DNA of 59,352 nt, taken from a virus (lineage: Duplodnaviria > Caudoviricetes). Positions 1 through 59,352 of this stretch are shown piece by piece; the stretch's first letter is position 1; the number at the start of each line of letters is the position of its first letter. The notes beneath the pieces were generated by a model that saw only the letters and a list, made by a program, of their open reading frames with translations, did not search any database and was not told where the DNA came from. The position numbers were made by a program, and so were the translations under genes. The stretch spans positions 1-59,352 of IMG/VR virus record IMGVR_UViG_3300037276_000070. One strand, given 5' to 3'.

Positions 1-127
1 TAACGCTCAGGTGTCCGGTGACGCTCTGGTGTCCGGTAACGCTCTGGTGTCCGGTAACGCTCAGGTGACATCCCCCTCCGATTGCATTTGCCTCTCTGGC
101 TTCCAGTATGCAATCACCTGCCTGCCC
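1..127 (+). repeat. 127-bp terminal direct repeat, left copy (assembly circularisation overlap)
   Basis: 1-127 is identical to 59226-59352. 127 is a common assembler k-mer size, and the reading frame continues across the join. Confidence 0.93.
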
Positions 128-280
128 AAAGGGGTCCAGATTGGTTGCGAGTTCAAGACCTATGCAGCTTGGTTGAAGGTGACTAAGAAGGAGGCTGCAA
201 CAATGGGCCTGAAGGCAAAGCATTTCGCTGCTATCAAGTCCTTCATCAAGACAATCCACAAGTTTCACCGGGAGGTCTGA
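1..280 (+). CDS. 3' part of hexapeptide-repeat protein A (gene starts at 58864 and wraps; 213 aa)
   Basis: The frame from ATG 58864 runs through the join into ...VSGNAQVTSPSDCICLSGFQYAITC...HREV*. The C-terminal domain is shared with 1501..2118. Confidence 0.88.
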   Translation, partial: NAQVSGDALVSGNALVSGNAQVTSPSDCICLSGFQYAITCLPKGVQIGCEFKTYAAWLKVTKKEAATMGLKAKHFAAIKSFIKTIHKFHREV

Positions 281-283
281 ACA

Positions 284-1045
284 ATGGGCTACACACACTA
301 TTGGACCGTTAACAAGCCAGCTGAACTGCTCGGTTCAGAGATTCGAGCATACGAGGATGCCTGTGCCGACTGCACCCGCATTGCAAACGCCTGGTACCAG
401 GCACATGGTGGTCTAGCCGGCTTCTCGGCACACACCGTCCCTGGCCGCTATGGCGGTGTCCAACTGAATGGCTCACGTGAGAACGGGCATGAGGACTTCA
501 CCATGCGTGAGACGCTGGCAAAGGCGCAAAGTGGCTTCTGCAAGACGGCTCGCAAGCCCTATGACACCGTCGTGACCGCTTGCCTCCTGGTCCTGGCTGA
601 CGCGCTCCCAGGTATCCTGACTATCCGCTCCGACGGGGACGCAGGGGACTGGCTGGCCGGATGGCGTCTGGCTGAGGAGGTCCTTGGCCGCAAGTTGGCC
701 ATCCCAGATACCATTCGCATCAGCGCTGACGCCCCGCCGCCACCGCCACCGCCGGCTGCCCGTCGGCGTGAGCCTGCGCCTTCGGGTGTCACCGACATAG
801 GCGAGTACCGGCTGCAGCGGGGGCTAGCTGCACTCCGGAGTACAACGGATGCAAACGGAAGCAAGACCGCCTCATGGGGCGAACGCTCCATCCAGGCCAA
901 GAACAAGGCAATCAAGTTACGTGAGGAGCAGCAACGCAATGAGTACAATAAGCAACTGGTTCAGCGTCTCGGCTTGCGCAGCAGTCCTAACCCACGCAAG
1001 CCCTCTGGCCGGCCGTCCACCGACCCGGATGGAGGCCAGGCATGA
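284..1045 (+). CDS. Conserved phage hypothetical protein (MGYTHYW / FCKTARKPYD type) with poly-Pro linker and basic C-terminal helix
   Basis: 253-aa ORF with GGAGG RBS. The N-terminal motif pattern is recurrent in phage hypotheticals. Confidence 0.8.
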   Translation: MGYTHYWTVNKPAELLGSEIRAYEDACADCTRIANAWYQAHGGLAGFSAHTVPGRYGGVQLNGSRENGHEDFTMRETLAKAQSGFCKTARKPYDTVVTACLLVLADALPGILTIRSDGDAGDWLAGWRLAEEVLGRKLAIPDTIRISADAPPPPPPPAARRREPAPSGVTDIGEYRLQRGLAALRSTTDANGSKTASWGERSIQAKNKAIKLREEQQRNEYNKQLVQRLGLRSSPNPRKPSGRPSTDPDGGQA

Positions 1046-1511
1046 GTCAGCATCTGTGGCAGCGTGTAAGGACTTCTTCGCTACGACTCAAGAGGTACCT
1101 GTTGACTTGCTTGCTGCGTTCACTGGTGATAGCGTGCTGCCTGGCAGCGCCGATTGGCTACTGTCTGTGGCGTTTGTTGAGTCGGCATTCATGGAGACGG
1201 CGACTAGCAGGAAGGGGGCGCAAGGCTTGATGCAGCTGATGCCGGTCGGTTCGTTGGCCGGACAGCTGGAGTGTGGCATTGGGCCAGATGCCTCGAACGT
1301 GAGGATAGGCAGCTGCCTCCTTCGGTCCTACTTACGTGAGGCAGAAGGCAGTTGGTTCGAGACACTCATCCTGTTCAATTCAGGCTACAAGGGGTTGACT
1401 CGGTGGCATCTGCATGGTACTCTCAGCACCGAGACAACGCAGTATGTGCTACGAGTATTTGCAGTACATGAGGCTTGCACTAACTGGAAGGGGTTTCGCA
1501 ATGGGAACTAA
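1029..1511 (+). CDS. Lytic transglycosylase (SLT domain); start uncertain
   Basis: VAFVESAF (catalytic Glu), SRKGAQGLMQLMP, NVRIG, FNSG and ETTQYV motifs. Confidence 0.85.
   Translation: MEARHESASVAACKDFFATTQEVPVDLLAAFTGDSVLPGSADWLLSVAFVESAFMETATSRKGAQGLMQLMPVGSLAGQLECGIGPDASNVRIGSCLLRSYLREAEGSWFETLILFNSGYKGLTRWHLHGTLSTETTQYVLRVFAVHEACTNWKGFRNGN
1042..1230 (+). CDS. Possible small membrane protein overlapping the SLT gene in another frame
   Basis: GGAGG RBS, ATGA coupling to the upstream stop, and a hydrophobic stretch flanked by basic residues. Confidence 0.4.
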   Translation: MSQHLWQRVRTSSLRLKRYLLTCLLRSLVIACCLAAPIGYCLWRLLSRHSWRRRLAGRGRKA

Positions 1512-2118
1512 ATATGAGCTCACCTCAACAACCCGTGAATGGGCAGGGCGAACTCTATACCAAGTGGCCTATGCAGATGGCACACTGGGAGGCTTCATCG
1601 AGTCCGAGAATAACCTGAGTCAGGAGGGCAGTTGTCGGGTGGTCGGTGACGCTCAGGTGTCCGGTGCTGCTCGGGTGGTCGGTGACGCTCAGGTGTCCGG
1701 TGCTGCTCGGGTGTTTGGTGACGCTAAGGTGTCCGGTGACGCTTGGGTATACGGTAACGCTAAGGTGTACGGTGCTGCTCGGGTGTTCGGTGACGCTCTG
1801 GTGTGGGATAACGCTCGGGTGTCCGGTAATGCTCTGGTGTACGGTGATGCTCAGGTGTTCGGTAACGCTTGGGTATCCGGTAACGCTCTGGTGTCTTTAC
1901 CTTCTGATTGCATCTGCCTCACTGGCTTCCAGTATATAATCACCTGTCTACCTAAGGGGGCTCAGATTGGCTGTCAGTTCAAGACCTACGCAGCTTGGCT
2001 AAAGGTGACTAAGAAGGAGGCTGCAGTAATGGGTCTGCAGCCAGAGCAGTTCAAAGGTATTATCGCTCTTCTCAAGGCCATGACTATCCACAGGAAGGAG
2101 TTAAAGAAGTGCAAATAG
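1501..2118 (+). CDS. Hexapeptide-repeat (left-handed beta-helix-like) protein B
   Basis: MGTKYELT...LGGFIESENNLSQEGSC followed by 14 VxG[ND]Ax repeats. The RBS context matches paralog A. Confidence 0.88.
   Translation: MGTKYELTSTTREWAGRTLYQVAYADGTLGGFIESENNLSQEGSCRVVGDAQVSGAARVVGDAQVSGAARVFGDAKVSGDAWVYGNAKVYGAARVFGDALVWDNARVSGNALVYGDAQVFGNAWVSGNALVSLPSDCICLTGFQYIITCLPKGAQIGCQFKTYAAWLKVTKKEAAVMGLQPEQFKGIIALLKAMTIHRKELKKCK
1639..1890 (+). repeat. 14 x 18-bp coding tandem repeat (consensus GTG NNN GRT RAY GCT NNG)
   Basis: Counted directly in the sequence. Confidence 0.9.
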
Positions 2119-2828
2119 CAATTGTATTAGCAGCATCACTGCTCACTTCACCCATACAACAGGGACCTGGTATCTCTGCTCGGGTGGCCGCCATTGACTC
2201 AGAGATAACCGCATCCAACTTGGATGACGTGGGAGCCTGGGTGACTAAGCAGGCCTCTTCTGGTGCCCGCTCAATTGACCTCCTCATCAACAGCCCTGGC
2301 GGGCAGGTGGCAGCTGGTCGTCAGTTCATTGCTAGGATGCATGCTGCACAGGCTAAAGGTCTGAACATCCGCTGCTTCGTTTACGGGCAAGCTAGTAGTA
2401 TGGCATTCTGGATACTCACGCAGTGCGATGCCCGGTATGCACTGCCTGGTGCTACTGTCCTGTTCCATAAGGCTCGTGTAGGTAATGCTGGAATGCTTAC
2501 TGCAGAAGGGGCTGCACTCATGTCAAAGGAGCTGGCCTTCTTGGACGAGGCACAATGGACTGCCCTCAGCGAGGCGCTCAGTATGTCAGACAAGGACATC
2601 GCCTGGAACTGGGAGGCCGAGACTGACTGGACTGCACCTGCTTTGGAGGCAGCCAGCTCTGGCTTCTTTACCAGCATTGATGCTACGTACCCTGGCCTGT
2701 TCGAGGCACTCGCCTCACCTAGCCTCACTCATCTAGCAGTCCCCCCTAACCCACTCCAGTTCCTGTTCGGTGGGCATGACCAGGTGGTACCCACTCCTCC
2801 CCTCCAACCTACGAAGGATGTGCAATGA
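2109..2828 (+). CDS. ClpP/crotonase-fold serine protease with N-terminal signal-like segment
   Basis: INSPGGQV, GQASSMA (Ser) and LFHKA (His) motifs; hydrophobic N-terminus; AGGAAGGAG RBS. Confidence 0.8.
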   Translation: MQIAIVLAASLLTSPIQQGPGISARVAAIDSEITASNLDDVGAWVTKQASSGARSIDLLINSPGGQVAAGRQFIARMHAAQAKGLNIRCFVYGQASSMAFWILTQCDARYALPGATVLFHKARVGNAGMLTAEGAALMSKELAFLDEAQWTALSEALSMSDKDIAWNWEAETDWTAPALEAASSGFFTSIDATYPGLFEALASPSLTHLAVPPNPLQFLFGGHDQVVPTPPLQPTKDVQ

Positions 2829-3142
2829 GTTCAACGAACCCAGTGACTGACCAGCACACAAAGCTACGCTTCAACTACTTCGCCACCAAGGAGCAGCTTG
2901 CCTTGTTCAAGCGATTGGCCTGGGCCTCCGGGCACAAGAGCATCCAGGACCTGTTCGCCACCTTTGTCCAGACTGGCACCGACGGGATGCTGCGGATGGT
3001 GCAAGAGGCTAAGCAGGAGGAGGACGCCAAGGCGCAGGAGGCTGCCATGCAGAGGGGTGCTCAAGCTAATCAGACTCAAGCCGATAAGGGTATGGAGCCC
3101 CAGTCAACCGAGGTATCAAGTGACTCTCAAGCCAACATATGA
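2825..3142 (+). CDS. Hypothetical protein (possible ribbon-helix-helix N-terminus)
   Basis: 105-aa coupled ORF with a beta-helix-helix-like pattern. Confidence 0.65.
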   Translation: MSSTNPVTDQHTKLRFNYFATKEQLALFKRLAWASGHKSIQDLFATFVQTGTDGMLRMVQEAKQEEDAKAQEAAMQRGAQANQTQADKGMEPQSTEVSSDSQANI

Positions 3143-4148
3143 ACTGGTCCTGAACGGCCTCAAGCAGCAGGCTGCACAGCATGCCGAGCTGGAACTGACC
3201 AAGCGTGGAGCGCTCCGAGCGGGCAACACTGGACTCATCACGCCTGATGGCGAGGTGGCTGGCAAGTGCGCACGCCAGACTCTTCTACGGCTGAGGGGCA
3301 TCGATGCCGAGGCTGTCAACCACTCTAGGGAACTCATGTTCGGAGCAGGCCGAGGTAACGAGCCCCTCTGGATTGACAACCTGGTGGCCGGTGGCATCGA
3401 GCGCGACCGCATCCGCTGCGAGGAGGAGGTGCCAATCCGCTGGTCGCTGCCTTCAGGACGGCTGGTAACAGGCAGACCGGACCTGGTCATCGGGAATTGG
3501 GAACACCACAAGCCAGAATCTGGAGAATCTGAATGGGTACCAGAACGCGGCCTCGAACTCAAGCTGGTGTCCTCTCTGTGGACCGGCAGGGACGTTGCGC
3601 TCAAGCGGGAGCCGAAGCTCATTCACCTGTTGCAAGCTGGTCACTACGCCTGGAAGCTTGACATCCCGTTTGAGGTTTGGTACACCAGCAGGGCTGACTT
3701 CCACCTGCCACCTGACACCCGTTGGGGCGAGGACAAGAAGTGGCCGAGGCCAGGGCGTCCAGGCAGCGAGTTCATCGGCATGAACGAGTCTGGTCAGCCT
3801 CTCAAGCTCATCCCTTTCGTAGTCGGCTTCGAGCTAGGCTGGTTCAGCGGTGAGCTGCGTTACCGGCACCTGTCGCCTTCGGGACCGGGAGTGTGGGTCA
3901 GCAGCATCGTAACTCAGGCTGGCATACAGGCGTATTTCGAAACGGTGGATGCCATGGACAGAGCGGGCCAGCTGGCACCGAGGCCGACCAGCTTGACAGC
4001 TACTGGGGAGAAGGGCTCGTACAACCTGTGCAGCTACTGCCCGCTGAATGACCTATGCAAGGGCTGGCAAGGTGATGCAATCGACCCTTGGGTAGAGGCA
4101 GCCGCTGCGTACATCAAGACTCTCTCACCAACCGGCAGCATACGGTAA
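3120..4148 (+). CDS. PD-(D/E)XK exonuclease, Cas4/RecB-like, with Cys cluster
   Basis: KCARQ, TGRPD, LELK, LQAGHY and CSYCPLNDLC motifs. The GTG start after GAGG was chosen over the TTG at 2898. Confidence 0.8.
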   Translation: MTLKPTYELVLNGLKQQAAQHAELELTKRGALRAGNTGLITPDGEVAGKCARQTLLRLRGIDAEAVNHSRELMFGAGRGNEPLWIDNLVAGGIERDRIRCEEEVPIRWSLPSGRLVTGRPDLVIGNWEHHKPESGESEWVPERGLELKLVSSLWTGRDVALKREPKLIHLLQAGHYAWKLDIPFEVWYTSRADFHLPPDTRWGEDKKWPRPGRPGSEFIGMNESGQPLKLIPFVVGFELGWFSGELRYRHLSPSGPGVWVSSIVTQAGIQAYFETVDAMDRAGQLAPRPTSLTATGEKGSYNLCSYCPLNDLCKGWQGDAIDPWVEAAAAYIKTLSPTGSIR

Positions 4149-4171
4149 CATAGAAACAGAAGGGGCTACAG

Positions 4172-5263
4172 ATGGGAAAGAAGTATGAGCTCACCTCAAC
4201 AACTTGTAAATGGGTAGGGCGAACTCTGTATCAGGTGGTCTATGCAGATGGCACACTGGGAGGCTTCATTGAGTCCGAGAATAACCTGAGTCAGGAGGGC
4301 AGTTGTCGGGTGTGCGATAACGCTCAGGTGTTCGGTAACGCTCGGGTGTGCGATAACGCTCAGGTGTTCGGTAACGCTCGGGTGTGCGATAACGCTCAGG
4401 TGTTCGGTAACGCTCGGGTGTGCGATGACGCTAAGGTGTTCGGTAACGCTTGGGTGTTCGGTAACGCTTGGGTGTTCGGTAACGCTTGGGTGTCCGGTGA
4501 CGCTTGGGTGTCCGGTGACGCTTGGGTGTCCAAAGGTCACTGTTGTGAAAAGCCTTCTCCGCCTGCACCACACGTGTTCCAAGTGGGCGACCTGGTTCGC
4601 AATGCAGAAGGGAAGGAAGGAGTACTCACTCTTAGCACAGAGGACAACGAATTTCTTGACGGCTATAACCTGGTGTTAGCTGGCCTCTACAACTACAGGT
4701 CAGACGGTACACGGATGACCAGCATCTACCCACCCTATAAACCATATGGTGGACCTCTCACCCTCATCCTTGCCGCCGACGACAGCAAGCCGGCGAGCAA
4801 ACCGGCGAGCAAACCGGCGAGCAAACCGGAGAGCAGACCGGCAAGCAAACCAGCCCCAACCAATTCACCAGGAGGATGCATCATGTACCAAGGTACGAAG
4901 CCAGTTGACAAGGCAGCCCTGCTCAAGAGCATCGAAGGGATGACCAGCGTGTGTGCCAAGGGGCGCAAGGAGGTGCGAGAGCTAGTCGAGCAGCTCATCG
5001 GGGAGAAGCTGCCGAACAAGGAAGAAGAGAGCAAGTTGTACACGCCAGGTAACGTGTTCAAACATACCGATGGTAACCTGTACTTCATAGTCAACGATGG
5101 CCGTGGTTATATGCTGGCCAACTTGACCGACCCCGCTTCATACAGGTCAACTGAATTGATTGGCACCATGATATCTTCTCTCAAAGAGCGTATGCAGAAA
5201 CGTGATGACTTCACTTGGGTTGCCTCATCGCCTAAGCAGGCCTTCGCACCTCTACCTTTCTGA
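4172..5263 (+). CDS. Hexapeptide-repeat protein C fused to unrelated C-terminal modules
   Basis: Same N-terminus as A and B, 12 repeats, then a different domain, an SKPA linker and an in-frame ATG at 4883 with AGGAGG. Confidence 0.82.
   Translation: MGKKYELTSTTCKWVGRTLYQVVYADGTLGGFIESENNLSQEGSCRVCDNAQVFGNARVCDNAQVFGNARVCDNAQVFGNARVCDDAKVFGNAWVFGNAWVFGNAWVSGDAWVSGDAWVSKGHCCEKPSPPAPHVFQVGDLVRNAEGKEGVLTLSTEDNEFLDGYNLVLAGLYNYRSDGTRMTSIYPPYKPYGGPLTLILAADDSKPASKPASKPASKPESRPASKPAPTNSPGGCIMYQGTKPVDKAALLKSIEGMTSVCAKGRKEVRELVEQLIGEKLPNKEEESKLYTPGNVFKHTDGNLYFIVNDGRGYMLANLTDPASYRSTELIGTMISSLKERMQKRDDFTWVASSPKQAFAPLPF
4310..4525 (+). repeat. 12 x 18-bp coding tandem repeat
   Basis: Counted directly in the sequence. 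Confidence 0.9.
4784..4855 (+). repeat. 6 x 12-bp tandem repeat (SKPA linker)
   Basis: AGCAAACCGGCG-like units. Confidence 0.88.
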
Positions 5264-5279
5264 CTGCCACTCTGGCCGC

Positions 5280-5308
5280 TTGACAAGACTGAGTTGATGA
5301 GTTACTGT
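5280..5308 (+). promoter_or_regulatory. sigma70-type promoter
   Basis: TTGACA-17-TACTGT in an intergenic position. Confidence 0.75.
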
Positions 5309-5314
5309 ACGAAC

Positions 5315-5381
5315 TCGCTGATGCAAGGGTCTGCGGCACGGTGCCACAGAAAGTAGCATCACGATTGGAGGCAAGTCCTCC
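5315..5381 (+). promoter_or_regulatory. Structured 5' leader (two hairpins)
   Basis: Nested TGATGC/GCATCA, TCTG/CAGA and GGCAC/GTGCC stems, then GGAGG/CCTCC. Confidence 0.6.
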
Positions 5382-5393
5382 GGGAGATTTAGA

Positions 5394-5906
5394 ATGCAAG
5401 AACAAGGAACAGTTACGCAAGGCAGCACAGGTAAGCCCGGCATCAACGCAGACGCACCAGAAGGCGCTCTCTTCGTCCTCAACTCGAAGCTCGGCAACGA
5501 GGAAGGTACCAAGCTGAACCGGATTGGCTACGTCATCCGCAACGAGAACAGCCAGTTCGACTCCTACCTCATCGTCAACGCTGAGCGTCAGGCCATCAAC
5601 CTGGACGGCAGCGTTGCTCCTGAAGGCAAGCTGGGCCTGGTCATCGACGTCAGCAAGGCTGGTGACCTCTACCTCAAGGCTCCGAACCCGGCCTTCGATG
5701 CCAGCAAGCCGGCCGACTTCAAGGTCAATAGCCGCTTTAACATCGTGACCACCCTCTACCCTAGCATCAGCAAGGGCTCTGGTCAGAAGTACTACCGTGC
5801 GACGGTTGGTGGGAAAGACATGCCTGAGCCGAAGACTCGGTACATGCTCTTCTCAGTGGACCACGTTGGCGCTAACAAGGTTAAGAAGTCTGGGACTCTT
5901 GGCTAA
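5394..5906 (+). CDS. Hypothetical beta-rich protein (possible ssDNA-binding/recombination protein)
   Basis: 170 aa with strongly biased codons, its own promoter, and a position between the exonuclease and PolA. The function is inferred only. Confidence 0.65.
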   Translation: MQEQGTVTQGSTGKPGINADAPEGALFVLNSKLGNEEGTKLNRIGYVIRNENSQFDSYLIVNAERQAINLDGSVAPEGKLGLVIDVSKAGDLYLKAPNPAFDASKPADFKVNSRFNIVTTLYPSISKGSGQKYYRATVGGKDMPEPKTRYMLFSVDHVGANKVKKSGTLG

Positions 5907-5909
5907 CAC

Positions 5910-6410
5910 ATGACAAAGCAGATTGCACTCGGCGGTAAACGCGGCAAAGGCAAGCATGTGATAGTTGATGCTTCCACTTTCAATTGGCTTAATTCATTCA
6001 GCTGGTCTTTAACGGCTACTGGATATGCTGAAGCTCGTTGCTATGGGAAGAACGTGCACATGCATCGTCTTATCACCTCGGCCCCTAAAGGCAAGCAAGT
6101 TGACCATGTAAATGGTGACAAGCTTGACAACCGCGAGTGTAATCTGCGCCTTTGTTCTGCTTCTCAGAACCTGTGTAATAAAGGTAAGCCAGCTAGTGCA
6201 GCTACACATCCGTATAAAGGAGTCTGTTACGTCCCTCAATTGAATAAGCGCAATCCTTGGATGGCGTATATAAGTTCAGCGAGGTTACGTAAGCACATTG
6301 GCTATTTTGCTTCGGCTCAGTTAGCTGCAGAGGCCTATGATTCAGAAGCAATTCGATTACATGGTGTATTTGCCTCTCTTAACTTTAAAAGGGATACAGC
6401 ACATGTCTGA
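5910..6410 (+). CDS. HNH endonuclease with AP2 domain
   Basis: HMHRLI, VDHVNGDKLDNRECNLR, then an AP2-like YKGV...IGYF...AAEAYD; AT-richer than its neighbours. Confidence 0.93.
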   Translation: MTKQIALGGKRGKGKHVIVDASTFNWLNSFSWSLTATGYAEARCYGKNVHMHRLITSAPKGKQVDHVNGDKLDNRECNLRLCSASQNLCNKGKPASAATHPYKGVCYVPQLNKRNPWMAYISSARLRKHIGYFASAQLAAEAYDSEAIRLHGVFASLNFKRDTAHV

Positions 6411-6660
6411 TTGGGAACCTGGCGGCTATGCTACATTTTATGCGCCCTATCTTGCTCTTGAACAAAAGCCTGGTATGAGTTCTCGGTTTGAAGGAAGACC
6501 TTTAGAACAGCGTGAGCTAGGAGTCTTACAACGTGGGATATGTTCTTCTTCAACCAAAGAAGCTGGCACCACGCATAGACAAACTGCGCGTCCTAGACCA
6601 CCAGGAGTCTTGGAAATGGGCCGTGCAGCAAGCACCAAAAGGCCAGCCGGTAGCTCTTGA
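6403..6660 (+). CDS. Hypothetical protein, overlaps the polA start
   Basis: ATG coupled to the HNH stop; no motif seen. Confidence 0.35.
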   Translation: MSDWEPGGYATFYAPYLALEQKPGMSSRFEGRPLEQRELGVLQRGICSSSTKEAGTTHRQTARPRPPGVLEMGRAASTKRPAGSS

Positions 6661-8848
6661 TTTTGAATACCGAGGAGACTGGTCAGACGACCCAAGTGTG
6701 TCCTATCCCGTTGGTGTAGCATTAAGCGATACTCGGGGTAGTTGCTATATCCCTTTCGTAACCTCAGATGGCCAGCACGACCGCCCCAAGTTTCTCGCGT
6801 TCTTAGCGCTGCTCAAGGATGAGCAGACTCCTCTCCTTGCCCACAATGTTTATGCTGATGCAGGCTGGGCGGTCCGTGAGGGCTTCGAGTTGAACTGGCA
6901 TGCCTGCACCTACGCGACGGCCAAGCTGCTTGCCACCGAAGGCTGGAAGGGGCAGCGCTGGGGTCTCAAGGGACTACAGACCGAACTGCTGGGATGGGAG
7001 GAGACGAATGAGTCAGAGCTACACTCCTGGTTGGTTATGCATAGTTGCACTAAAGCGAAATCCAAGGTGGCTAAGCCGGGCAAGTATCTGGCTGGAGATG
7101 GCGCCTGGTACTCTCCAGATAAATCTGCAATGTGGCAAGCACCTGTGGGAATCTTGGGACATTACTCAGCCCTGGATGCTGATGCTTGCTGGCAGCTTTG
7201 GACGCATGTGCTCTCGCCAGTGCTCACGGATTGGTCCCACTTCCTGGGCGTCAGGCAGTATTGGGCCGATTACCCTAGTTACATACGGCTTCTTATCGGA
7301 CAACGCCTTCGAGGCATCCAACTCAACTTAGGAGCACTTCATGCCTACACTGTACAACTCGAAGAACGTATCGCTGTGGCGACGGCTGCTCTTCTGGCCG
7401 ATGGCTCGGTTCGCGGTGCTGCTATTGCGTGGTGCCAGGCACGTGCTGCCGAGTCCCTCAGCGAAGAGCCTCCTCGTCATACGGCTGCCGAACTGGGAGC
7501 TTACGCTAAAAGACAGGCGGCCTATCAGGCCAGACTCAGTCGCTGGACTGCAGAATGTGCTAAAGCAGAGGCAAGAGCAGCTGTCGGCGGAGGAGCAGAT
7601 GGACCTACAGGACGCCGAGCTGCTGCGCGCACTGTCCGGCCAGACCCGCCGCGAGGACTTGAACTAGGCCCCAAACTGAGCGGCAGATGGAAGCAGTGGG
7701 AGGCCAAGAAGGCCAGACTGGCTGAAGCCGTCGAGAAGCTGGAGGCGTTCAACCTGGACTCACCTGCCCAGCTGGGCTGGCTGCTCTATGAGGCGCTCCG
7801 GCTACCGGTCCAATACTCGCACAAGACGGGCAAGCCGAGCACCGACAAGGCAGCCCTCAAGGCGCTTGGGCCACTGGGCCGCCAGCTCCTAGCTAGGACC
7901 AAGCTGGTCAAGCTGCTCCAGTTCTGCAAACAGATGCAGACCCTACAGCGGGACGGCATCCTCCGGCCCGGCTTCCGCACCCCTGGGACGCTAACTGGTC
8001 GCCTGGGAGGCAGCAAGCCTAACATCCAGCAGATGCCCAAGGACCCCGAGTTCTTGCGGGTGTTCGCAGCCCGACCCGGCTACACGCTGGTGGCCTGTGA
8101 CGTGTCCTCGCTGGAAAATAGAGTGCTTGCCGAGCTGTCCAAGGACCCCAGTCTAATGCAGCTCTACGGCCCGTCAGCGCGTGTCGGGAATGATTCGTAC
8201 CTGTTCAACGGGTCCAACATGCCTATCATCGGGCCAGTCATCCGGGCAGCCGGTTACGACCCGGACAACTGGACACCGGAAAGCATCGCTGCCGCCAAGA
8301 AGGCCTGTCCTAAGGAGCGTGCGATTGCCAAGCAGATTACCCTGGCGGCGAACTATGGGGCAGGGCCAAGACGCATCCACGAGTCCGTGGTAAGCGAGGG
8401 CGGCACAGCTACCCTGGAACAGGTGCAGACCATGCATGCCGGCTTCTGGACCCTCTACGCCGGCATCAAGGAGTATGAGGCCTGGCTGCGTTGGTGCTGG
8501 AACCGGAACGAGGGCTGGGTGCTGAACGGCATCGGTCGACCCATCGGTGTGGACGAGTCGAAGAGCAAGGACCTGGTCAACCGGGTCTGCCAGTCAACTG
8601 GACACGACTGCTTCATCCGCCTGCTGCTCATCACGGACCGCCTGCTCAAGGAGGCCGGGCTGGACGCACACCCCTGGATTGGTGACCTGCATGACGCGTG
8701 CTATTATGAGGTGAGGGATTCGGATGTTGCAGCGGCACTTGACATCCTAGAGACGAAAGCGTACAGTGTGCTGAATGCGGAGCTGCAAGGGCAGGTGCCA
8801 CTCAGCGGCGAGGCCCACACCGGGGCGCATTGGGGGGAACTCATCTGA
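6533..8848 (+). CDS. polA: Family A DNA polymerase with 3'-5' exonuclease domain
   Basis: ExoI LDFE, ExoII HNVYAD, ExoIII YSALDA; TLTGRL, PNIQQMP; motif A CDVSSLENR, B RAIAKQITLAANYGAG, C LHDA. Confidence 0.96.
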   Translation: MGYVLLQPKKLAPRIDKLRVLDHQESWKWAVQQAPKGQPVALDFEYRGDWSDDPSVSYPVGVALSDTRGSCYIPFVTSDGQHDRPKFLAFLALLKDEQTPLLAHNVYADAGWAVREGFELNWHACTYATAKLLATEGWKGQRWGLKGLQTELLGWEETNESELHSWLVMHSCTKAKSKVAKPGKYLAGDGAWYSPDKSAMWQAPVGILGHYSALDADACWQLWTHVLSPVLTDWSHFLGVRQYWADYPSYIRLLIGQRLRGIQLNLGALHAYTVQLEERIAVATAALLADGSVRGAAIAWCQARAAESLSEEPPRHTAAELGAYAKRQAAYQARLSRWTAECAKAEARAAVGGGADGPTGRRAAARTVRPDPPRGLELGPKLSGRWKQWEAKKARLAEAVEKLEAFNLDSPAQLGWLLYEALRLPVQYSHKTGKPSTDKAALKALGPLGRQLLARTKLVKLLQFCKQMQTLQRDGILRPGFRTPGTLTGRLGGSKPNIQQMPKDPEFLRVFAARPGYTLVACDVSSLENRVLAELSKDPSLMQLYGPSARVGNDSYLFNGSNMPIIGPVIRAAGYDPDNWTPESIAAAKKACPKERAIAKQITLAANYGAGPRRIHESVVSEGGTATLEQVQTMHAGFWTLYAGIKEYEAWLRWCWNRNEGWVLNGIGRPIGVDESKSKDLVNRVCQSTGHDCFIRLLLITDRLLKEAGLDAHPWIGDLHDACYYEVRDSDVAAALDILETKAYSVLNAELQGQVPLSGEAHTGAHWGELI
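8739..8767 (+). promoter_or_regulatory. sigma70-type promoter inside the polA 3' end
   Basis: TTGACA-17-TACAGT, about 80 nt upstream of the next gene. Confidence 0.6.
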
Positions 8849-9402
8849 TGGCGAAGCCACCTAAATACAAGTCACAGCTCTCACAGGACGTAGTCACCTA
8901 TGCAGATATCATTATGGAAAAAAGCATGCTTTGTTTGGACCCGTCTTCTGGTTCGTCGGGCTCTGTTCCTGGCTACGCCCTATTCAAGGCCGGAGTCCTC
9001 GTCGACGCTGGAACGGTCGCTCTTCCCCGTGGAACCCGCTCCATCCAGAATCGTCTGTATCTCCTGCGCAAGGCGCTTGAAGCAGAGTTCGAGCAGCCTG
9101 ACATACTTAACATCGAGAAGATTGGAATCCATGCAGGTGCTGCCAAGTTCGTCCACAAAGGAACCATGTCGCTCATCAAGTCGGTGGGCACATGCATCTC
9201 TGTTTGGGATTGTCCGACGATAGAGACTGCACCTATGACTTGGCATTCCTTATTGCCTAAGACAGGCTATGTAAAAACGGATAGCCATGATGCGGTCTGT
9301 TTGGGCCTGGCTGCCCTAACTCTGTTGGCCAGACACCAAGGAATGCCGGACCCTGTGTGGCCAGAGTTCCTATTTCATCCAGAGGAGGAAGCCAATGGCT
9401 AA
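8848..9402 (+). CDS. RuvC-like Holliday junction resolvase
   Basis: LCLDPS, GYALF, NIEK and DSHDAV pattern of an RNase H-fold resolvase. Confidence 0.7.
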   Translation: MAKPPKYKSQLSQDVVTYADIIMEKSMLCLDPSSGSSGSVPGYALFKAGVLVDAGTVALPRGTRSIQNRLYLLRKALEAEFEQPDILNIEKIGIHAGAAKFVHKGTMSLIKSVGTCISVWDCPTIETAPMTWHSLLPKTGYVKTDSHDAVCLGLAALTLLARHQGMPDPVWPEFLFHPEEEANG

Positions 9403-9757
9403 GGCAGCAAAGCAACTTGAAGCGACGGCAATACAGGTGGCCGGTCAAGACTGGTCCATACAGCGCCGTAGCTTTGACCGAGGTGATGTGTCCTGCTATG
9501 GTGTCACCGAGACTATGGACCACACTGTCACCATCTATGAGCAGCCCCACACTGACCATCCAGCTACTGGGGACCGCGAGAGCACGCTCATTCATGAGCT
9601 GATGCATGTTGCTCTCAAGAGCACAGGCCTCACTGCTTTACTTAAGGATGAAGTAGAGGAAGCCATTGTCTCTGGGTTGGAGCAAGCCCTACGCCCGCAT
9701 ATTCAACTGAGGCCTGAGCTTCTGAAGGTCTTCTTAGCAGTACAGGTGAAACCATGA
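9395..9757 (+). CDS. HExxH zincin-like metallopeptidase
   Basis: YG.T...TVTI, TLIHELMH and a downstream EE.IV. Confidence 0.75.
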   Translation: MAKAAKQLEATAIQVAGQDWSIQRRSFDRGDVSCYGVTETMDHTVTIYEQPHTDHPATGDRESTLIHELMHVALKSTGLTALLKDEVEEAIVSGLEQALRPHIQLRPELLKVFLAVQVKP

Positions 9758-10128
9758 CCATGCCAAGAGTTAGAGATTTCGATTATGTAGCTGGCAAGAA
9801 ATATGATAGCATGATGGGGCGCTGCTATCGAGAGAGCGACCGCTCCTTCAAGCACTACAATCGCCTAGGCATCAAGGTTTGCACTGCCTGGATTAAGGAC
9901 GTGAACGTGTTCAGGCAGTGGTGCAGAGAACAGTTACAGAAGCAGGACATCCCAGAACACCTTTTCATTGCACATCCGGGTTCCTATCAACTTGACCGTA
10001 AAGCAGGAGGCAGTTCACACTACACTCCTGACAATTGTCAGTTTCTCTCGGCTCAGGCGAATGCCCGTAATAAGGCTAATGTACGTCGTATCTTCACTTC
10101 AGCAGAAGGCGACGAGGTAGAAGTATGA
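9754..10128 (+). CDS. HNH-like endonuclease
   Basis: MMGRCY...Y..LGIKVC..W...F..W...LDR...HYTPDNCQF...N..N pattern. Confidence 0.78.
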
Positions 10129-10670
10129 AGTGGCTTCTTACCGTGATGCTAATCTTAGTAGCAGGAGGATGCGGTGCCTACGAAACGCGTTTCTATAAAG
10201 ACCACATTACAGTCACTCCAAAGCCTGGACCGCAGGGTCCACCGGGAAATCCAGGAGCTACGGGGCCGATTGGTGGAATCGGAGAAACAGGGAGCCAAGG
10301 TCCAACTGGCTCTATGGGAAATCCAGGACAAGTTGGGGCTACGGGTCCAGCAGGGCAAGTCGGCGCAGCAGGGCAGATGGGCGATGTGGGCCCAGAGGGT
10401 CCGGTCGGCGCTGCGGGGCCTCAAGGCCTTCCTGGTCTGGACTCCCCCGGAGTGACTGTTGTCCAGTTCTGCGCTGATGATACCTCCCAGTTCCCTGAGT
10501 ACGGCCTAGTCATCGGAGGCAGTATCTACGCGGTGTACTGGGGCAGCACGCCGGCCTCTGGAGGGGCGGCACAGGCCTTCCTGGCTCGCGTGGTCCCTGG
10601 GGCCTACTACTCCACCGGGGGCAACGGGTGCTCCTTTGTGGTGAACGCAGATGGGAGTATATCACCATGA
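10125..10670 (+). CDS. Collagen-like (G-X-Y) lipoprotein with Cys-containing C-terminal domain
   Basis: Signal peptide ending VAGGC, followed by a long uninterrupted G-X-Y run. Confidence 0.85.
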
Positions 10671-10852
10671 ACGCCGAACTGCACCTATCCGGCCTACAGC
10701 TCTGCATCCTCGCCAGCCTCTGGCTCTGCAATTGGGTCATTGCCTGCTTGACTTGGGAACGGGTCGGGCGTATACAGGAACTGTTCATCCAGCTGGAGCG
10801 GGACAGCTACCAGCGCAAGGTCATCAACATCACACGACGCAAGGGGAAGTGA
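10667..10852 (+). CDS. Small membrane protein
   Basis: ATGA coupling, one hydrophobic helix and a basic tail. Confidence 0.6.
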
Positions 10853-10855
10853 ACT

Positions 10856-11158
10856 ATGGGAACGAACGACCAAGACACACTGACTGAGTGCTACCAACAA
10901 GAAGACCATTCAGCAGAGCACCCGTTCAACCTGCCACCTGACCAGTGGCCTTCCGAGATTCTGGGTCAGGACTTCATCGCAGTGGACCCAGAATTTAAGG
11001 GCTTACGGGTCAAGTGCGTCAGACATGACCAGGGTCTAGTTGCAAATGTACGTTGTAAGATACTCTCGTCTAAACAAGTTGAAGATATTGGTCAAGAGTA
11101 TGACACATTGGAATCCCATTTCCGGAAGCACTACACCTACGCTCCCAAGGAGGGCTGA
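10856..11158 (+). CDS. Hypothetical protein
   Basis: 100-aa ORF tiling the operon, with RBS. Confidence 0.65.
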   Translation: MGTNDQDTLTECYQQEDHSAEHPFNLPPDQWPSEILGQDFIAVDPEFKGLRVKCVRHDQGLVANVRCKILSSKQVEDIGQEYDTLESHFRKHYTYAPKEG

Positions 11159-11159
11159 G

Positions 11160-11417
11160 ATGCCCATGTACGACTGGGTCTGCAAAGCATGCGGCCGGAC
11201 CACCAGCACCATCTGCTCTCCGGATGACCGTGACGTTCAGCCTGCTGATGTACACGACAGCTGCTCTATGTCTCCAGGTGGCCCAGACGAGCCCCATGAG
11301 TGGATACGTGAGCTGCCCAAGTCGTCCAAGGTCATCAGAGGGAAGTCCTGGGGCGGCGGGAAGGGGAATTGGCTGTATCTGCTTGCCTTTCTACCGTATA
11401 CACTAGGTAGCTGGTGA
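11160..11417 (+). CDS. FmdB-like zinc-ribbon protein
   Basis: MPMYDWVCKACG N-terminus; AGGAGG RBS. Confidence 0.75.
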   Translation: MPMYDWVCKACGRTTSTICSPDDRDVQPADVHDSCSMSPGGPDEPHEWIRELPKSSKVIRGKSWGGGKGNWLYLLAFLPYTLGSW

Positions 11418-11698
11418 ATGGGGATTATGTCATGAGCACGGTCAAGCAGGAACTCTCCTTCATTGCCTCCGTCTGGGTCATCCTGGGCCTGGTCTACCTC
11501 TTCGCCCTCTTCTGTTGTGCGGGCTGCGTCGGGTGGCAGGAGCCTGAGCCACCTAACCGGTCCGGCCCCCGCTACTGGCGCGAGTCGGAACACATGGACT
11601 TCATGACAGCCTGCCAGACGGCCTGCGACGACAGGATGCAGGCCTACACCACCAGCACCGGCAAGTGCGAATGCGCCCCGGCAAGGAGTCACAAGTGA
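11414..11698 (+). CDS. Small membrane/lipoprotein with Cys-rich C-terminus
   Basis: TM helix, CAGC and CxxxC...CxC. Confidence 0.6.
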   Translation: MNGDYVMSTVKQELSFIASVWVILGLVYLFALFCCAGCVGWQEPEPPNRSGPRYWRESEHMDFMTACQTACDDRMQAYTTSTGKCECAPARSHK

Positions 11699-12087
11699 CA
11701 CGAAGCATGCAGAAGGCCAAAGTAGTCACTGGCGTCTGTGTACCCTACGGGGCAGGGATGAACCAGGACCGTGACACCATCTACATCGACAAGCGTATTC
11801 CGAAGGCGGCCTGGCCCTTCATCGAGATACACGAAACGGCCGAGGCTGCCATCATGCACCTCCTGGGCATCAAGTATCAGAAGGCTCACCTGATGGCCAC
11901 TGCGGCAGAGCATGAGGCTGTACGCCAGGCCGGCTTCGACCCCGCTGAGTATGAGCAGTCACTGAAGGCCGCCCTGGCAGCCGCAGAGCACGACTGGAAG
12001 GGCATACCGGATGACCTGGACATGGAGCCCTACCTCGACAGCGGCGAGCATGAGCTGGTCCGCAAGATGCTCGGTGGAGCAGGTTGA
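11695..12087 (+). CDS. Putative metal-binding protein (HExxE...H)
   Basis: IYIDKR, IHETAE and KAH...AEH motifs; AAGGAG RBS. Confidence 0.65.
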   Translation: MTRSMQKAKVVTGVCVPYGAGMNQDRDTIYIDKRIPKAAWPFIEIHETAEAAIMHLLGIKYQKAHLMATAAEHEAVRQAGFDPAEYEQSLKAALAAAEHDWKGIPDDLDMEPYLDSGEHELVRKMLGGAG

Positions 12088-12091
12088 GGGG

Positions 12092-12120
12092 TTGACAGGT
12101 AGGCCGGATTGATGTAGCTT
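12092..12120 (+). promoter_or_regulatory. sigma70-type promoter
   Basis: TTGACA-17-TAGCTT, intergenic. Confidence 0.75.
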
Positions 12121-12146
12121 CCATCTACCAACTGGGAGGGCAGACC

Positions 12147-12623
12147 GTGAGTGAGTTAGACAACGGCAAGCAGGGTTTGGGCGGCAAAAAGTTCGACAAT
12201 GGCAAACCAGACCTGAGCCTGGTACCTCACTCTGCGACCAGTGTGGAGGCACAGGTGTTCGGCTTCGGTGCGGTCAAATACGGCAGGGACAACTACAAGG
12301 AAGGCATGGAGTCGCACCGCCTGGTGGCCGCTTGCCTTCGTCACATTGGCGCCTGGCAGGAGGGTGAGTCGCTCGACCCTGAGTCTGGCCTGTCCCACCT
12401 GGGGCATGCGAGGTGCTGCCTGGCCATGCTCATCGAACTCGACCGCCTCGGTACCCTGAAGGATACCCGCTACGTACCCGCAAGCCCCCTGGTCCAGCCA
12501 CCTGGCCTGCAGGTCAGTATCGGAGGTGACACGTTCAACTCGGCTGTCTCTATGCCCTCTTTCAAGGAGCAACAGGCAATTGAGGCCCAACGGGAATTCC
12601 AACGCATACGAGGAGGTGGGTAA
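12147..12623 (+). CDS. dATP/dGTP diphosphohydrolase domain protein (DUF5664)
   Basis: KFDNGKPDLSLVP, FGAVKYGRDNY, RH and DPESGLSHLGHA motifs. Confidence 0.9.
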   Translation: MSELDNGKQGLGGKKFDNGKPDLSLVPHSATSVEAQVFGFGAVKYGRDNYKEGMESHRLVAACLRHIGAWQEGESLDPESGLSHLGHARCCLAMLIELDRLGTLKDTRYVPASPLVQPPGLQVSIGGDTFNSAVSMPSFKEQQAIEAQREFQRIRGGG

Positions 12624-12766
12624 TGCAATTCGCAACTGACCAGACAGCAGGGCTCTTCATCTTACTAGTGTTGACAGTCATCCTCGGCTGCATGGTTTTT
12701 GGAGCCTGGATTTCGGACCACCTAGGCAACCGGTTCAGTAGCAACCAGGAGGACACAGATGAATGA
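12623..12766 (+). CDS. 47-aa single-TM protein (not in the ORF track)
   Basis: MQFATDQTAGLFILLVLTVILGCMVFGAWISDH...; GGAGG RBS; fills the gap between neighbours. Confidence 0.65.
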   Translation: MQFATDQTAGLFILLVLTVILGCMVFGAWISDHLGNRFSSNQEDTDE

Positions 12767-13328
12767 CACGATTCAAGGCACCCCGAGTCCATATGCGCCA
12801 CACCGCTTCAAGGACTGCATGGTAGACATCGAGTCGCTTGGCAACGGTAAGTCGTGCTGCATCGTCCAGATTGGTGCCTGCTACTTCGACCGGCTCACTG
12901 GCGAGATTGGTCCCACCTTCAAGCGCAACGTGGATGCAGCCTCCAACGGGACCATCGATGCAGCCACCGTCTACTGGTGGCTGGGTCAGATGCGTGAAGC
13001 TCAGGACTCCATCCTGGCCAGCCCACGTGAGCCTATCCAGGACGTACTGAATGCGTTCCGCGAATTCCTTGAGCCATGTACCGCCCTCTGGTCGCATGCC
13101 ACCTTCGACTTCGTGGCCATACAGGAAGCCTACAAGTCGCAGGGGGTCAGGCCCTTCTCCTACCGACTGGCTCGGGATATCAGGACGCTCATCGACCTGG
13201 CCAAGGTGAGTATGAGCGCGTTCCCCAGAGAGGGCACGCACCATGATGGACTGGATGATGCCAAGCATCAGGTCAAGTACTGTGTGGCTGCATTTCAGAA
13301 GTTGGCAAAGAAGGGAGGCTTGTTGTGA
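12759..13328 (+). CDS. DEDDh 3'-5' exonuclease (Rv2179c/exoVIII-like)
   Basis: MVDIESLG, IVQIGAC, TFD, RDIRT and HHDGLDDAKHQ motifs. Confidence 0.9.
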   Translation: MNDTIQGTPSPYAPHRFKDCMVDIESLGNGKSCCIVQIGACYFDRLTGEIGPTFKRNVDAASNGTIDAATVYWWLGQMREAQDSILASPREPIQDVLNAFREFLEPCTALWSHATFDFVAIQEAYKSQGVRPFSYRLARDIRTLIDLAKVSMSAFPREGTHHDGLDDAKHQVKYCVAAFQKLAKKGGLL

Positions 13329-13807
13329 CCCAAGTACCACAGGCAGCTTTGGACCTAGTCATGCACTACGAATCCTGGCGCGGCGATGCCTACCCTGACC
13401 CTGCCACTGGAGGGGCCCCCTGGACCATGGGCTTCGGCTTCACCCAGGGCGTGTTCAAGGGCGACTCCATCTCCTATGCCGACTCGGTCCGTGTTCTCGG
13501 TACCCTACTTGGCACTCTGGCTGACCAGATAACAGGAGCCTTGCAGGTCGAGGCTGACCCCAACCAGCTGTCTGCCTTCCTCTCGTTCGCATACAACGAG
13601 GGCTTCGGTGCGCTCAACTCCAGCACCCTGTTCCGCCTGTTCAATGCCGGTGACACAGCCGGAGCGGCTGCCGAGTTCGACAAGTGGGACAAGGCGGCCG
13701 GTAAGACGATGAAGGGGCTGCAGCGGCGCCGGAGGGCCGAGTCCCTGGTGTTCCAAGGAAGCTCGGTCCCAGATGCCATACAGGCGGCGGAGGGGGCATT
13801 CCCGTGA
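13325..13807 (+). CDS. GH24 phage lysozyme (endolysin)
   Basis: E...AYPD...WTMGFG, Q.SA.LSFAYN.G, SSTL and GL.RRR.AE motifs. Confidence 0.93.
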   Translation: MTQVPQAALDLVMHYESWRGDAYPDPATGGAPWTMGFGFTQGVFKGDSISYADSVRVLGTLLGTLADQITGALQVEADPNQLSAFLSFAYNEGFGALNSSTLFRLFNAGDTAGAAAEFDKWDKAAGKTMKGLQRRRRAESLVFQGSSVPDAIQAAEGAFP

Positions 13808-14070
13808 GCAGAGGTTGGAGCAAGAGGCCCTGGAAGCATGCCTTCAAGCGGTGGAGAGCGCCGCCTATCCCCCTGACTCCAGAGCAGCTTGCAGAAAGGG
13901 CTAGACAGGCATGGCGGTTGCACGCCTCCCCTCTCGACATAGCCCTGTATGACACCATGCAGTCGTTGAAGCGACAGATGTTCCTTGACCTCTATGGAGA
14001 CGGAACCAGGACAGAGGATAGGAACTTCCTAGGACTAGGAGCTTTGATACATGACGACAAGACTAAATGA
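13804..14070 (+). CDS. Small protein with a major-capsid-protein-like segment
   Basis: LKRQMFLDLYGDGT...FLGLGALIHD resembles this phage's own MCP segments MKRLLCQQFYGDGT and MTGLDALIRND. Confidence 0.6.
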   Translation: MSRGWSKRPWKHAFKRWRAPPIPLTPEQLAERARQAWRLHASPLDIALYDTMQSLKRQMFLDLYGDGTRTEDRNFLGLGALIHDDKTK

Positions 14071-14731
14071 TTCGGTCATCCACTGGTACCACGATGAGCA
14101 TGGCAACTTGGTCAACATGCTGGTGCCAATCACTGACGTGGAAGAACTCAAGAAGCTCATCAGCAAGGCGGAGTCTATCCTCCTGGATGCCACTGCAGGC
14201 AATGTGGCCAGCGAGCCTGGATTGGTGAGCTGGGCAGACTTTGCCCATTACACGTCTTCTCGGCCTCCACCCACGTACTATGTCCCTAAGCAGCCACATC
14301 CGCTCTACCCTGAGGAGTCTGAACGTGACCCCCACAAGGAAATCGCCCGGTACCGAGAAGCCGAGAGCCACGACATTGGACTCAGCCTCCGCACCTACGG
14401 CGAAAGGGGCGAAGCGCTCCATCCTCACATTCTTGCCGCCGCATTTGACCCCGCGACCTGGGCAAGTCCAGGCGCTGCTAGCCGTGGAGGCGAACTGGGA
14501 CAAAGCGGAGGTCTTCGTTATCAATGCTCCCGTTGCAGCAGGAAAATCGTTACTGGCGACCACTATCGCAAAGTGGGCAACTTCTGGCACTGCCTCTGCG
14601 ACTATGGACAAGTCATCAAAAGCTCTGATTGTACCACCGAACAACATGCTCCTCCAGCAGTACCTGGACTCCAACCCACGGATGGCCACCCTCTGGGCGA
14701 AGGACCACTACCAGTGCGTGTCAAGCCGTGA
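14051..14731 (+). CDS. Hypothetical protein with C-terminal zinc-finger-like motif, overlapping the helicase by ~400 nt
   Basis: AGGAG RBS; the N-terminal half fills a gap; CSRC...HCLCDY lies in the overlap. Confidence 0.6.
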   Translation: MTTRLNDSVIHWYHDEHGNLVNMLVPITDVEELKKLISKAESILLDATAGNVASEPGLVSWADFAHYTSSRPPPTYYVPKQPHPLYPEESERDPHKEIARYREAESHDIGLSLRTYGERGEALHPHILAAAFDPATWASPGAASRGGELGQSGGLRYQCSRCSRKIVTGDHYRKVGNFWHCLCDYGQVIKSSDCTTEQHAPPAVPGLQPTDGHPLGEGPLPVRVKP

Positions 14732-15896
14732 AGGTGCCACCTGCAAGGAGATTGGCTCCGCACTGGGAAAGCCCTGCTGCCGAGAATGCCCATATACAAA
14801 GGCTAACAGATTGGTGCGTGCAGTCCCTTGGGCGGCCTGCAACGCCTATACCTACCTGGCTCATGGACTCTACGCTGATACTGTCCTCTTCGATGAGGCT
14901 CATGGCCTTCTTGGAATGGTACGAGACCTGGCGGCAAAGAAGCTGTGGCGACGGGTTTACGGATACCCTGCGTCACTGCAGTCTTATCGAGACCTACTTA
15001 GATGGGTTGGGGAGGCGCTGGAGGAGCGCCCAGGTGACGCCAAGCTGGTCACCCTCAAGGCCGACCTGGAGTCTGGGGCTAATCGCTATCTCGTGGAGCG
15101 TGGCGAAGACACGTACTTCGGAAAGCCGGCCGAATGCCTCAAGCTGCTTCCAGTTGATACCAGCAAGCAGCCTCCTTTCCTCTGGCCAGGGCTGGGGGAA
15201 GGTGGCAAGGGCAAGGGCAAGGTTAGCCGAGTCATCCTACTTAGCGCAACAATTGGGCCAAAGGACCTGGAGCAGCTCGGACTCAACCGGAAGCGGGTTG
15301 CCTGGATTGAGACGCCAAGCCCTATTGACAAGTCCCGACGGCCCTGTTACATTGAGTCCGGCTTCGATGTTAGTGCCAGAGCTAGCCCGGAAGATGCGAT
15401 GGCGCTGGTCACCCGAATCGCCGAGATAGCGGCAGCACACCCAGGACAAAAGGGAGTCATTCATGCCACGTACCAGCAAGCCCGTACACTCATGGGCTAT
15501 CTACCGGCCGGAGTCCGAGAACGAGTCCTGTCCCATGACAACAGAAACAAAGCTGACATTTACAGACAGTTTATTGAATCTGGAAGTGAGTCAGGTAGAA
15601 TTCTCCTTGCATCCGGAATGTATGAAGGCCTTGACCTGGTCGGGGACTTGGCACGTTGGCAAGTCATCGCCAAAGTCCCGTGGCCGCACCTCGGCGAGCC
15701 GGCCTGGAAGTGGCTCTCGGAAAGCGACCCGGAAAGGTACGGCTGGGAAGCGCTCAAGCTAGTGGTCCAGGCTTACGGCCGTGTGTGCCGAGGGCCGACA
15801 GACTTCGGGGAGACCTACATTCTGGACCGCTCCTTTAGTAGACTTGATTTAGGGCTAGCTCCGAGCTGGTTCAGGGAGGCTTGCATTTATGTCTAA
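14325..15896 (+). CDS. DinG/XPD-like SF2 helicase with Cys cluster
   Basis: RPGQ, APVAAGKS, C..C..CCRECPY, FDEAH, LSAT, EGLD, KVPWP, QAYGRVCR and ILD motifs; GTG start after GAGGAG. Confidence 0.92.
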   Translation: MTPTRKSPGTEKPRATTLDSASAPTAKGAKRSILTFLPPHLTPRPGQVQALLAVEANWDKAEVFVINAPVAAGKSLLATTIAKWATSGTASATMDKSSKALIVPPNNMLLQQYLDSNPRMATLWAKDHYQCVSSREGATCKEIGSALGKPCCRECPYTKANRLVRAVPWAACNAYTYLAHGLYADTVLFDEAHGLLGMVRDLAAKKLWRRVYGYPASLQSYRDLLRWVGEALEERPGDAKLVTLKADLESGANRYLVERGEDTYFGKPAECLKLLPVDTSKQPPFLWPGLGEGGKGKGKVSRVILLSATIGPKDLEQLGLNRKRVAWIETPSPIDKSRRPCYIESGFDVSARASPEDAMALVTRIAEIAAAHPGQKGVIHATYQQARTLMGYLPAGVRERVLSHDNRNKADIYRQFIESGSESGRILLASGMYEGLDLVGDLARWQVIAKVPWPHLGEPAWKWLSESDPERYGWEALKLVVQAYGRVCRGPTDFGETYILDRSFSRLDLGLAPSWFREACIYV

Positions 15897-16275
15897 TGTA
15901 CTTAGTAGACTGAAGAAGAAGGAGCTAGCTAGGCTAACTACTGCCGACTGGTTGGACCTAATTCAGGAAGCTGAGTCCCTTCACTTTCAGAAGAGTCAAG
16001 CGCATAGGACAGATGATGAGTGGTGCGCTACTGGTGTTCGTTTGGAATATGCAGATGGTAATGTCTGCGAAATGGACCTAACTCGCATAGGCTGGAAGGC
16101 GGGCACTAGGTGGCCTATGTCCTTTAGGTTACCATGCATGAAAACCCTAGGAAGCTATGGTATTGCAGTAGCCTCCTCAACACCAGATATGTCTTCAGTT
16201 AATTATCGCGAGTTTGCATTCATTTATCAAAGAGAGTGGAATGGACAACTTGTTTACCAAGAGGTGAGTACATGA
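15889..16275 (+). CDS. Hypothetical protein
   Basis: 128 aa, GGAGG RBS, AT-richer. Confidence 0.7.
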   Translation: MSNVLSRLKKKELARLTTADWLDLIQEAESLHFQKSQAHRTDDEWCATGVRLEYADGNVCEMDLTRIGWKAGTRWPMSFRLPCMKTLGSYGIAVASSTPDMSSVNYREFAFIYQREWNGQLVYQEVST

Positions 16276-16736
16276 ATAACGGACGCATGTTCCACTTCGG
16301 TGCCCAGCTCTCCAAGGGTCGGCAGGGTGAGGAGCTACTCCTGGCGCACTGGCCCTGCAAGGTGTGGCGTCATGAGGAGCTGAAGGGGCCAGACTTTATA
16401 GACGCCCAGGACCGAGTCATCGAGCTGAAGACCGACTCCTATTCGCTGGATGCCACCCCCAACTTCTTCATCGAGCGCTGGTCCAGTGTTGAAGACAAGA
16501 AGCCGGGTGGACCCTGGCAGGCCGCCGCTAAGGGCTGCAACTGCTTTGTCTACCTGTACGCCTCCGACCGGCGCTGGTTTGTGTTCGAGTCCTTGCCGCA
16601 TCTGCTCGCCGAGCTGAATGCCTTGACTCCTGACCTGCAACCTGTTAGCATACGGAACAGAGGCTGGACGACACAAGGGTATAAGATACCCAGAGCCAAG
16701 CTGGCCCATATATATCGCGAGGAGCGACTACCCTAA
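16272..16736 (+). CDS. PD-(D/E)XK nuclease-like protein
   Basis: G..GE, GPDF, IELKTD and NFFIE motifs. Confidence 0.78.
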   Translation: MNNGRMFHFGAQLSKGRQGEELLLAHWPCKVWRHEELKGPDFIDAQDRVIELKTDSYSLDATPNFFIERWSSVEDKKPGGPWQAAAKGCNCFVYLYASDRRWFVFESLPHLLAELNALTPDLQPVSIRNRGWTTQGYKIPRAKLAHIYREERLP

Positions 16737-16758
16737 CACCCCGTGAGGAGAGGTTACC

Positions 16759-17046
16759 GTGAGTTCATTCATGGAATACAACAAAGTGGACTACCTGCAC
16801 GACATGTATGAAGCTGTCAACGAGATGACCATTCGCCTCTATAAGGCCTTCGGCTCTGGAGCTGGCCCTGTGGAACTGTCGGTCTCCCCTCAGCTCTATC
16901 GGTTCCTGAAGGATGAACTGGTCCAGAAACAGATGCGCTTCTATTCTAAGGACTTCCCCCTTTCCAGGGAGCCGCAGATTATCCAAGTCCAGACCTGCTG
17001 TGGCCATGTCCTCATCAAAGAACTGAAAGAGGAATCATGTACATAA
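16759..17046 (+). CDS. Hypothetical protein, weakly similar to the capsid C-terminal (A-domain) region
   Basis: GAGGAGAGG RBS; pattern similarity to own MCP segment NAVGEG...RRFMS...IEIK. Confidence 0.6.
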   Translation: MSSFMEYNKVDYLHDMYEAVNEMTIRLYKAFGSGAGPVELSVSPQLYRFLKDELVQKQMRFYSKDFPLSREPQIIQVQTCCGHVLIKELKEESCT

Positions 17047-17354
17047 CAATTGACGCCAAGTGCCCAAAGTGTGATGCAGTTGGTGACCTGCTCCTCTTAG
17101 TGCCAACTGACCGACTACCCCCCTCCATGGGTGATGTGGTCCCACACTCGCTCTGTCAGAATTGCCAAGTTCCAGTGATTCGCATCCCTTCCGCCCCCAA
17201 CAAGACCAAGGCCTCGTTCGTGGACGGCACCAAGCGGTTCAGTAAGCTGAGGGAAGAGGCGGCCCTGGACAACGTCCTGTCAGAGACACAAGTAACCGGC
17301 GACAGAGTTAAGATAGCCCACGAGAAACTCAAGCTGTCTGAAAAGAAGACTTAG
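17037..17354 (+). CDS. Zinc-ribbon protein
   Basis: CPKC and CQNC motifs. Confidence 0.7.
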   Translation: MYITIDAKCPKCDAVGDLLLLVPTDRLPPSMGDVVPHSLCQNCQVPVIRIPSAPNKTKASFVDGTKRFSKLREEAALDNVLSETQVTGDRVKIAHEKLKLSEKKT

Positions 17355-17376
17355 AACTACCTAGTAGGAGTTATGT

Positions 17377-17793
17377 ATGAGCACATTCGTATCCTGTGGC
17401 AAGCCGTCCCGCATCGGCTCCTATGTCGGCCCGACCTGGCTCAATGGCTGCTTCGTCAAAGTACTGCCACGGCTCATGGGCTTTGAGGTCCGACCCACGG
17501 CTCTCGGCCCTGACTCCACCGAGGTCGAGGTCATTTCAGGGAAAGACATGGGACAGCGCTCAATTGAGGTAGCTGCTAATCAACGGGTCAGTCTCACCCT
17601 GGCCACCATCTCGCCCAAGAAGTACCAATGCCTCTGGACCGTGAACCCGGAACTGCACCTGCTCGGCCAAGTCCAGTTTCCCACAGTCACTGAGCCGCAT
17701 GAGCAGCTCACCCTACGCCTGGTCATCCAGGCCAACAAGAGCTTCCGCATTTCGGACTTGACTTGGCTCGTTCGTGGATATATAGTCGAGTAG
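17377..17793 (+). CDS. Hypothetical beta-rich protein (possibly a degenerate dUTPase/dCTP-deaminase fold)
   Basis: AGGAG RBS. The fold is a guess; catalytic motifs are not seen. Confidence 0.6.
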   Translation: MSTFVSCGKPSRIGSYVGPTWLNGCFVKVLPRLMGFEVRPTALGPDSTEVEVISGKDMGQRSIEVAANQRVSLTLATISPKKYQCLWTVNPELHLLGQVQFPTVTEPHEQLTLRLVIQANKSFRISDLTWLVRGYIVE

Positions 17794-17839
17794 CTGCTGC
17801 CCTCGCCTGCAGCCGCCACCAACTCACCTAAGGAGTCCT

Positions 17840-18094
17840 ATGTTTACAGCTACCCAACTTGAGCAGGCCGTTCAGACCTGCCTCCAGACCATCGCTCAGA
17901 AGCAGGCAGACGCACAGAATCAGGTTGCCCACTACAAAGGGGCAGCTGATGGTGTGACCTTCCTAGCACAGGCCCTGACCCAGTCGGCCTCAACCCCAAG
18001 CACGGAGGCGGCAACCGATGGCACAGCCACCACGCCTGCGCCCGGTGACCCAGCTGCAGCCGCAGCGACCCCGAGCCAGCCCTCTGCCCCCTGA
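17840..18094 (+). CDS. Small coiled-coil protein
   Basis: AAGGAG RBS; Q/A-rich helix with a P/A/T tail. Confidence 0.7.
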   Translation: MFTATQLEQAVQTCLQTIAQKQADAQNQVAHYKGAADGVTFLAQALTQSASTPSTEAATDGTATTPAPGDPAAAAATPSQPSAP

Positions 18095-18236
18095 TGCCTT
18101 AGATGTGCAGGCCACCCTGTCCATCCTGATTGACCGTCTCAACGCACAAGCGGAGACAATCGAGGAGCTCAGGGCGAAGGTTGCAAAGGCAGATACTCGG
18201 ATTCTGGAGCTTATCCAGGCACTCCTGGGCAAATAG
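18018..18236 (+). CDS. Small coiled-coil protein (start uncertain)
   Basis: Heptad-like C-terminal half; last gene before the terminator. Confidence 0.5.
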   Translation: MAQPPRLRPVTQLQPQRPRASPLPPDALDVQATLSILIDRLNAQAETIEELRAKVAKADTRILELIQALLGK

Positions 18237-18239
18237 CAG

Positions 18240-18458
18240 TCACAGACCTCTGGTACCGCCCTTCGGCATCAGGGGGCTTTTCTTTGGTGCCGAAGGCGTG
18301 GCTGACCTCTCATCTTCCGACGTGAGTCCTTCCTCCTCGTCCGGCTTGATGAGTCCCTGCAACTCGTCCTCTGCGCTCAGGGGCCTTGGTGCAGAGCCTC
18401 GGAGTCGGTGAAGCAACCGCTTGACCCCTAGAGCCCTCCTCTCAGTATCTAGAGCCAT
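18240..18458 (-). CDS. Small disordered protein
   Basis: GGAGG RBS; last gene of the - arm. Confidence 0.6.
   Translation of the reverse strand: MALDTERRALGVKRLLHRLRGSAPRPLSAEDELQGLIKPDEEEGLTSEDERSATPSAPKKSPLMPKGGTRGL
18258..18285 (+). terminator. Rho-independent terminator ending the + arm
   Basis: GCCCTT/GGGGGC stem followed by TTTTCTTT where the two arms converge. Confidence 0.65.
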
Positions 18459-18642
18459 TTGTCCCTCCTGTCGGAGCCGGCGGCCCCTTTGCCCTTATCT
18501 TCTGTAAGTACCCTTTAGCCACTGGGGAGCCCACCAGGCCCTCTGGCGTCTGGTCGAGCGCCTCAGGCTCATCCATTCCGTCCGGCTTCTGCGCCTCCCC
18601 TGATGGCTGTGTCTGCTGCAGCCCTGACCGCACCGGCCTCAC
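18442..18642 (-). CDS. Small disordered protein
   Basis: Coupled ORF containing the LQKIRAKGPP motif. Confidence 0.5.
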   Translation of the reverse strand: MRPVRSGLQQTQPSGEAQKPDGMDEPEALDQTPEGLVGSPVAKGYLQKIRAKGPPAPTGGTNGSRY

Positions 18643-19166
18643 CGGCCAAACTCATAACGCATGCCTAGTCCCCATGAATGGGTGGGAGGAAGGTAGTGCA
18701 CCTCAACCCAGACAGGGAACTCGTCCATTCTGTGCGCGATTGACCAGTCAGTCGGGTTGTCCTGCTTGGTCCACTCGGCTCCGACGCTCCACTGAGCATC
18801 AGGCTGAGCAACCGGAATGACCTCCTTCAATTGGGTGTTAGTGGTCTCCTTGGTACTCGTCTGCTTGGTCTCATCAGTAGTCTTGGTGTCTGTGTCGGCC
18901 TTGTGTTCTGTCAGCTGCTCCGTCACCTTAGTACCGTCCGGCTTGACAGTCGTTACGACCTCTTGTATTGTGTCTGTCGACTTGTCCACCTGAGTCGCCT
19001 TAACCCGGTCCAGCTCAGCACTTAACCGAACTTGTTCCGTCTTGGATTCCAGGAGAGCCTGCTGGGTGCTGTGAAGGCGATAGCCCACCAGGACCAGAGC
19101 CAGTGCCACCAGGGCCTGGAGACATAGGCGCCAGTGCGCTCGAAGGAAGCTGAGTACTAATAGCAT
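18639..19166 (-). CDS. Spanin-like protein: N-terminal TM, coiled coil, C-terminal beta-strands
   Basis: TM LVALALVLVGY, T/K/E-rich linker, ends WGLGMRYEFGR; lies next to the holin candidate. Confidence 0.6.
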   Translation of the reverse strand: MLLVLSFLRAHWRLCLQALVALALVLVGYRLHSTQQALLESKTEQVRLSAELDRVKATQVDKSTDTIQEVVTTVKPDGTKVTEQLTEHKADTDTKTTDETKQTSTKETTNTQLKEVIPVAQPDAQWSVGAEWTKQDNPTDWSIAHRMDEFPVWVEVHYLPPTHSWGLGMRYEFGR

Positions 19167-19338
19167 TACTAAACCTACCTTGCAGCGCCTGCTGGGCTGC
19201 ATTGGAGCCGGCAATGGCAATGACAATCATCACCATGGAGCCGGCAGTCTGTTCATCTTTCATTGCATCCAGTATAAACAAGAGAATGAGGGCTGTCAAG
19301 CCGATAAAGGTGCGACGGCAGTCCCATACATGTTTCAC
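19015..19338 (-). CDS. Holin candidate (2 TM)
   Basis: RRTFIGLTALILLFIL and MVMIVIAIAGSN segments; AAGGAG RBS. Confidence 0.6.
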   Translation of the reverse strand: MKHVWDCRRTFIGLTALILLFILDAMKDEQTAGSMVMIVIAIAGSNAAQQALQGRFSNAISTQLPSSALAPMSPGPGGTGSGPGGLSPSQHPAGSPGIQDGTSSVKC

Positions 19339-22300
19339 GGCTTGTCTCCTTGACGTGCCTGGGTGGCTGCATCATAGACGCTCTTGGCCAAGCCAGCGCC
19401 CTGCTTGAGCTCCTTAACGGCCCGCTCTGGGTACGTCTGGCCGGCATGGTCAGGCTTCCGGCCCGCGAGGCCTGGCAGCGTCTCGTCCAGGAACCGGACC
19501 ATCCCCATGCCAGGGACCAGGTTACCGGCATCTTGGTCAAGCGACTTCACCCACTTCGTCTTGTCAGCTCCGGCCTTGAGCAAGTTCTTGAACATGGCAT
19601 AATACGGGTTCTCTTCTGGGGAGCCTATCTTGAGGATATCGGCACCAGGGGCTGCACCAGCGAAGCCACCAGCTCCAGTCACCGTCTTGAGTGTCTGCTT
19701 AGCCTGGTCGCTCTGCATATTGCCCTGCAGCGCCCGGTCGAGGACCATAAGGGCGGCGATGGGGGCTAGCACCTTGCGTACCGTGGATGCTGTCCCACCA
19801 ACTGCTCCCTGCCTCAAGTAGTCTCGGACCACGTCGGTAGCGGTAGCCGTGGACCAGGTGGAGAAGGCGGTAACAACCTTGCCCATATAGTGGCCCGCCT
19901 GGCTCATCTCCTCAGGCGCATACATGTGCAAAGTCTTATGGACAGTATAGTCCTGCATCCACTTGATGAGGCCTGGCAGGTCGCCTGTGGCCCTGGCACG
20001 GGCAATCTGGAGCTTCATATCCCCGCCGACGGCTTCAGCCAAACGGGCAGCATTTGCCCCGCCGTTGAAGGCTTCACGTGCTACAGTCTCACCAGCATGC
20101 ATGGCAATGAGCCGACTGCTGGCCTCGGCCCACTGCAGCGGGGCCATCATCATGTTCGAGTACTTCTCAATGAAGGAACGGGCTGCCCTGTTCGCGCTGC
20201 CTCGAACCACGTTGGACATGTAGCTATCTGTAGCCTCACTGGTGAAGTGCCGACCCAGGTAGCCTCTATCATGCATAATCTGCATCAAATCACTGGTCTT
20301 CCCTGTTATGTCCTTCCAGCCCCCACTAATAGTGCTAAGGGACTTCTGAAGTGCATCGGCTTGGACTGCAATTGCCCAATCTGTGCCGCCTTGACTCAAG
20401 TGTGGGAGGGTACTTGTCACGCTGGCTCCGGCGGCCTTGTATATCGAGGACGGCCGCCAGCCTAGCAAGTTGGAGTAGAGTGCCCCAGTGGCCACCTGAA
20501 TGAGGTCCAGATTCTGCGCTACGGACTGGAGTGTTCCAGCCTTCTCCAAGTTGCCAGCCGCTTTAGCATTCTCGGAGGCGGTCATCAGAGCACCGGTCGC
20601 CTTAGCCATCGCCTTGGGAATCCAGGAACTTGGTCCTCGCCCTTGCCCGTTCACGACCCGCTTGAGGAAGGTTTCTGCATAGGTCGCGGCTGCAATGTCA
20701 CCTACGGCACGCAACTTAGCTACCTCGGCATTCATGTTGGCAATGGCCGGGGCTAGGTGAATCTGCTGTTGTATCTGACGCATCCAACTGGGGTACATGC
20801 GGTTCGGGTCGGTCTCGCGTAGGAAGTCAGGTACACTAGCCTCATGCTCCATGGAACGGGACAGCATAACTCCGGCCGGACCCTTGACCGTGTTCTGCGA
20901 CAGTAGGGACTGGACGCCACCAATCTCCTGTCCTTGGACAAGTAGCCTCTGGAAAGTGTCAGGGTCTGTCACCCCTTCCTCCGCTTTCGAGAGCCAGGAG
21001 AGGCCGCCCTTGAGCCTGTTCCAGTGTGCAGCTTCCTCACCCTCCAGGCCTTCCAGATGCTCCCAGAGTTCTGGCGTGACACGCTGGCCCTTTATCTGTA
21101 GGCCGGTGGCTTGTTCTAAGGAGGCGAGAGTTGAACGGACACGGGCCGCAATGCTGACTGAGTCTACTGCCATTCTGGGGAAGTAGACCTGAGAGCCTGC
21201 TTTCGGGATGAGTTCCTCACCGAACTGGGCATTGGCCTTCTCACGGGCAGTATCGAACAGGACATCCCACTGCTTAACCAGCTGCATGGACTTGGAGTCC
21301 AGGCCACCAGTTCCGCCCTTCTCCAGGTTCTGCAACGTATCCACTGACATACTGGACAGGCCGGCCTTCTGCGTGTCAATCATGTGGTCGCGAATTGTGC
21401 TGATGGCGTTAGCTACTTGGGTCCTGGCCCGTGTGCTACCCATGCTAATCTCACGATGGGCAGTCTGAATCAGGCTACCAGGATTGCGGTCTGAAAAGAT
21501 ACCGAACATGCCGCTAGTCCTGGCCATGGCCTGGGGCAGCATGAAGCCTTCACTCACGTTGATAAGGTTGTTTCTGCGCAGGTAGTCCACGGCGGCGGAC
21601 TGGACAGCCTTGACATCCTTGAATAGGGAGTACTGTCGGAGTATCTCAGACTCTGGCATCTTCTGGCCCTGCAGGAACTCGTGGGCCTCCTCGATACTGA
21701 GCGCCTTCGGCTCCTTGGTCATCTGACTGAAGCCGGCAGGGTCCTTGAGATAGGAAGCGAACTCGACCGTGTCGTCGGCAGAGGCAGCCTTGGCCACAGC
21801 CTTCGCGGCATCCTGCGGCTTCTCGGCTAGAGAGGGCAGTTCGGCGGCAAGCTCGCCAGTCTGTGCGGCCTTGGTCACTTCGGCAGTGACTGCAGCCGAG
21901 GGAGCAGCCTCAACAGGAGCTGAGCGTCCGAGGATGGCCTTGATGCGAGTCTGGCCCTCTTTGACGGCCGACTGTGCCTCCTCGCTGGTCAGATGCTTCA
22001 TCACCCATTCCTGGATTTGAGGCAGCTCACGTGTTGAGGAGGAGACCATCTTGGCTCCAAGTTCGGCGGCAGCTCCCGTATTCCTGGTAAGGACGGTAGC
22101 AGTTATGGCAGCGACCACGGAGCCTGCTGCTGCCCCTAACAGGGTTCCACTACCTCCCTCTCCCTTTTTGGAAACGGCATAGCCCCCGGCAGCAGCTCCT
22201 CCTACCAGGGCAGCTGACAGCGCCGGAGTCTTCGCAGCCTGATGCAGGATGACTGCGCCAGCGGCACCAAACCCGGCATACTCTAACATACGAATTGCCG

Positions 22301-23006
22301 TAGTACCAGCTGAATCCTCTGCCTTAGCCGAGGACCAGGCCTGTGAGGCCCCGATGGCCCCGCCCATAGCAGCCTGTCCGGCCACTCCGACCTTACTGAT
22401 AGGTAGGAGGAGACCAGCTGCCAGCTCTTGAGCAGTCTTGATGTGCTCACGGCCGGCACTACGTCGGTCATCTGCAGTCATCTTCAGGTCGTCGAGAGCT
22501 GCACGTGTCTCGGGGGTCCAGTGGTCTAGGACCCGGTTCACGATGCCTTGCGGCACTCCAGCCAGGAGGCCTTCGCTGAAGCGGCCCGCATTCGATGCGA
22601 AACCGGAGGCCATGTCTGAGCCGACTGCCGCTGCACCGCCCGGACCTGCCGACTGGTCTGAGGTTCTGGTAGCAGTCATGAATGGGGAGAGGAGGTGCGT
22701 TAGGGTGCTATTGGCTCCATGGTGCTGAGCAGCTTCCTCAACCTCCTCAGGCAGGAGGACATCCTGTTCGCCCAGGTCCTTCTCGAATGGGGTCAGTGTC
22801 CGTTGAGCGGGGGCAGCAGCGGCAGCAGGCTTTGACAAATCGGCATAGGGGGAAGTGGGTGCATTCGGCTCAGCCAGGTCAGCGTGCGGATTAGCGGCAG
22901 CCGCAGGAGCCGGTTGGGCCAAGTCTGCATACGGGCTAGCAGCCCCCACAGCGGAAGGGGTCGCTAAGTCAGCGTACTGAGACTGTTGGGATTGAGGGTC
23001 TGCCAC
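19335..23006 (-). CDS. Large internal virion / DNA ejection protein
   Basis: 1223 aa, Ala/Gly-rich and helical with hydrophobic glycine-zipper segments and N-terminal YADL repeats; terminal position in the podovirus late operon. Confidence 0.7.
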   Translation of the reverse strand: MADPQSQQSQYADLATPSAVGAASPYADLAQPAPAAAANPHADLAEPNAPTSPYADLSKPAAAAAPAQRTLTPFEKDLGEQDVLLPEEVEEAAQHHGANSTLTHLLSPFMTATRTSDQSAGPGGAAAVGSDMASGFASNAGRFSEGLLAGVPQGIVNRVLDHWTPETRAALDDLKMTADDRRSAGREHIKTAQELAAGLLLPISKVGVAGQAAMGGAIGASQAWSSAKAEDSAGTTAIRMLEYAGFGAAGAVILHQAAKTPALSAALVGGAAAGGYAVSKKGEGGSGTLLGAAAGSVVAAITATVLTRNTGAAAELGAKMVSSSTRELPQIQEWVMKHLTSEEAQSAVKEGQTRIKAILGRSAPVEAAPSAAVTAEVTKAAQTGELAAELPSLAEKPQDAAKAVAKAASADDTVEFASYLKDPAGFSQMTKEPKALSIEEAHEFLQGQKMPESEILRQYSLFKDVKAVQSAAVDYLRRNNLINVSEGFMLPQAMARTSGMFGIFSDRNPGSLIQTAHREISMGSTRARTQVANAISTIRDHMIDTQKAGLSSMSVDTLQNLEKGGTGGLDSKSMQLVKQWDVLFDTAREKANAQFGEELIPKAGSQVYFPRMAVDSVSIAARVRSTLASLEQATGLQIKGQRVTPELWEHLEGLEGEEAAHWNRLKGGLSWLSKAEEGVTDPDTFQRLLVQGQEIGGVQSLLSQNTVKGPAGVMLSRSMEHEASVPDFLRETDPNRMYPSWMRQIQQQIHLAPAIANMNAEVAKLRAVGDIAAATYAETFLKRVVNGQGRGPSSWIPKAMAKATGALMTASENAKAAGNLEKAGTLQSVAQNLDLIQVATGALYSNLLGWRPSSIYKAAGASVTSTLPHLSQGGTDWAIAVQADALQKSLSTISGGWKDITGKTSDLMQIMHDRGYLGRHFTSEATDSYMSNVVRGSANRAARSFIEKYSNMMMAPLQWAEASSRLIAMHAGETVAREAFNGGANAARLAEAVGGDMKLQIARARATGDLPGLIKWMQDYTVHKTLHMYAPEEMSQAGHYMGKVVTAFSTWSTATATDVVRDYLRQGAVGGTASTVRKVLAPIAALMVLDRALQGNMQSDQAKQTLKTVTGAGGFAGAAPGADILKIGSPEENPYYAMFKNLLKAGADKTKWVKSLDQDAGNLVPGMGMVRFLDETLPGLAGRKPDHAGQTYPERAVKELKQGAGLAKSVYDAATQARQGDKP

Positions 23007-23013
23007 TTAGGCC

Positions 23014-24684
23014 TCACTTGGCTGGTACTAGTCCGCGTGCTTCAGCTTCCTTCAGTTTGTCCTTGTGGACAGGAATTTGGCCTGCTGACGGATTCTTGGG
23101 GTCAGTGTAGTATACGATATCTGAGCCGCCCTGTCCAGCTCCAGCTGGTGACGAGGCTGTTGGCGCCTTAGTGGCGGCAGCCGCTTCATCCTGGGCCTTA
23201 GTCTTGTCACCGAATGCACTGGTAGCATCGGACTTGATTGATTGGAGAGTCTCTGGCTTAATGCCCTTGTCCACGAAGTAGCCGCTAGCCTTATTGATAG
23301 CCTTCTCGTCCCCGCTGGCAAGAGCTGATTGATAAGCAGCAGATGCCTTGTCATAGGCTACCTGGTCCTGCTTATTCATCTTATCATAGCCCAACTGGTT
23401 CTTCAAGCCGGCAATCCGCTCCTGAGAAGCAATCCGCTTGTCTGTGTCAGAGGACCGACCGGCAACCCGGGCTCCCCAAATGTCCTTCTGAGTGGCGGAG
23501 CGCTCGTGCTCCCGTCCCGTCTCTGCCTGCTGCGTTTCTCGCTCGCGTCCAGTCTGTTGCTCTTGCGACACCACTTCGCGACCGGCCGCCTGAGCCCCTG
23601 CTTGCCGCTCCTTCTCCAGTCCTGTAGCTTCCTCGGACTTCCGCTGAAGGTCGGACAGATTGGTGCGCAGCTGTTCCAATGCGGTCTCGTACTGCTTGGA
23701 CCAGTCAGTCTTGTCGAATTTGAGGTGGGAGGTCGTATCGAATCCGGTCCTTGCTCCCTGAATGCCTGCCCCTATCTTGGACAGTGCCTGGCCGATTACT
23801 TCGCCTACCTGTGCCACACCTACTCGGTCCCGATTGGACTGGTATTCCTTGCGGTACAGGTCAGCCAGCTCGTCCAGCTTGTTTATCTTGGAGGTGTAAA
23901 GGGACGAGTCTCCGGTCTGCTTAGCCTGCTCCCTGAGTGCATCCATGCCATTGTCCACCTTGGAGGGCGGAGGTGGTGCCTTCGGTGTCTTGGTCTTGGC
24001 CTTGGCGGCTGCGGCTTGGACAGGGGCAGTGGGAGCGGCCTCCTCCGATGGCGCAGTAGGACCTGCAGCCACTTCGGGGATAGGAGCGGGGGTAGGAGCG
24101 GGGGTAGGGGGCTTCGGAGGCCCAGAGGTGGCAGCCAGGCCTCCAGCGGTGGCAAGAGCTGCCCCACCGGCTGCCAGTTCGCCTGGATTGGCCTTAGCGC
24201 CCATCCGCACCTTGTCTGCCAAGGTCTCTGGCTTGGTCGGGGTCGGAATGGAAGCAGGTCCTCCGGTGGAGGTACCGGTGCCGGCCTCGAATGGGAGGGT
24301 GTCTGGCATGGCACCTGGCGCGGTCCCTGACTCGACAGGGGGCTCTGCGTGTGAGCCATCGTCAGCCGGCTCCTCTGGCCCCCTCTGTGTCTCTTCTGGC
24401 TTGGGCGGCGCGGTCCCTGCCTCTGCAGGTGGCTCGGCTCTGCCGCCATCCTCTGGAGGGTTGTCGGTCTCAGTGGAGGCAGTCGATTCGCGGCCAGCCT
24501 TCACCTTATCCGCTAGGGTCGCGTCTTCAGGTGCCCCGGCCTTGCTGCCGATGCCCAAGAAGTCCTTGGCCTTATCAAGGTCGCCCTTGAAGCGCTCGAT
24601 GGCCGCCTTGCCCTCAGGGGACCCAAGGAGTTCATTGGCCTCTTTAGAGCCTTCTTCTACTAGGGATTCTGGTACTTCTGACAT
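23014..24684 (-). CDS. Internal virion protein candidate (Pro/Ala/Glu-rich N-terminus, coiled coil)
   Basis: 556 aa, AGGAG RBS, synteny. Confidence 0.65.
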   Translation of the reverse strand: MSEVPESLVEEGSKEANELLGSPEGKAAIERFKGDLDKAKDFLGIGSKAGAPEDATLADKVKAGRESTASTETDNPPEDGGRAEPPAEAGTAPPKPEETQRGPEEPADDGSHAEPPVESGTAPGAMPDTLPFEAGTGTSTGGPASIPTPTKPETLADKVRMGAKANPGELAAGGAALATAGGLAATSGPPKPPTPAPTPAPIPEVAAGPTAPSEEAAPTAPVQAAAAKAKTKTPKAPPPPSKVDNGMDALREQAKQTGDSSLYTSKINKLDELADLYRKEYQSNRDRVGVAQVGEVIGQALSKIGAGIQGARTGFDTTSHLKFDKTDWSKQYETALEQLRTNLSDLQRKSEEATGLEKERQAGAQAAGREVVSQEQQTGRERETQQAETGREHERSATQKDIWGARVAGRSSDTDKRIASQERIAGLKNQLGYDKMNKQDQVAYDKASAAYQSALASGDEKAINKASGYFVDKGIKPETLQSIKSDATSAFGDKTKAQDEAAAATKAPTASSPAGAGQGGSDIVYYTDPKNPSAGQIPVHKDKLKEAEARGLVPAK

Positions 24685-24731
24685 GCTATGCTCCTGTGCT
24701 GGCTACATAGCCTGCGTATACTTCTGGCATG

Positions 24732-25640
24732 TTACTGAACTCCCTGCTGTGTCTTTATGTTGCTGATTGCGTTCTGGTCCTGCTTGCCTTCAGTCTGGCT
24801 GTAGACAAGTCCTCCGACACCGGCTCCGATGGAGGCACCCGCCATGGCACCGGCAGGGGTTCCGCCGGTAACCACCCCACCAACAACTGCACCGATGACC
24901 ATGCCAGCCCCGGAGAATATGGCTGCGTTCGAGTTGGCCCTGTTCTGGGCCGCAGTCAGCTTCTGTTGCAGGTTGTAGGCCTGCTGGGCCAGCTGTTTCT
25001 GCAGGTCCTGATTCATTGTCTGATTCCAGGAGGCTGCCCCATTCTGCATGGTGTCCTGGATAACCTTCTGAGCCTGCTGCAGCATTGCCATCCTCTTCTG
25101 TGTCTGCTCGTGCACGTTCTGCTCGTACTGGTCCAGGTCATTCTGACTCTGGGCCTTGAAGATGGCCAAGTCTGCCAGCTGCCTGTCGTTGAAGATGGTG
25201 CGCCCCATGGCGTCCGAGGCGAACTGGTTCTGCTTGTCGATGAGTTCCTGTTTGACCTGCACGTTGATGGAGGACAATGTGTCTGTGTTCTTCTGACTCT
25301 GGGCCTGTACCGACAACTTCTTCTGACTCAGAGCTTGCTGGTCGGCCATGAACTGCTCTTGCAATCCCATAGCCCCAATCTGGGTCTCTCGCGTCTGACC
25401 GGTCTGGGCAGCTGAGAGGCCAATCTCTCCGGCCTGGGCTGTCTGCTGTCCGCCCATACTTTGCAGTTGGGAGGCCGTCGGCTTGGCGCCTGCCTGAGTG
25501 GCCTGCTGCACGGCCTGCTGCAGTCCTGTGACTCGCTGCGCCTGGCCTGCCTGTGCCTGTCCAGTGATACTCTGACCCACCTGGTTGGACAGGGTGGTCA
25601 GCTGGTCGGCCCTAGTTGTGTTTGGGGTAAGGTCTGCCAT
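24732..25640 (-). CDS. Internal virion/pilot protein candidate (Gln-rich coiled coil, C-terminal glycine zipper)
   Basis: GAGMVIGAVVGG...GASIGAGVGG segment. Confidence 0.7.
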   Translation of the reverse strand: MADLTPNTTRADQLTTLSNQVGQSITGQAQAGQAQRVTGLQQAVQQATQAGAKPTASQLQSMGGQQTAQAGEIGLSAAQTGQTRETQIGAMGLQEQFMADQQALSQKKLSVQAQSQKNTDTLSSINVQVKQELIDKQNQFASDAMGRTIFNDRQLADLAIFKAQSQNDLDQYEQNVHEQTQKRMAMLQQAQKVIQDTMQNGAASWNQTMNQDLQKQLAQQAYNLQQKLTAAQNRANSNAAIFSGAGMVIGAVVGGVVTGGTPAGAMAGASIGAGVGGLVYSQTEGKQDQNAISNIKTQQGVQ

Positions 25641-25643
25641 GTG

Positions 25644-26690
25644 TTATCCGCCTGCTGATGCATTAGGTACTTGGGTAAATGCATCTCCACCAGTCGCCGC
25701 CGTGGCCCCGCCGAAGCCTACTGGGTCTGTCAGCTGGTCAATGGAGACAGCTGGGGCTGCAGCTCCAGATGAGTCAACCGAAGAATCGGTGGCAGGAGCT
25801 GAGCCGGTCACATCGCCACCTGTCTCTCCGGCTGTATTTGCTGCGGCATACATCTGAGCGCCGCCTGACACGATGCCGCCTAGACCGGACCAGGCAGCTG
25901 TCATGGAGGCACCCTTGTTCTGAGCAGCCGCGATTGACATAGCAAACCCAAGGTCCATGGAGGCCAGGGTGGCCGTTGCATCTCGACCCTGCTGGCTCAT
26001 ATAGTTACGGAACTGCAAGTTGCTGGACATGAGGTCTGTCTCATCGGCAAAGATGCTGGTCTGGATGGCCTGCTGGAAGCCGGCAGCGGTGTCAGCACGT
26101 GACTTAGCTGCCGTGTCGTTCAATGTGGTCACGTACTTCTCATTTGAGAGACGAAGCATAAGGCCCACCTGCTCAACGCGGGCCTTGTCGTCAGCGACCG
26201 TCATATTGGCAATCTCGTCAGCCTTGGACTGCAGGATGCTGTTGACTGAGTCATTGAAGGAGGCCATCATGTCGACACGCTGTTGAGTCAGAGCGGCAGA
26301 GGCCGCACTGGTCTGTTGGGCCTGAGCCTGAGCCTGCTGGGCCTGAGCGGTGGACTGCATAGCACCCTGGGCGCCCAGGTTGGCGGCAGAAGTCAAGTTG
26401 TTGACCCCAGCCAGCTTCTCTGACAGAGAGGACATCTTGGCGCCAACGCCAACTCCTGGACCGGATGCCTTGCCCGTGGCTGCTGTTCCGGTTAGGGCTG
26501 CAAGTTGCTGCGTGTTAGTGCCGCCCGTGGGGCCGAAGCCTAGGGCCTGGCCCTGCTGGGTGGACGCATTGGTCATGTTCTGCGAGTTCTGCTTGATGGT
26601 ATTGAGCAGGGACATGCCGGTAGAGCCGGAATCGGTCGGAGATGATGCGGCGGCGGCAGCGGCAGGCATAGGTTGTGTGGTATCAGGCAA
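25644..26690 (-). CDS. Internal virion protein candidate
   Basis: 348 aa, A/Q/T/S-rich and helical; GGAGG RBS with TTG start. Confidence 0.65.
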   Translation of the reverse strand: MPDTTQPMPAAAAAASSPTDSGSTGMSLLNTIKQNSQNMTNASTQQGQALGFGPTGGTNTQQLAALTGTAATGKASGPGVGVGAKMSSLSEKLAGVNNLTSAANLGAQGAMQSTAQAQQAQAQAQQTSAASAALTQQRVDMMASFNDSVNSILQSKADEIANMTVADDKARVEQVGLMLRLSNEKYVTTLNDTAAKSRADTAAGFQQAIQTSIFADETDLMSSNLQFRNYMSQQGRDATATLASMDLGFAMSIAAAQNKGASMTAAWSGLGGIVSGGAQMYAAANTAGETGGDVTGSAPATDSSVDSSGAAAPAVSIDQLTDPVGFGGATAATGGDAFTQVPNASAGG

Positions 26691-29238
26691 TTAGTCCCCC
26701 TCCCTTTATTGAATTGGCAACCGCAGAACTCACAGAACCGAGAGCACCAGGCGCCTTACCTTCCGATGCAGCTACCTTGCCTGCTCCTTGGTTAGCTGCT
26801 GCCTGGTTGGCCGCACTCGCATTCTCATAAGTGGCCAGTTGTTTGGAGGCACCGGCCGCAATCTGCTGCCACTGGTAGGTCTCATAGGAGGTGAGACTGG
26901 TGTCAGCTGCCCGCTGCTGGGCAAGGGTCAGTAGAGAGGTCATTGCATTGTAGGAGGCGGTGTCGGATAACTGGGAGGGGGCAGAGGTGAGGGCCGCCTG
27001 GACAGACGGGAAAGCGGTACCCAAAGCGCCGGCAGCTTTGGTGTTTGTGACCTGTTGGGCCAGCTGGGTGCCCACGTCACTCACCTGCGTAACGGCGGAG
27101 GCATTTCCTGAGTTCTGAGCATACTGTTGCAACTGAGCAATCTGAGCAAGGCCCGCCTGGTTTGCTACCGGACTGTCGGACGTGGTGGTTGCCGAGGCCA
27201 AGGAGGAGGCTATGGAGCCGAATTGCTGCGGTGTCGGGGCCGTACCTCCGTTACTGCTTATCTGCTGCAGAACCTGATTGGCTACTGCATCAGGCAGGTT
27301 TACTGAGGAAGCTCCAGCACTGCCTAGCGAGGAGACCCAGGAGGCGCCTCCGGCCCCACCCTGCTGGATGGCCTGAAGCAGGTCGGTGGTACCCCCTGCT
27401 CCGACCGCAACCAACTTACCAGCATCAAGCTGCCCGTTGGTGGTGATTGAGGCAATGTCGGCTGACGTTACACCGAGAGTGTTGCCTGTGAAGGCAGAGC
27501 CTAGGATGGATGAGGCAGCTGCAAGGATTGCCACATTCTTAGTGACGACAGGCTGAGTGCCTCCACCTGTTATGGCAGAGATAGCCTGCGGTACCCCGAG
27601 CGTAGCATCATTCTGAGCCAGGTAGTTCACCTGAATCTGGTCTGTGTATGTCTTCATCACAGAGGAGGACGGGATGCTACCAGGTGGAAGGGACATAAGC
27701 TGCTGGAAGGTGGATGCGTTCATTACGGTCGGGGGCAGCTGAGCGGCCAGGGAGATGGATGCGGTCAGGTCGCTCGTCTGGCCTGAGAGGTTGTCCTGCG
27801 ACAGTTGGTAGAGGGTCGTACCAGGCTGATTGAGTGACTGCATCGCGGGAGGCAAGTTGCCCATGTTCAGGGCCTCCCCTGGGACGTAGCCGAGATAGGT
27901 TGATGCGGCTGTAGGCAGACTGGACATGGTATGCTGGATGGAAGCGGACTGAGTTGCCGCCGTGATAGCATCCTGGCCTATCCCTGCCCCATATTGCTGG
28001 AATGCTGTCAGGTTGTTTTGCACATAGGTGTTGAACTGGTCAGCAGCATCCTTGCCGATGATGCCTTCTAGGGCGGTCAAGTTGGTGGCAGCGTTGGCCG
28101 GGTCAGTCAGGCCCATGGCAAGTGCAGTCAGGTTGGTACTAGACAGCGCCTGGTCAAGTGGCACTGGAGTCGTGGTGCCTGGAACCGTGATGGTCAGATT
28201 GGAGGCGACCTGAGACGTGAGGGAAGCAACGGATTGCTCGGCTGTCGCGATACCGGTGGCACCTGCTGCCGTCAGGGTGGCTCTAGCTGCTGCTCGCACA
28301 TTTGCATTGGCGGTCGGGTCTGACAGGACGTTCATGGCACCTTGTGTGGTGTTAAACTTGCCAGACTGCACCGACTGTACTAGGGCTGACAGCTGCTCAG
28401 GAGTCATGCCGGCAATCTGTGAGCCAGTGACAGGAGTCTGCCCAGGGATGCTAAGGAGGGCACCCATCTGGTCGTAGGAAGTGAACCCGAACTGGGAGGG
28501 GTCCATCTGAGCCATTTTAATCTGAGCAGGGGCGTTCGAGTTGGCCGCAATTACGTTGGCTGCCTGTGTCTGCGGGTCACCCTTGTTCAGGTACATGGAC
28601 TGGAACGGATTGGCCCCGGCCGTAGCCCCGGACAGAGGGGTACCAGTAGCAGTGGAGACCAGGTCCATGGCATTCAGGATGGCCTGCTGACTGGCGGCAG
28701 GGTTGGCGATTGTCTCCAGAGCCGATGAGACGTCAGAGCCCTGAATGACCTGACCCGTCGGGTTCCCATTGGCATCTCGCACCTGGTAGGAAGCTGCAAT
28801 TTGGGAAGGGTCAACTGACATCCCTTGGACCGTCGTCGCTGCTGACAGCTTGCCCAGGTCGGTGGTGACCGTGTTCATGACACGGGTGGCCAAGTTGCCA
28901 GAGCCGAAGGCCTGCTGCATCTGCTGGGCCTGCTGGGCCTCGGCTGTGGTGGCTGCATTGGCCTGTGCTGTGTTCTGCTGTTCGCGAACTGCGGTACCTA
29001 GTCCCTGCGTGCCCTTGGTGGACAGCTGGACAGCGTTACGCAGTGCGTTGGGTGTTCCTGCCTGTGAAGCCTGTTGGGGTAGGCCTCCTGCGGTGGCGGC
29101 CTCTATTGGAGAGGCGGCAGCGGCACCGGACAGCTTGGCCACGTCCTGCGCAGAGCCGGTGAGGGTCTGAGCCCCCAACTTGACTTGCTGCTGGAGGCTG
29201 GTACCTGAGGGGGCTTGAGGAGAGGAGAGGTCAGCCAT
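26683..29238 (-). CDS. Internal virion protein candidate (A/Q/T/S-rich)
   Basis: 851 aa from an ATG after GGAGG; has its own promoter at 29358-29386. Confidence 0.7.
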   Translation of the reverse strand: MADLSSPQAPSGTSLQQQVKLGAQTLTGSAQDVAKLSGAAAASPIEAATAGGLPQQASQAGTPNALRNAVQLSTKGTQGLGTAVREQQNTAQANAATTAEAQQAQQMQQAFGSGNLATRVMNTVTTDLGKLSAATTVQGMSVDPSQIAASYQVRDANGNPTGQVIQGSDVSSALETIANPAASQQAILNAMDLVSTATGTPLSGATAGANPFQSMYLNKGDPQTQAANVIAANSNAPAQIKMAQMDPSQFGFTSYDQMGALLSIPGQTPVTGSQIAGMTPEQLSALVQSVQSGKFNTTQGAMNVLSDPTANANVRAAARATLTAAGATGIATAEQSVASLTSQVASNLTITVPGTTTPVPLDQALSSTNLTALAMGLTDPANAATNLTALEGIIGKDAADQFNTYVQNNLTAFQQYGAGIGQDAITAATQSASIQHTMSSLPTAASTYLGYVPGEALNMGNLPPAMQSLNQPGTTLYQLSQDNLSGQTSDLTASISLAAQLPPTVMNASTFQQLMSLPPGSIPSSSVMKTYTDQIQVNYLAQNDATLGVPQAISAITGGGTQPVVTKNVAILAAASSILGSAFTGNTLGVTSADIASITTNGQLDAGKLVAVGAGGTTDLLQAIQQGGAGGASWVSSLGSAGASSVNLPDAVANQVLQQISSNGGTAPTPQQFGSIASSLASATTTSDSPVANQAGLAQIAQLQQYAQNSGNASAVTQVSDVGTQLAQQVTNTKAAGALGTAFPSVQAALTSAPSQLSDTASYNAMTSLLTLAQQRAADTSLTSYETYQWQQIAAGASKQLATYENASAANQAAANQGAGKVAASEGKAPGALGSVSSAVANSIKGGGLIA

Positions 29239-29357
29239 GAAGAGGACCTCCGGTGGGGGGCTGTCTGGACCTATCACGTCGGGGACCTGTTGAGTCCCGT
29301 TCCCGAGTCGAGAGGCAGCTGGTGAGTTGCGAGCTCACCTGGCATCGACCTGAGTAC

Positions 29358-29386
29358 ACTATAGCAGTCTGAGGAGGAGTTGTCAA
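29358..29386 (-). promoter_or_regulatory. Strong sigma70-type promoter for the ejection-protein operon
   Basis: TTGACA-17-TATAGT with a TGn extension. Confidence 0.85.
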
Positions 29387-29628
29387 CAGGTATGCCGCGC
29401 CATTTGCGTGAAGTGGGGGAACACCTCCGCTCCGGTCCAGTCCTGCCCTTGTCCTCCCAGCTTCGGCCCCACAAGGCGCCTGGCCTACATAGCCTATGTG
29501 GGCCGAAGCCGACCGCCAAAGCAGGCTAGCTGGACCGGAACCGGCAAGTTCCCATAACAGTTCTCGCGGCATAGAGTCGCTAAGCATGTGTTGGCGCCTG
29601 TTATATAAAGGAGCTTTGTCGTGTTCTA
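29384..29628 (-). ncRNA. Putative rod-shaped structured non-coding RNA
   Basis: Nested inverted repeats 29391-99/29565-73, 29417-22/29548-53, 29431-40/29530-39, 29442-46/29521-25 and 29460-73/29497-509. G.U pairs favour the - strand, and there is a dedicated promoter upstream. Confidence 0.68.
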
Positions 29629-29634
29629 CACGTA

Positions 29635-29663
29635 AACGTAGCACACTTACCTCAAAATGTCAA
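29635..29663 (-). promoter_or_regulatory. sigma70-type promoter driving the rod RNA
   Basis: TTGACA-17-TACGTT with GTGTGC before the -10. Confidence 0.8.
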
Positions 29664-29673
29664 GCTGAGCCTA

Positions 29674-29688
29674 GGGGGGGGGGGGGGG
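29674..29688. repeat. G15/C15 homopolymer
   Basis: 15 consecutive G, 10 nt upstream of the -35 box on the - strand. Confidence 0.9.
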
Positions 29689-29691
29689 TGT

Positions 29692-32600
29692 TCACGTGCC
29701 GCCGTTCTGAGCCGGGGTTGGCCCGGAGGCCGCCTCCCTGATGCCCTTGAACGTGAGGCCTGCAACTGTGTACTTCAACTGGGTTATCTCTACAGGCTCG
29801 TCCTTCGTGGCATTCGTTATCTGGACCTGCATCCGTAGACATCTCTTATTCAGTATGGAATACCGGTAGGTTACCACCTTCTGATTGGTCGTATCCCCAA
29901 GTCCAGACGTCTGAGCATTGTTGGCTATGGTCGTGGAGTCTGCTGGGGTGAACTCGGTAGCCATGTCTGTGGCTGTCAGAATGGCCGTTCCTGTGCGAGT
30001 TCCGAGGCCGACCGGGTTCCGGTAGCTCACCTGCACGTACGGCACGTCCTTGCGCACGCCAGCATCCCCAAAGTCCATAGCACGGAGCGTTGCCGTCATG
30101 GCGATTGGCTGGTCGTCGTCCCGCCAGTCAGAGCTGTCCCCGTTCTGCCGGAGCTGGAACACCCGGCCATAGGTGGCAGCCATGTAGGAATTGTAGTCCA
30201 GATTGCACCAGCCGACCGACGAGCCTGGGACGCCCTGGTGCTGAGACCAGCTGCCCTCTTTGGTGCTGTACAGCTGGATTGTACTCGTGATGCCCTGCAT
30301 ACTGTACTCACGGGTACTGTTGTAGACAAAGCAGTTGGTAGGCTCCGGATTCCCGTTAGTATCAGAGTAGGTCGGTCCAAGGGCATTGGGGCCAGACTGG
30401 ACCATTGGGGTGCTGAGCCGGTAGAACGAGTGGCTGGAGAAGTTATGCCCGAAGCAGAGGTCTAGGCGAGTCAGGTCCACAGAGGAGCGCCAGAGGTTCT
30501 GCAGCCTGCGTCCCATGTACCAGATGCTCATGTCCTGCTGTATCTTATAGATGCCGGACTCGTTGGCAAACATGACCCCACCACGAACCGGGGTGACCGA
30601 GTAGGGGGCGGTGCAGCCGAGGCCCATGGTCTCCAGACGCTGAACCGGGTTGGCTCCTGCGGCCTTCTGCGCCACATTGACCAGGTAGATTGAGTTGGTC
30701 TTGAAGACCAGGATGACGGCATCCTTCATGGCGGCGCCGAACGTCGACTCACCAAAGAACGGGATGACTGCCGTAATCTCCTGCCCATCGGACGGATTCA
30801 CGTCGATTGCGCTGTCCGACTGTGAGTCCACCGTGGAGAACGGGTTGTCGAATATCTCAGCGAAGTTGGGGTAGGAGACCAGGAGGCGAGAGGCCATCCT
30901 GTTCTCAATGGTGCCGAGAGAGGAGCCCGGTGCTTGGTAGATGTTGGCTATGTATATCTTGAAGGCAGTCTCTGCGTATCCGCTTGGAATGGTGAGCTGG
31001 GCGACGGTCGGCTGATTCATCGGCTGCACGAACACAATCTGTCCGATGTCATATTCGCCGCCGGCATTGGCCGATATCCAGGGCTTGAACGTCTGCTGCC
31101 CTGCTACCGTTCGGTCTACCATGCGCATCGAGCAGTTTACAGCATTGGCAAGGAGCATGCAAAGGAGCGACTCGTTCTGAAGCTCAGAGGCGGTTACTCC
31201 ACCAGAGCTGGTCAGGAAGGCCACTTCGTTGAGCTGCAGCCCCTGGTCTGCTAGCTGGTTGGACCCGTTCACCCCCATCCAGACAGGCACGTCTCTCGGA
31301 TTGGTGGCGGTCACATAGGAGTCAACCTCATTGGCAGCAGTGAACGTGTACCCGGTTGGGGCTCCGGCCCATAAGATGGTGAATGCATTCGTCGTACTGG
31401 AGTGCACCTGCCACCAGCCGTAGAGGGCAAGAGAGAGGGAACTGGATGCTGCCTGCCTGAACAGGTAGACCCAGTCTCCTGCGACTAGGCCGTGGGCTGA
31501 CTTGGTGACAGTGAATGAGGGATTAGTAGATGCAGTGAAGTCATTAGGACCAACTGTCACGGTAGCGGTGGAAGGCAGTCTTACTGTTTGAGCAGAAGGA
31601 ACAGTAGCACCACTTCCTGTGAAGGATACAGTGTTGGTTGGATTTGCTGTATTCCAAGCTGTAACTACGGAAGTAACAGCACTAGACCCGTCGAAGACCA
31701 GCACCGGCTCAGGAGCACTACTGATGCTGCTTAGTGCGACTGCTCCAGATGCCACCACTTGGTACCTAGCAGTGCTGAGCATGTTGGTACTTGAACCAGG
31801 GGCCCCTTCGTCAATGTCGAGTTGCCAGAGGGAGGTACCTGTCGTGAGCTCGCTGGCGAGGAGTGGGGTTCCAAGGTGCTGATTCAGGATGGTAACGTCG
31901 ATGGTGGGGTCGCCAGTAATGTTAGCCAGTACCAGGCGATTGGAAGCTGACGTGACATGCTTAGCCCTGACCGGATTGGACCAGGTGGTTCCCAGTTCAG
32001 AGCCCTTGAGACCTGTATTGACTGGGTCCAGGTCGGCCAGCGAGACGTCAGGAGTTGTGTCCACCACGTCCAGGTAGCCGGTATGGGGGGCGAAGGGGAG
32101 GGGGTATGTGCCAATCAGGTAGTAAGGTGCAACCCCGTTCACCTTGGTGCGGTACACTTGCACTTCCAGGGCATCATAGTCGTAGATGTCCCAGGCAGGC
32201 AGACCGACAAGGCGTATGCGAACAGCTGCAGGTCCGGCCAGGGTTACCGTGAAGTCCTCGCTGCCTGTGGCTGCAGAGGCTATCACATTCTGATTCTTGT
32301 CAACCGCATTCAGGCGGAAGTAGTAGGAATAGGTGGCAGCCTGTTGGAGGGTATAGGCAGTCCCGCTGGTGGCACTGGTCCCCTTTATTGCCTGGTCTAC
32401 ATAGATTACGCCGACTTGGGTGGATGTGCCAGACACCGTGGTCTGAATCGTATCCGTATTTGTAACCGTATAGTAGATGGAAGCATCGGTCGAGGTACCG
32501 GTCATCAGCTGTACCCTGGTGCCTACTGCAAAGGTGGACACGTCGGCCTGCGCCACATAAAAGTGCGACTCATTCCAAGCAGCTGGGGTACCCCCTACAG

Positions 32601-35517
32601 GTAGCTCAGTATAGTAGACAAGGCTGCATGATGGCAGATTGAGCGGGATGCTGCCTGATGCAGGGTCTGCCGTATTCGCCTTAATGAACACATTCGGCTG
32701 CCAGCGGGGAAGGCCGGCTCTGTAAACTGAGGACCCGTCCACCTTGAGAGTCCTATCTACCCCGTTGTTTAAGAGAAGAAGGTCAGACACCATGGTTGAC
32801 CGCATTATGGGCTGGGCAGAGTAGGAGGAAGTGGGCAGGTAGGAAACGTAGGGGCCAGGAGTCTCTGGGGTGGCCCCTGAGCCTGTCGTTGTGGGGGCCT
32901 CTATTGGGGCCCAACGCCCAGCCACGTCGAACGTGTTGGCAGAGTCCACATCATCGGACCATTGCAGAGACTCATCGATGCCAACTGCATATCCGATAAG
33001 CGTCCCATCCTGACTGGCCACTACCTGAGTCGAGGCGAACTCGATGCCACTGGTGCCAGTAAGAGCCGTGATGACCTGAGTGCCTGTAAACACACCAGCT
33101 TGGGACAGAGCTATCTGGTCTCCTATCTGGAATGAGGTGTTCAGGTCAATAGAGAGAATAGCGGTGGCAACTTCCCCATCGGAGCTTAGACTGACTGCCT
33201 GATTCCCAACTGACACCACATTGGTTACACGAATGTTGCGGGCATAGGCATTCCCGGTTCCACTCAGCGTCGCCAGATTAGCCATATCGCCAGCCACCAT
33301 GCCATCAACCAGATTGCCAGCAGAGTCGGCAATAGACACACGAGCTACTCCATTGCTATCTCTGAGTGGGATGACGGAGGAAGTTCTCTGACCGGCAATC
33401 GGGGAGCCGCCTGGAATGAGGAGTGGCTCAGTCACGTTGGCAACAAGCACCTCTGTGCCCGAGGAGGCGAGGACCGATAGCAGCTCAGGTGAGGTGAACG
33501 CTTTGCCGGTCAGGGCATCACCAGGGAGAAAGGTGGATGTATTGGCAAAGGCGATGCGGTCAGTGAATACACCTACCCTGGCACCTGACTGAGCATCCTG
33601 ATAGTCTGCCGTCGTCAACGCCGGATTGCTGACCCATATCTGCAGAGTAGTTCCGACCAGGCTAACCTGTTCTACAGGGAACGTACCATCCTGCACAGAG
33701 TACGAGGCACCTTGAATTGTCAACTGGTCAGCAAAGCCGGCCGTGTTTCGAATGATGGAGGAGAGAGTTCCGACAATTGTGGGAGCGAGCAGTTCTATCG
33801 TGACCAGCATCCAGCCAGTCGAGGAGTCCCACACAATGGAGGAAGCCGGAACAAAGCCATTAGCGTTTGTGGCCTGTATGTAACCAGCCGACCGATTGGA
33901 TGTGCTTAGCGAATTCACAAAGACCGGGCCTAGGTAGTTATCTGAGGATGCCCGATTCTGCAAGTTAGGATAGAGCTGTGGGGTCGGTATGTCCGAGTTG
34001 GCCCCTTTGAAGAAGTTGCCTCCAAGTCCAGCTACCAGAAACTCCTCTGCGTCTGCCCTATACGAGTCCAGCTCGGTCACCCAGCCGGCAGTAGCGCCTG
34101 CCGTGTTCCCATATATGGATGAGTGGTCTAGGCCCCATATGGTCAATTGAGGGGAAGAGTCTGACCAACTGAGGCCAGTCACTGTGGAAGGGTAGACAGC
34201 CACTACATTGGTTACAACCTGCACCGTCTGCCAGTATAGGTCAATGTACAAGGAAGTGCCGGAGGCATTGGTTACGCTGACCGTTGTGAGACCGGTCGTG
34301 GCATCATAGGACACACTGTCCGGCAGTACGTAGGCCCTATTGCCGGTACCATCATCCGTGTATGCATCCATGAAGGTGAATGGGGTGGCAGTAGCAACTG
34401 ACTGGGTCACTGTAGCAAAGGGACCGACAGGGTACGAGGTCGAGTTTGCTTCTGGAGCTGCAGACAGACTGATGACAAGGGAGGTGGAGGCAGGCAGGTC
34501 AATGAAGGAGACAGACACATTGTCCGATGCATCTATCTGAATAGAGTCCGGTACAAGCTGCATTAGGGCAGTTCCGGTATTATAGAAACAGCGAACCTGA
34601 ATGGCACTGGTGGACAGTGCATGAGTGGCAGCAGAGATTGAGGCTGTATAGGAGCCAGAGACTGTTGCGGTGAAGATGTAGGTCTCATTCAGCGTCGCAG
34701 GCTTGGATGCATAGTAAACGAAGCCTCTGAATTCGGCGGAGGTTTCGTATGAGATGTCGGTCTCAAGTGTGCTCGAATTCACTCCGACTGCATTGGCGAT
34801 AAACTGCTGATTGGAGGTGTCGGTGGTCGAAGTGGACCTAGTCAACCCTACCCAAGTGTCTACTGTCGTCAAAGCTGATTGTACTTGGGGGATTGACAGC
34901 ACAAGTGGGGTGGAGGAGGCCGAGAAGGTATAGCGAGGGTCAGACAGAAAGGAGGGGTACCAGCGGGTTGTGTACGTTCCCTGTGGGAACTCTCCGCCAC
35001 CAGAGCTGTTCTGCTGACTGGTCAACCCAGCCACTTGAATGGCATGGCCAGTCAGGGGCAAGTCAATGCTGCTATCCAGCTGCAGGGTCACGTCCTCCTG
35101 CGGGACGGTCAACTGGTAGCCAAGTGGCAGGACCGGACCAGGGCTGCCTGAATAGGCCAACGGCACCGGAGATGAGTAGAAGGAGTTGAAGGAAGCGACC
35201 AGGGCAGATAGGGTCGAGCTGCCATCTCCTACCAGAATGGCAGGGACGTTCGGTGAGCCTACTACTCTGGTAACTGCATTTGTGTCTCCAGGATACGTAA
35301 CCCCAGGAGAGGGGACCTGGGCGGCACGTTGCACCCGTACAGGCAAATTGCCCCATACCCCCTGATAGCCTGGGCGCTTCTGCGCATATCCTTCGGGAGT
35401 CGGGTCCATGTTAATGAGGGATTCGCTAAACCCTTCTGGAATCGTGTCTTCCGAGGAGAGAGCGTCGATGCCCCCGCCCAAGTCACCATGAGGGACGGTC
35501 TGGAATTTCATTGCCAC
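29692..35517 (-). CDS. Large tail/nozzle (P22 gp10-like head-closure) protein with inserted beta domains
   Basis: 1941 aa. N-terminal GGID...N......KRPGY and C-terminal D...ITA.....ILVFKTNSIY...GC.APYSV propeller pattern; lies downstream of the adaptor. Confidence 0.72.
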   Translation of the reverse strand: MAMKFQTVPHGDLGGGIDALSSEDTIPEGFSESLINMDPTPEGYAQKRPGYQGVWGNLPVRVQRAAQVPSPGVTYPGDTNAVTRVVGSPNVPAILVGDGSSTLSALVASFNSFYSSPVPLAYSGSPGPVLPLGYQLTVPQEDVTLQLDSSIDLPLTGHAIQVAGLTSQQNSSGGGEFPQGTYTTRWYPSFLSDPRYTFSASSTPLVLSIPQVQSALTTVDTWVGLTRSTSTTDTSNQQFIANAVGVNSSTLETDISYETSAEFRGFVYYASKPATLNETYIFTATVSGSYTASISAATHALSTSAIQVRCFYNTGTALMQLVPDSIQIDASDNVSVSFIDLPASTSLVISLSAAPEANSTSYPVGPFATVTQSVATATPFTFMDAYTDDGTGNRAYVLPDSVSYDATTGLTTVSVTNASGTSLYIDLYWQTVQVVTNVVAVYPSTVTGLSWSDSSPQLTIWGLDHSSIYGNTAGATAGWVTELDSYRADAEEFLVAGLGGNFFKGANSDIPTPQLYPNLQNRASSDNYLGPVFVNSLSTSNRSAGYIQATNANGFVPASSIVWDSSTGWMLVTIELLAPTIVGTLSSIIRNTAGFADQLTIQGASYSVQDGTFPVEQVSLVGTTLQIWVSNPALTTADYQDAQSGARVGVFTDRIAFANTSTFLPGDALTGKAFTSPELLSVLASSGTEVLVANVTEPLLIPGGSPIAGQRTSSVIPLRDSNGVARVSIADSAGNLVDGMVAGDMANLATLSGTGNAYARNIRVTNVVSVGNQAVSLSSDGEVATAILSIDLNTSFQIGDQIALSQAGVFTGTQVITALTGTSGIEFASTQVVASQDGTLIGYAVGIDESLQWSDDVDSANTFDVAGRWAPIEAPTTTGSGATPETPGPYVSYLPTSSYSAQPIMRSTMVSDLLLLNNGVDRTLKVDGSSVYRAGLPRWQPNVFIKANTADPASGSIPLNLPSCSLVYYTELPVGGTPAAWNESHFYVAQADVSTFAVGTRVQLMTGTSTDASIYYTVTNTDTIQTTVSGTSTQVGVIYVDQAIKGTSATSGTAYTLQQAATYSYYFRLNAVDKNQNVIASAATGSEDFTVTLAGPAAVRIRLVGLPAWDIYDYDALEVQVYRTKVNGVAPYYLIGTYPLPFAPHTGYLDVVDTTPDVSLADLDPVNTGLKGSELGTTWSNPVRAKHVTSASNRLVLANITGDPTIDVTILNQHLGTPLLASELTTGTSLWQLDIDEGAPGSSTNMLSTARYQVVASGAVALSSISSAPEPVLVFDGSSAVTSVVTAWNTANPTNTVSFTGSGATVPSAQTVRLPSTATVTVGPNDFTASTNPSFTVTKSAHGLVAGDWVYLFRQAASSSLSLALYGWWQVHSSTTNAFTILWAGAPTGYTFTAANEVDSYVTATNPRDVPVWMGVNGSNQLADQGLQLNEVAFLTSSGGVTASELQNESLLCMLLANAVNCSMRMVDRTVAGQQTFKPWISANAGGEYDIGQIVFVQPMNQPTVAQLTIPSGYAETAFKIYIANIYQAPGSSLGTIENRMASRLLVSYPNFAEIFDNPFSTVDSQSDSAIDVNPSDGQEITAVIPFFGESTFGAAMKDAVILVFKTNSIYLVNVAQKAAGANPVQRLETMGLGCTAPYSVTPVRGGVMFANESGIYKIQQDMSIWYMGRRLQNLWRSSVDLTRLDLCFGHNFSSHSFYRLSTPMVQSGPNALGPTYSDTNGNPEPTNCFVYNSTREYSMQGITSTIQLYSTKEGSWSQHQGVPGSSVGWCNLDYNSYMAATYGRVFQLRQNGDSSDWRDDDQPIAMTATLRAMDFGDAGVRKDVPYVQVSYRNPVGLGTRTGTAILTATDMATEFTPADSTTIANNAQTSGLGDTTNQKVVTYRYSILNKRCLRMQVQITNATKDEPVEITQLKYTVAGLTFKGIREAASGPTPAQNGGT

Positions 35518-35522
35518 GTGGG

Positions 35523-35690
35523 TTATCCCTTAGCTTTAGGCTTGGGCTTCTTCTTAGTATGCTCTGGTATCTTGTCATAGTTGGCGGTCAGGTATTCCTT
35601 CGCCTTCTTGGGGTCGATGGAGATTGCATCCGAATCGCCATGAGCAGCTGCTGCCATTGCACGGAACTGGGCCTTGGACTTGGCTGGCAT
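35523..35690 (-). CDS. Small basic protein (MPAKSKAQ.R.M type)
   Basis: 55 aa with an N-terminal motif recurrent in phage late regions. Confidence 0.7.
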   Translation of the reverse strand: MPAKSKAQFRAMAAAAHGDSDAISIDPKKAKEYLTANYDKIPEHTKKKPKPKAKG

Positions 35691-35691
35691 G

Positions 35692-35883
35692 CTATGAACC
35701 GCCTGCAGTCGGAGCAGGCTTCTCTGGCCTATCCTCTTCTGCCTGCCTGGCATCCTCGTCGTCCAGGTCCTTCTCGCCCGTAGGGGAGTTGACCATGGCG
35801 CGAGCTCTGCGCTTGGCATCCCGGCTTGGCTCTGGTGGACCCTTGTCTTTGAGCAACTTCAGCAAATCCATTGGGTTTGGCAT
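35692..35883 (-). CDS. Small disordered protein
   Basis: AGGA RBS; LKLLKDKGPP motif. Confidence 0.65.
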   Translation of the reverse strand: MPNPMDLLKLLKDKGPPEPSRDAKRRARAMVNSPTGEKDLDDEDARQAEEDRPEKPAPTAGGS

Positions 35884-35899
35884 ACGAGTTCCTAGTTAG

Positions 35900-36076
35900 T
35901 TAGTATGGGCCTGCAACAGGAGTAGGTTCAATAGCAGCTTCCTCATCAGACTCCTCATCCTCTTTGTCGCCGCGAGCTGCTGCCTTTGCCGCCTTCTTCG
36001 CTTTGGCACTAGGCACCTTGTCGCGCAACCTGGCCATCAGCTCAGCTGCATTTGGGGTGTTAAAGGGGTCTGCCAT
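35900..36076 (-). CDS. 58-aa disordered protein (not in the ORF track)
   Basis: MADPFNTPNAAELMARLRDKVPSAKAKK...; AAGGAG RBS. Confidence 0.7.
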   Translation of the reverse strand: MADPFNTPNAAELMARLRDKVPSAKAKKAAKAAARGDKEDEESDEEAAIEPTPVAGPY

Positions 36077-36102
36077 ACTAGGCTCCTTGCTTGTGGAAGG
36101 GA

Positions 36103-36504
36103 TTAGAACCTGTTAAGGTACTCTGCTGCTTTGTGAACTACATCCTCGCCTAGTAATCCGATGCCTCTGTTGCAGGACATACATAGAATGGCTCGAACCT
36201 TCTTTGTCTTATGGTCATGGTCAACGGCAAATCGCTTCTTCTCAGCAGATTGTGGTTTACCGCAGCAGGCGCATAGTCCTTGCTGGGACTGAAAAAGTTC
36301 TTCATACTTAGCAACACATTCCATGGCAGATAGTTCTGGCCAAAACCGAGACTTCTTGAGACCAAGACCCCATTTATGTATGGGATTGAGTTTGCTCCAT
36401 AGCAGTTGTTTTGCCTTGCTACATGGTTTACATCGTCGCTCTTTCTTGAAATTATAGAACTCACTTGATTCTTTATACTCTTTACACTTTGAACACTTGA
36501 ACAT
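36103..36504 (-). CDS. Endonuclease VII-like HNH endonuclease
   Basis: CSKC..CKPC, QQGLCACCG and FAVDHDH...VRAILCMSCNRGIG motifs; AT-rich. Confidence 0.92.
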   Translation of the reverse strand: MFKCSKCKEYKESSEFYNFKKERRCKPCSKAKQLLWSKLNPIHKWGLGLKKSRFWPELSAMECVAKYEELFQSQQGLCACCGKPQSAEKKRFAVDHDHKTKKVRAILCMSCNRGIGLLGEDVVHKAAEYLNRF

Positions 36505-36510
36505 ATACAC

Positions 36511-36550
36511 CTCCACCTCTTAAGATACCAGAGATGGGAGTTATAGTCAA
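36511..36550 (-). promoter_or_regulatory. Promoter embedded in an RBS-sequestering hairpin
   Basis: TTGACT-17-TATCTT (36550-36522); the hairpin CTCCCATCTCT/AGAGGTGGAG covers the GGAG. Confidence 0.65.
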
Positions 36551-36584
36551 TTACCAACATTGTGTCCATATGTTTCATCAATAA

Positions 36585-37547
36585 TTAGAACCGGTTACCG
36601 AAGCGCCTCCCGACCCTTTCCCAGGCCGGGCTCGCAGACCGCACTCGCACGTAGGACTCTCGGCCCACCCACGACTCCTTGACCAGGTTCTGCATCTCCA
36701 GCCTGACCTTCTCACCCAGCTCTGACGTCATGCCAAGCTTCGTGTTCAGAATCTCAGAAGCAGCCATATTTATCAGGTAATTGGAGAATGGCTTCTTGAG
36801 CACAGGAATACAGGTGCCGTCTACAGTACATAGGAGGTCATCTGGCCCGACGGTCGGGGGGATACCTGACCCAATCGGCTGGTCCAAGACTACCTGCCGG
36901 TTTGGCAATGTTTTGAACGTGATTGTGTTATTGGTGATACTCTGTATCTGAGCTGTACCTTTCGTATTCCCTGTCCTATAGTCGACAAAGTTCACATACG
37001 AAGAGGTCTGACTGGCATCTGTTGTCAAGGCCGTCCCGACCGCATCGACAATCACATAGTTCTGCGCCAGATTGACACCAGTAACCGTTCCCTGCTCTAG
37101 CACCAAGGGAGGAGGGTCTTTGAGGTACCAGACTCGCAGCGGGTACGCCCCAGTTGGAGAGGGATACAGGCGGAAGACGTCCCCAATCTCAGAGTAGAAC
37201 AAGGGGATAGAGGTATGCGCCGTCGTCTCAAGAAGGGTAGCATCTCGGTAGGACTGCCGCTTCACCGGCTGGAATAAGCCGTTCTGAATCTGCACTTCCA
37301 CCTTCTCAAGCCGATTCTCAAATGCGGTCCTTGGAATCGGATATTCCTGAGCAGTGGTAAGCGGCACGAATTCATAGGCCAGCAGCGGGCTCTCGTAGTG
37401 GCGTGCCAAGATGTTGGCAGCAACGTCCTGAGCTCTGTTTAGCGCAGGGATGATGTCTGACTCATCTGACACGCTGGTCGCATTGTTCTCGTCGATAAGC
37501 GACCGTACATCAGCGACCAGATTCGAGGTTGTAAGTAACCTTGCCAT
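36585..37547 (-). CDS. Head-tail adaptor protein
   Basis: L...VR.LIDE...LNRAQ, EY.IP and RLYPSP....L.VWY pattern; synteny. Confidence 0.75.
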   Translation of the reverse strand: MARLLTTSNLVADVRSLIDENNATSVSDESDIIPALNRAQDVAANILARHYESPLLAYEFVPLTTAQEYPIPRTAFENRLEKVEVQIQNGLFQPVKRQSYRDATLLETTAHTSIPLFYSEIGDVFRLYPSPTGAYPLRVWYLKDPPPLVLEQGTVTGVNLAQNYVIVDAVGTALTTDASQTSSYVNFVDYRTGNTKGTAQIQSITNNTITFKTLPNRQVVLDQPIGSGIPPTVGPDDLLCTVDGTCIPVLKKPFSNYLINMAASEILNTKLGMTSELGEKVRLEMQNLVKESWVGRESYVRVRSASPAWERVGRRFGNRF

Positions 37548-37593
37548 CTGGATTCCTTATGCATTAGGTCAGACCGGTTCAGACCGGTTCAGA

Positions 37594-38046
37594 CTAGGAC
37601 TCTTCAGCTGCCTCATCTGACTCCTCTTTATAGTCAGAGGCTTCCTCATCGACGCCCTTGGACTTGTCGAGATGCTCGCCGGCAGGGTGCCCACGGCGCT
37701 TCAGCTCATGCAGCAAGTCCTCATCGGACATGTCAGCCAGCTTGTCATCTTCAGCCGCCTTCTCATGCTTCCCTTCCGTTTCCTCATGGTCAGGGGTGCC
37801 CTCGTCGCCTTCGCCAGAGGAGCCAATGTCCCCGTCAGCAGCGCGGCCCACTTCACGGGCGCTGGCACCTGCATCAGCACTGTCGTTGCGAGACTTGTTG
37901 TCCACGTCCCCGTCGCCGGCATCAGGGGCATCGGTAGGGATGTCAAACATTGGGTCAGCTTCACTCTTGCCCTTAGCCGACTTGGCTGGAGGGGGTGACT
38001 TCATCTTAGCCTTCATTTGCTTGAGGGCTTCTTTACTTAGTGCCAT
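37594..38046 (-). CDS. Acidic disordered protein
   Basis: AAGGAG RBS; basic N-terminus, D/E-rich body and an SDEDLLHELKRRG helix. Confidence 0.75.
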   Translation of the reverse strand: MALSKEALKQMKAKMKSPPPAKSAKGKSEADPMFDIPTDAPDAGDGDVDNKSRNDSADAGASAREVGRAADGDIGSSGEGDEGTPDHEETEGKHEKAAEDDKLADMSDEDLLHELKRRGHPAGEHLDKSKGVDEEASDYKEESDEAAEES

Positions 38047-38071
38047 TCTCGGTCTCCTTGTGGCGCATGGC

Positions 38072-38254
38072 CTATTTTAGGAAGGTCAGATGTGCTAGCT
38101 TGCCAGTTACGCCTAGTAGCACTATCCATAGGTATTTAAGGTGGGACTTAACCCAGGCAACGTCCGTGGTGGTTGAGGCCGTCGTCGTCAGGTGGGAGTC
38201 CAGCTTGTCCTCGATGCGGGTAAGCCGTTCACGTATCTCTTGTAAGGATTCCAT
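38072..38254 (-). CDS. Small coiled-coil plus TM protein (XhlA/holin-like)
   Basis: ERLTRIEDKLD followed by a C-terminal hydrophobic helix. Confidence 0.65.
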   Translation of the reverse strand: MESLQEIRERLTRIEDKLDSHLTTTASTTTDVAWVKSHLKYLWIVLLGVTGKLAHLTFLK

Positions 38255-38259
38255 TGGTC

Positions 38260-38288
38260 AGATTACCTCATTCCTTGAGGGATGTCAA
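38260..38288 (-). promoter_or_regulatory. sigma70-type promoter, probably giving a leaderless mRNA
   Basis: TTGACA-17-TAATCT; the ATG lies 5 nt after the -10. Confidence 0.65.
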
Positions 38289-39160
38289 GGGCTAAGTAGT
38301 ATGTGCAATACCAGGAGCTTATGGACGTAGGCATAGGCAGGCAGAGAGCCCCGCACATAGGACGGAGGAGAGTAGGAGGGGCTCAGTATTAGGGCGGCAG
38401 CAGTCGAGCTATTCCCAGCCACAGCTTGTGCCAGGGCATCCCCAGAGGCCCCTACTAGCAGGCTGTCTGCTACCAGTTGGTCGGCTTCACCGAAGCTACC
38501 TAATTCCCTCTCCCCAGCCAGACTGAGAAGGGCCAGATGCAGGGAGGAGTCATTTTGAGGAGGTCCATATACAATGGGCGTGTGCAGCCAAGGCTCGGCC
38601 GGACTCCCGCCCAGCTGCCAAACCGCCATAGCCATGAGGCTCCTCTGTCCAGGCTTCATCTCAACGTAGGCCAGGTCAGTCACTACAGCATCTGGAGTTC
38701 CGACAATCCCCCCGTTGTCCTCGGTGTACGATTGGAGGAGTTCCAGGCTGGCCGCGTCTCTGGCCCCGTAGAGACCAAGGATGGTACCAAGCTGCATGTC
38801 TGTGGAGGTGGTGTGTGAGGCTCCACCAGGGGCACCAGGAGGAGGGCAATCATGGCCAGGCTCTCTGGTAGGCCTGCCATCCGGTTGAAGCGCCAGAGCA
38901 ATGTTCACAGATGAGGCGCCGGCAAAAGCGGCCTCTCCTGCCCACAAGGCGCCGTCGCAGTCGGAAGCGGATGGCCACCCAGAGGATGGGTCTGATGCCC
39001 CTGACAGTTGACTGAGGGTCTCAGCTTGAGCTGCGCGTAGGTCAGAGACAGGCAGGGAGGTCTCCGACTTCGCTGTACCTCTGGTACCGCAGCCTAGTAG
39101 GAGTAAGCAGATGGCAAGTATCTGGCGCACGTCAGCGAATCCGTATTGCAGTAAAGGCAT
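38285..39160 (-). CDS. Lipoprotein of unknown function
   Basis: Lipobox-like LLLLGC, DCDG and TSTDM motifs, helical body. Confidence 0.7.
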   Translation of the reverse strand: MPLLQYGFADVRQILAICLLLLGCGTRGTAKSETSLPVSDLRAAQAETLSQLSGASDPSSGWPSASDCDGALWAGEAAFAGASSVNIALALQPDGRPTREPGHDCPPPGAPGGASHTTSTDMQLGTILGLYGARDAASLELLQSYTEDNGGIVGTPDAVVTDLAYVEMKPGQRSLMAMAVWQLGGSPAEPWLHTPIVYGPPQNDSSLHLALLSLAGERELGSFGEADQLVADSLLVGASGDALAQAVAGNSSTAAALILSPSYSPPSYVRGSLPAYAYVHKLLVLHILLSP

Positions 39161-39177
39161 AGTTACCTGTCTACCTT

Positions 39178-40848
39178 TTATAAAGCTATTACTTGAACTT
39201 GAGCATAGGCTGTATGCTGCGTATTTGTACCACTAGATGAATTTGCACAAGTTGCTTGAACTATAAATGTTTGATTGGCTGCAGTTACGTTTATGTAAAA
39301 TACATCCGTATCTGAGAAATTATTAGCATTAGGAACACCAACCGATTGGAATGTACTACTAAGATAATAAGCGGTGGCAGTACCAGAATAGTTAAAATTC
39401 TGTAACCAGTTTGTATAAAGGTTTCCATGGGTACAATACACATTAGCAATAATCTGATATCGTCCCACATTGGCGAATGTAAAAGTCATCGTACCATTGG
39501 TGAGAGATGTGCCGCTAGTAACAGTAGTACTGCTGCCAGTGGTTACAGTCAATCCAGTTACACCGTTGGTTTTTGCGGTACCAGTTTGGGCATTAGTGGT
39601 AGTTCCAGCGGTATCCACAGGATTCCATGAATTGAAAGAATATACAGCAGGAGCATTTCCAGAATACCCACCGCTGAATGTTTGAGCCCCACTCCAAGTA
39701 ATGGTCGAACTTGTTGGTAGGTCCGAAGCGACAATGGTGGCCCAACCAGGAGCTGCACTTACAGAGCCAGTACCGGTCTGAGTAAGGAACTGCTTAGTGG
39801 TGGTCGTGTTGCCGGCCAGTCGTGCAGCTGTAGGAGTGGCATTCTCATAGATGATGTCACCCAACGTGGTCATCGGGTTGGTCAATGTGGTAACCCAGGA
39901 AGCACTGGTACCATTGGTACCTAGCACATTCCCTGACTGACCGGTCTGCGACGGTAGTATGTTTGTCAGAGCTGTGGACTGAGAAGTGCCACCAGTCCCC
40001 CCATTTGCCAGCGGGAGGGTACCAGTCACCCCAGTCGTCAACGAGACATTGGTTATGGTATTGGATGCCCCGCTGATGGTCTTGTTGGTAAGCGTTTGAG
40101 TAGCAGCCAGGACAGCCAACGTGTCAGTAGCAGCAGGGGCAGTGAGGGTATGTGTCCCGTCTGGGGAGAAGCTTGCCATCACCACACCGGTAGCCGTGTT
40201 GGTACTGCCAAGCGTCTTATTGGAGAGGGTCTCGGTGCCGGACAGCGTGGCCAGAGTGCCTGACGTCGGGAGGGTGACCGCAGTATTAGCAGAGAGGGTT
40301 AGCCCCAGCGAGTAGTTGCCAGTGAACGTGAGCGTGTTGGCTGCTCCGTTCGCAACCCCCGTTCCCCCGTTGGCTGGAGCAACCGTTCCCGTCAGCGCTG
40401 AGGTCGGAAGTCCAGTTGCATTAGCCAGGTTGATGGCACTAGGGGTTCCCAAGTTGGGAGTAGTCAGTGTTGGACTGGTCGACAGGACCGTACTACCGGT
40501 ACCTGTACTTGTGGTAGTTCCAGTCCCTCCATTGAGGACGGCTAGGGTGCCAGTTACCCCAGTTGACAGAGGCAGGCCGGTCACATTAGTCATCACACCA
40601 GAGGCTGGAGTACCAAGAGCTGGAGTGGTCAGTGTCGGACTTGTCAGAGTCTTATTTGTCAGTGTTTGTGGCAGAGTGACCATCACAACCGTATCTGTGT
40701 TGGCCGTGGTGGAGGAGCCCAAGTCAGGCAGGTTAGCCGTCTGGGTTCCAGAAGTCTGGGTCGAGCTCGATGCCAAGCTAACAGCTCCACCTGTTGACAG
40801 GCGGAACTGTGCTGCGACTAGCTCTGAGAGTGTACCATATAACTTCAT
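39178..40848 (-). CDS. Tail fibre protein with AT-rich C-terminal domain
   Basis: QTLTNKT, GTL...NGGTG and TTLGDIIY repeats; T/S/G-rich. Confidence 0.85.
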
Positions 40849-40862
40849 TCAAATATTCCTTT

Positions 40863-43800
40863 CTAGACTGCTAGAATGAGCACACGCCAGGAGGTGGCAG
40901 GTGGGGCCGAGGAGGCAATGAGGGTAACCTGGCTAGTGGAGATACGCTCTACATGGTCCATCTGGATGGTGTCACCGGTCGATATGTCAAACACCTGGAT
41001 GATGAGGTCGGTACTGGCCAAGCCGTGAGACACCGTTAGAGATGAGCCAGAAGCGGTTACCCAGGTCGTCTTGTAGGATGGAAGGGTGTAGGAGGAGCCA
41101 CTTGTCCAGGCCGGAGCTCCTGACACCATGGTCAACACTTGACCGTTGGAGGCATTAGCCAGCGAGGTCACCTGATTCGAGGCACCAGCAAGGAGGACCG
41201 TGTTCGGGGTCAAAGAGGAGAGAGTTAGCTGACTGCCCGTTGCCGCACCAAAGGTGGGAGTCAGTAGGGGAAGGGTGAATATGTCTATTGTAGACGTGTT
41301 GCCCGGGGCTATCCCATAGTCACCGGCGTACAGATAGCCACCCTGTATGGTTATGCCACCAAAGGGGGAAGAAGCAGGCCCAGCTGTCACGGTGTTGATG
41401 AGAACAGGAGAGGAGCGGGTAGTAACGTCATACATGAATATGGCGCCACCATAGGTCGAGTTCGCCCCGGCAGCCATGAACAGGTAGTTACCATATGGAA
41501 CTGGGACAACGCCGGCAGGGATGGTGTAGCCGCTTGGAATCGTCACATGTGTCAACTCAGACATTGATGAAGGAGTTGTGACGTCCACCACGTTGAACTG
41601 CTGTACCCCAGTGGTGATAGACACATAAGCAGTGGTACCAGCTGCATTAATGGACACAGCAAGCGCTTCGCCCAATCCGGTCAGGGTTAGGCTCTGTAGG
41701 AGACTTGGCACCCCAACTGTCCCGCCACCGGTCAAGGTCCAGGAGTTCAGTAGACGAGTACCATAGGGCGATGTGGAGTACTGGGTGGTGTACAAGGTGG
41801 TTCCATAGACGGCCACCCCAAACGACTTGCCAGACCCTTGTGAGTAGGTGATTACGGGGGAAGTGAGTGTGCCACCCCCGATGCCGTTCCCAATGTCGAT
41901 GACCTGAAGGCCTGTGCTCTGACGTGCAACATAGACCATGCCGTTAGCATAGGCCAAGTTGTACATAGAGCCGCCCGCACTGCCAGTACCAAATGTGGTA
42001 GTGATGGTGGGGGAGTACGGATTCGACATGTTGAGGATGTACAGGTTGTAGCCACCAGACGAGGCCACAATTATATAGTCAACACCACCGATTACTGCAT
42101 GAACTGCATTGTAGGCACCAAGCAGGGTAGGCGAGTTGCCAAGCCACACCGGGGCTGCCGTATTCGTAACGTCGAAGATGCCAATGGTCGAAGCTGCTGC
42201 TCCAATTGTCGCACCATAAGTACGGCCATTGAGAGCTGTGTAAACTAGTACATTGTTGACCTTCGCACCTGATGTCGGATTGAGGGTCTGACTTAGCAGA
42301 GAGAACGGCTGGTAGAACGGCTTCGACTGGTCCACGTAGGTCCAAGAGCCCGTAGCTGCCAGAAAGTCTCCGGCCGCCTTGGTACCGGCTGCCGGAGCAG
42401 GTACCAGCCCCTGCACGCCGCCAGAGCCGCTATCGCCAGTGAAGGCAGGGAGCATAGCCGCTACTTGAGCAGAGGTAAGGTCTAAGGCGTTTGCCGTGCT
42501 GCCTGTATTGTTGCCCTTCAGTGTGCCGGCAGCCATCTGGGCCGCCTTGGCATTCGTGACAGCATTGGCTGCAATGGTGGTAGCGAAGGAGCCTGTGCCA
42601 GTGCCAGTGACATCTCCGGTTAGCGAGATGGTCTGGTCCCCAGTATTGGTACCTGAGCTTGACCCTGAGAAGTTGCTACCTGAGATGGCACCAGATGCTG
42701 CAACGCTTGTCGGAGTAATTGCCCCAAGTGTCAAGCTGATTGCCGGCGTGGTCGTCGCAGTCGCAACCGTCCCGCTTACCCCGTTGGCAGTTGTGACACT
42801 CACCGAGGTAACGGTACCAGAACCCTTATTGTTGAACGTTGTCCAATCGGCAGCAGCCAGGAGACCAGGTTGTGTACCAGAGGCAGTCTGAACGTCAACA
42901 GTCACATTCGGACCAACTGTGCTATTGGCCCCTGAGCCTACTGTTACACCGGTCGTCGAGGTGCTTATGCTTCCGAAGGTAAGAGCTGCCTGCTTTGCAT
43001 TGAACGTTGTCCAGTCAGCAGAAGCCAGATATCCGGCCTGACTGCCTGTGGCAACCGGCATGCTAAGAGTCAGGTCGCTGGAAAGAGCCCCGCCACCAGT
43101 CAAAGGGGCAGTAGTATTCACATTCCGTGTGGTCAGAACGTAGGAGCCAGCTGGCTGCTTATTGTTGAAGGTAGTCCAGTCGGCGGCAGCTAAGAGGCCA
43201 GGCTGTGTCGCCGAGGCGGTCTGAACATCAACCGAGACGTTCGGTCCTACTGTAGACCCAGTACCTCCGGTAACACTTACACCAGTAGTAGCCGTACTCA
43301 CATTGCCAGGAGTGAAGGGAGCGGCATAAGGCAAGGCAGGAATGTCGGCAGCCACGAGAGAGCGGAAGCCTGGAGTGGCAGAGGCACCTGAAGTAGGTCC
43401 GGCCCAGACGGCATGGGCAGCTTGTGCGACGGCAGCAAAGGTGAGAGTCCCTGACAGAGTGACGGGGGACCCAGTTACTGTGAATAGGTCGGAGGGGGCG
43501 ACCAAGCCGACTGAAGTAACAGAGCCAGCTCCCCCTGACTTCCAGTACATATCGTTGGCGCCATCAGTGGCAAGAATCTGACCAGCTAATCCGGCGGTAG
43601 ATGGAAGCCGGAACGTGAGGTTACTGGACTGCCCAGATTGGGCTGCCTGAAGTAGGGTGGTATAGCCGCCAACCGACCATTGGACCCCATTCGTGGTCTG
43701 TATCAGCTGATTGGCGAAGTTAGGGTTGACCTTACTTCCATCTATGGCAGCACTAGAGGATACATCTGAGTTGACGATGCCGCCTGTTAGAGAGAGCTTG

Positions 43801-44966
43801 GAGTAGGCAATGCCAGCAGTTCCACTTACATCCGAATTGACGATGCCGCCTGTCAAAGAGAGCTTGGAGTAGGTGATACCCGCTGTTCCACTCACATCCG
43901 AATTGGTGATGCCACCAGACAGAGAGAGAGCCCCATACGGTATGTTGCTGAAGGTATTCGTCGACCCTGACATGGACTTGTTAGAGACCGTGACAGAGTT
44001 AGAGTCAGAGAGGACAGTACCAGAGGAAGGGAAGGAGGCGGTGCCAGAAACCCCTGTACCTCCCAGGCCAACGGGAAGGGCCGAGGTTGTCGTGAGCACT
44101 CCACCAGGGCTGGTGACTACTGCCTGGCTTCCGGCCAGAGCAGCAAGCTTGGCATAGGGGATGGCAGCACTGGATGAGATGTCAGAGCCTAGGATGCTTC
44201 CGCCCAGATTGAGCTTAGAATAAGCCACTCCGGCCGTAGCAGAGATATCCCCATTGACAATGCTGTTTCCAAGCGAGGTCTTCGAGTAGGGCAGACTGAA
44301 GCCTGGAGACAGGTCGGTCAGCTGCAGGCTGCCAGTTAGAGACAGGTTCGCATACGTAATGCCAGCAGAGCCGGACAGGTTGGCATTTGTTATGCCGGTG
44401 AGGCTATTGGCCCCAGCAGCGATGGTCTTGTTGGTAAGAGTCTCAGAGCCGGACAGGGTCACTAAGGTGCCGGCAATAGGCAGCTGGACCGAGGAGGGGC
44501 CGGCGCTATTGAGCGTCACGTCGCCACCAAGGACTGACAGATTCCCGCCAAGGACTAGGGAGCGATTTGCCCCCTGCATGGCCATGGTGAGTGTTCTAGG
44601 AGTCGTATCAGCGCTGCCGCCGCCGGCCGTAGAGTTGTAGGATAGGAGCAGGCTGCCTGCAGAAGGTGCACTGTCTCCGAGGGAGAAGCCACCAGATAGA
44701 CCGAGGCTATTAGCATAGATGAGGAGATTGGTTAGCGGTTGGCTTGCTTGCCCAAGTTGGATGGTGCCGCCGACACCAGAGCCTTCAACACTGGCATCAT
44801 TGGCCGTGATGATGACCGAGGACTTGCCTCTGACCAGCGTGTTCCCGTTAGAGTCGGTCTGTACTGTACTGGCCTGCGCATCCAGGACGAGCAGGTTGTA
44901 CTGAGCATTCGCCGTCAGGTTGGAGTCTAGACGAAGCCGAAGATTGGGGCTGAGCGTATACGCCAC
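40863..44966 (-). CDS. Long tail fibre/spike with 20-aa shaft repeats and an LVIVD-like beta-propeller
   Basis: I.N.D.S..A.I.YSKL repeats, three DWTTFN.K repeats, and IFDVTN.AAP / VVDVTTPSS blades. Confidence 0.85.
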   Translation of the reverse strand: MAYTLSPNLRLRLDSNLTANAQYNLLVLDAQASTVQTDSNGNTLVRGKSSVIITANDASVEGSGVGGTIQLGQASQPLTNLLIYANSLGLSGGFSLGDSAPSAGSLLLSYNSTAGGGSADTTPRTLTMAMQGANRSLVLGGNLSVLGGDVTLNSAGPSSVQLPIAGTLVTLSGSETLTNKTIAAGANSLTGITNANLSGSAGITYANLSLTGSLQLTDLSPGFSLPYSKTSLGNSIVNGDISATAGVAYSKLNLGGSILGSDISSSAAIPYAKLAALAGSQAVVTSPGGVLTTTSALPVGLGGTGVSGTASFPSSGTVLSDSNSVTVSNKSMSGSTNTFSNIPYGALSLSGGITNSDVSGTAGITYSKLSLTGGIVNSDVSGTAGIAYSKLSLTGGIVNSDVSSSAAIDGSKVNPNFANQLIQTTNGVQWSVGGYTTLLQAAQSGQSSNLTFRLPSTAGLAGQILATDGANDMYWKSGGAGSVTSVGLVAPSDLFTVTGSPVTLSGTLTFAAVAQAAHAVWAGPTSGASATPGFRSLVAADIPALPYAAPFTPGNVSTATTGVSVTGGTGSTVGPNVSVDVQTASATQPGLLAAADWTTFNNKQPAGSYVLTTRNVNTTAPLTGGGALSSDLTLSMPVATGSQAGYLASADWTTFNAKQAALTFGSISTSTTGVTVGSGANSTVGPNVTVDVQTASGTQPGLLAAADWTTFNNKGSGTVTSVSVTTANGVSGTVATATTTPAISLTLGAITPTSVAASGAISGSNFSGSSSGTNTGDQTISLTGDVTGTGTGSFATTIAANAVTNAKAAQMAAGTLKGNNTGSTANALDLTSAQVAAMLPAFTGDSGSGGVQGLVPAPAAGTKAAGDFLAATGSWTYVDQSKPFYQPFSLLSQTLNPTSGAKVNNVLVYTALNGRTYGATIGAAASTIGIFDVTNTAAPVWLGNSPTLLGAYNAVHAVIGGVDYIIVASSGGYNLYILNMSNPYSPTITTTFGTGSAGGSMYNLAYANGMVYVARQSTGLQVIDIGNGIGGGTLTSPVITYSQGSGKSFGVAVYGTTLYTTQYSTSPYGTRLLNSWTLTGGGTVGVPSLLQSLTLTGLGEALAVSINAAGTTAYVSITTGVQQFNVVDVTTPSSMSELTHVTIPSGYTIPAGVVPVPYGNYLFMAAGANSTYGGAIFMYDVTTRSSPVLINTVTAGPASSPFGGITIQGGYLYAGDYGIAPGNTSTIDIFTLPLLTPTFGAATGSQLTLSSLTPNTVLLAGASNQVTSLANASNGQVLTMVSGAPAWTSGSSYTLPSYKTTWVTASGSSLTVSHGLASTDLIIQVFDISTGDTIQMDHVERISTSQVTLIASSAPPATSWRVLILAV

Positions 44967-45109
44967 GTGTGTATCCCTTTAGTCCTAGTGAGGCCCTACC
45001 CAGCAGACCGAATGTCACTGGAATCGGGGGGCAGAAAGTGGTGCCGGTCTTTTAGCCATGCGGAGACCAACCAAGAACCGCACGGGGCCCGCAGGCTCCC
45101 TAGCTTGGC

Positions 45110-45985
45110 TTAGGCGGATTGGACGTAGCGGATGAACCAGGTCACCTTGCCTGCCGTGAGGACAGCACCAGCAATGGTTGCCTGAAGGTTCTGAGTGGCC
45201 GTAGCCTTCTTGAGGAGGTCAGTGCTGGCCGTGGTGGGGCTTTCCCAGATTTGGCCGCTAGAGGCGCTGGAGAGTGTAGGAGCAAGGGCGCCATCAGTTG
45301 CACCGGTAAGCTGAAGAGTGCCGCTGCCCACAAGGGCGGTCTGCACGTCAGTAATGACTTCGGTCACGATGGCCGCAGCTGGCAACTGTTGGCCTAGGGC
45401 GATGGCTCCGATGGCTCCACCATTGACCGAGAAGTTGTAGGTAACTGCTAGAGTCTTGGCAACTCCGCCGCTTGACTGGACAGCCAACTGGTCGAGAGCA
45501 CCTTGCACCGTGGTAGGCTGGGTCACATAGCCTGAAGAGGCTCCTGAGACGACCGAGCCTGGAACGTATGAGGTGACAGACTGGATGACCTTATCTTCCC
45601 TCTTGTTGAACTTGCGGGCAGGGTAACGGCCAGCACGTGCAGCTTGGGCAAGAGGAGGAATAGCTTGGGGGGTGGGATAGTTGCCGCTGGACGGCTGATT
45701 CGCATCACTCGACGGGTATGCCGAGAAGTTGCCATTGCCGCCATCACTCAGGCTGATGGCCGAGCCGCCGGACGTAGCACTGAGTTGGAATGTGGTGCTG
45801 CTGGCCGAGATGACGTAGTACTTGGTTTGTTGAACAAGGGGAGTCGGAAGGGCGCCCGGGTTCTCAAGCACTAGGTAGAGCTCTTGGCCATTGCTAAGAG
45901 CAGCTGGTGAGTTGTAGGTGAAGGTGGATGTGCCCACGTTCACGCCTGATGGGGTCGTGATGATTAGAGGATATACGATTGACAT
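45110..45985 (-). CDS. Capsid decoration / minor structural protein
   Basis: Directly downstream of MCP; C-terminal LPA.AIV...TAGKV....RY pattern. Confidence 0.65.
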   Translation of the reverse strand: MSIVYPLIITTPSGVNVGTSTFTYNSPAALSNGQELYLVLENPGALPTPLVQQTKYYVISASSTTFQLSATSGGSAISLSDGGNGNFSAYPSSDANQPSSGNYPTPQAIPPLAQAARAGRYPARKFNKREDKVIQSVTSYVPGSVVSGASSGYVTQPTTVQGALDQLAVQSSGGVAKTLAVTYNFSVNGGAIGAIALGQQLPAAAIVTEVITDVQTALVGSGTLQLTGATDGALAPTLSSASSGQIWESPTTASTDLLKKATATQNLQATIAGAVLTAGKVTWFIRYVQSA

Positions 45986-46176
45986 GAGGTTCCTTCGGTG
46001 AGCCGTTCAAGCTCTCAGGATGTTAGAGAGAAGGCGATAGCTCGCCAACCCCACACTTAACGATGGTGGCTCGTTTGACTCTAGGTGGGCGTCAAGCAAC
46101 GCCCCGTTCAACTTCGGGAACCGGAGTCCCCTTCGTGTCCTCGCTGCATAGGCTAGGCCTCCTAGGGTTGCTTGGT

Positions 46177-47547
46177 TCAGCTGAGCGTAAAGTTCTGTAC
46201 CTTGATGGTCGCAGCCGGGTGCAGGTTGAGCAATTGGCCCATTCCGCTCAGGTACGAGACCATGAGACGCTGGTGGTAGCCGCTCGTGCCTGGCGCGAAC
46301 ATGAACACATCCCCGTTTTCCGCACGAGCCGGCTTAATGTCGGTTCCACGGAATTGGAGGACCTTCTGGCCTTCCGTCTTACCTTCCGGCAAGATGTACG
46401 CCTTGAAGTGAGGACAGAACTCAGAGCCCTTGATTTCGATTGAGTCGTCTTGGTGGACGTACACAAACTTGTTCAAGCCTCTCTTGTTGTCTTCGATGCT
46501 CATGAAGCGGCGGTCCGTTTCGCGAGAGTCGATGAACGTGCTCCGGGCTTCCCGGTTGCAGAGCATCATCGGCCACTTGTAGCGACCTTCGCCAACAGCG
46601 TTCTTCACTTGGTTCATGGCTTGTTCAATGCTGTTGACGTCCAAGATGGCCGCCGCGTTGTCGTAGACAGTACCAGAAACAGCGCCTTGCTGGCTGATGC
46701 CATAGACGGTGCTGCCATCGTTACGGATGAGGGCGTCGAGGCCCGTCATCGCTTCCGTCGCCGACCCATAGTCCGCGATGGCCGTAAGGTTAGCAACAGT
46801 GGGCTGACCATACTTAACCCATTGTTCACCGGCAGCCGGCGTGTATGCCGTGACGGTTAGAATGGCGTTGGTGCTGGATTCAGCTTGGAGGGTGACCGTG
46901 TTGACGGTGCTGACCGGGTTGCGGGCAACCACGCGCCAATGGTCGAAGGTACCAGAAGCAACCGTAGGAGCTGCACCAGCAGCACCAGCAGCCGTCCAGG
47001 CCGAGACCGCTTCACCGAACTGGAATGAACCAGCGAAGCCTTGGTCCGTAGCGCCTTCGCGCATCGTGACGACAGCCTGTCCGCCAGTTACAGTAGCCGA
47101 GCTCGTACGACCGAGAACGCCAGTACCGTCACCATAGAACTGTTGGCAGAGAAGGCGCTTCATCGCCGTGGTCTTCGAGTCAACTTCCATGGCCAATGCC
47201 GAGGCATCATACTTGGACTTCGACTCAAGGATGCGACGATACAAGTTGTATTCGAGCTCAATCGTGGCATCGAATTCCTTGTAGGTCAGCGTACCTTCTT
47301 GGATGGAGCTTTCCGAGCCAGCAGGGAACTGGCTGCGGATACCAGGGTTCCGGTTCTGAACCGCCGAAGGGCCAAGGCTGGTTTGGAGCAGGAAGCGGGC
47401 TTCCCGGCCGTCGACCGAGCCGACACGCATGCGCTCGACCATTTCCCACTCTGGGTAGGTGATGCTAATCTGCTTGTGCACGCCTTCGATGAACGCAATG
47501 GTAAGATAGTTACCAAGTGCCAACTGGTTAATGGATGAATACGTCAT
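46177..47547 (-). CDS. Major capsid protein
   Basis: 456 aa after the scaffold; FYGDGTG and TGLDAL motifs; optimised codons. Confidence 0.88.
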   Translation of the reverse strand: MTYSSINQLALGNYLTIAFIEGVHKQISITYPEWEMVERMRVGSVDGREARFLLQTSLGPSAVQNRNPGIRSQFPAGSESSIQEGTLTYKEFDATIELEYNLYRRILESKSKYDASALAMEVDSKTTAMKRLLCQQFYGDGTGVLGRTSSATVTGGQAVVTMREGATDQGFAGSFQFGEAVSAWTAAGAAGAAPTVASGTFDHWRVVARNPVSTVNTVTLQAESSTNAILTVTAYTPAAGEQWVKYGQPTVANLTAIADYGSATEAMTGLDALIRNDGSTVYGISQQGAVSGTVYDNAAAILDVNSIEQAMNQVKNAVGEGRYKWPMMLCNREARSTFIDSRETDRRFMSIEDNKRGLNKFVYVHQDDSIEIKGSEFCPHFKAYILPEGKTEGQKVLQFRGTDIKPARAENGDVFMFAPGTSGYHQRLMVSYLSGMGQLLNLHPAATIKVQNFTLS

Positions 47548-47590
47548 TTGTTACTAACCCTTAATTTGGGCAACCTTGTTCAGGGTTGGC

Positions 47591-48730
47591 CTATTTACTG
47601 TTCCTAAGGATACTCATCAGACCGTCTGTGAGTCCCCCGATGCCGCCCTTGCGAATGCCGGCGGTCATCTGTGCTGTCATATCTGTTGCCGGCTGTAGAG
47701 CCCGGTTCGCTGCTGCTGCAACTCGTGTCTGAGCTGCGTCCTTTGTTTTGGCGATGGAGGCCCGTGCTTGGGCGCTCGCACTCTTGCCAATTGCTGCTTT
47801 GAATGAGGTGCTGACTCTGCGGAAGGTGGTATCTACCAGCTGGGCCGTTAGGGCCTGCTCATCCGGGAGAGCGATGAGTTCATCTAGCGCCTGCTGCCAT
47901 ACCGCTTTGTCGAAGGCAGCCTCTTGACCTGCATCGCCCAACGTACCAGCGAACCGATACTTGTTGAATACAGGGACCATTTGAGCTTCCAGGTTGGTAA
48001 GGTCTGCTTGTTCCTTAGCAGTTGCAGCCGCCTTTGCAGCCTCCTGCGCAGCCTTGTCACGCGTCTCAGAGTCCTTCCTGAGCTTGGCAATTTCGGCCTC
48101 CTGGTCCATCAGTTTGCGCTCAGCTTCAGTAGCCGTCTTGTAGCGCGCATCCCGCTGAATCTCGGTCTGAAGGAACTCTTTGTAGTGCCCCTTCTTGCCG
48201 CCAAGAAGGTCAATTACGCCTTCCACACCTGATTGCTGGTAGGCCGTTTCAAGAGTCTTCCAGTTGCTCTCCAGGTCTGCTAGCTTCGGCTCAATGTCCT
48301 TAAGCTTCGCTGCATGCTGGTCACGCTCCGCCTGCATCTTCCGGAAGCCATAAGCTTGTGGAAGAATGCGAGCTAGTGCCTCCTTGTCATTCAAGTCAAC
48401 AGACACTTTCCGACGTCCCTTGTCATCCGTTACTGAGAAGGAGAACGGGTTGGCTTCTGCTTTTGCAGAGGCGGCCTGTTCGGTCTCAGTAGCCTGAGCT
48501 GTGGGGGTGTCGCCTGGAACGTCTCCAAGACTTCCCAGGTCCGCTGGTTCTGCTTGCGCGTCACCGGCGAATTCGGACTCCGTCAGTTCCGTATGCTTTG
48601 GCGGCGGGTCCGTTAGGGACGAGCTGGCCTTGGCTGGAGCTGCGGTCGGCTTGGCGGTAGGGGTGAAGAGCGTGTCAAGCGCCTTCATTCCTGCCGACTC
48701 ACCACCAGATGAGATAACTTGCGTAGCCAT
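47591..48730 (-). CDS. Scaffolding protein
   Basis: Acidic/Pro-rich N-terminus then coiled coil; lies between portal and MCP. Confidence 0.8.
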   Translation of the reverse strand: MATQVISSGGESAGMKALDTLFTPTAKPTAAPAKASSSLTDPPPKHTELTESEFAGDAQAEPADLGSLGDVPGDTPTAQATETEQAASAKAEANPFSFSVTDDKGRRKVSVDLNDKEALARILPQAYGFRKMQAERDQHAAKLKDIEPKLADLESNWKTLETAYQQSGVEGVIDLLGGKKGHYKEFLQTEIQRDARYKTATEAERKLMDQEAEIAKLRKDSETRDKAAQEAAKAAATAKEQADLTNLEAQMVPVFNKYRFAGTLGDAGQEAAFDKAVWQQALDELIALPDEQALTAQLVDTTFRRVSTSFKAAIGKSASAQARASIAKTKDAAQTRVAAAANRALQPATDMTAQMTAGIRKGGIGGLTDGLMSILRNSK

Positions 48731-48741
48731 GTCATAACCTT

Positions 48742-48798
48742 ATGGCCGCCCCGAGGGGTGGGCCTAATGAGCCGTCCCCGGAATTGGGGATGGGCCTA
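48742..48798 (-). promoter_or_regulatory. Two tandem bulged hairpins in the scaffold leader
   Basis: TAGGCCCATCCCC..GGGGACGGCT and TAGGCCCACCCC..GGGGCGGCC. Confidence 0.65.
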
Positions 48799-48822
48799 TT
48801 TGTGTATTGACGTGTATTGGAG

Positions 48823-48851
48823 AGAGTCTCACACTATACAAAACTTGTCAA
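48823..48851 (-). promoter_or_regulatory. sigma70-type promoter for scaffold/capsid
   Basis: TTGACA-17-GACTCT with a GTGTGA extension like the other promoters here. Confidence 0.6.
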
Positions 48852-48867
48852 GCTATTTCTTTGAGGC

Positions 48868-50973
48868 TCAGGGCCCTAGGGGAGCTGGCCCGTTGCCAGC
48901 CTGAGGGCCTGGGGTGGGAGGTGCCCCTGTAGGAGGCCCAGCGGCCGCTGGAGGCGCTGCGCCCTGTCCTGGGGCTCCTGGTAAGCCCCCTGCCATTGCG
49001 GCGGCTCCTGGGACCGTCTGAGGGCCTGGAGGGGTACCTGCCGGATTGGCTCCAGGGCCCTGGGCCGGTTGGTGCATCGTGGCACTCTTGGCAGCCATCT
49101 GCTCTCTGGCCTTGATGTGGTCGTCAATGAGTTTCTGTACTGAGGGGTCTAGGTCCCTGAAATGGGCAGTCATTACATAGTCATAGGCATACTTAAGCAT
49201 GGCAGCATGCTGGGCAATCTCCCTGATTTCAACAGGTTGCCCTGTCGACTCTATCTCATCGAATATCTCCTGCTGCCGGTCAGCAGCCAGCTGGACCAGG
49301 TCGTATGCACCCTCCAGCTCGGACAGCTTCATCAGTCGGAGGAGGTCGCCAGTGTCCACTCCGGCCTTCTCGAATAGTGGCAACATCGTTATTAGCTCCT
49401 GCCGCCTAGACACGGGGTCGAGACTAAGGGAGGCGCCATACTCGACTACCAGGTCAAATCCGCCCTCAATGTCAGCACCCTTGATGTCCAGAGACTCGAA
49501 GGCCTTCTCCTTACCTAGCACGTAAATGGTCCGCTCATCGGTCCAGTGCTTGCGTACCAAGTCGAGGTAGGACTTGAACACGTTCTCCACCAGGAGTGTA
49601 TACTTGTTGAAGAGTCGGCGGCGGATAGAGTTGGACTGGCTGACTGCGTACTGCATCGAGAAGCCGGATTGCTCTCTAGACTGCTGTCCAAAGTTGGCCT
49701 CATTCACTCCGAACATATTGTCGATACCGGCAGCTGCCAATCCGATGAGCTGCTCCATCGCGGCAGGCATCTCCATAGGCTTCTGATATTCTGGCGCCCT
49801 AGTTCCGGTCCAACGCACCACATCGTAGGCTGAGTTGGTGATGGAGTCGTCGGCAACCTCAGTGTCCTCATGCATGAGCAGACGGGCAACGCCGTGTGCC
49901 CTGGCATTCTCAATCATGACGTTCATCAGGGCATTGTGTACATCCTGAATCGGAGCAGCATAGACGACCGTGCTTCGGCCCCATACAGCGCATGGATTGT
50001 CAATGTCAGTGATGATGTTGTAGGGCAGTTTGGCTATCTCGATTGCCGACTTCTTGGTCTTGTCTAGGCTGCCAGCCTTAACTGGAGCGAAGCGGTGTGG
50101 GTTGGTCTTTAGGGGGCTGAGTAGGTCGCCTTCGGCCGTACAGTAGCAGAAGCGGCCCTGCATGCCATTGACTGCCAGGCCCTTCTCCCAGTATTGGAAT
50201 ATCTCGACCACATCGAAGTGCTGTTGCTTGAGGAAGGTCGGGGAAGGCTCGGTCTCGACAGTAGAGCCTGAGCCGCTCATAGCCCTTGTCTGGTTCCTCA
50301 GCTTTTCGAGTAGCTCAGCTTTGTCGGGGAACATGCTAAGGGCTTCATCGTAGGACATGTAGAGCTTCTCAAGAACGAAGCGCACCTCGTTCCAGGTGGA
50401 TGCATCTGGGTCCAGATAGATGTTCCAGGGTAGCGGCACGGTAGCCTCAATGGCACCTTCGCACAGAATCTCGCCAGTCTCCTCATTGAACTCTAGGACA
50501 GCCCCTGCATCTGGGTTCCAGACCATCTTGACAAAGCCGGTACCGTACAAGAGGGCGTGGCCGTTACATCGGTCCATGAGCTCTTGCAGCTGGAATTGGC
50601 GAATGGCGTAGCGGATGAGCCGGTCGGCTGCATCTGCGGACCGCTTGTCGGCTAGGTCCTCAGACGTGGGACGGCAGACCACCGTAGGGGGGTTTGCGGA
50701 CATCTGAGAGTGCAGGAACCGGTAGTTCTTGAAGGTAGTGTTTATGCTGATGCGAGGCTGAGCCGTGAAGGCGTCGTCCACCCCAGTCCCGTCGCCAAGG
50801 GCCACCTTCTCTGCGCCAGACTCGTCCACATTCATGACGGTGAAGACGATGCGCTCTGACTCTCGCCAGGCCTTCTCCATCTCCACTCGGCCCTTGATGC
50901 TGTTCTGCAGGCGACGCTGAAGTTCCGCCTTCTGCCGCTCCTCGCCAATCCATGTATCGAGTTTCAAGGCCAT
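48868..50973 (-). CDS. Portal protein (P22-like)
   Basis: 701 aa after TerL; P...D...A..A, YGTGFVK..W, IYLDPDA, WGRS, SG and a Pro/Ala/Gly tail. Confidence 0.9.
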   Translation of the reverse strand: MALKLDTWIGEERQKAELQRRLQNSIKGRVEMEKAWRESERIVFTVMNVDESGAEKVALGDGTGVDDAFTAQPRISINTTFKNYRFLHSQMSANPPTVVCRPTSEDLADKRSADAADRLIRYAIRQFQLQELMDRCNGHALLYGTGFVKMVWNPDAGAVLEFNEETGEILCEGAIEATVPLPWNIYLDPDASTWNEVRFVLEKLYMSYDEALSMFPDKAELLEKLRNQTRAMSGSGSTVETEPSPTFLKQQHFDVVEIFQYWEKGLAVNGMQGRFCYCTAEGDLLSPLKTNPHRFAPVKAGSLDKTKKSAIEIAKLPYNIITDIDNPCAVWGRSTVVYAAPIQDVHNALMNVMIENARAHGVARLLMHEDTEVADDSITNSAYDVVRWTGTRAPEYQKPMEMPAAMEQLIGLAAAGIDNMFGVNEANFGQQSREQSGFSMQYAVSQSNSIRRRLFNKYTLLVENVFKSYLDLVRKHWTDERTIYVLGKEKAFESLDIKGADIEGGFDLVVEYGASLSLDPVSRRQELITMLPLFEKAGVDTGDLLRLMKLSELEGAYDLVQLAADRQQEIFDEIESTGQPVEIREIAQHAAMLKYAYDYVMTAHFRDLDPSVQKLIDDHIKAREQMAAKSATMHQPAQGPGANPAGTPPGPQTVPGAAAMAGGLPGAPGQGAAPPAAAGPPTGAPPTPGPQAGNGPAPLGP

Positions 50974-50976
50974 GGG

Positions 50977-51240
50977 TTACTCCTCAGGTCCGGTTGAGTC
51001 ATGTGGATGGGAGGCGGACTCATCGACAGCTTGGTGGGCTGCTTCTTGGAGTTCCGGGTCGTCTATCTTGGGGGCTGCTTTACGGAGGAACTCACGAGCT
51101 TCCTCACAATGGCCCTCGTCCTCACAAGCTTGAATGACGTTTATGGCATATTGGACCCGGACCTCTAGAGGGACTCCTTCCAGAGCCGACTTGCCCCTTG
51201 GAACTGGACCATCTCGCATCGCCGCTATCAGCAACTTCAT
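50977..51240 (-). CDS. Hypothetical protein
   Basis: GGAGG RBS, 87 aa. Confidence 0.7.
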   Translation of the reverse strand: MKLLIAAMRDGPVPRGKSALEGVPLEVRVQYAINVIQACEDEGHCEEAREFLRKAAPKIDDPELQEAAHQAVDESASHPHDSTGPEE

Positions 51241-51288
51241 AGTGCCTCCAGGGGACGGCGGGGGCCCCTAAGTTTCAGCAGTTTCATG

Positions 51289-51438
51289 TTACCTCCAACT
51301 TCTTCCGTTGCTAAGGCGTTTCAGATGAGCAAAGCGGGCGCGTTCGAGCTTGAGCTGCCGCCTCTGATTCATGACACCTAGTATACAGAAACTTGTATAT
51401 ACAGTGAAGATGCTCCATACCACTACTGCGATTACCAT
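51289..51438 (-). CDS. Small single-TM protein
   Basis: MVIAVVVWSIFTVYTSFCILGV followed by a basic tail; coupled to the TerL stop. Confidence 0.6.
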   Translation of the reverse strand: MVIAVVVWSIFTVYTSFCILGVMNQRRQLKLERARFAHLKRLSNGRSWR

Positions 51439-52895
51439 GCTCTGCTCCGTCTTTGTATGCGGTATGGCTTGAGAATTCTGTTTACGCCGACTGCTGACTT
51501 CGGCTGCGGGTTGGCAGCGGCCTTCCGGTCCTGCTCCATCTTGATGCGGAGGCGGACATGCAGCTCTGGCACCGACACCTGAGCTACTTCCGGCTTCGGG
51601 ATACAGTCCCATCCGTAGATGCAGCAGTCGTGAAGGTGGTACTTGTGCGAGTTCACAATGCGGTCAGCCTGATTCTCGGACCATTGCATGGAACCCAGTT
51701 CATCAACTAGGTCAGCACAGTCCTCAGTGATGAACAGGCGAACACCTAGTGCCTTCTGCAGGCCCTTCATCATCTCTGAGCGGCGGTTGTTCTTATCCCA
51801 TGGGGTGCCGTAGTGTGTACCCATGGCTGCCGCCTCACCGATGTACCAGGTGGCAGCTGAGTCGCAGGTTCGTCTGACGATGTTCAGGCCGCGCAGGCTG
51901 GACTGAACGGCAGTGACTAGGTCGGAGGGGACTGGTATGCCAGTAAAATAGCGAGCACGGACTACATACCAGAGGCCTGTCTTCGGATGCTCGGCGGCTA
52001 CCACACACCCATGCTTAGATTGTAGGGCAGGGTCAGCCCACTCAACATGGCGCCAGGTTGTCGAATAGTCGGCGGGCATCTTGACGAGGGCAGAGTCGGG
52101 CACATGATAGGCGGCAAGGTCAGAGTCCATCCAGTCGCCTTCGAGAATGCACTTCCGGTAGGTCTCCGGCATGCCTTCGAGGGACTGGAGAATCTGCGAC
52201 TTATCCTCATCCGTATAGATTGGATTGTCGAACATGCGTAGCTTGTAGACGGCTGCCAGCGGTCTCTGGCTCTGGTCCACCATGCGGCGTATTTCCAGGT
52301 TGGTGGTCTTGGGAGTGAAGGAGGCAAAGAACCAGCCTCTGCGGTCCTGAAGTCGGCGCTGGAGCTCCTCGATGAGTTTCCAGCTGGAGGGCATCTCGTC
52401 CATCCAGATGCCGTTCAGTTCGTAGGCCTGCACCTTCTCCTGGGCTTCGGTGCTGTTGTGGTGCGAAGCGAATAGGAGGATGTTGCCGGTCGGCCGGTGA
52501 ACCACCTTCTGTAGCATGTTGCCGACCCGCTGCTCGTGCAGTTCGCCCTCCTTGAAGAAGGCCCTGAGCTTGCGGAAGAGTACCTCCTCGACCTGCTTGG
52601 ACACGCGGCCGATGACGAGGAACTGGAGAGTTCCGGTGCCCCAGTGGGCAGGCCGCACGTAGCCTGGCTTGTTCTCGGCCAGAGCCCAGGCCATCTTGCG
52701 AGCCCCCAGCTGGCTCTTGCCAGACCGGTTGCCGGCGACCACGTACTGTACCCGCACCTCTTCTGAATCGTCCAGGATGACCTGTTGAAAGGAGGTAGGA
52801 CGGGATGCAGGCCGAAAGGCATCGAACACCTCGGCCCGCTCCAGGTCGGCCAGCCGGGCGGCTGCCTTAGCTAGTTGGGATGCAGTAAGGGACAG
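51432..52895 (-). CDS. terL: Terminase large subunit (start likely CTG at 52895; track start GTG at 52829)
   Basis: Walker A AGNRSGKS, Walker B IWMDE, SFTP, DNP and nuclease WADPA. Confidence 0.93.
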   Translation of the reverse strand: MSLTASQLAKAAARLADLERAEVFDAFRPASRPTSFQQVILDDSEEVRVQYVVAGNRSGKSQLGARKMAWALAENKPGYVRPAHWGTGTLQFLVIGRVSKQVEEVLFRKLRAFFKEGELHEQRVGNMLQKVVHRPTGNILLFASHHNSTEAQEKVQAYELNGIWMDEMPSSWKLIEELQRRLQDRRGWFFASFTPKTTNLEIRRMVDQSQRPLAAVYKLRMFDNPIYTDEDKSQILQSLEGMPETYRKCILEGDWMDSDLAAYHVPDSALVKMPADYSTTWRHVEWADPALQSKHGCVVAAEHPKTGLWYVVRARYFTGIPVPSDLVTAVQSSLRGLNIVRRTCDSAATWYIGEAAAMGTHYGTPWDKNNRRSEMMKGLQKALGVRLFITEDCADLVDELGSMQWSENQADRIVNSHKYHLHDCCIYGWDCIPKPEVAQVSVPELHVRLRIKMEQDRKAAANPQPKSAVGVNRILKPYRIQRRSRAW

Positions 52896-52904
52896 AAGGT
52901 AACC

Positions 52905-53528
52905 CTAGTAGGTGTAGCCACTGTTGCAGAGGAGTATCTGGCAGGTCTGGCCGGAGGTTGTTGTACAGGCCAGTTGGCCTTCTGGACGCAGAGGCATGTA
53001 GGCCTGGTCTGCGGACACCTGGGCATTCATGCGGATGGTTACGACCTGGGCGGCGCACACCGTGATGGTGCCACTGCCTGAGTCGGTGAAGGAGCTGACC
53101 GGATTCGAATTGCCCTGGTAAGCACTGAGTTGGAAGGTGTTGGTGGTGGCATTCTGAATGAAGTAGGCCTGGGATGGGTCTAGGCCGCCTGGCACCGTCC
53201 CCGTTGAGCCGATTGCTACCATTTGACCGTTGGTGTAACCATGTGCTGCAATCGTGAGCACTCCGGTGGTCGGGCTGACGGCTGACACGGTCTGGTTGGT
53301 GGAGGCTGAGGCGGAGGCCGTCTTGATGGTGTTCCAGATGCCATAGCCGGTGCTGTCCTGGAAGACAAGGCTTGGGGTACCTACTACGGCACCTGTGTAG
53401 ATGTCGATGACCAGGTTGAGTCGAGCCTCATTGGCGATACCAACACCGCAGACTGGGGCTAGGGTGGACGAGGCTGGGACAGACACGCCTCTGGACATGC
53501 ACTTCTTGACCTGATAGCCGGATGACAT
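52905..53528 (-). CDS. Structural-type beta protein between TerS and TerL
   Basis: AHG..NGQ.V....G..P.GL.....YF......TFQLSA domain shared with 45110..45985. Confidence 0.75.
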   Translation of the reverse strand: MSSGYQVKKCMSRGVSVPASSTLAPVCGVGIANEARLNLVIDIYTGAVVGTPSLVFQDSTGYGIWNTIKTASASASTNQTVSAVSPTTGVLTIAAHGYTNGQMVAIGSTGTVPGGLDPSQAYFIQNATTNTFQLSAYQGNSNPVSSFTDSGSGTITVCAAQVVTIRMNAQVSADQAYMPLRPEGQLACTTTSGQTCQILLCNSGYTY

Positions 53529-54158
53529 TTAAGACTCCTTCTTGGGGATTGGACTGGCTGCCACGTTGGCAACCCGTTCCAGGCGTATGCCCTGAGCGGC
53601 GAGGAGGGCCTCTAGCTCAGCTTTGTTCATTGTTTCGATGCCGCCCTTGCCATCTGCTTGCTCTGGAGCCTTGGCCCGCTTGCCTAACAGGTCGGCGACC
53701 ACCTTGACCATCTGGACGCGGGCGCCCTGGGCCTTGGGGTCGGTGTTGAGGAGGACGTCCTCGGCCGCAGCGAGGGAGAGGTGGAGCAGCCATTCCAGGC
53801 GCTCAGAGGTCACGGAGGTGTTGCTGAACCAGGCCTTGAAGCCTGGCCTGCCCCACCAGTTGGCGAGGGCGGCTGAGCCGCTGGCCTGCTGTGCAGCGGC
53901 TAGGGTGAGGCCGGCTGCAGCCGAGTCGCCCAGATTGGCCCAGGTCCTGGCCTTCACCCGCACCATGGCCTCTGTGGGCCTGAAATCGGCCACTGGGTCC
54001 ACGGAGACGAGAGAGGAAGGGGCTCCTACCGCCGGTAGCTCGGACGCACCTGGCGCGACGGTAGGGGCCTCTAATCCTGCCGGCACAGGCTCCTGGGGAG
54101 AAACAGGAGGCGTCTGGTCCAAAGGAGGCAGGATGCTTTTGCGTAAGTTGCTTGACAC
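53529..54158 (-). CDS. Terminase small subunit candidate
   Basis: HTH-like W...P.F..W segment and helical oligomerisation region; upstream of TerL. Confidence 0.6.
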   Translation of the reverse strand: MSSNLRKSILPPLDQTPPVSPQEPVPAGLEAPTVAPGASELPAVGAPSSLVSVDPVADFRPTEAMVRVKARTWANLGDSAAAGLTLAAAQQASGSAALANWWGRPGFKAWFSNTSVTSERLEWLLHLSLAAAEDVLLNTDPKAQGARVQMVKVVADLLGKRAKAPEQADGKGGIETMNKAELEALLAAQGIRLERVANVAASPIPKKES

Positions 54159-54439
54159 TAGGTAGTCCAGTTCACTGCTGGGCGGGTTGGCTTGACACTG
54201 ACCCAGCCCCAGCGGGCCTTCGGGTCTACATCGGTAAGGTAACCAGAGTGTTGCAGGAAGAGTAGCTGGTCATAGAGGCGGGTGCTGTTGAGCTTGAGCG
54301 CCCTGGCAAGAGGACCGGCCTTGATAAGGACAGCTCCGTCGGCAGTGCGCTCCAGCATCCCATCTGTGGGGGCCGAGTAGAGCAGGATGAGCATGATGCG
54401 GTCTGCTAGGTAGCGAACACGAACAGATTCAATTGCCAC
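54158..54439 (-). CDS. Winged-helix DNA-binding protein
   Basis: GPLARALKLNSTRLYDQLLFLQHSGYL; GTG after GGAGG. The TTG in the track is part of the -35 box. Confidence 0.7.
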   Translation of the reverse strand: MAIESVRVRYLADRIMLILLYSAPTDGMLERTADGAVLIKAGPLARALKLNSTRLYDQLLFLQHSGYLTDVDPKARWGWVSVKPTRPAVNWTT

Positions 54440-54457
54440 TGCGTACCTCCATCTGCG

Positions 54458-54487
54458 ACCATAGCACACCTTAGTAAGATGTGTCAA
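54458..54487 (-). promoter_or_regulatory. sigma70-type promoter (third of three in tandem)
   Basis: TTGACA-18-TATGGT with a GTGTGC extension. Confidence 0.72.
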
Positions 54488-54549
54488 GCATTTATTGTAT
54501 GAACAGAATAATGCTTACATGCATACATAGCTTACGTGTGTGAGGCTAT

Positions 54550-54600
54550 CTGCACCTGTACCAGGTTCTGAGTTACTCAGCAAGCATCCGAATGCTTCAG
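54550..54600. other. Three abutting palindromes in an AT-rich tract (origin/priming-signal candidate)
   Basis: ACCTG/CAGGT at 54554-66, CTGAG/CTCAG at 54568-80 and AAGCAT/ATGCTT at 54582-97. Confidence 0.5.
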
Positions 54601-54662
54601 TATATACACCAGCTTGTGCTTGCATAAGCTCATGTCTGTCAGGAAGCTCAACTACATGTAGC

Positions 54663-54692
54663 ATAGTACCAGTAGTTCGGAAGGCCTGTCAA
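54663..54692 (-). promoter_or_regulatory. sigma70-type promoter (second of three)
   Basis: TTGACA-18-TACTAT with TGn. Confidence 0.68.
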
Positions 54693-54885
54693 GCGGAATC
54701 GTACAAGTAGCCGAATAGACACAGACACGGCGAGTCCCTCCAATACCCAGGATGTCCAGACACAACGACTGAAAGGGCCCTAAGGACCCTCCGTTGGCAT
54801 ACATACCTCGCACCCAGGACGCTACGGTGGGCGAGTCGGGCTTCTGAGTTCCCTTGTCGGCTGCAGAGCAAGCGGCCCCACCATA
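54693..54885 (-). ncRNA. Putative structured RNA between tandem promoters
   Basis: Stem 54877-85/54823-31 begins at the predicted TSS; nested stems 54807-11/54730-34, 54792-96/54763-67 and 54784-90/54774-80. Confidence 0.5.
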
Positions 54886-54890
54886 CGCAT

Positions 54891-54919
54891 ACCTTATCAC
54901 ACCCCTTCCTGGGTGTCAA
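54891..54919 (-). promoter_or_regulatory. sigma70-type promoter (first of three)
   Basis: TTGACA-17-TAAGGT with a GTGTGA extension. Confidence 0.75.
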
Positions 54920-55331
54920 GCCCTTTTCTGCTGCTAGTGCACCTCGGACAGAGTAATAGGCTGGACCGGAGCCGAGTCGGCTTCCCACGAACCGGGCACG
55001 CGGCTGGGGGACACAAGGCCTCTCAGCTGCAGGGGATTCCAGGCTGCCTGCTCTCCTGGCCCCCTCCTCGGGGTGCCGGAGCGACTGGGTGGGCCGAATC
55101 TGCCAACGGTCACGCCTCCATACAGCCCAAAGCAGGGGGAGGCCATGCTACACCTTCCACCCTTGCAGCAGACGTGTATCGAGGTACAGTTCAGGGCTAC
55201 ACGACTGCTCGGCTTCGTACTCACGGTTGGGCGGCCTTGGGGCGGCCTGTTAACGGGGCCTAACCCCCAGTGTGGCCTGACGTATCTGGCCTGCCCGAGG
55301 TCCCTGTCCCCACCTGCTGGGTGGTACCCCT

Positions 55332-55394
55332 GGGGCGGGGTGGCAGGGGGCGGGGTGTGTGGGTAAGGCGGGGTGCGGGGTCACTGGGGGCGGG
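55332..55394 (+). repeat. G-tract cluster with GCGGGGT repeats (G-quadruplex potential)
   Basis: Nine runs of 3 or more G in 63 nt, in the divergent intergenic region. Confidence 0.75.
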
Positions 55395-55639
55395 CTAGGC
55401 GCACGGGCCATGCATGCGGCCTGGTCCACGCGCGCGTTGATGCCTGCCTTTTTCGTGTCCATTAGATTGACTGATGCAAGCCCCGTCCAAGCCTTTGACA
55501 TTGCCGTCCAGGCTTTAGCCAGCTTTATGACAAGCGTTGCGGCAGCTTGCGCCCATCTCGACCAGGTGCGAGCTGAGTGTCAAATCCCTAGCCATGCCAG
55601 GTGGGGGTCGATTGCCTGCACTTTCAAGAGCTTGCAGGT

Positions 55640-55655
55640 TGGCACGGCGCCTGCA
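55640..55655 (+). promoter_or_regulatory. sigma54 (-24/-12) promoter candidate heading the early arm
   Basis: TGGCAC-GGCGC-CTGCA, about 55 nt upstream of the first + gene. Confidence 0.6.
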
Positions 55656-55708
55656 ATATCTCTTTTCACAAACGCTGAGTCACTCGGCACACACACACGG
55701 AGCATGGC

Positions 55709-55864
55709 ATGCAGCTACCAATACTCGATAGGGACCACTTGATTACCCTGGTGACCGGGTTCACCTGGACGGACCCGGTAGAGGAAGCCATGGAACGGGC
55801 GCTTGACGCTCTGACACCGGAGCAGCGCGCTCGCTTGGTCGAGGTGCGCCGATGCAAAGGTTGA
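55709..55864 (+). CDS. 51-aa early protein (not in the ORF track)
   Basis: MQLPILDRDHLITLVTGFTWTDPVEEAMERALDALTPEQRARL...; GGAG RBS. Confidence 0.6.
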   Translation: MQLPILDRDHLITLVTGFTWTDPVEEAMERALDALTPEQRARLVEVRRCKG

Positions 55865-56193
55865 ACGCGGCTACGACGCCAGCTCTCCGCACCATGACGC
55901 TCCATGCCAGCCCGCTCGTCTGGACTCAGCATGCAGCTGAGCGGGCCGAACTCAAAGGGGTACCGCTGCACCGCGCTCTGCACGTACCCGCCGGTGGCAT
56001 AGTCGAGGTGGAACTGGGCGACCAGGACAAGTTGACCAAGGTCGTCTGCCGTGTCCAGCACACCGCTACCCATGATGCGGTCTACGTGCTGGTTCCCAGA
56101 GGGAGCGGCTGGCTGGTAGTGACCTCATGGACCAACAGCGTGACAGACACACATAGCACACTGCGCACCGAGCGCTTAGGAGTAATCGCATGA
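55852..56193 (+). CDS. RelE/BrnT/DUF4258-like fold protein
   Basis: WTQHAAER and LVVTSW.N...D.H.TL motifs. Confidence 0.6.
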   Translation: MQRLNAATTPALRTMTLHASPLVWTQHAAERAELKGVPLHRALHVPAGGIVEVELGDQDKLTKVVCRVQHTATHDAVYVLVPRGSGWLVVTSWTNSVTDTHSTLRTERLGVIA

Positions 56194-56402
56194 GGTATTT
56201 AGCTTGGGATATTTGTGTGGATTTTGGTGGCGACGTAGTCGACTCATTCATCGCCTCGGCAACGGGCATCAACACCGGCCTGCCTCTGACCGACGCTCAG
56301 CTGGATGAGCTGACCGAGTGGGCACACGCTGACGGCACTATTGAGGAAGCTTGGCAGGACAATGCAATTGACCGCGCATGTTATCTTTATGACCGAGACT
56401 GA
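56190..56402 (+). CDS. Small acidic protein
   Basis: AGGAG RBS; PLTDAQLDEL; D/E-rich. Confidence 0.7.
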   Translation: MRYLAWDICVDFGGDVVDSFIASATGINTGLPLTDAQLDELTEWAHADGTIEEAWQDNAIDRACYLYDRD

Positions 56403-56462
56403 CCGGGGCCAATTCGCGGCACGCAGCACACACCACACACACGAAGTACGGGAGACAAGAGC

Positions 56463-57116
56463 ATGCATAAGCTGTTACAACAGAACAAGAAGATGGCGAA
56501 GGCCAGCGTGGTCACCTATCAGTTCAGCTTGCCCTCAGTATCCACGTGTCCCGGTGCCGGTACCTGTAAGCAGTTCTGCTTTGCCGCCCTAGAGGAGCTG
56601 CGGTACCCTTCGGCGCGTAACTACCGGGCCCGCATGCTTGAGCTAACCAAGGACGCGCCATCCTTCATCGCAGCCATGGCGGCCGAAGTGACCGCATGCG
56701 TCAGGCGAGCCAAGGGCAAGCAGGTTGCAATCCGTATCCACGCCTCGGGTGACTTTTACTCACCGGCCTACTTGCAGGCATGGCATTGCGTCGCCACCCT
56801 TTGTCCGAGCGTCCAGTTCTACGCTTACACCAAATCGGTCGCCATCGCTCAGCGCTTGGCCCATCAGCGGCCGGCCAACCTGACGCTCATCTATTCGCTC
56901 GGTGGCACCATGGACTCGCGTATCGACCTAGCCACCGAACGACACTCGCGTATCTTTGCCACCGAGGCCGATGCCCTAGCGGCTGGCTACGCTCTGGCGA
57001 ACGTGGATGACTCGGTAGCTTGGGCGTCGTCTAACACGCGTATCGGCTTGGTCATGTTCGGTGCACGCAAGCGCAAGGGGAATGCGGCGCTCGGCAACGT
57101 GGCAGGTGCCGCATGA
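56463..57116 (+). CDS. Gp88-like protein (radical-SAM-like Cys motif)
   Basis: N.KM.K, FSLP...TCPGAGTCKQFCFA, RIHASGDFYS, FYAYTK and PANL motifs. Confidence 0.85.
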   Translation: MHKLLQQNKKMAKASVVTYQFSLPSVSTCPGAGTCKQFCFAALEELRYPSARNYRARMLELTKDAPSFIAAMAAEVTACVRRAKGKQVAIRIHASGDFYSPAYLQAWHCVATLCPSVQFYAYTKSVAIAQRLAHQRPANLTLIYSLGGTMDSRIDLATERHSRIFATEADALAAGYALANVDDSVAWASSNTRIGLVMFGARKRKGNAALGNVAGAA

Positions 57117-57274
57117 GAACGGTGGCACAATACCGACGTGATGGGTTGAACGAGACCAATTGGAACGAGTGCATACTAATTGAGGGACATTGGATGTGGC
57201 GCGAATTCGACTTCGACTATGGCAACGGTGACCTAAACAGCAGAGAGCTTGAGACCATGCGGGTCGAAAACTAG
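57113..57274 (+). CDS. 53-aa hypothetical protein (not in the ORF track)
   Basis: ATGA-coupled ORF MRTVAQYRRDGLNETNW... Confidence 0.55.
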   Translation: MRTVAQYRRDGLNETNWNECILIEGHWMWREFDFDYGNGDLNSRELETMRVEN

Positions 57275-57336
57275 GCGGTGCATCGGGCCCGTGCGTGGGC
57301 CCCAGTCAACCGGAATCAATCAACTTGGAGGTTTAC

Positions 57337-57429
57337 GTGTTTGCATTCATTGGCATCGGTTACTTCCTATTCATGTTCATTGTGTGCTGCTTTTGCAAAG
57401 CTGGGGGTTTATATGATGAACGGTACTAA
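57337..57429 (+). CDS. 30-aa membrane peptide (not in the ORF track)
   Basis: GGAGG RBS plus GTG; MFAFIGIGYFLFMFIVCCFCKAGG. Confidence 0.55.
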   Translation: MFAFIGIGYFLFMFIVCCFCKAGGLYDERY

Positions 57430-57655
57430 TGCAGTCCGACCAGTCCGACCCACATACCTCAGCTGCGTTTGCACCGTTAACGTGGCACTACGGCAAGGCG
57501 ACGCGCTGGCAGCCACTCAGGCGCTGAACCAGCTGTGGGACCTGCCTGACTTGACGGCAACTGAGCGCAACCGGGCACATGAACTGGGCAATGCGGTCCA
57601 GCGGCTCATCCTCAGTCAATGGCTGGCTGCAAACGGGGAGGGAGAAACGGCATGA
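57413..57655 (+). CDS. Hypothetical protein
   Basis: ATG after GGGGG; helical; coupled to the next gene. Confidence 0.55.
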   Translation: MMNGTNAVRPVRPTYLSCVCTVNVALRQGDALAATQALNQLWDLPDLTATERNRAHELGNAVQRLILSQWLAANGEGETA

Positions 57656-57879
57656 CTAAGCACGTGGACTTCCATCGCCTTCTCAAGGGACGGCTAGCTC
57701 GGCGCGAGGATGAGGCGGTGCGACGTGCCATGGGCCTCAAGCCAGCCAACCTGCTAGTCTACGGCCCCTATGGCACCACGCCCATGTCCCTCTGGGAAGC
57801 CTGCGATGGGCAGTTGTACGTGAAGGAGGGAGAAGGCCAGTACAAGCATTGGGTTCGCAAGAAGGCCTCAAGTTTCTGA
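57652..57879 (+). CDS. Hypothetical protein
   Basis: GGAG RBS and ATGA coupling. Confidence 0.6.
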   Translation: MTKHVDFHRLLKGRLARREDEAVRRAMGLKPANLLVYGPYGTTPMSLWEACDGQLYVKEGEGQYKHWVRKKASSF

Positions 57880-57943
57880 GAGACGCGCCGATAAGACAAG
57901 TAAGCAGCCAGCAACAAGCAACCAACTCAAACGAGGTTCCCAT

Positions 57944-58705
57944 ATGAACGTGTTCAAAGAGTCCATCCAAATGCGTCAAGCTGTCACCCCGACCTTTGGC
58001 CGTATCGACTCAGAGTCGGTCCACCAAGTGGTCCAGTCGGTCCTGACCGGCCTCGGCCTGGTCGCCGAAGTGGTCGAGCGTGTCAAGTCCCGTCGCTGCA
58101 CCGTTAAGGACGCAGAGCGCGGCAAGGTCACGCACTTCGGCACTCGCACCTACTCCGAATACCGGCTCATGAACCCGGCCATGGAAGTCACTGGTCCGGC
58201 GGGCGAGGCGCTGCGAGCGGTCATCCGTATCACCGATACCAACCTGCCTGGTGAGGCCTTCCGTGTCAGCGTTGGCTACTTCCGCCTCATCTGTCTGAAC
58301 GGCCTGTTCGGCTTGCAGACCGAGGCAGTGGCGCGAGTTACCCACCGCGTCGGCCCGACGGCTCGCGGCAAGTTGGACGCTCTCCCGGCTGCCATCGAGG
58401 CGGCGCTAGCCAGCCTGCCTGCACTCCAAGCACGTGCCATGGAACTGGCCAGCATGCCAGTCGCTGCCCCTGTCGAAGTGGTGAAGGCGCTTGACCTCCC
58501 TGAGAAGGTGCGCAATCAGGTGCTCAGCCTCATTGCGTTCTCAGCCTACCGTCGTGTGGACCAGCCGACCAACGTGTGGGGTTTGTACAACATCATCAAC
58601 GAGGTCGACCGCTTGCTAGCGCGGCAGGGTAGTACTGCCTACCTTCAGCGTGACTCTGGACTGGTCGATGCCATCGTGGCGCTGGCGCAAGGCCAAGCGG
58701 CCTGA
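57944..58705 (+). CDS. DUF932-family protein
   Basis: GYFRLICLNGL, H and N.WGLYN..NE motifs. Confidence 0.82.
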   Translation: MNVFKESIQMRQAVTPTFGRIDSESVHQVVQSVLTGLGLVAEVVERVKSRRCTVKDAERGKVTHFGTRTYSEYRLMNPAMEVTGPAGEALRAVIRITDTNLPGEAFRVSVGYFRLICLNGLFGLQTEAVARVTHRVGPTARGKLDALPAAIEAALASLPALQARAMELASMPVAAPVEVVKALDLPEKVRNQVLSLIAFSAYRRVDQPTNVWGLYNIINEVDRLLARQGSTAYLQRDSGLVDAIVALAQGQAA

Positions 58706-58790
58706 GCAAACTAGGCGAACACGTGGGCCTCGACATGGGGCCCAGTGTTGGGGAACACAGCCGGGAGGGCAGGATGGTGTCCTTTGTAAC

Positions 58791-58806
58791 TGGCGCACTG
58801 GTTGCG
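58791..58806 (+). promoter_or_regulatory. sigma54 (-24/-12) promoter candidate
   Basis: TGGCGC-ACTGG-TTGCG, intergenic, about 58 nt upstream of ATG 58864. Confidence 0.6.
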
Positions 58807-58863
58807 CTCTGTATCGCGATAGTGCTTCTTAGGTCAGATTCTTAGCCAATAGGGGGTTTCGCA

Positions 58864-59352
58864 ATGGGAAAGAAATACACGCTCATCTCAACAGCTCGCA
58901 CTTGGGCAGGTCGGACCATGTATCAGGTGGTCTATGCGAATGGCTCCTTAGGAGGCTTCATCGAGTCCGAGAAGAACCTGAGTCAGGAGGGCAGTTGTCG
59001 GGTGTGCGATAACGCTCAGGTGTTCGGTAACGCTCGGGTGTTCGGTGATGCTTGGGTATTCGGTAACGCTCGGGTGTGCGATAACGCTCAGGTGTTCGGT
59101 AACGCTCGGGTGTGCGGTGACGCTCTGGTGTGCGGTGACGCTCTGGTGTGGGATAACGCTCGGGTGTCCGGTAATGCTCTGGTGTCCGGTAATGCTTGGG
59201 TGTGCGGTAACGCTCAGGTGTCCGGTAACGCTCAGGTGTCCGGTGACGCTCTGGTGTCCGGTAACGCTCTGGTGTCCGGTAACGCTCAGGTGACATCCCC
59301 CTCCGATTGCATTTGCCTCTCTGGCTTCCAGTATGCAATCACCTGCCTGCCC
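58864..59352 (+). CDS. 5' part of hexapeptide-repeat protein A (continues to 280)
   Basis: MGKKYTLISTARTWAGRTMYQVVYANGSLGGFIESEKNLSQEGSC plus 16 repeats. The track misses it because it wraps. Confidence 0.88.
   Translation, partial: MGKKYTLISTARTWAGRTMYQVVYANGSLGGFIESEKNLSQEGSCRVCDNAQVFGNARVFGDAWVFGNARVCDNAQVFGNARVCGDALVCGDALVWDNARVSGNALVSGNAWVCGNAQVSGNAQVSGDALVSGNALVSGNAQVTSPSDCICLSGFQYAITCLP
59002..59289 (+). repeat. 16 x 18-bp coding tandem repeat
   Basis: Counted directly in the sequence. Confidence 0.9.
59226..59352 (+). repeat. 127-bp terminal direct repeat, right copy
   Basis: Identical to 1-127. Confidence 0.93.

Follow-up and report, generated by a model that had tools for sequence, protein, structure and literature searches.

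A small open reading frame in the replication arm of a peat phage carries a fragment homologous to the major capsid protein

The DNA analysed here, referred to as the window, is 59,352 bp long and makes up a complete virus record that carries direct terminal repeats. An 88-residue open reading frame (the mini ORF) in its replication arm encodes a segment of about 40 residues that very probably shares ancestry with the spine-helix region of the phage's major capsid protein (MCP). The predicted product (the mini protein) is a fragment homologue and not an MCP. The mini ORF is somewhat better explained as a young chimeric open reading frame, formed from a captured MCP fragment as a by-product of recombination, than in any other way, and a functional role as a capsid mimic is the alternative given most weight below.

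The genome is divided into two arms, with replication-type genes on the + strand and the terminase, portal, and MCP genes on the − strand. The mini ORF lies in the replication arm on the + strand, about 32 kb from the MCP gene, which is encoded on the opposite strand (Table 1). A scaffold-like gene is located at 47591–48730. These positions bear out an earlier note on this DNA, which described a small early-arm protein far from the head genes. The lysozyme gene next to it is itself placed within the replication-gene operon, between the exonuclease and the helicase. Its surroundings are not those of the usual lysis cassette because no membrane-protein gene adjoins the lysozyme. The phage is known only from peat metagenomes; the stretch is present in 24 DNA runs, with no RNA run among the listed holders, and the identical sequence has been recovered from many of these peat metagenomes.

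Table 1. Features of the window discussed in the text, with positions counted from its first nucleotide.
Feature	Position	Strand	Remarks
DNA polymerase	6533–8848	+	+ strand arm
Rv2179c-like exonuclease	12759–13328	+	+ strand arm
Phage lysozyme	13325–13807	+	PF00959, E 5.4e-31; directly upstream of mini ORF
Shine-Dalgarno-like site	13789–13796	+	GGAGGGGG (GGAGG core), 7–10 nt 5' of the mini ORF GTG
Mini ORF	13804–14070	+	Open reading frame, 88 aa, GTG start, TGA stop
N-terminal leader of mini ORF	13804–13884	+	aa 1–27; basic, Trp/Pro-rich, pI 12.0
MCP-homologous segment of mini ORF	13888–14007	+	aa 29–68; counterpart of MCP helix alpha2, spine helix, and GDGT loop
Second motif of mini ORF	14023–14058	+	aa 74–85, GL.AL.I..D type; possible counterpart of MCP aa 266–277, weak support
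ORF226	14051–14731	+	226 aa, downstream of mini ORF
Helicase frame	14241–15896	+	+ strand arm
MCP	46177–47547	−	456 aa, HK97 fold (AF2 and Foldseek)
Second-motif counterpart in MCP	46717–46752	−	aa 266–277, with short helix 270–273
Inserted all-beta domain of MCP	46750–47121	−	aa 143–266; strands 144–245, pLDDT >90
Counterpart of mini aa 29–68 in MCP	47122–47244	−	aa 102–142; helix 100–108, spine helix 112–137, YGDGT loop

The homology is carried by profile comparisons. In a direct BLASTP comparison, the mini protein and the phage's own MCP share 10 identities in 28 residues (E 0.004). Collecting the MCP family with a cut-off of E 0.001 gave 170 proteins, of which the best 120 were listed, and 37 of its sequences make up the family alignment and profile termed A2. 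Against A2, hhalign places mini residues 29–70 on MCP residues 102–144 with a probability of 92% and E 6.6e-7, while hmmsearch places residues 29–68 on profile positions 103–142 (19.1 bits, E 2.2e-8 at Z=1). When the whole genome, translated in six frames, is searched with this profile, only the MCP and positions 13888–14007 (E 8.4e-5) match. An unbiased scan of 38,880 PHROG families gives phrog_9953, annotated as 'major head protein', as the top match for the mini ORF (E 2.3e-4), with mini residues 50–87 aligned to the contiguous profile positions 122–159 of 329. When the six frames of the genome are scanned with phrog_9953, the mini ORF alone is matched and the MCP is not. Used as a query on 19 related IMG/VR records, the mini ORF yields one match each in 15, all inside MCP genes (E 2e-6 to 7e-3), where mini residues 28–69 align at 36–45% identity. 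The models of the two proteins also agree in order, helix, turn, spine helix, and loop, with the corresponding helices of the mini protein predicted at residues 26–40 and 43–64.

The first of the two motifs for which the earlier note proposed a match to the phage's own MCP is thus found far beyond chance and over a longer stretch than was seen there, and comparison with MCP profiles, of the kind that the note called for, gives significant matches with both hhalign and phrog_9953. The note's positions in the MCP are correct for residues 267–277 (46717–46749), while residues 128–142 correspond to 47122–47166, 3 nt from the figure given.

The likeness to the MCP family profile extends over about 40 residues only, in the P-domain spine-helix region of the HK97 fold, where the helix order is shared. 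The mini protein, encoded in the replication arm and on the other strand, differs from an HK97-fold MCP in having no N-arm, E-loop, P-domain sheet, or A-domain. At 88 residues it falls short of a complete HK97 fold, in which these elements accompany the spine helix, and it therefore cannot form a capsomer.

The MCP of the phage is itself recognized by structure. Its AF2 model has a mean pLDDT of 80.6, and Foldseek retrieves HK97-fold capsid proteins (Pa223, SU10, and HK97), with 162 matches at E 0.001 or better. The Pfam Phage_capsid model matches nothing in the whole genome. The inserted beta domain of the MCP begins directly after the GDGT loop, so that the two motifs are 124 residues apart, in agreement with the insertion of about 120 residues noted earlier and now seen as an all-beta domain in the AF2 model. 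The motif anchors are 92–144 residues apart in all 110 family MCPs examined. The family is large, comprising 170 clusters, many of them on contigs of 56–62 kb. In one related record, the MCP match (G013:C1:48446–49831) contains one in-frame TAA.

The second motif resembles its MCP counterpart in a way that is suggestive only and not independently significant. Neither BLASTP nor hmmsearch reports a match for it when the mini ORF is compared with the MCP or A2. With position-specific scores, the site proposed in the earlier note, MCP residue 266, is the best of all MCP positions. The score at this site is reached by 7 of 5000 shuffles (p ~0.001), and the same score anywhere in the MCP by 1177 of 5000 (p 0.24). 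Smith–Waterman alignment with free gap extension pairs the C-terminal residues of the mini protein with other MCP sites, including a RETDRRF-like site. Since other short pairings score equally with free gaps, short motif matches of this kind arise by chance. The main support for the second motif is the contiguous phrog_9953 alignment, which runs to mini residue 87 and suggests the canonical order of MCPs that lack the inserted domain, where the GL motif comes soon after the loop. HK97 itself has this order. The earlier proposal of two MCP motifs, joined as in a capsid lacking the insertion, is thus upheld for the first motif by profile methods and is not upheld for the second when all MCP sites are considered. 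The joined arrangement fits the profile of an insertion-less MCP family, with the second motif remaining suggestive.

The start of the mini ORF has the features of a gene. Its GTG overlaps the stop codon of the lysozyme gene (GTGA), and the Shine-Dalgarno-like site precedes it at 7–10 nt, with GGAGG at 10 nt. Shine-Dalgarno cores of at least 5 nt precede 15 of 35 other gene starts in the genome, compared with 4.3% of all positions. At the other end, an AGGAG ribosome-binding site and the ATG of ORF226 (14051) lie within the 3' end of the mini ORF. Both start signals and gene packing are therefore as in a gene, and with a ribosome-binding site and overlaps on both sides the mini ORF is probably translated together with its neighbours. 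Judged by these signals, its translation is plausible. No promoter-like site, terminator-like site, or Rfam match was found inside the mini ORF.

The coding signal is weaker. The stop-to-stop frame of 121 codons has a probability of about 0.01 from base composition. The codon-usage score of the mini ORF is −0.021 per codon, compared with 0.306 ± 0.13 for in-frame windows of real genes and −0.455 ± 0.16 for off-frame windows. This falls in the lowest 0.7% of in-frame windows, yet the other five frames score clearly lower. The score is unevenly distributed, with +0.103 for the MCP-like part and −0.313 for the first 27 codons. This leader resembles nothing in the searches and has no coding-type codon usage. 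The mini ORF is gene-like, though its codon usage is atypical.

The mini protein has a predicted pI of 10.2 and a mass of 10.4 kDa. No transmembrane segment is present, the maximum 19-residue Kyte–Doolittle hydropathy being 0.08 against a threshold of about 1.6. A holin or spanin was considered because the gene follows a lysozyme, and was rejected since the protein is basic and without a transmembrane segment. The single-sequence AF2 model (pLDDT 69) shows three helices and a disordered tail. Foldseek with this model gives 4 matches, all at E of at least 5.4 and none at E 0.001 or better.

The mini ORF is, on the sequences searched, restricted to this phage species. Its own cluster is made up of three variants, found on 1, 21, and 19 contigs, that are nearly identical and show G79V as the single difference, and no other homologue was found in 5.8 billion clusters. 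A phmmer search of 1.84 billion representatives returned the mini ORF itself but no MCP match and no other real homologue. Two long repetitive proteins among its matches were read as spurious, their scores being summed over 16 and 4 repeat units. Searching 50,697 phage records with tblastn gave 3 records only, all at E of at least 7, and the same 50,697 deposited records contain no close relative of the phage. The mini ORF was found in none of 16 candidate stretches of IMG/VR, and it has no match in Pfam, a single unrelated match among PDB sequences (E 0.9), and only unnamed clusters in the ESM Atlas (best score 0.90). Contigs from 4 metagenome runs are identical to the genome and offer no sequence variants. 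All copies of the mini ORF that were found are near-identical.

Related phages were examined for comparable open reading frames. With the A2 profile, a second MCP-like match is absent from 58 of 59 related records (18 of 19 and 40 of 40), 13 of the 59 being at least 90% complete; these counts cover records other than the genomes of the closest relatives, which have 75–89% MCP identity and lie on 56–57 kb contigs among the matches listed. The exception is record G016, where a 53-residue ORF (L122:821–982, equivalent to G016:C1:17620–17781) is a different, isolated MCP fragment. Its first 28 residues copy the MCP N-arm, with 54% identity to the MCP of the same phage (E 9e-8) and an hhalign E of 1.4e-7 against the MCP family. 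DNA similarity was found neither upstream of this ORF nor inside it, and the ORF is absent from close relatives of the G016 phage. A mini ORF in a single phage and an isolated fragment in G016 indicate that capsid-fragment ORFs arise sporadically in the family and do not form a conserved gene class.

The neighbourhood of the mini ORF is likewise not conserved. A helicase match came from 16 of the 19 relative records, and the 15 helicase loci that were compared, each with 1.5 kb flanks, contain no lysozyme, exonuclease, mini ORF, or ORF226. Early regions of closer relatives were not found in IMG/VR with helicase or DNA polymerase queries, nor in assembled genome contigs with the helicase query.

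By sequence comparison, the fragment does not stem from recent copying of the phage's own MCP. In the 40-residue alignment it shares 12 identities with that protein, compared with a median of 16 and a maximum of 19 among 110 family MCPs; 12 or fewer identities are found in only 8 of the 110, a count that includes the phage's own MCP and its exact database copy (P0006). In likeness to the fragment, the phage's own MCP thus ranks low within the family, which corrects the earlier note. The last 15 of these 40 residues are identical to some relatives at 13 positions. At the DNA level, the mini ORF resembles the phage's own MCP gene and the MCP genes of 80 relatives over about 20 nt only, at the codons of DLYGDGT. 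A recent donor was not found, with no sampled protein close enough to the mini ORF, and 9 candidate longer proteins for mini residues 41–88 contain them in no case at E up to 10. Either the donor lineage lies outside the sampling, or the fragment diverged while family-conserved residues were kept, which would suggest selection on the mini protein. A donor belonging to the family would have had to lose the inserted domain cleanly and in frame, given that the anchors lie apart in every family MCP examined, whereas for a related donor without that domain one event would be enough. The closer resemblance to relatives' MCPs than to the phage's own is more in keeping with a foreign origin, or with a role against competitors, than with a decoy for the phage's own capsid protein. 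That the mini ORF holds a captured capsid peptide, as first proposed from the sequence, is thus supported by the profile homology to the spine-helix region.

As the function of such a peptide, the earlier note suggested a decoy for capsid-sensing immunity or an inhibitor of competing phages. In this form the mini protein would be a functional capsid mimic, a free-standing spine-helix hairpin made early and competing with full-length MCP in trans. It might poison the capsid assembly of co-infecting relatives, with the phage's own MCP, diverged in the helix, being spared, or it might occupy a host immune sensor that reads the spine-helix part of the MCP. The mini ORF keeps family-conserved residues without DNA similarity, has a gene-like start, and as a member of the replication-gene arm would be made before the late MCP. 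That it resembles the MCPs of relatives more than the phage's own fits the poisoning of competitors and counts against the sensor decoy, which should resemble the phage's own MCP best. Some known systems share elements with such a mimic. The CapRelSJ46 complex, as modelled with AlphaFold, has the sensor touching the spine helix and beta-sheet of the P-domain of the MCP, and L114P and I115F, two escape mutations, map to the contacted region (PMC9712102). The mini protein carries that same spine helix. Gol/Lit and CapRelSJ46 are described as reading short MCP motifs (PMC13581612, PMC9712102), although these motifs are parts of a full MCP and not separate genes like the mini ORF. Tab and Tai are small virion-assembly blockers of prophages and satellites that stop competitors' assembly while protecting their carrier (PMC10884400, PMC11364771), but they act on tails, and their abstracts do not present them as fragments of the structural protein that they block. 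Ccm of the satellite SaPIbov5, described as homologous to the capsid protein, redirects the assembly of helper capsids (PMC8569155), and the mini protein could likewise act on capsid assembly in trans from outside the head module. Ccm, however, belongs to a satellite, whereas the mini protein is a predicted phage-encoded helical fragment, and as it matches MCP residues 103–142 only, it is not a near full-length, co-assembling homologue of the Ccm type. The literature searched, paper supplements aside, contains no phage-encoded decoy derived from an MCP.

Against a capsid mimic stand the occurrence of the mini ORF in this phage species only, with absence from 13 complete relatives and every database searched, its atypical codon usage, and the lack of a known host or sensor for the phage. 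The idea that change has been accelerated in the spine helix of the phage's own MCP was rejected, since the densest window holds 3 of 22 derived changes (permutation p 0.53). The complex prediction for MCP and mini protein, with a score of 0.00, is evidence neither way. A mimic is thus rather unlikely, though it deserves consideration. Very doubtful is a chance resemblance, in which an unrelated basic helical protein or a non-coding spacer carries a GDGT-type motif after an amphipathic helix. The modest pairwise BLASTP value, the failure of Phage_capsid to match, the second motif's lack of significance over all positions, and the whole-database phmmer search without an MCP match would all allow it. 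Three profile tests nevertheless agree on the same 40 residues, a head-protein family ranks first in the unbiased PHROG scan, the matches in 15 of 19 related records always fall inside the MCP gene, and the helices are predicted with the same boundaries as in the MCP. Hardly credible at all is a capsid-targeted internal protein, whose hairpin would dock to the scaffold or procapsid interior and whose basic leader would bind DNA, so that the protein is packaged and perhaps injected. The pI of 12 of the first 27 residues next to an MCP-like remainder, and the G016 ORF that begins with an MCP N-arm copy, are in keeping with it; the location outside the head genes, the lack of known homologues, and the lack of any supporting computation speak against it.

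The somewhat favoured reading, a young chimeric ORF and recombination by-product, would have proceeded as follows. About 120–170 nt of an HK97-fold MCP gene would have been inserted between the lysozyme gene and the genes on the helicase side, likely by illegitimate recombination. This piece would encode helix alpha2, the spine helix, and the GDGT loop, and perhaps also the conserved motif that follows. The donor would be an MCP related to those of the phage family but not the phage's own, and probably one without the inserted beta domain. The fragment would have come to lie in frame behind a new basic leader of 27 residues, and the ORF, probably co-translated with its neighbours, would yield a 10-kDa two-helix protein. 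The mini ORF would then be a by-product of evolution or material for it, not something that evolved as a decoy, and would have no dedicated capsid-related role. The homology, the weak coding signal, the sporadic occurrence, the foreign or old origin, and the gene-like start and packing count for this reading; the open frame of 121 codons, the best score of six frames, the positive codon score of the MCP-like part, the lack of a recent donor among sampled proteins, and the domain loss needed in a donor from the family count against it. Partial-gene relics occur in mosaic phage genomes. Like them, the mini ORF holds a detached part of a larger gene, sits at a new junction, and is seen in one lineage only; in contrast to them, this part is in frame, comes with start signals of its own, and includes the MCP motif that is most conserved.

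Capsid proteins set off several bacterial immune systems, in some cases through short motifs. A natural spine-helix mini-protein would be a ready probe for capsid decoys and for interference with capsid assembly between related phages. Even as a relic, the mini ORF would illustrate cleanly how part of a structural gene can become a new small ORF in an early operon. Together with the G016 case, it shows that capsid-fragment events recur in an abundant peat phage family. If a mimic were true, the N-arm ORF of G016 would point to a wider habit of using capsid pieces as trans-acting tools.

The genes downstream of the mini ORF have some features of their own. ORF226 and the helicase frame overlap out of frame by about 400 nt, and codon scores favour the ORF226 frame over 14051–14380 and the helicase frame over 14381–14728. 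Alignments with relatives' helicases begin at residue 25–70 of the long helicase frame, and the helicase likely starts at the GTG at 14325, which has GAGGAG 7 nt 5' of it. In two relatives, the open frame that contains the helicase (G002:C1:41675–42952 and G014:C1:6574–7926) extends to 842 and 860 aa, respectively, indicating a long N-terminal extension that is absent from other relatives.

What the first reader, a model, noticed from the sequence alone, without database searches (positions are those of the whole stretch)
29384..29663. Promoter-driven rod-shaped non-coding RNA between the tail and ejection-protein operons
Seen: a near-consensus promoter (TTGACA-17-TACGTT, - strand) reads into ~245 nt with no credible ORF. 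The stretch folds as one long nested hairpin: TAACAGG/CCTGTTG, TATGCCGCG/CGCGGCATA, GGGAAC/GTTCCC, TCCGGTCCAG/CTGGACCGGA, CCTGC/GCAGG and GCTTCGGCCC-ACA/TGT-GGGGCCGAAGC, with internal bubbles. Several mismatches become G.U pairs only on the - strand. The downstream operon has its own promoter right after, so this is not needed as a leader. Known: 6S RNA is a ~180-200 nt bubble-containing rod that titrates sigma70 holoenzyme. Inference: this is a phage-encoded 6S-like RNAP decoy, a decoy for RNA-sensing defences, an RNase III substrate, or a virion-associated RNA.
Basis: partly seen in the sequence, partly recalled or inferred. Interest (0 to 1): 0.82.

Follow-up and report, generated by a model that had tools for sequence, protein, structure and literature searches.

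The report
Long hairpin between two phage promoters
An uncultured peat phage has a roughly 220-base self-pairing stretch in the untranslated gap between two strong promoters ahead of a structural-gene operon; it is more likely a folded leader or cutting site within the messenger RNA than a separate regulatory RNA, and the evidence that the fold is selected is only moderate.

Summary
The sequence facts hold. Two extended -10 sigma70-type promoters (29663-29635 and 29386-29358, - strand) belong to a class with 6 matches against 0.04 expected. They enclose an untranslated 247-nt spacer. Its 221-nt core (29603-29384), folded alone, forms a 73-bp interrupted hairpin (-102.9 kcal/mol, z -3.7).

The fold is weaker evidence than it looks:
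- It is as good on the + strand.
- It ranks 8th of 2152 genome windows for rod length.
- No terminator follows it.
- In the full P1 transcript only the 13-bp apex stays probable.

No Rfam family matches, 6S included, even at E<=10. There is no large central bubble. The 6S-like reading is not supported.

Of 52 distinct relatives' junctions, 10 share the promoter-spacer-promoter layout. Their spacers are unrelated in sequence and mostly unstructured.

Best reading (0.4): a cis-acting folded leader or RNase III-type processing hairpin in a tandem-promoter module. Rivals: unselected quasi-palindrome (0.3), DNA-level site (0.14), stand-alone decoy RNA (0.08).

Expression, cleavage and covariation are untested. 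DNA of the closest relatives could not be fetched.

The parts
29674..29688 (-). C15 homopolymer. It starts 3 nt after the TGA stop (29694-29692) of the 1941-aa gene and ends 10 nt before the -35 box of P1.
   Evidence: Read. One contig of run X13 has the tract 3 bases shorter.
29635..29663 (-). Promoter P1: TTGACA, 17 nt, TGc-TACGTT (extended -10). The expected start is near 29628.
   Evidence: one of 6 matches to TTGACA-N13-15-TGnTAnnnT, 0.04 expected. Relatives carry a promoter at the same place directly after the stop codon. Activity was not tested.
29384..29603 (-). Imperfect hairpin ('rod') of 73 predicted pairs. Helices of 7, 9, 3, 6, 3, 11, 6, 3, 13, 4, 3 and 2 bp, plus a 3-bp side hairpin. 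Internal loops 5x5, 3x9, 3x4, 4x1, 4x5, 2x3 and single bulges. Its last 3 nt are the TTG of the -35 box of P2.
   Evidence: fold and anatomy; controls; context dependence.
29457..29512 (-). Apical stem-loop: a 13-bp helix (UCGGCUUCGGCCC / GGGCCGAAGCUGG) with a structured tip. It is the only part of the rod that persists in the full-length transcript ensemble.
   Evidence: pair probabilities about 0.6-0.97; also kept.
29358..29386 (-). Promoter P2: TTGACA, 17 nt, TGc-TATAGT. The expected start is near 29351.
   Evidence: 11 of 12, TG present.
29239..29351 (-). Leader of about 113 nt from P2 to the GGAGG ribosome-binding site and the ATG at 29238 of the 851-aa Ala/Gln/Ser/Thr-rich protein. It is not unusually folded (z +1.19).

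Best explanation
The hairpin is a cis-acting RNA element inside a tandem-promoter module, not a separate gene. P1 sits directly behind the stop codon of the 1941-aa structural gene. P1 transcripts, and read-through transcripts from upstream, run through the 247-nt untranslated spacer, over P2 and into the next operon.

As the spacer is made it can close into a long interrupted helix. That helix contains two quasi-continuous stretches of about 20 bp (11+6+3 and 13+4+3) on either side of a 4x5 internal loop. This is the geometry double-strand-specific RNase III accepts. I infer that it serves as a processing and stability site. Cleavage would separate the upstream message from the downstream one and leave protective hairpin ends. 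The fold would also keep a long untranslated stretch compact.

Shown: the promoters, the lack of coding, the fold of the isolated segment, the absence of a terminator, and the layout in relatives. Inferred: transcription from P1, formation of the rod in vivo (it must win kinetically), and cleavage.
For: (1) P1 and P2 belong to a promoter class far beyond chance: 6 matches against 0.04 expected.

(2) A census of 52 distinct junctions behind the homologous large gene found a promoter-like site in the gap in 36, and two sites 114-309 nt apart in 10. By eye, 4 more (L016, L024, L026, L035) have a second TTGAC site. The spacer is therefore a standing untranslated, promoter-fed segment in this phage group.

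(3) There is no terminator-like site on the - strand in 17800-37700: 13 sites were found, all on the + strand, against a shuffle mean of 13.0. P1 RNA is therefore expected to continue into the operon.

(4) The isolated 221 nt folds at z -3.71, with 1 of 200 shuffles as good. It has 63 pairs in one unbranched stem-loop against 24.2 +/- 11.8 in shuffles.

(5) The anatomy meets the stated requirements for E. coli RNase III substrates. These are about two helical turns, with coaxial stacking of short helices allowed, and internal loops that restrict cleavage and leave 3' hairpins protective against 3'-5' exonucleases (PMC1540722, passages read).

(6) There are 7 G.U pairs on the sense strand against 2 in the rod on the other strand. 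The sense-strand structure loses 6.2 kcal/mol when evaluated on the + strand.

(7) No ORF explains the region.
Against: (1) The + strand folds as well or better, and 7 against 2 G.U pairs is not statistically decisive. The strand is therefore not settled by the sequence.

(2) Genome-wide the element is not unique. It ranks 8th of 2152 windows by rod length, and 21 windows have at least 60 pairs, several of them inside genes.

(3) In the full P1 transcript the lower rod has pair probabilities of 0.09 or less. The whole transcript is no more stable than shuffles: z -0.43, 29 of 100 as good.

(4) Ensemble definition is ordinary: 18 of 150 shuffles are as well defined.

(5) There is no conservation to lean on. 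The 453-nt gap has no significant blastn or nhmmer match in the 70 related loci then held (best E 0.26) and none in 50,697 phage records.

(6) Of 12 relatives' P1-P2 spacers, only 1 (L029) has a sense-strand z below -2; the other 11 lie between -1.56 and +0.32. The closest relative's 94-nt hairpin has z -1.32.

(7) The two spacers of this phage's other tandem-promoter cluster are not folded beyond chance: z +1.97 and -0.05.

(8) The host is unknown, so whether it has RNase III is unknown.

(9) Four peat runs showed no sequence difference in the covered parts of the hairpin, so there is no covariation signal.
Confidence: 0.4

Rival explanations
1. There is no selected structure. The spacer is a fast-evolving non-coding filler between two promoters. 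Its hairpin is a leftover quasi-palindrome (an old inverted duplication or template switch), or simply the upper tail of what GC-rich sequence gives.
For: - Rods of at least 60 pairs occur in 21 of 2152 genome windows and in 6 of 300 shuffles.
- Both strands fold equally.
- Ensemble definition is ordinary.
- The rod is not the favoured fold in the long transcript.
- Spacers turn over completely between relatives while the promoters stay.
- In 2 of 5 pairwise comparisons the flanks align but the spacer interior does not. L040/L062 align only from P2 onward; L037/L040 align only over 58 nt covering most of P1 and the first bases of the spacer.
- Spacers elsewhere are unstructured.
Against: - z -3.71 with 1 of 200 shuffles as good.
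- The hairpin fills the spacer almost exactly, and its base abuts P2.
- The arms are short helices separated by asymmetric loops rather than one decayed repeat. No gapped minus-strand BLAST alignment joins them.
- In one pair of relatives (L037/L039) the alignment covering P1 and most of the spacer is more conserved (86.4% over 280 nt) than the flanking coding DNA (68.7-78.1%). Spacers in this group are therefore not always neutral.
Confidence: 0.3
2. The element works at the DNA level. The palindromic DNA would be a binding region for a regulator of P2, or of both promoters, or a structure-prone site such as a cruciform, or a site for replication or packaging. It would work as double-stranded or extruded DNA rather than as RNA.
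For: - The fold is strand-symmetric, and with DNA parameters z is -4.41 with 0 of 200 shuffles as good.
- A near-perfect 23-bp palindrome lies at 29482-29504: 11-nt arms, 91% complementary, 1 nt between them.
- The base of the rod overlaps the -35 box of P2.
- In 10 of 12 relatives the equivalent spacer is an array of the palindromic tetramer GTAC, at 22-80 per kb against 3.1-6.5 per kb in the rest of the locus. That looks like a protein-binding array.
- The P1 spacer sequence is nearly identical in L037, L062 and L029, which suggests an operator.
Against: - The arms are interrupted by many asymmetric loops, which is poor for cruciform extrusion.
- By my own estimate, about 2 palindromes of the 23-bp quality are expected by chance in 59 kb.
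- No motif is strongly enriched in the window's spacer. The best is GGCGCC, 2 sites. GTAC occurs 0 times here.
- There is no other copy of any arm near the other promoters beyond chance-level 12-mers.
- The phage encodes an endonuclease VII-like protein, which by established knowledge cuts branched DNA. Extruded cruciforms would therefore be a liability.
Confidence: 0.14
3. One reading: a stand-alone non-coding RNA of about 245 nt, made from P1 and released at the base of the rod, acting in trans. It would be a 6S-like RNA polymerase decoy, a double-stranded-RNA decoy, or a virion RNA.
For: - P1 is credible and sits directly before the element, and the downstream operon has its own promoter.
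- If the RNA ended near 29384, the rod would be its dominant fold (centroid -99.5 kcal/mol, close to the minimum-energy fold).
- The element has no ORF support.
Against: - No Rfam hit at gathering score or at E<=10.
- No central bubble: the largest loops are 5x5 and 3x9.
- No terminator-like site on this strand.
- No homologous RNA in relatives.
- The two other promoter-to-promoter segments of the same phage are unstructured. The layout alone therefore does not mark RNA genes.
Confidence: 0.08

Closest known systems
RNase III processing hairpins of phage polycistronic transcripts (T7 R0.3, R1.1 and others)
   Same: Both are irregular hairpins between cistrons of a long phage transcript, next to a promoter. 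Both have about two helical turns on either side of an asymmetric internal loop. Processing is thought to leave protective 3' hairpins (requirements quoted from PMC1540722). That T7 sites sit beside promoters, and that R1.1 has a 4/5 loop, is recalled and comes from no call.
   Different: This element is several times longer (73 predicted pairs over 220 nt against about 60-nt hairpins, recalled). It lies between two host-type sigma70 promoters. It shares no sequence with T7 sites. Cleavage is untested and the host is unknown.
6S RNA (Rfam RF00013)
   Same: Similar size (about 200-250 nt), largely double-stranded, and promoter-driven.
   Different: No covariance-model match even at E<=10. No large central bubble imitating an open promoter (the role of the bubble is described in PMC8545117, passages read). 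No defined 3' end.
rrn-operon-style leaders (tandem promoters, boxA, long RNase III stem), reported by earlier notes of this scan for phiEco32-like phages
   Same: Both have tandem strong promoters followed by untranslated folded RNA that leads into genes. This phage shares SU10/phiEco32-type portal and adaptor families. Directly 5' of the rod lies GCTCCTTTATATAACA, which resembles boxA GCTCTTTAACAA with insertions (the boxA consensus is recalled and matches the motif quoted).
   Different: The E. coli-type boxA is not enriched in the window: 31 matches at up to 3 mismatches against 29.2 expected. None lies after P1 or P2. The host's own boxA is unknown.
Promoter-stem-loop cassettes of T4-type phages (PeSL; recalled, no call)
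   Same: A promoter plus stem-loop in intergenic DNA. The conserved promoter parts flank variable content across relatives.
   Different: PeSLs flank variable ORFs in early regions. Here the variable content is non-coding and sits in the structural-gene arm.
Miniature inverted-repeat elements and intergenic palindromic repeats (MITE, ERIC, Correia)
   Same: An imperfect palindrome of a few hundred bases in an intergenic gap that can carry promoter-like ends.
   Different: It is single-copy in the genome. I saw no target-site duplication. No other copy was found in viral contigs with an arm pattern; the single hit was a chance match inside a gene.

Membership tests
6S RNA (RF00013) | Match to the family covariance model | tested here: not met
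   0 matches at gathering score in the whole window. 0 matches at E<=10 in 29150-29800, both strands.
6S RNA (RF00013) | Large central single-stranded bubble that imitates an open promoter | tested here: not met
   The largest internal loops of the predicted rod are 5x5 and 3x9 nt. This rests on a predicted structure only.
6S RNA (RF00013) | Discrete stable transcript with a defined 3' end | tested here: inconclusive
   No terminator-like site on the - strand in 17800-37700. Processing cannot be excluded, and no RNA data were available.
6S RNA (RF00013) | Binds sigma70 holoenzyme and templates product RNA | not testable with these tools
   Needs a gel shift and a pRNA synthesis assay.
RNase III processing hairpin | Quasi-continuous double helix of about two turns | tested here: met
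   Helices 11+6+3 bp and 13+4+3 bp, interrupted only by 4x1, 0x1 and 1x0 bulges. The criterion is from PMC1540722. The fold is predicted, for the isolated segment.
RNase III processing hairpin | Internal loop or bulge at the cleavage region | tested here: met
   A 4x5 internal loop between the two 20-bp stretches.
RNase III processing hairpin | Lies within a longer transcript between cistrons | tested here: met
   It lies between the stop codon at 29692 and the ATG at 29238. Promoters lie upstream and no - strand terminator was found. Transcription itself was not observed.
RNase III processing hairpin | The structure forms in the real transcript | tested here: inconclusive
   At equilibrium in the 429-nt P1 transcript only the apex persists, and the lower rod pairs are at 0.09 or less. 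Co-transcriptional folding could still form the rod first.
RNase III processing hairpin | Cleaved by RNase III | not testable with these tools
   Needs an in-vitro cleavage assay, or a comparison of rnc mutant and wild-type hosts. The host is unknown.
Conserved structured RNA (any) | Base pairs kept by compensatory change in relatives | tested here: inconclusive
   There are no alignable homologues. Four peat runs are identical over the covered parts.
Intrinsic terminator | GC-rich hairpin followed by a U run | tested here: not met
   No - strand site in the scans. The rod is followed by ACAACUCCUCC.
MITE / repeated palindromic element | Several copies, terminal inverted repeats with target-site duplication | tested here: not met
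   No second copy in the window beyond 10-13-mers at chance level. One chance hit in viral contigs. No duplication seen at the ends. Host genomes could not be searched because the host is unknown.
rrn-style antitermination leader | boxA element downstream of the promoter | tested here: inconclusive
   The E. coli-type boxA is not enriched: 31 matches against 29.2 expected. There is a loose look-alike, GCTCCTTTATATAACA, 19 nt after the -10 box of P1. The host's boxA is unknown.

The most novel reading that the evidence does not exclude
The promoter-spacer-promoter module behind the large tail-type gene is a conserved slot for non-coding cargo in this family of uncultured podophages of about 60 kb. 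Different lineages carry different promoter-fed untranslated inserts:
- arrays of 6-16 GTAC motifs;
- 15-17-nt tandem repeats;
- in this phage, a 220-nt double-stranded rod.

These inserts would be made as abundant RNAs cut out of the P1 transcript. They would act in trans as decoys or sponges for a host nuclease, RNA-binding protein or RNA-sensing defence. The window's rod would then be a double-stranded-RNA decoy rather than a mere processing site.
Probability: 0.12. Interest if true: 0.7.

Novelty: new variant of a known kind. Interest (0 to 1): 0.3.

Why it matters
If the hairpin is a processing or stability site, it extends the T7-style logic of a promoter plus an RNase III hairpin between cistrons to a deeply divergent group of environmental podophages that rely on host sigma70 polymerase. 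No protein tested here from this group matched the 50,697-record phage collection, and most matched no family.

The family-level pattern is the more useful lead. Two strong promoters bracket a non-coding insert that is lineage-specific and, in one pair of relatives, more conserved than the flanking genes. This gives a concrete, testable place to look for phage non-coding RNAs or regulator-binding arrays in uncultured phages.

If the fold is unselected, the case is a useful caution. An appealing 73-pair hairpin with z -3.7 can still be within reach of chance at genome scale.

Tried and rejected
HOMOLOGY OF THE ELEMENT
- blastn (distant mode) of 29200-29760 against 50,697 phage records: no match.
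- blastn and nhmmer of the 453-nt gap against the 70 related loci then held: best E 0.26.
- The scan's own index: nothing.
- Arm pattern TCCGGTCCAG-N80-100-CTGGACCGGA in viral contigs: one hit (L004), inside a coding region of an unrelated high-GC contig. I rejected it as chance.

CLOSER RELATIVES
- The 851-aa protein found none in viral contigs.
- The portal found two contigs at 69% identity. One is too short. The other ends inside the large gene, at residue 1468 of 1941.
- The adaptor found only the contig already held as L006.
- Profile scans gave 41 viral, 25 metagenome and 1 genome loci, all at 28-44% best-segment identity.
The contigs of the 13 closest proteins (50-58% identity over the C-terminal part) could therefore not be read.

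EXPRESSION. No RNA holder was listed among the 24 runs, so nothing can be said about expression. Parts of the stretch had no contig cover in some of the 4 runs laid. I draw nothing from those holes.

CODING. The five ORFs of 49-137 aa over the element have no Pfam match at E<=1 except a 0.3 hit to MoaF, below its cut-off. No frame is consistently open in the relatives' spacers.

DIFFERENTIAL TRANSLATION. The ribosome-binding site is mostly paired in both the P1 and the P2 transcript models (mean unpaired 0.55 against 0.51), so I dropped this idea.

boxA. Not enriched. The single 1-mismatch match, at 6454-6465 (+), lies in an unrelated gap.

MOTIF ARRAY IN THE WINDOW'S SPACER. Nothing beyond two GGCGCC sites.

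FLANKING GENES. The 1941-aa and 851-aa proteins match no PHROG, Pfam or PDB sequence. The Atlas gave only a weak lead to crAss muzzle proteins at score 0.89. 'Tail' and 'ejection protein' therefore remain labels by position and composition.

LITERATURE. A search for '6S RNA' with 'phage-encoded' and 'bacteriophage' found 12 papers, 11 listed. I saw only the listing, plus passages of PMC8545117, which concern the host's 6S RNA. I saw no phage-encoded 6S RNA there, but that is not a claim that none is in print. A search for tandem promoters with RNase III, bacteriophage and hairpin found 3 papers, none relevant by title. Supplementary files were not consulted.
Full report
WHERE IT IS. The window is a complete-looking virus record of 59,352 bases with terminal repeats. 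It holds a P22/SU10-type portal, an SU10-type adaptor, a family A DNA polymerase, a large terminase, a major head protein and an endonuclease VII-like gene. Its portal and the DNA of the finding match nothing among 50,697 deposited phage records. Near-identical DNA occurs in 23 of the 24 listed runs, all labelled peat metagenome.

The finding lies in a 453-nt gap on the - strand. Upstream is the stop codon (29694-29692) of a 1941-aa protein. Downstream is the ATG (29238) of an 851-aa Ala/Gln/Ser/Thr-rich protein. Neither protein matches a PHROG, Pfam or PDB sequence. 'Tail' and 'ejection protein' are therefore labels by position only.

ANATOMY OF THE GAP (- strand):
- a C15 run at 29688-29674;
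- promoter P1: TTGACA 29663-29658, 17 nt, TGc-TACGTT ending at 29635;
- about 25 nt that include GCTCCTTTATATAACA;
- a hairpin from 29603 to 29384;
- promoter P2: TTGACA 29386-29381, 17 nt, TGc-TATAGT ending at 29358, with its TTG forming the last three bases of the hairpin;
- a leader of about 113 nt, then GGAGG and the ATG.

ARE THE PROMOTERS REAL? The generic scan lists only P2 (11 of 12 positions), because the -10 box of P1 matches TATAAT at 3 of 6 positions. Both promoters carry the extended -10 TG. The pattern TTGACA-N13-15-TGnTAnnnT occurs 6 times in the window against 0.04 expected, and 0 of 100 shuffles reach 6. The six sites are P1, P2, three tandem sites at 54919, 54692 and 54487 on the same strand, and one at 15325 (+).

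Relatives support P1 by position. The 1941-aa protein has 441 homologues at E<=0.001, in proteins of about 1700-2800 aa. I fetched 41 viral, 25 metagenome and 1 genome loci. Among 52 distinct junctions behind the homologous gene, 36 have at least one promoter-like site in the gap. Ten have two sites, spaced 114-309 nt apart. By eye, four more (L016, L024, L026, L035) have a second TTGAC site just outside my rule. In the window the spacing is 277 nt. The promoter-spacer-promoter layout is therefore a recurring feature of part of this phage group.

IS THE HAIRPIN REAL, AND BEYOND CHANCE? Folded alone, 29604-29384 (- strand) gives one nested hairpin of 73 pairs (46 G-C, 20 A-U, 7 G.U) at -102.9 kcal/mol. 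The z-score is -3.71 and 1 of 200 shuffles folds as well. The helices are 7, 9, 3, 6, 3, 11, 6, 3, 13, 4, 3 and 2 bp. The loops are 5x5, 3x9, 3x4, 4x1, 4x5, 2x3 and single bulges.

Four controls temper this:
- Strand. The + strand folds to -104.0 kcal/mol. For the 257-nt stretch z is -4.8 on + against -3.2 on -. The sense strand has 7 G.U pairs against 2 in the rod on the other strand. Its structure loses 6.2 kcal/mol when evaluated on the + strand, whereas the + structure loses 3.9 kcal/mol on the - strand. This is a lean towards the sense strand, not proof.
- Rod shape. The largest unbranched stem-loop has 63 pairs against 24.2 +/- 11.8 in shuffles, and 6 of 300 shuffles reach 60.
- Genome scale. 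Of 2152 windows of 221 nt on both strands, 21 have rods of at least 60 pairs. This one ranks 8th, and it is among the most stable of those. In a regression of energy on GC content it is about 2.4 sd below the line, 9th on its strand.
- Context. In the 429-nt RNA expected from P1 (29628-29200), the free fold is -158.0 kcal/mol, with z -0.43 and 29 of 100 shuffles as good. Enforcing the rod costs 5.7 kcal/mol. The lower rod pairs have probabilities of 0.00-0.09, while the 13-bp apex 29512-29500/29469-29457 stays at about 0.6-0.97. Ensemble diversity of the isolated element is matched by 18 of 150 shuffles.

The rod is therefore a real possibility for the isolated or nascent RNA, and a moderately unusual one. 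It is neither unique in the genome nor thermodynamically dominant in the long transcript.

IS IT A SEPARATE RNA GENE, AND IS IT 6S-LIKE? No Rfam family matches the window at gathering score. None matches 29150-29800 at E<=10. 6S RNA works by imitating an open promoter with an initiation bubble (PMC8545117, passages read). Here the largest internal loops are 5x5 and 3x9 nt. No terminator-like site exists on the - strand between 17800 and 37700. All 13 sites found are on the + strand, which equals the shuffle mean of 13.0. Nothing in the sequence therefore ends a P1 transcript before the operon.

The phage's other two promoter-to-promoter segments (54884-54687 and 54656-54482) fold no better than shuffles, with z +1.97 and -0.05. 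The layout does not by itself mark RNA genes. An ORF is also not the answer. The one open sense frame (137 aa) begins inside the -10 box of P1 and overlaps the next gene. It has no Pfam match, and the relatives' spacers are rich in stops in most frames.

WHAT RELATIVES ADD. The window's gap has no detectable sequence similarity to any related locus (best E 0.26), so covariation could not be tested. Of 12 relatives' P1-P2 spacers, only L029 has a sense-strand z below -2 (-4.45, from palindromic tandem repeats). The other 11 lie between -1.56 and +0.32. The closest relative held (L047) has a 94-nt nested hairpin ending just before its P2, but with z -1.32 and 19 of 200 shuffles as good.

Conservation is mixed across five pairwise comparisons:
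- L037/L039: the alignment covering P1 and most of the spacer is 86.4% identical over 280 nt, against 68.7-78.1% for coding flanks.
- L038/L062: 77.1% against 72.5% and 64.0%.
- L016/L026: 72% throughout.
- L040/L062: the flanks align, but the gap aligns only from P2 onward.
- L037/L040: the flanks align, but the gap aligns only over 58 nt covering most of P1 and the first bases of the spacer.

In 10 of the 12 spacers the tetramer GTAC is 5- to 18-fold enriched, at 22-80 per kb against 3.1-6.5 per kb in the rest of the locus. The window, L016 and L026 have none. The slot is conserved. Its content is lineage-specific, and in some lineages it is clearly under constraint. The window's hairpin is one idiosyncratic filling of that slot.

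POPULATION DATA. Contigs of four peat runs laid on 28800-30200 show no difference inside the covered parts of the hairpin. Three single-base differences were seen, all in run X20 and all in the flanking genes (29141, 29178, 29890). In run X13 the C tract is 3 bases shorter.

MOST LIKELY MECHANISM (confidence 0.4). The hairpin is a cis element of the mRNA. P1 transcripts and read-through transcripts cross it. As it emerges it can close into two quasi-continuous helices of about 20 bp (11+6+3 and 13+4+3) around a 4x5 loop. That meets the published reactivity requirements of bacterial RNase III. These are two helical turns, with coaxial stacking allowed, and internal loops that limit cleavage and leave 3' hairpins protective against exonucleases (PMC1540722, passages read).

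This is how T7 organises its long transcripts (recalled). The arrangement also resembles rrn leaders with tandem promoters and a long processing stem. Earlier notes of this scan reported rrn-style leaders in phiEco32-like phages. I tested that lead and found no enrichment of E. coli-type boxA: 31 matches against 29.2 expected. There is only a loose look-alike after P1.

Steps shown: promoters, non-coding status, fold of the isolated segment, absence of a terminator, and layout in relatives. Steps inferred: P1 activity, formation of the rod in vivo, and cleavage.

RIVALS.
- An unselected quasi-palindrome in a fast-evolving spacer (0.3) fits the genome-scale and context controls.
- A DNA-level site (0.14) fits the strand symmetry, the DNA-parameter z of -4.41, the 23-bp near-palindrome at 29482-29504 and the GTAC arrays of relatives. 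It fits the many asymmetric loops poorly.
- A stand-alone decoy RNA (0.08) is not excluded, but no feature tested here favours it.

VERDICT. The element is best filed as a new variant of a known kind of phage intercistronic RNA hairpin, with moderate statistical support and no comparative support. Interest is modest. The family-wide promoter-spacer-promoter slot, with its lineage-specific non-coding content, is the part most worth following up.

Noticed in passing
window 15325-15353 (+), 29358-29386, 29635-29663, 54458-54487, 54663-54692, 54891-54919 (-): A six-member class of extended -10 promoters (TTGACA-N13-15-TGnTAnnnT) against 0.04 expected by chance. Five lie on the - strand in two tandem clusters with 205-277-nt spacings.
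   Followed up: partly
   Followed up: yes
L024, L029, L033, L035, L037, L038, L039, L040, L047, L062 (spacer between the two promoters behind the large gene): GTAC arrays. There are 2-16 copies in 90-279 nt, which is 22-80 per kb against 3.1-6.5 per kb in the rest of each locus. Some form tandem repeats: about 15 nt x5 in L029 and about 17 nt x4 in L040. This looks like a binding-site array, either DNA or RNA. The motif is absent from the window's spacer.
   Followed up: partly
window 29674-29688 (-): A C15 homopolymer starting 3 nt after the stop codon of the 1941-aa gene. It is 3 bases shorter in one contig of run X13. Runs of at least 5 C occur in 12 of 36 relatives' gaps, against runs of at least 5 G in 6 of 36; the longest C run there is 8. 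The tract can pair with GGAGCGGAGGTGTTC in the 3' arm of the rod (15 nt, 80% complementary).
   Followed up: partly
L037:4757-4785, L062:1152-1180, L029:9178-9206: The P1 promoters of three phages whose coding DNA is only about 65-75% identical share an almost identical stretch between the -35 and -10 boxes (…AAAyyACAATCCGAGTTATAAT). This suggests an operator over P1.
   Followed up: no
L037:4758-5024 vs L039:3300-3577: The alignment covering P1 and most of the non-coding spacer is 86.4% identical, while the flanking protein-coding DNA is 68.7-78.1% identical.
   Followed up: partly
window 36103-36516 (-): An endonuclease VII-like gene (phrog_2633, E 6.6e-26) sits between the adaptor gene and the 1941-aa gene, inside the structural arm.
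   Followed up: no
window 29264-29270 and 29433-29439 (-): The leader of the downstream gene contains GGUCCAG, which can pair with CUGGACC of the rod's 3' arm. In the equilibrium fold of the long P1 transcript, the 3' arm pairs with the leader instead of the 5' arm. Accessibility of the ribosome-binding site did not differ between the P1 and P2 transcript models.
   Followed up: partly
They are probably a by-product of the repeats.
   Followed up: no
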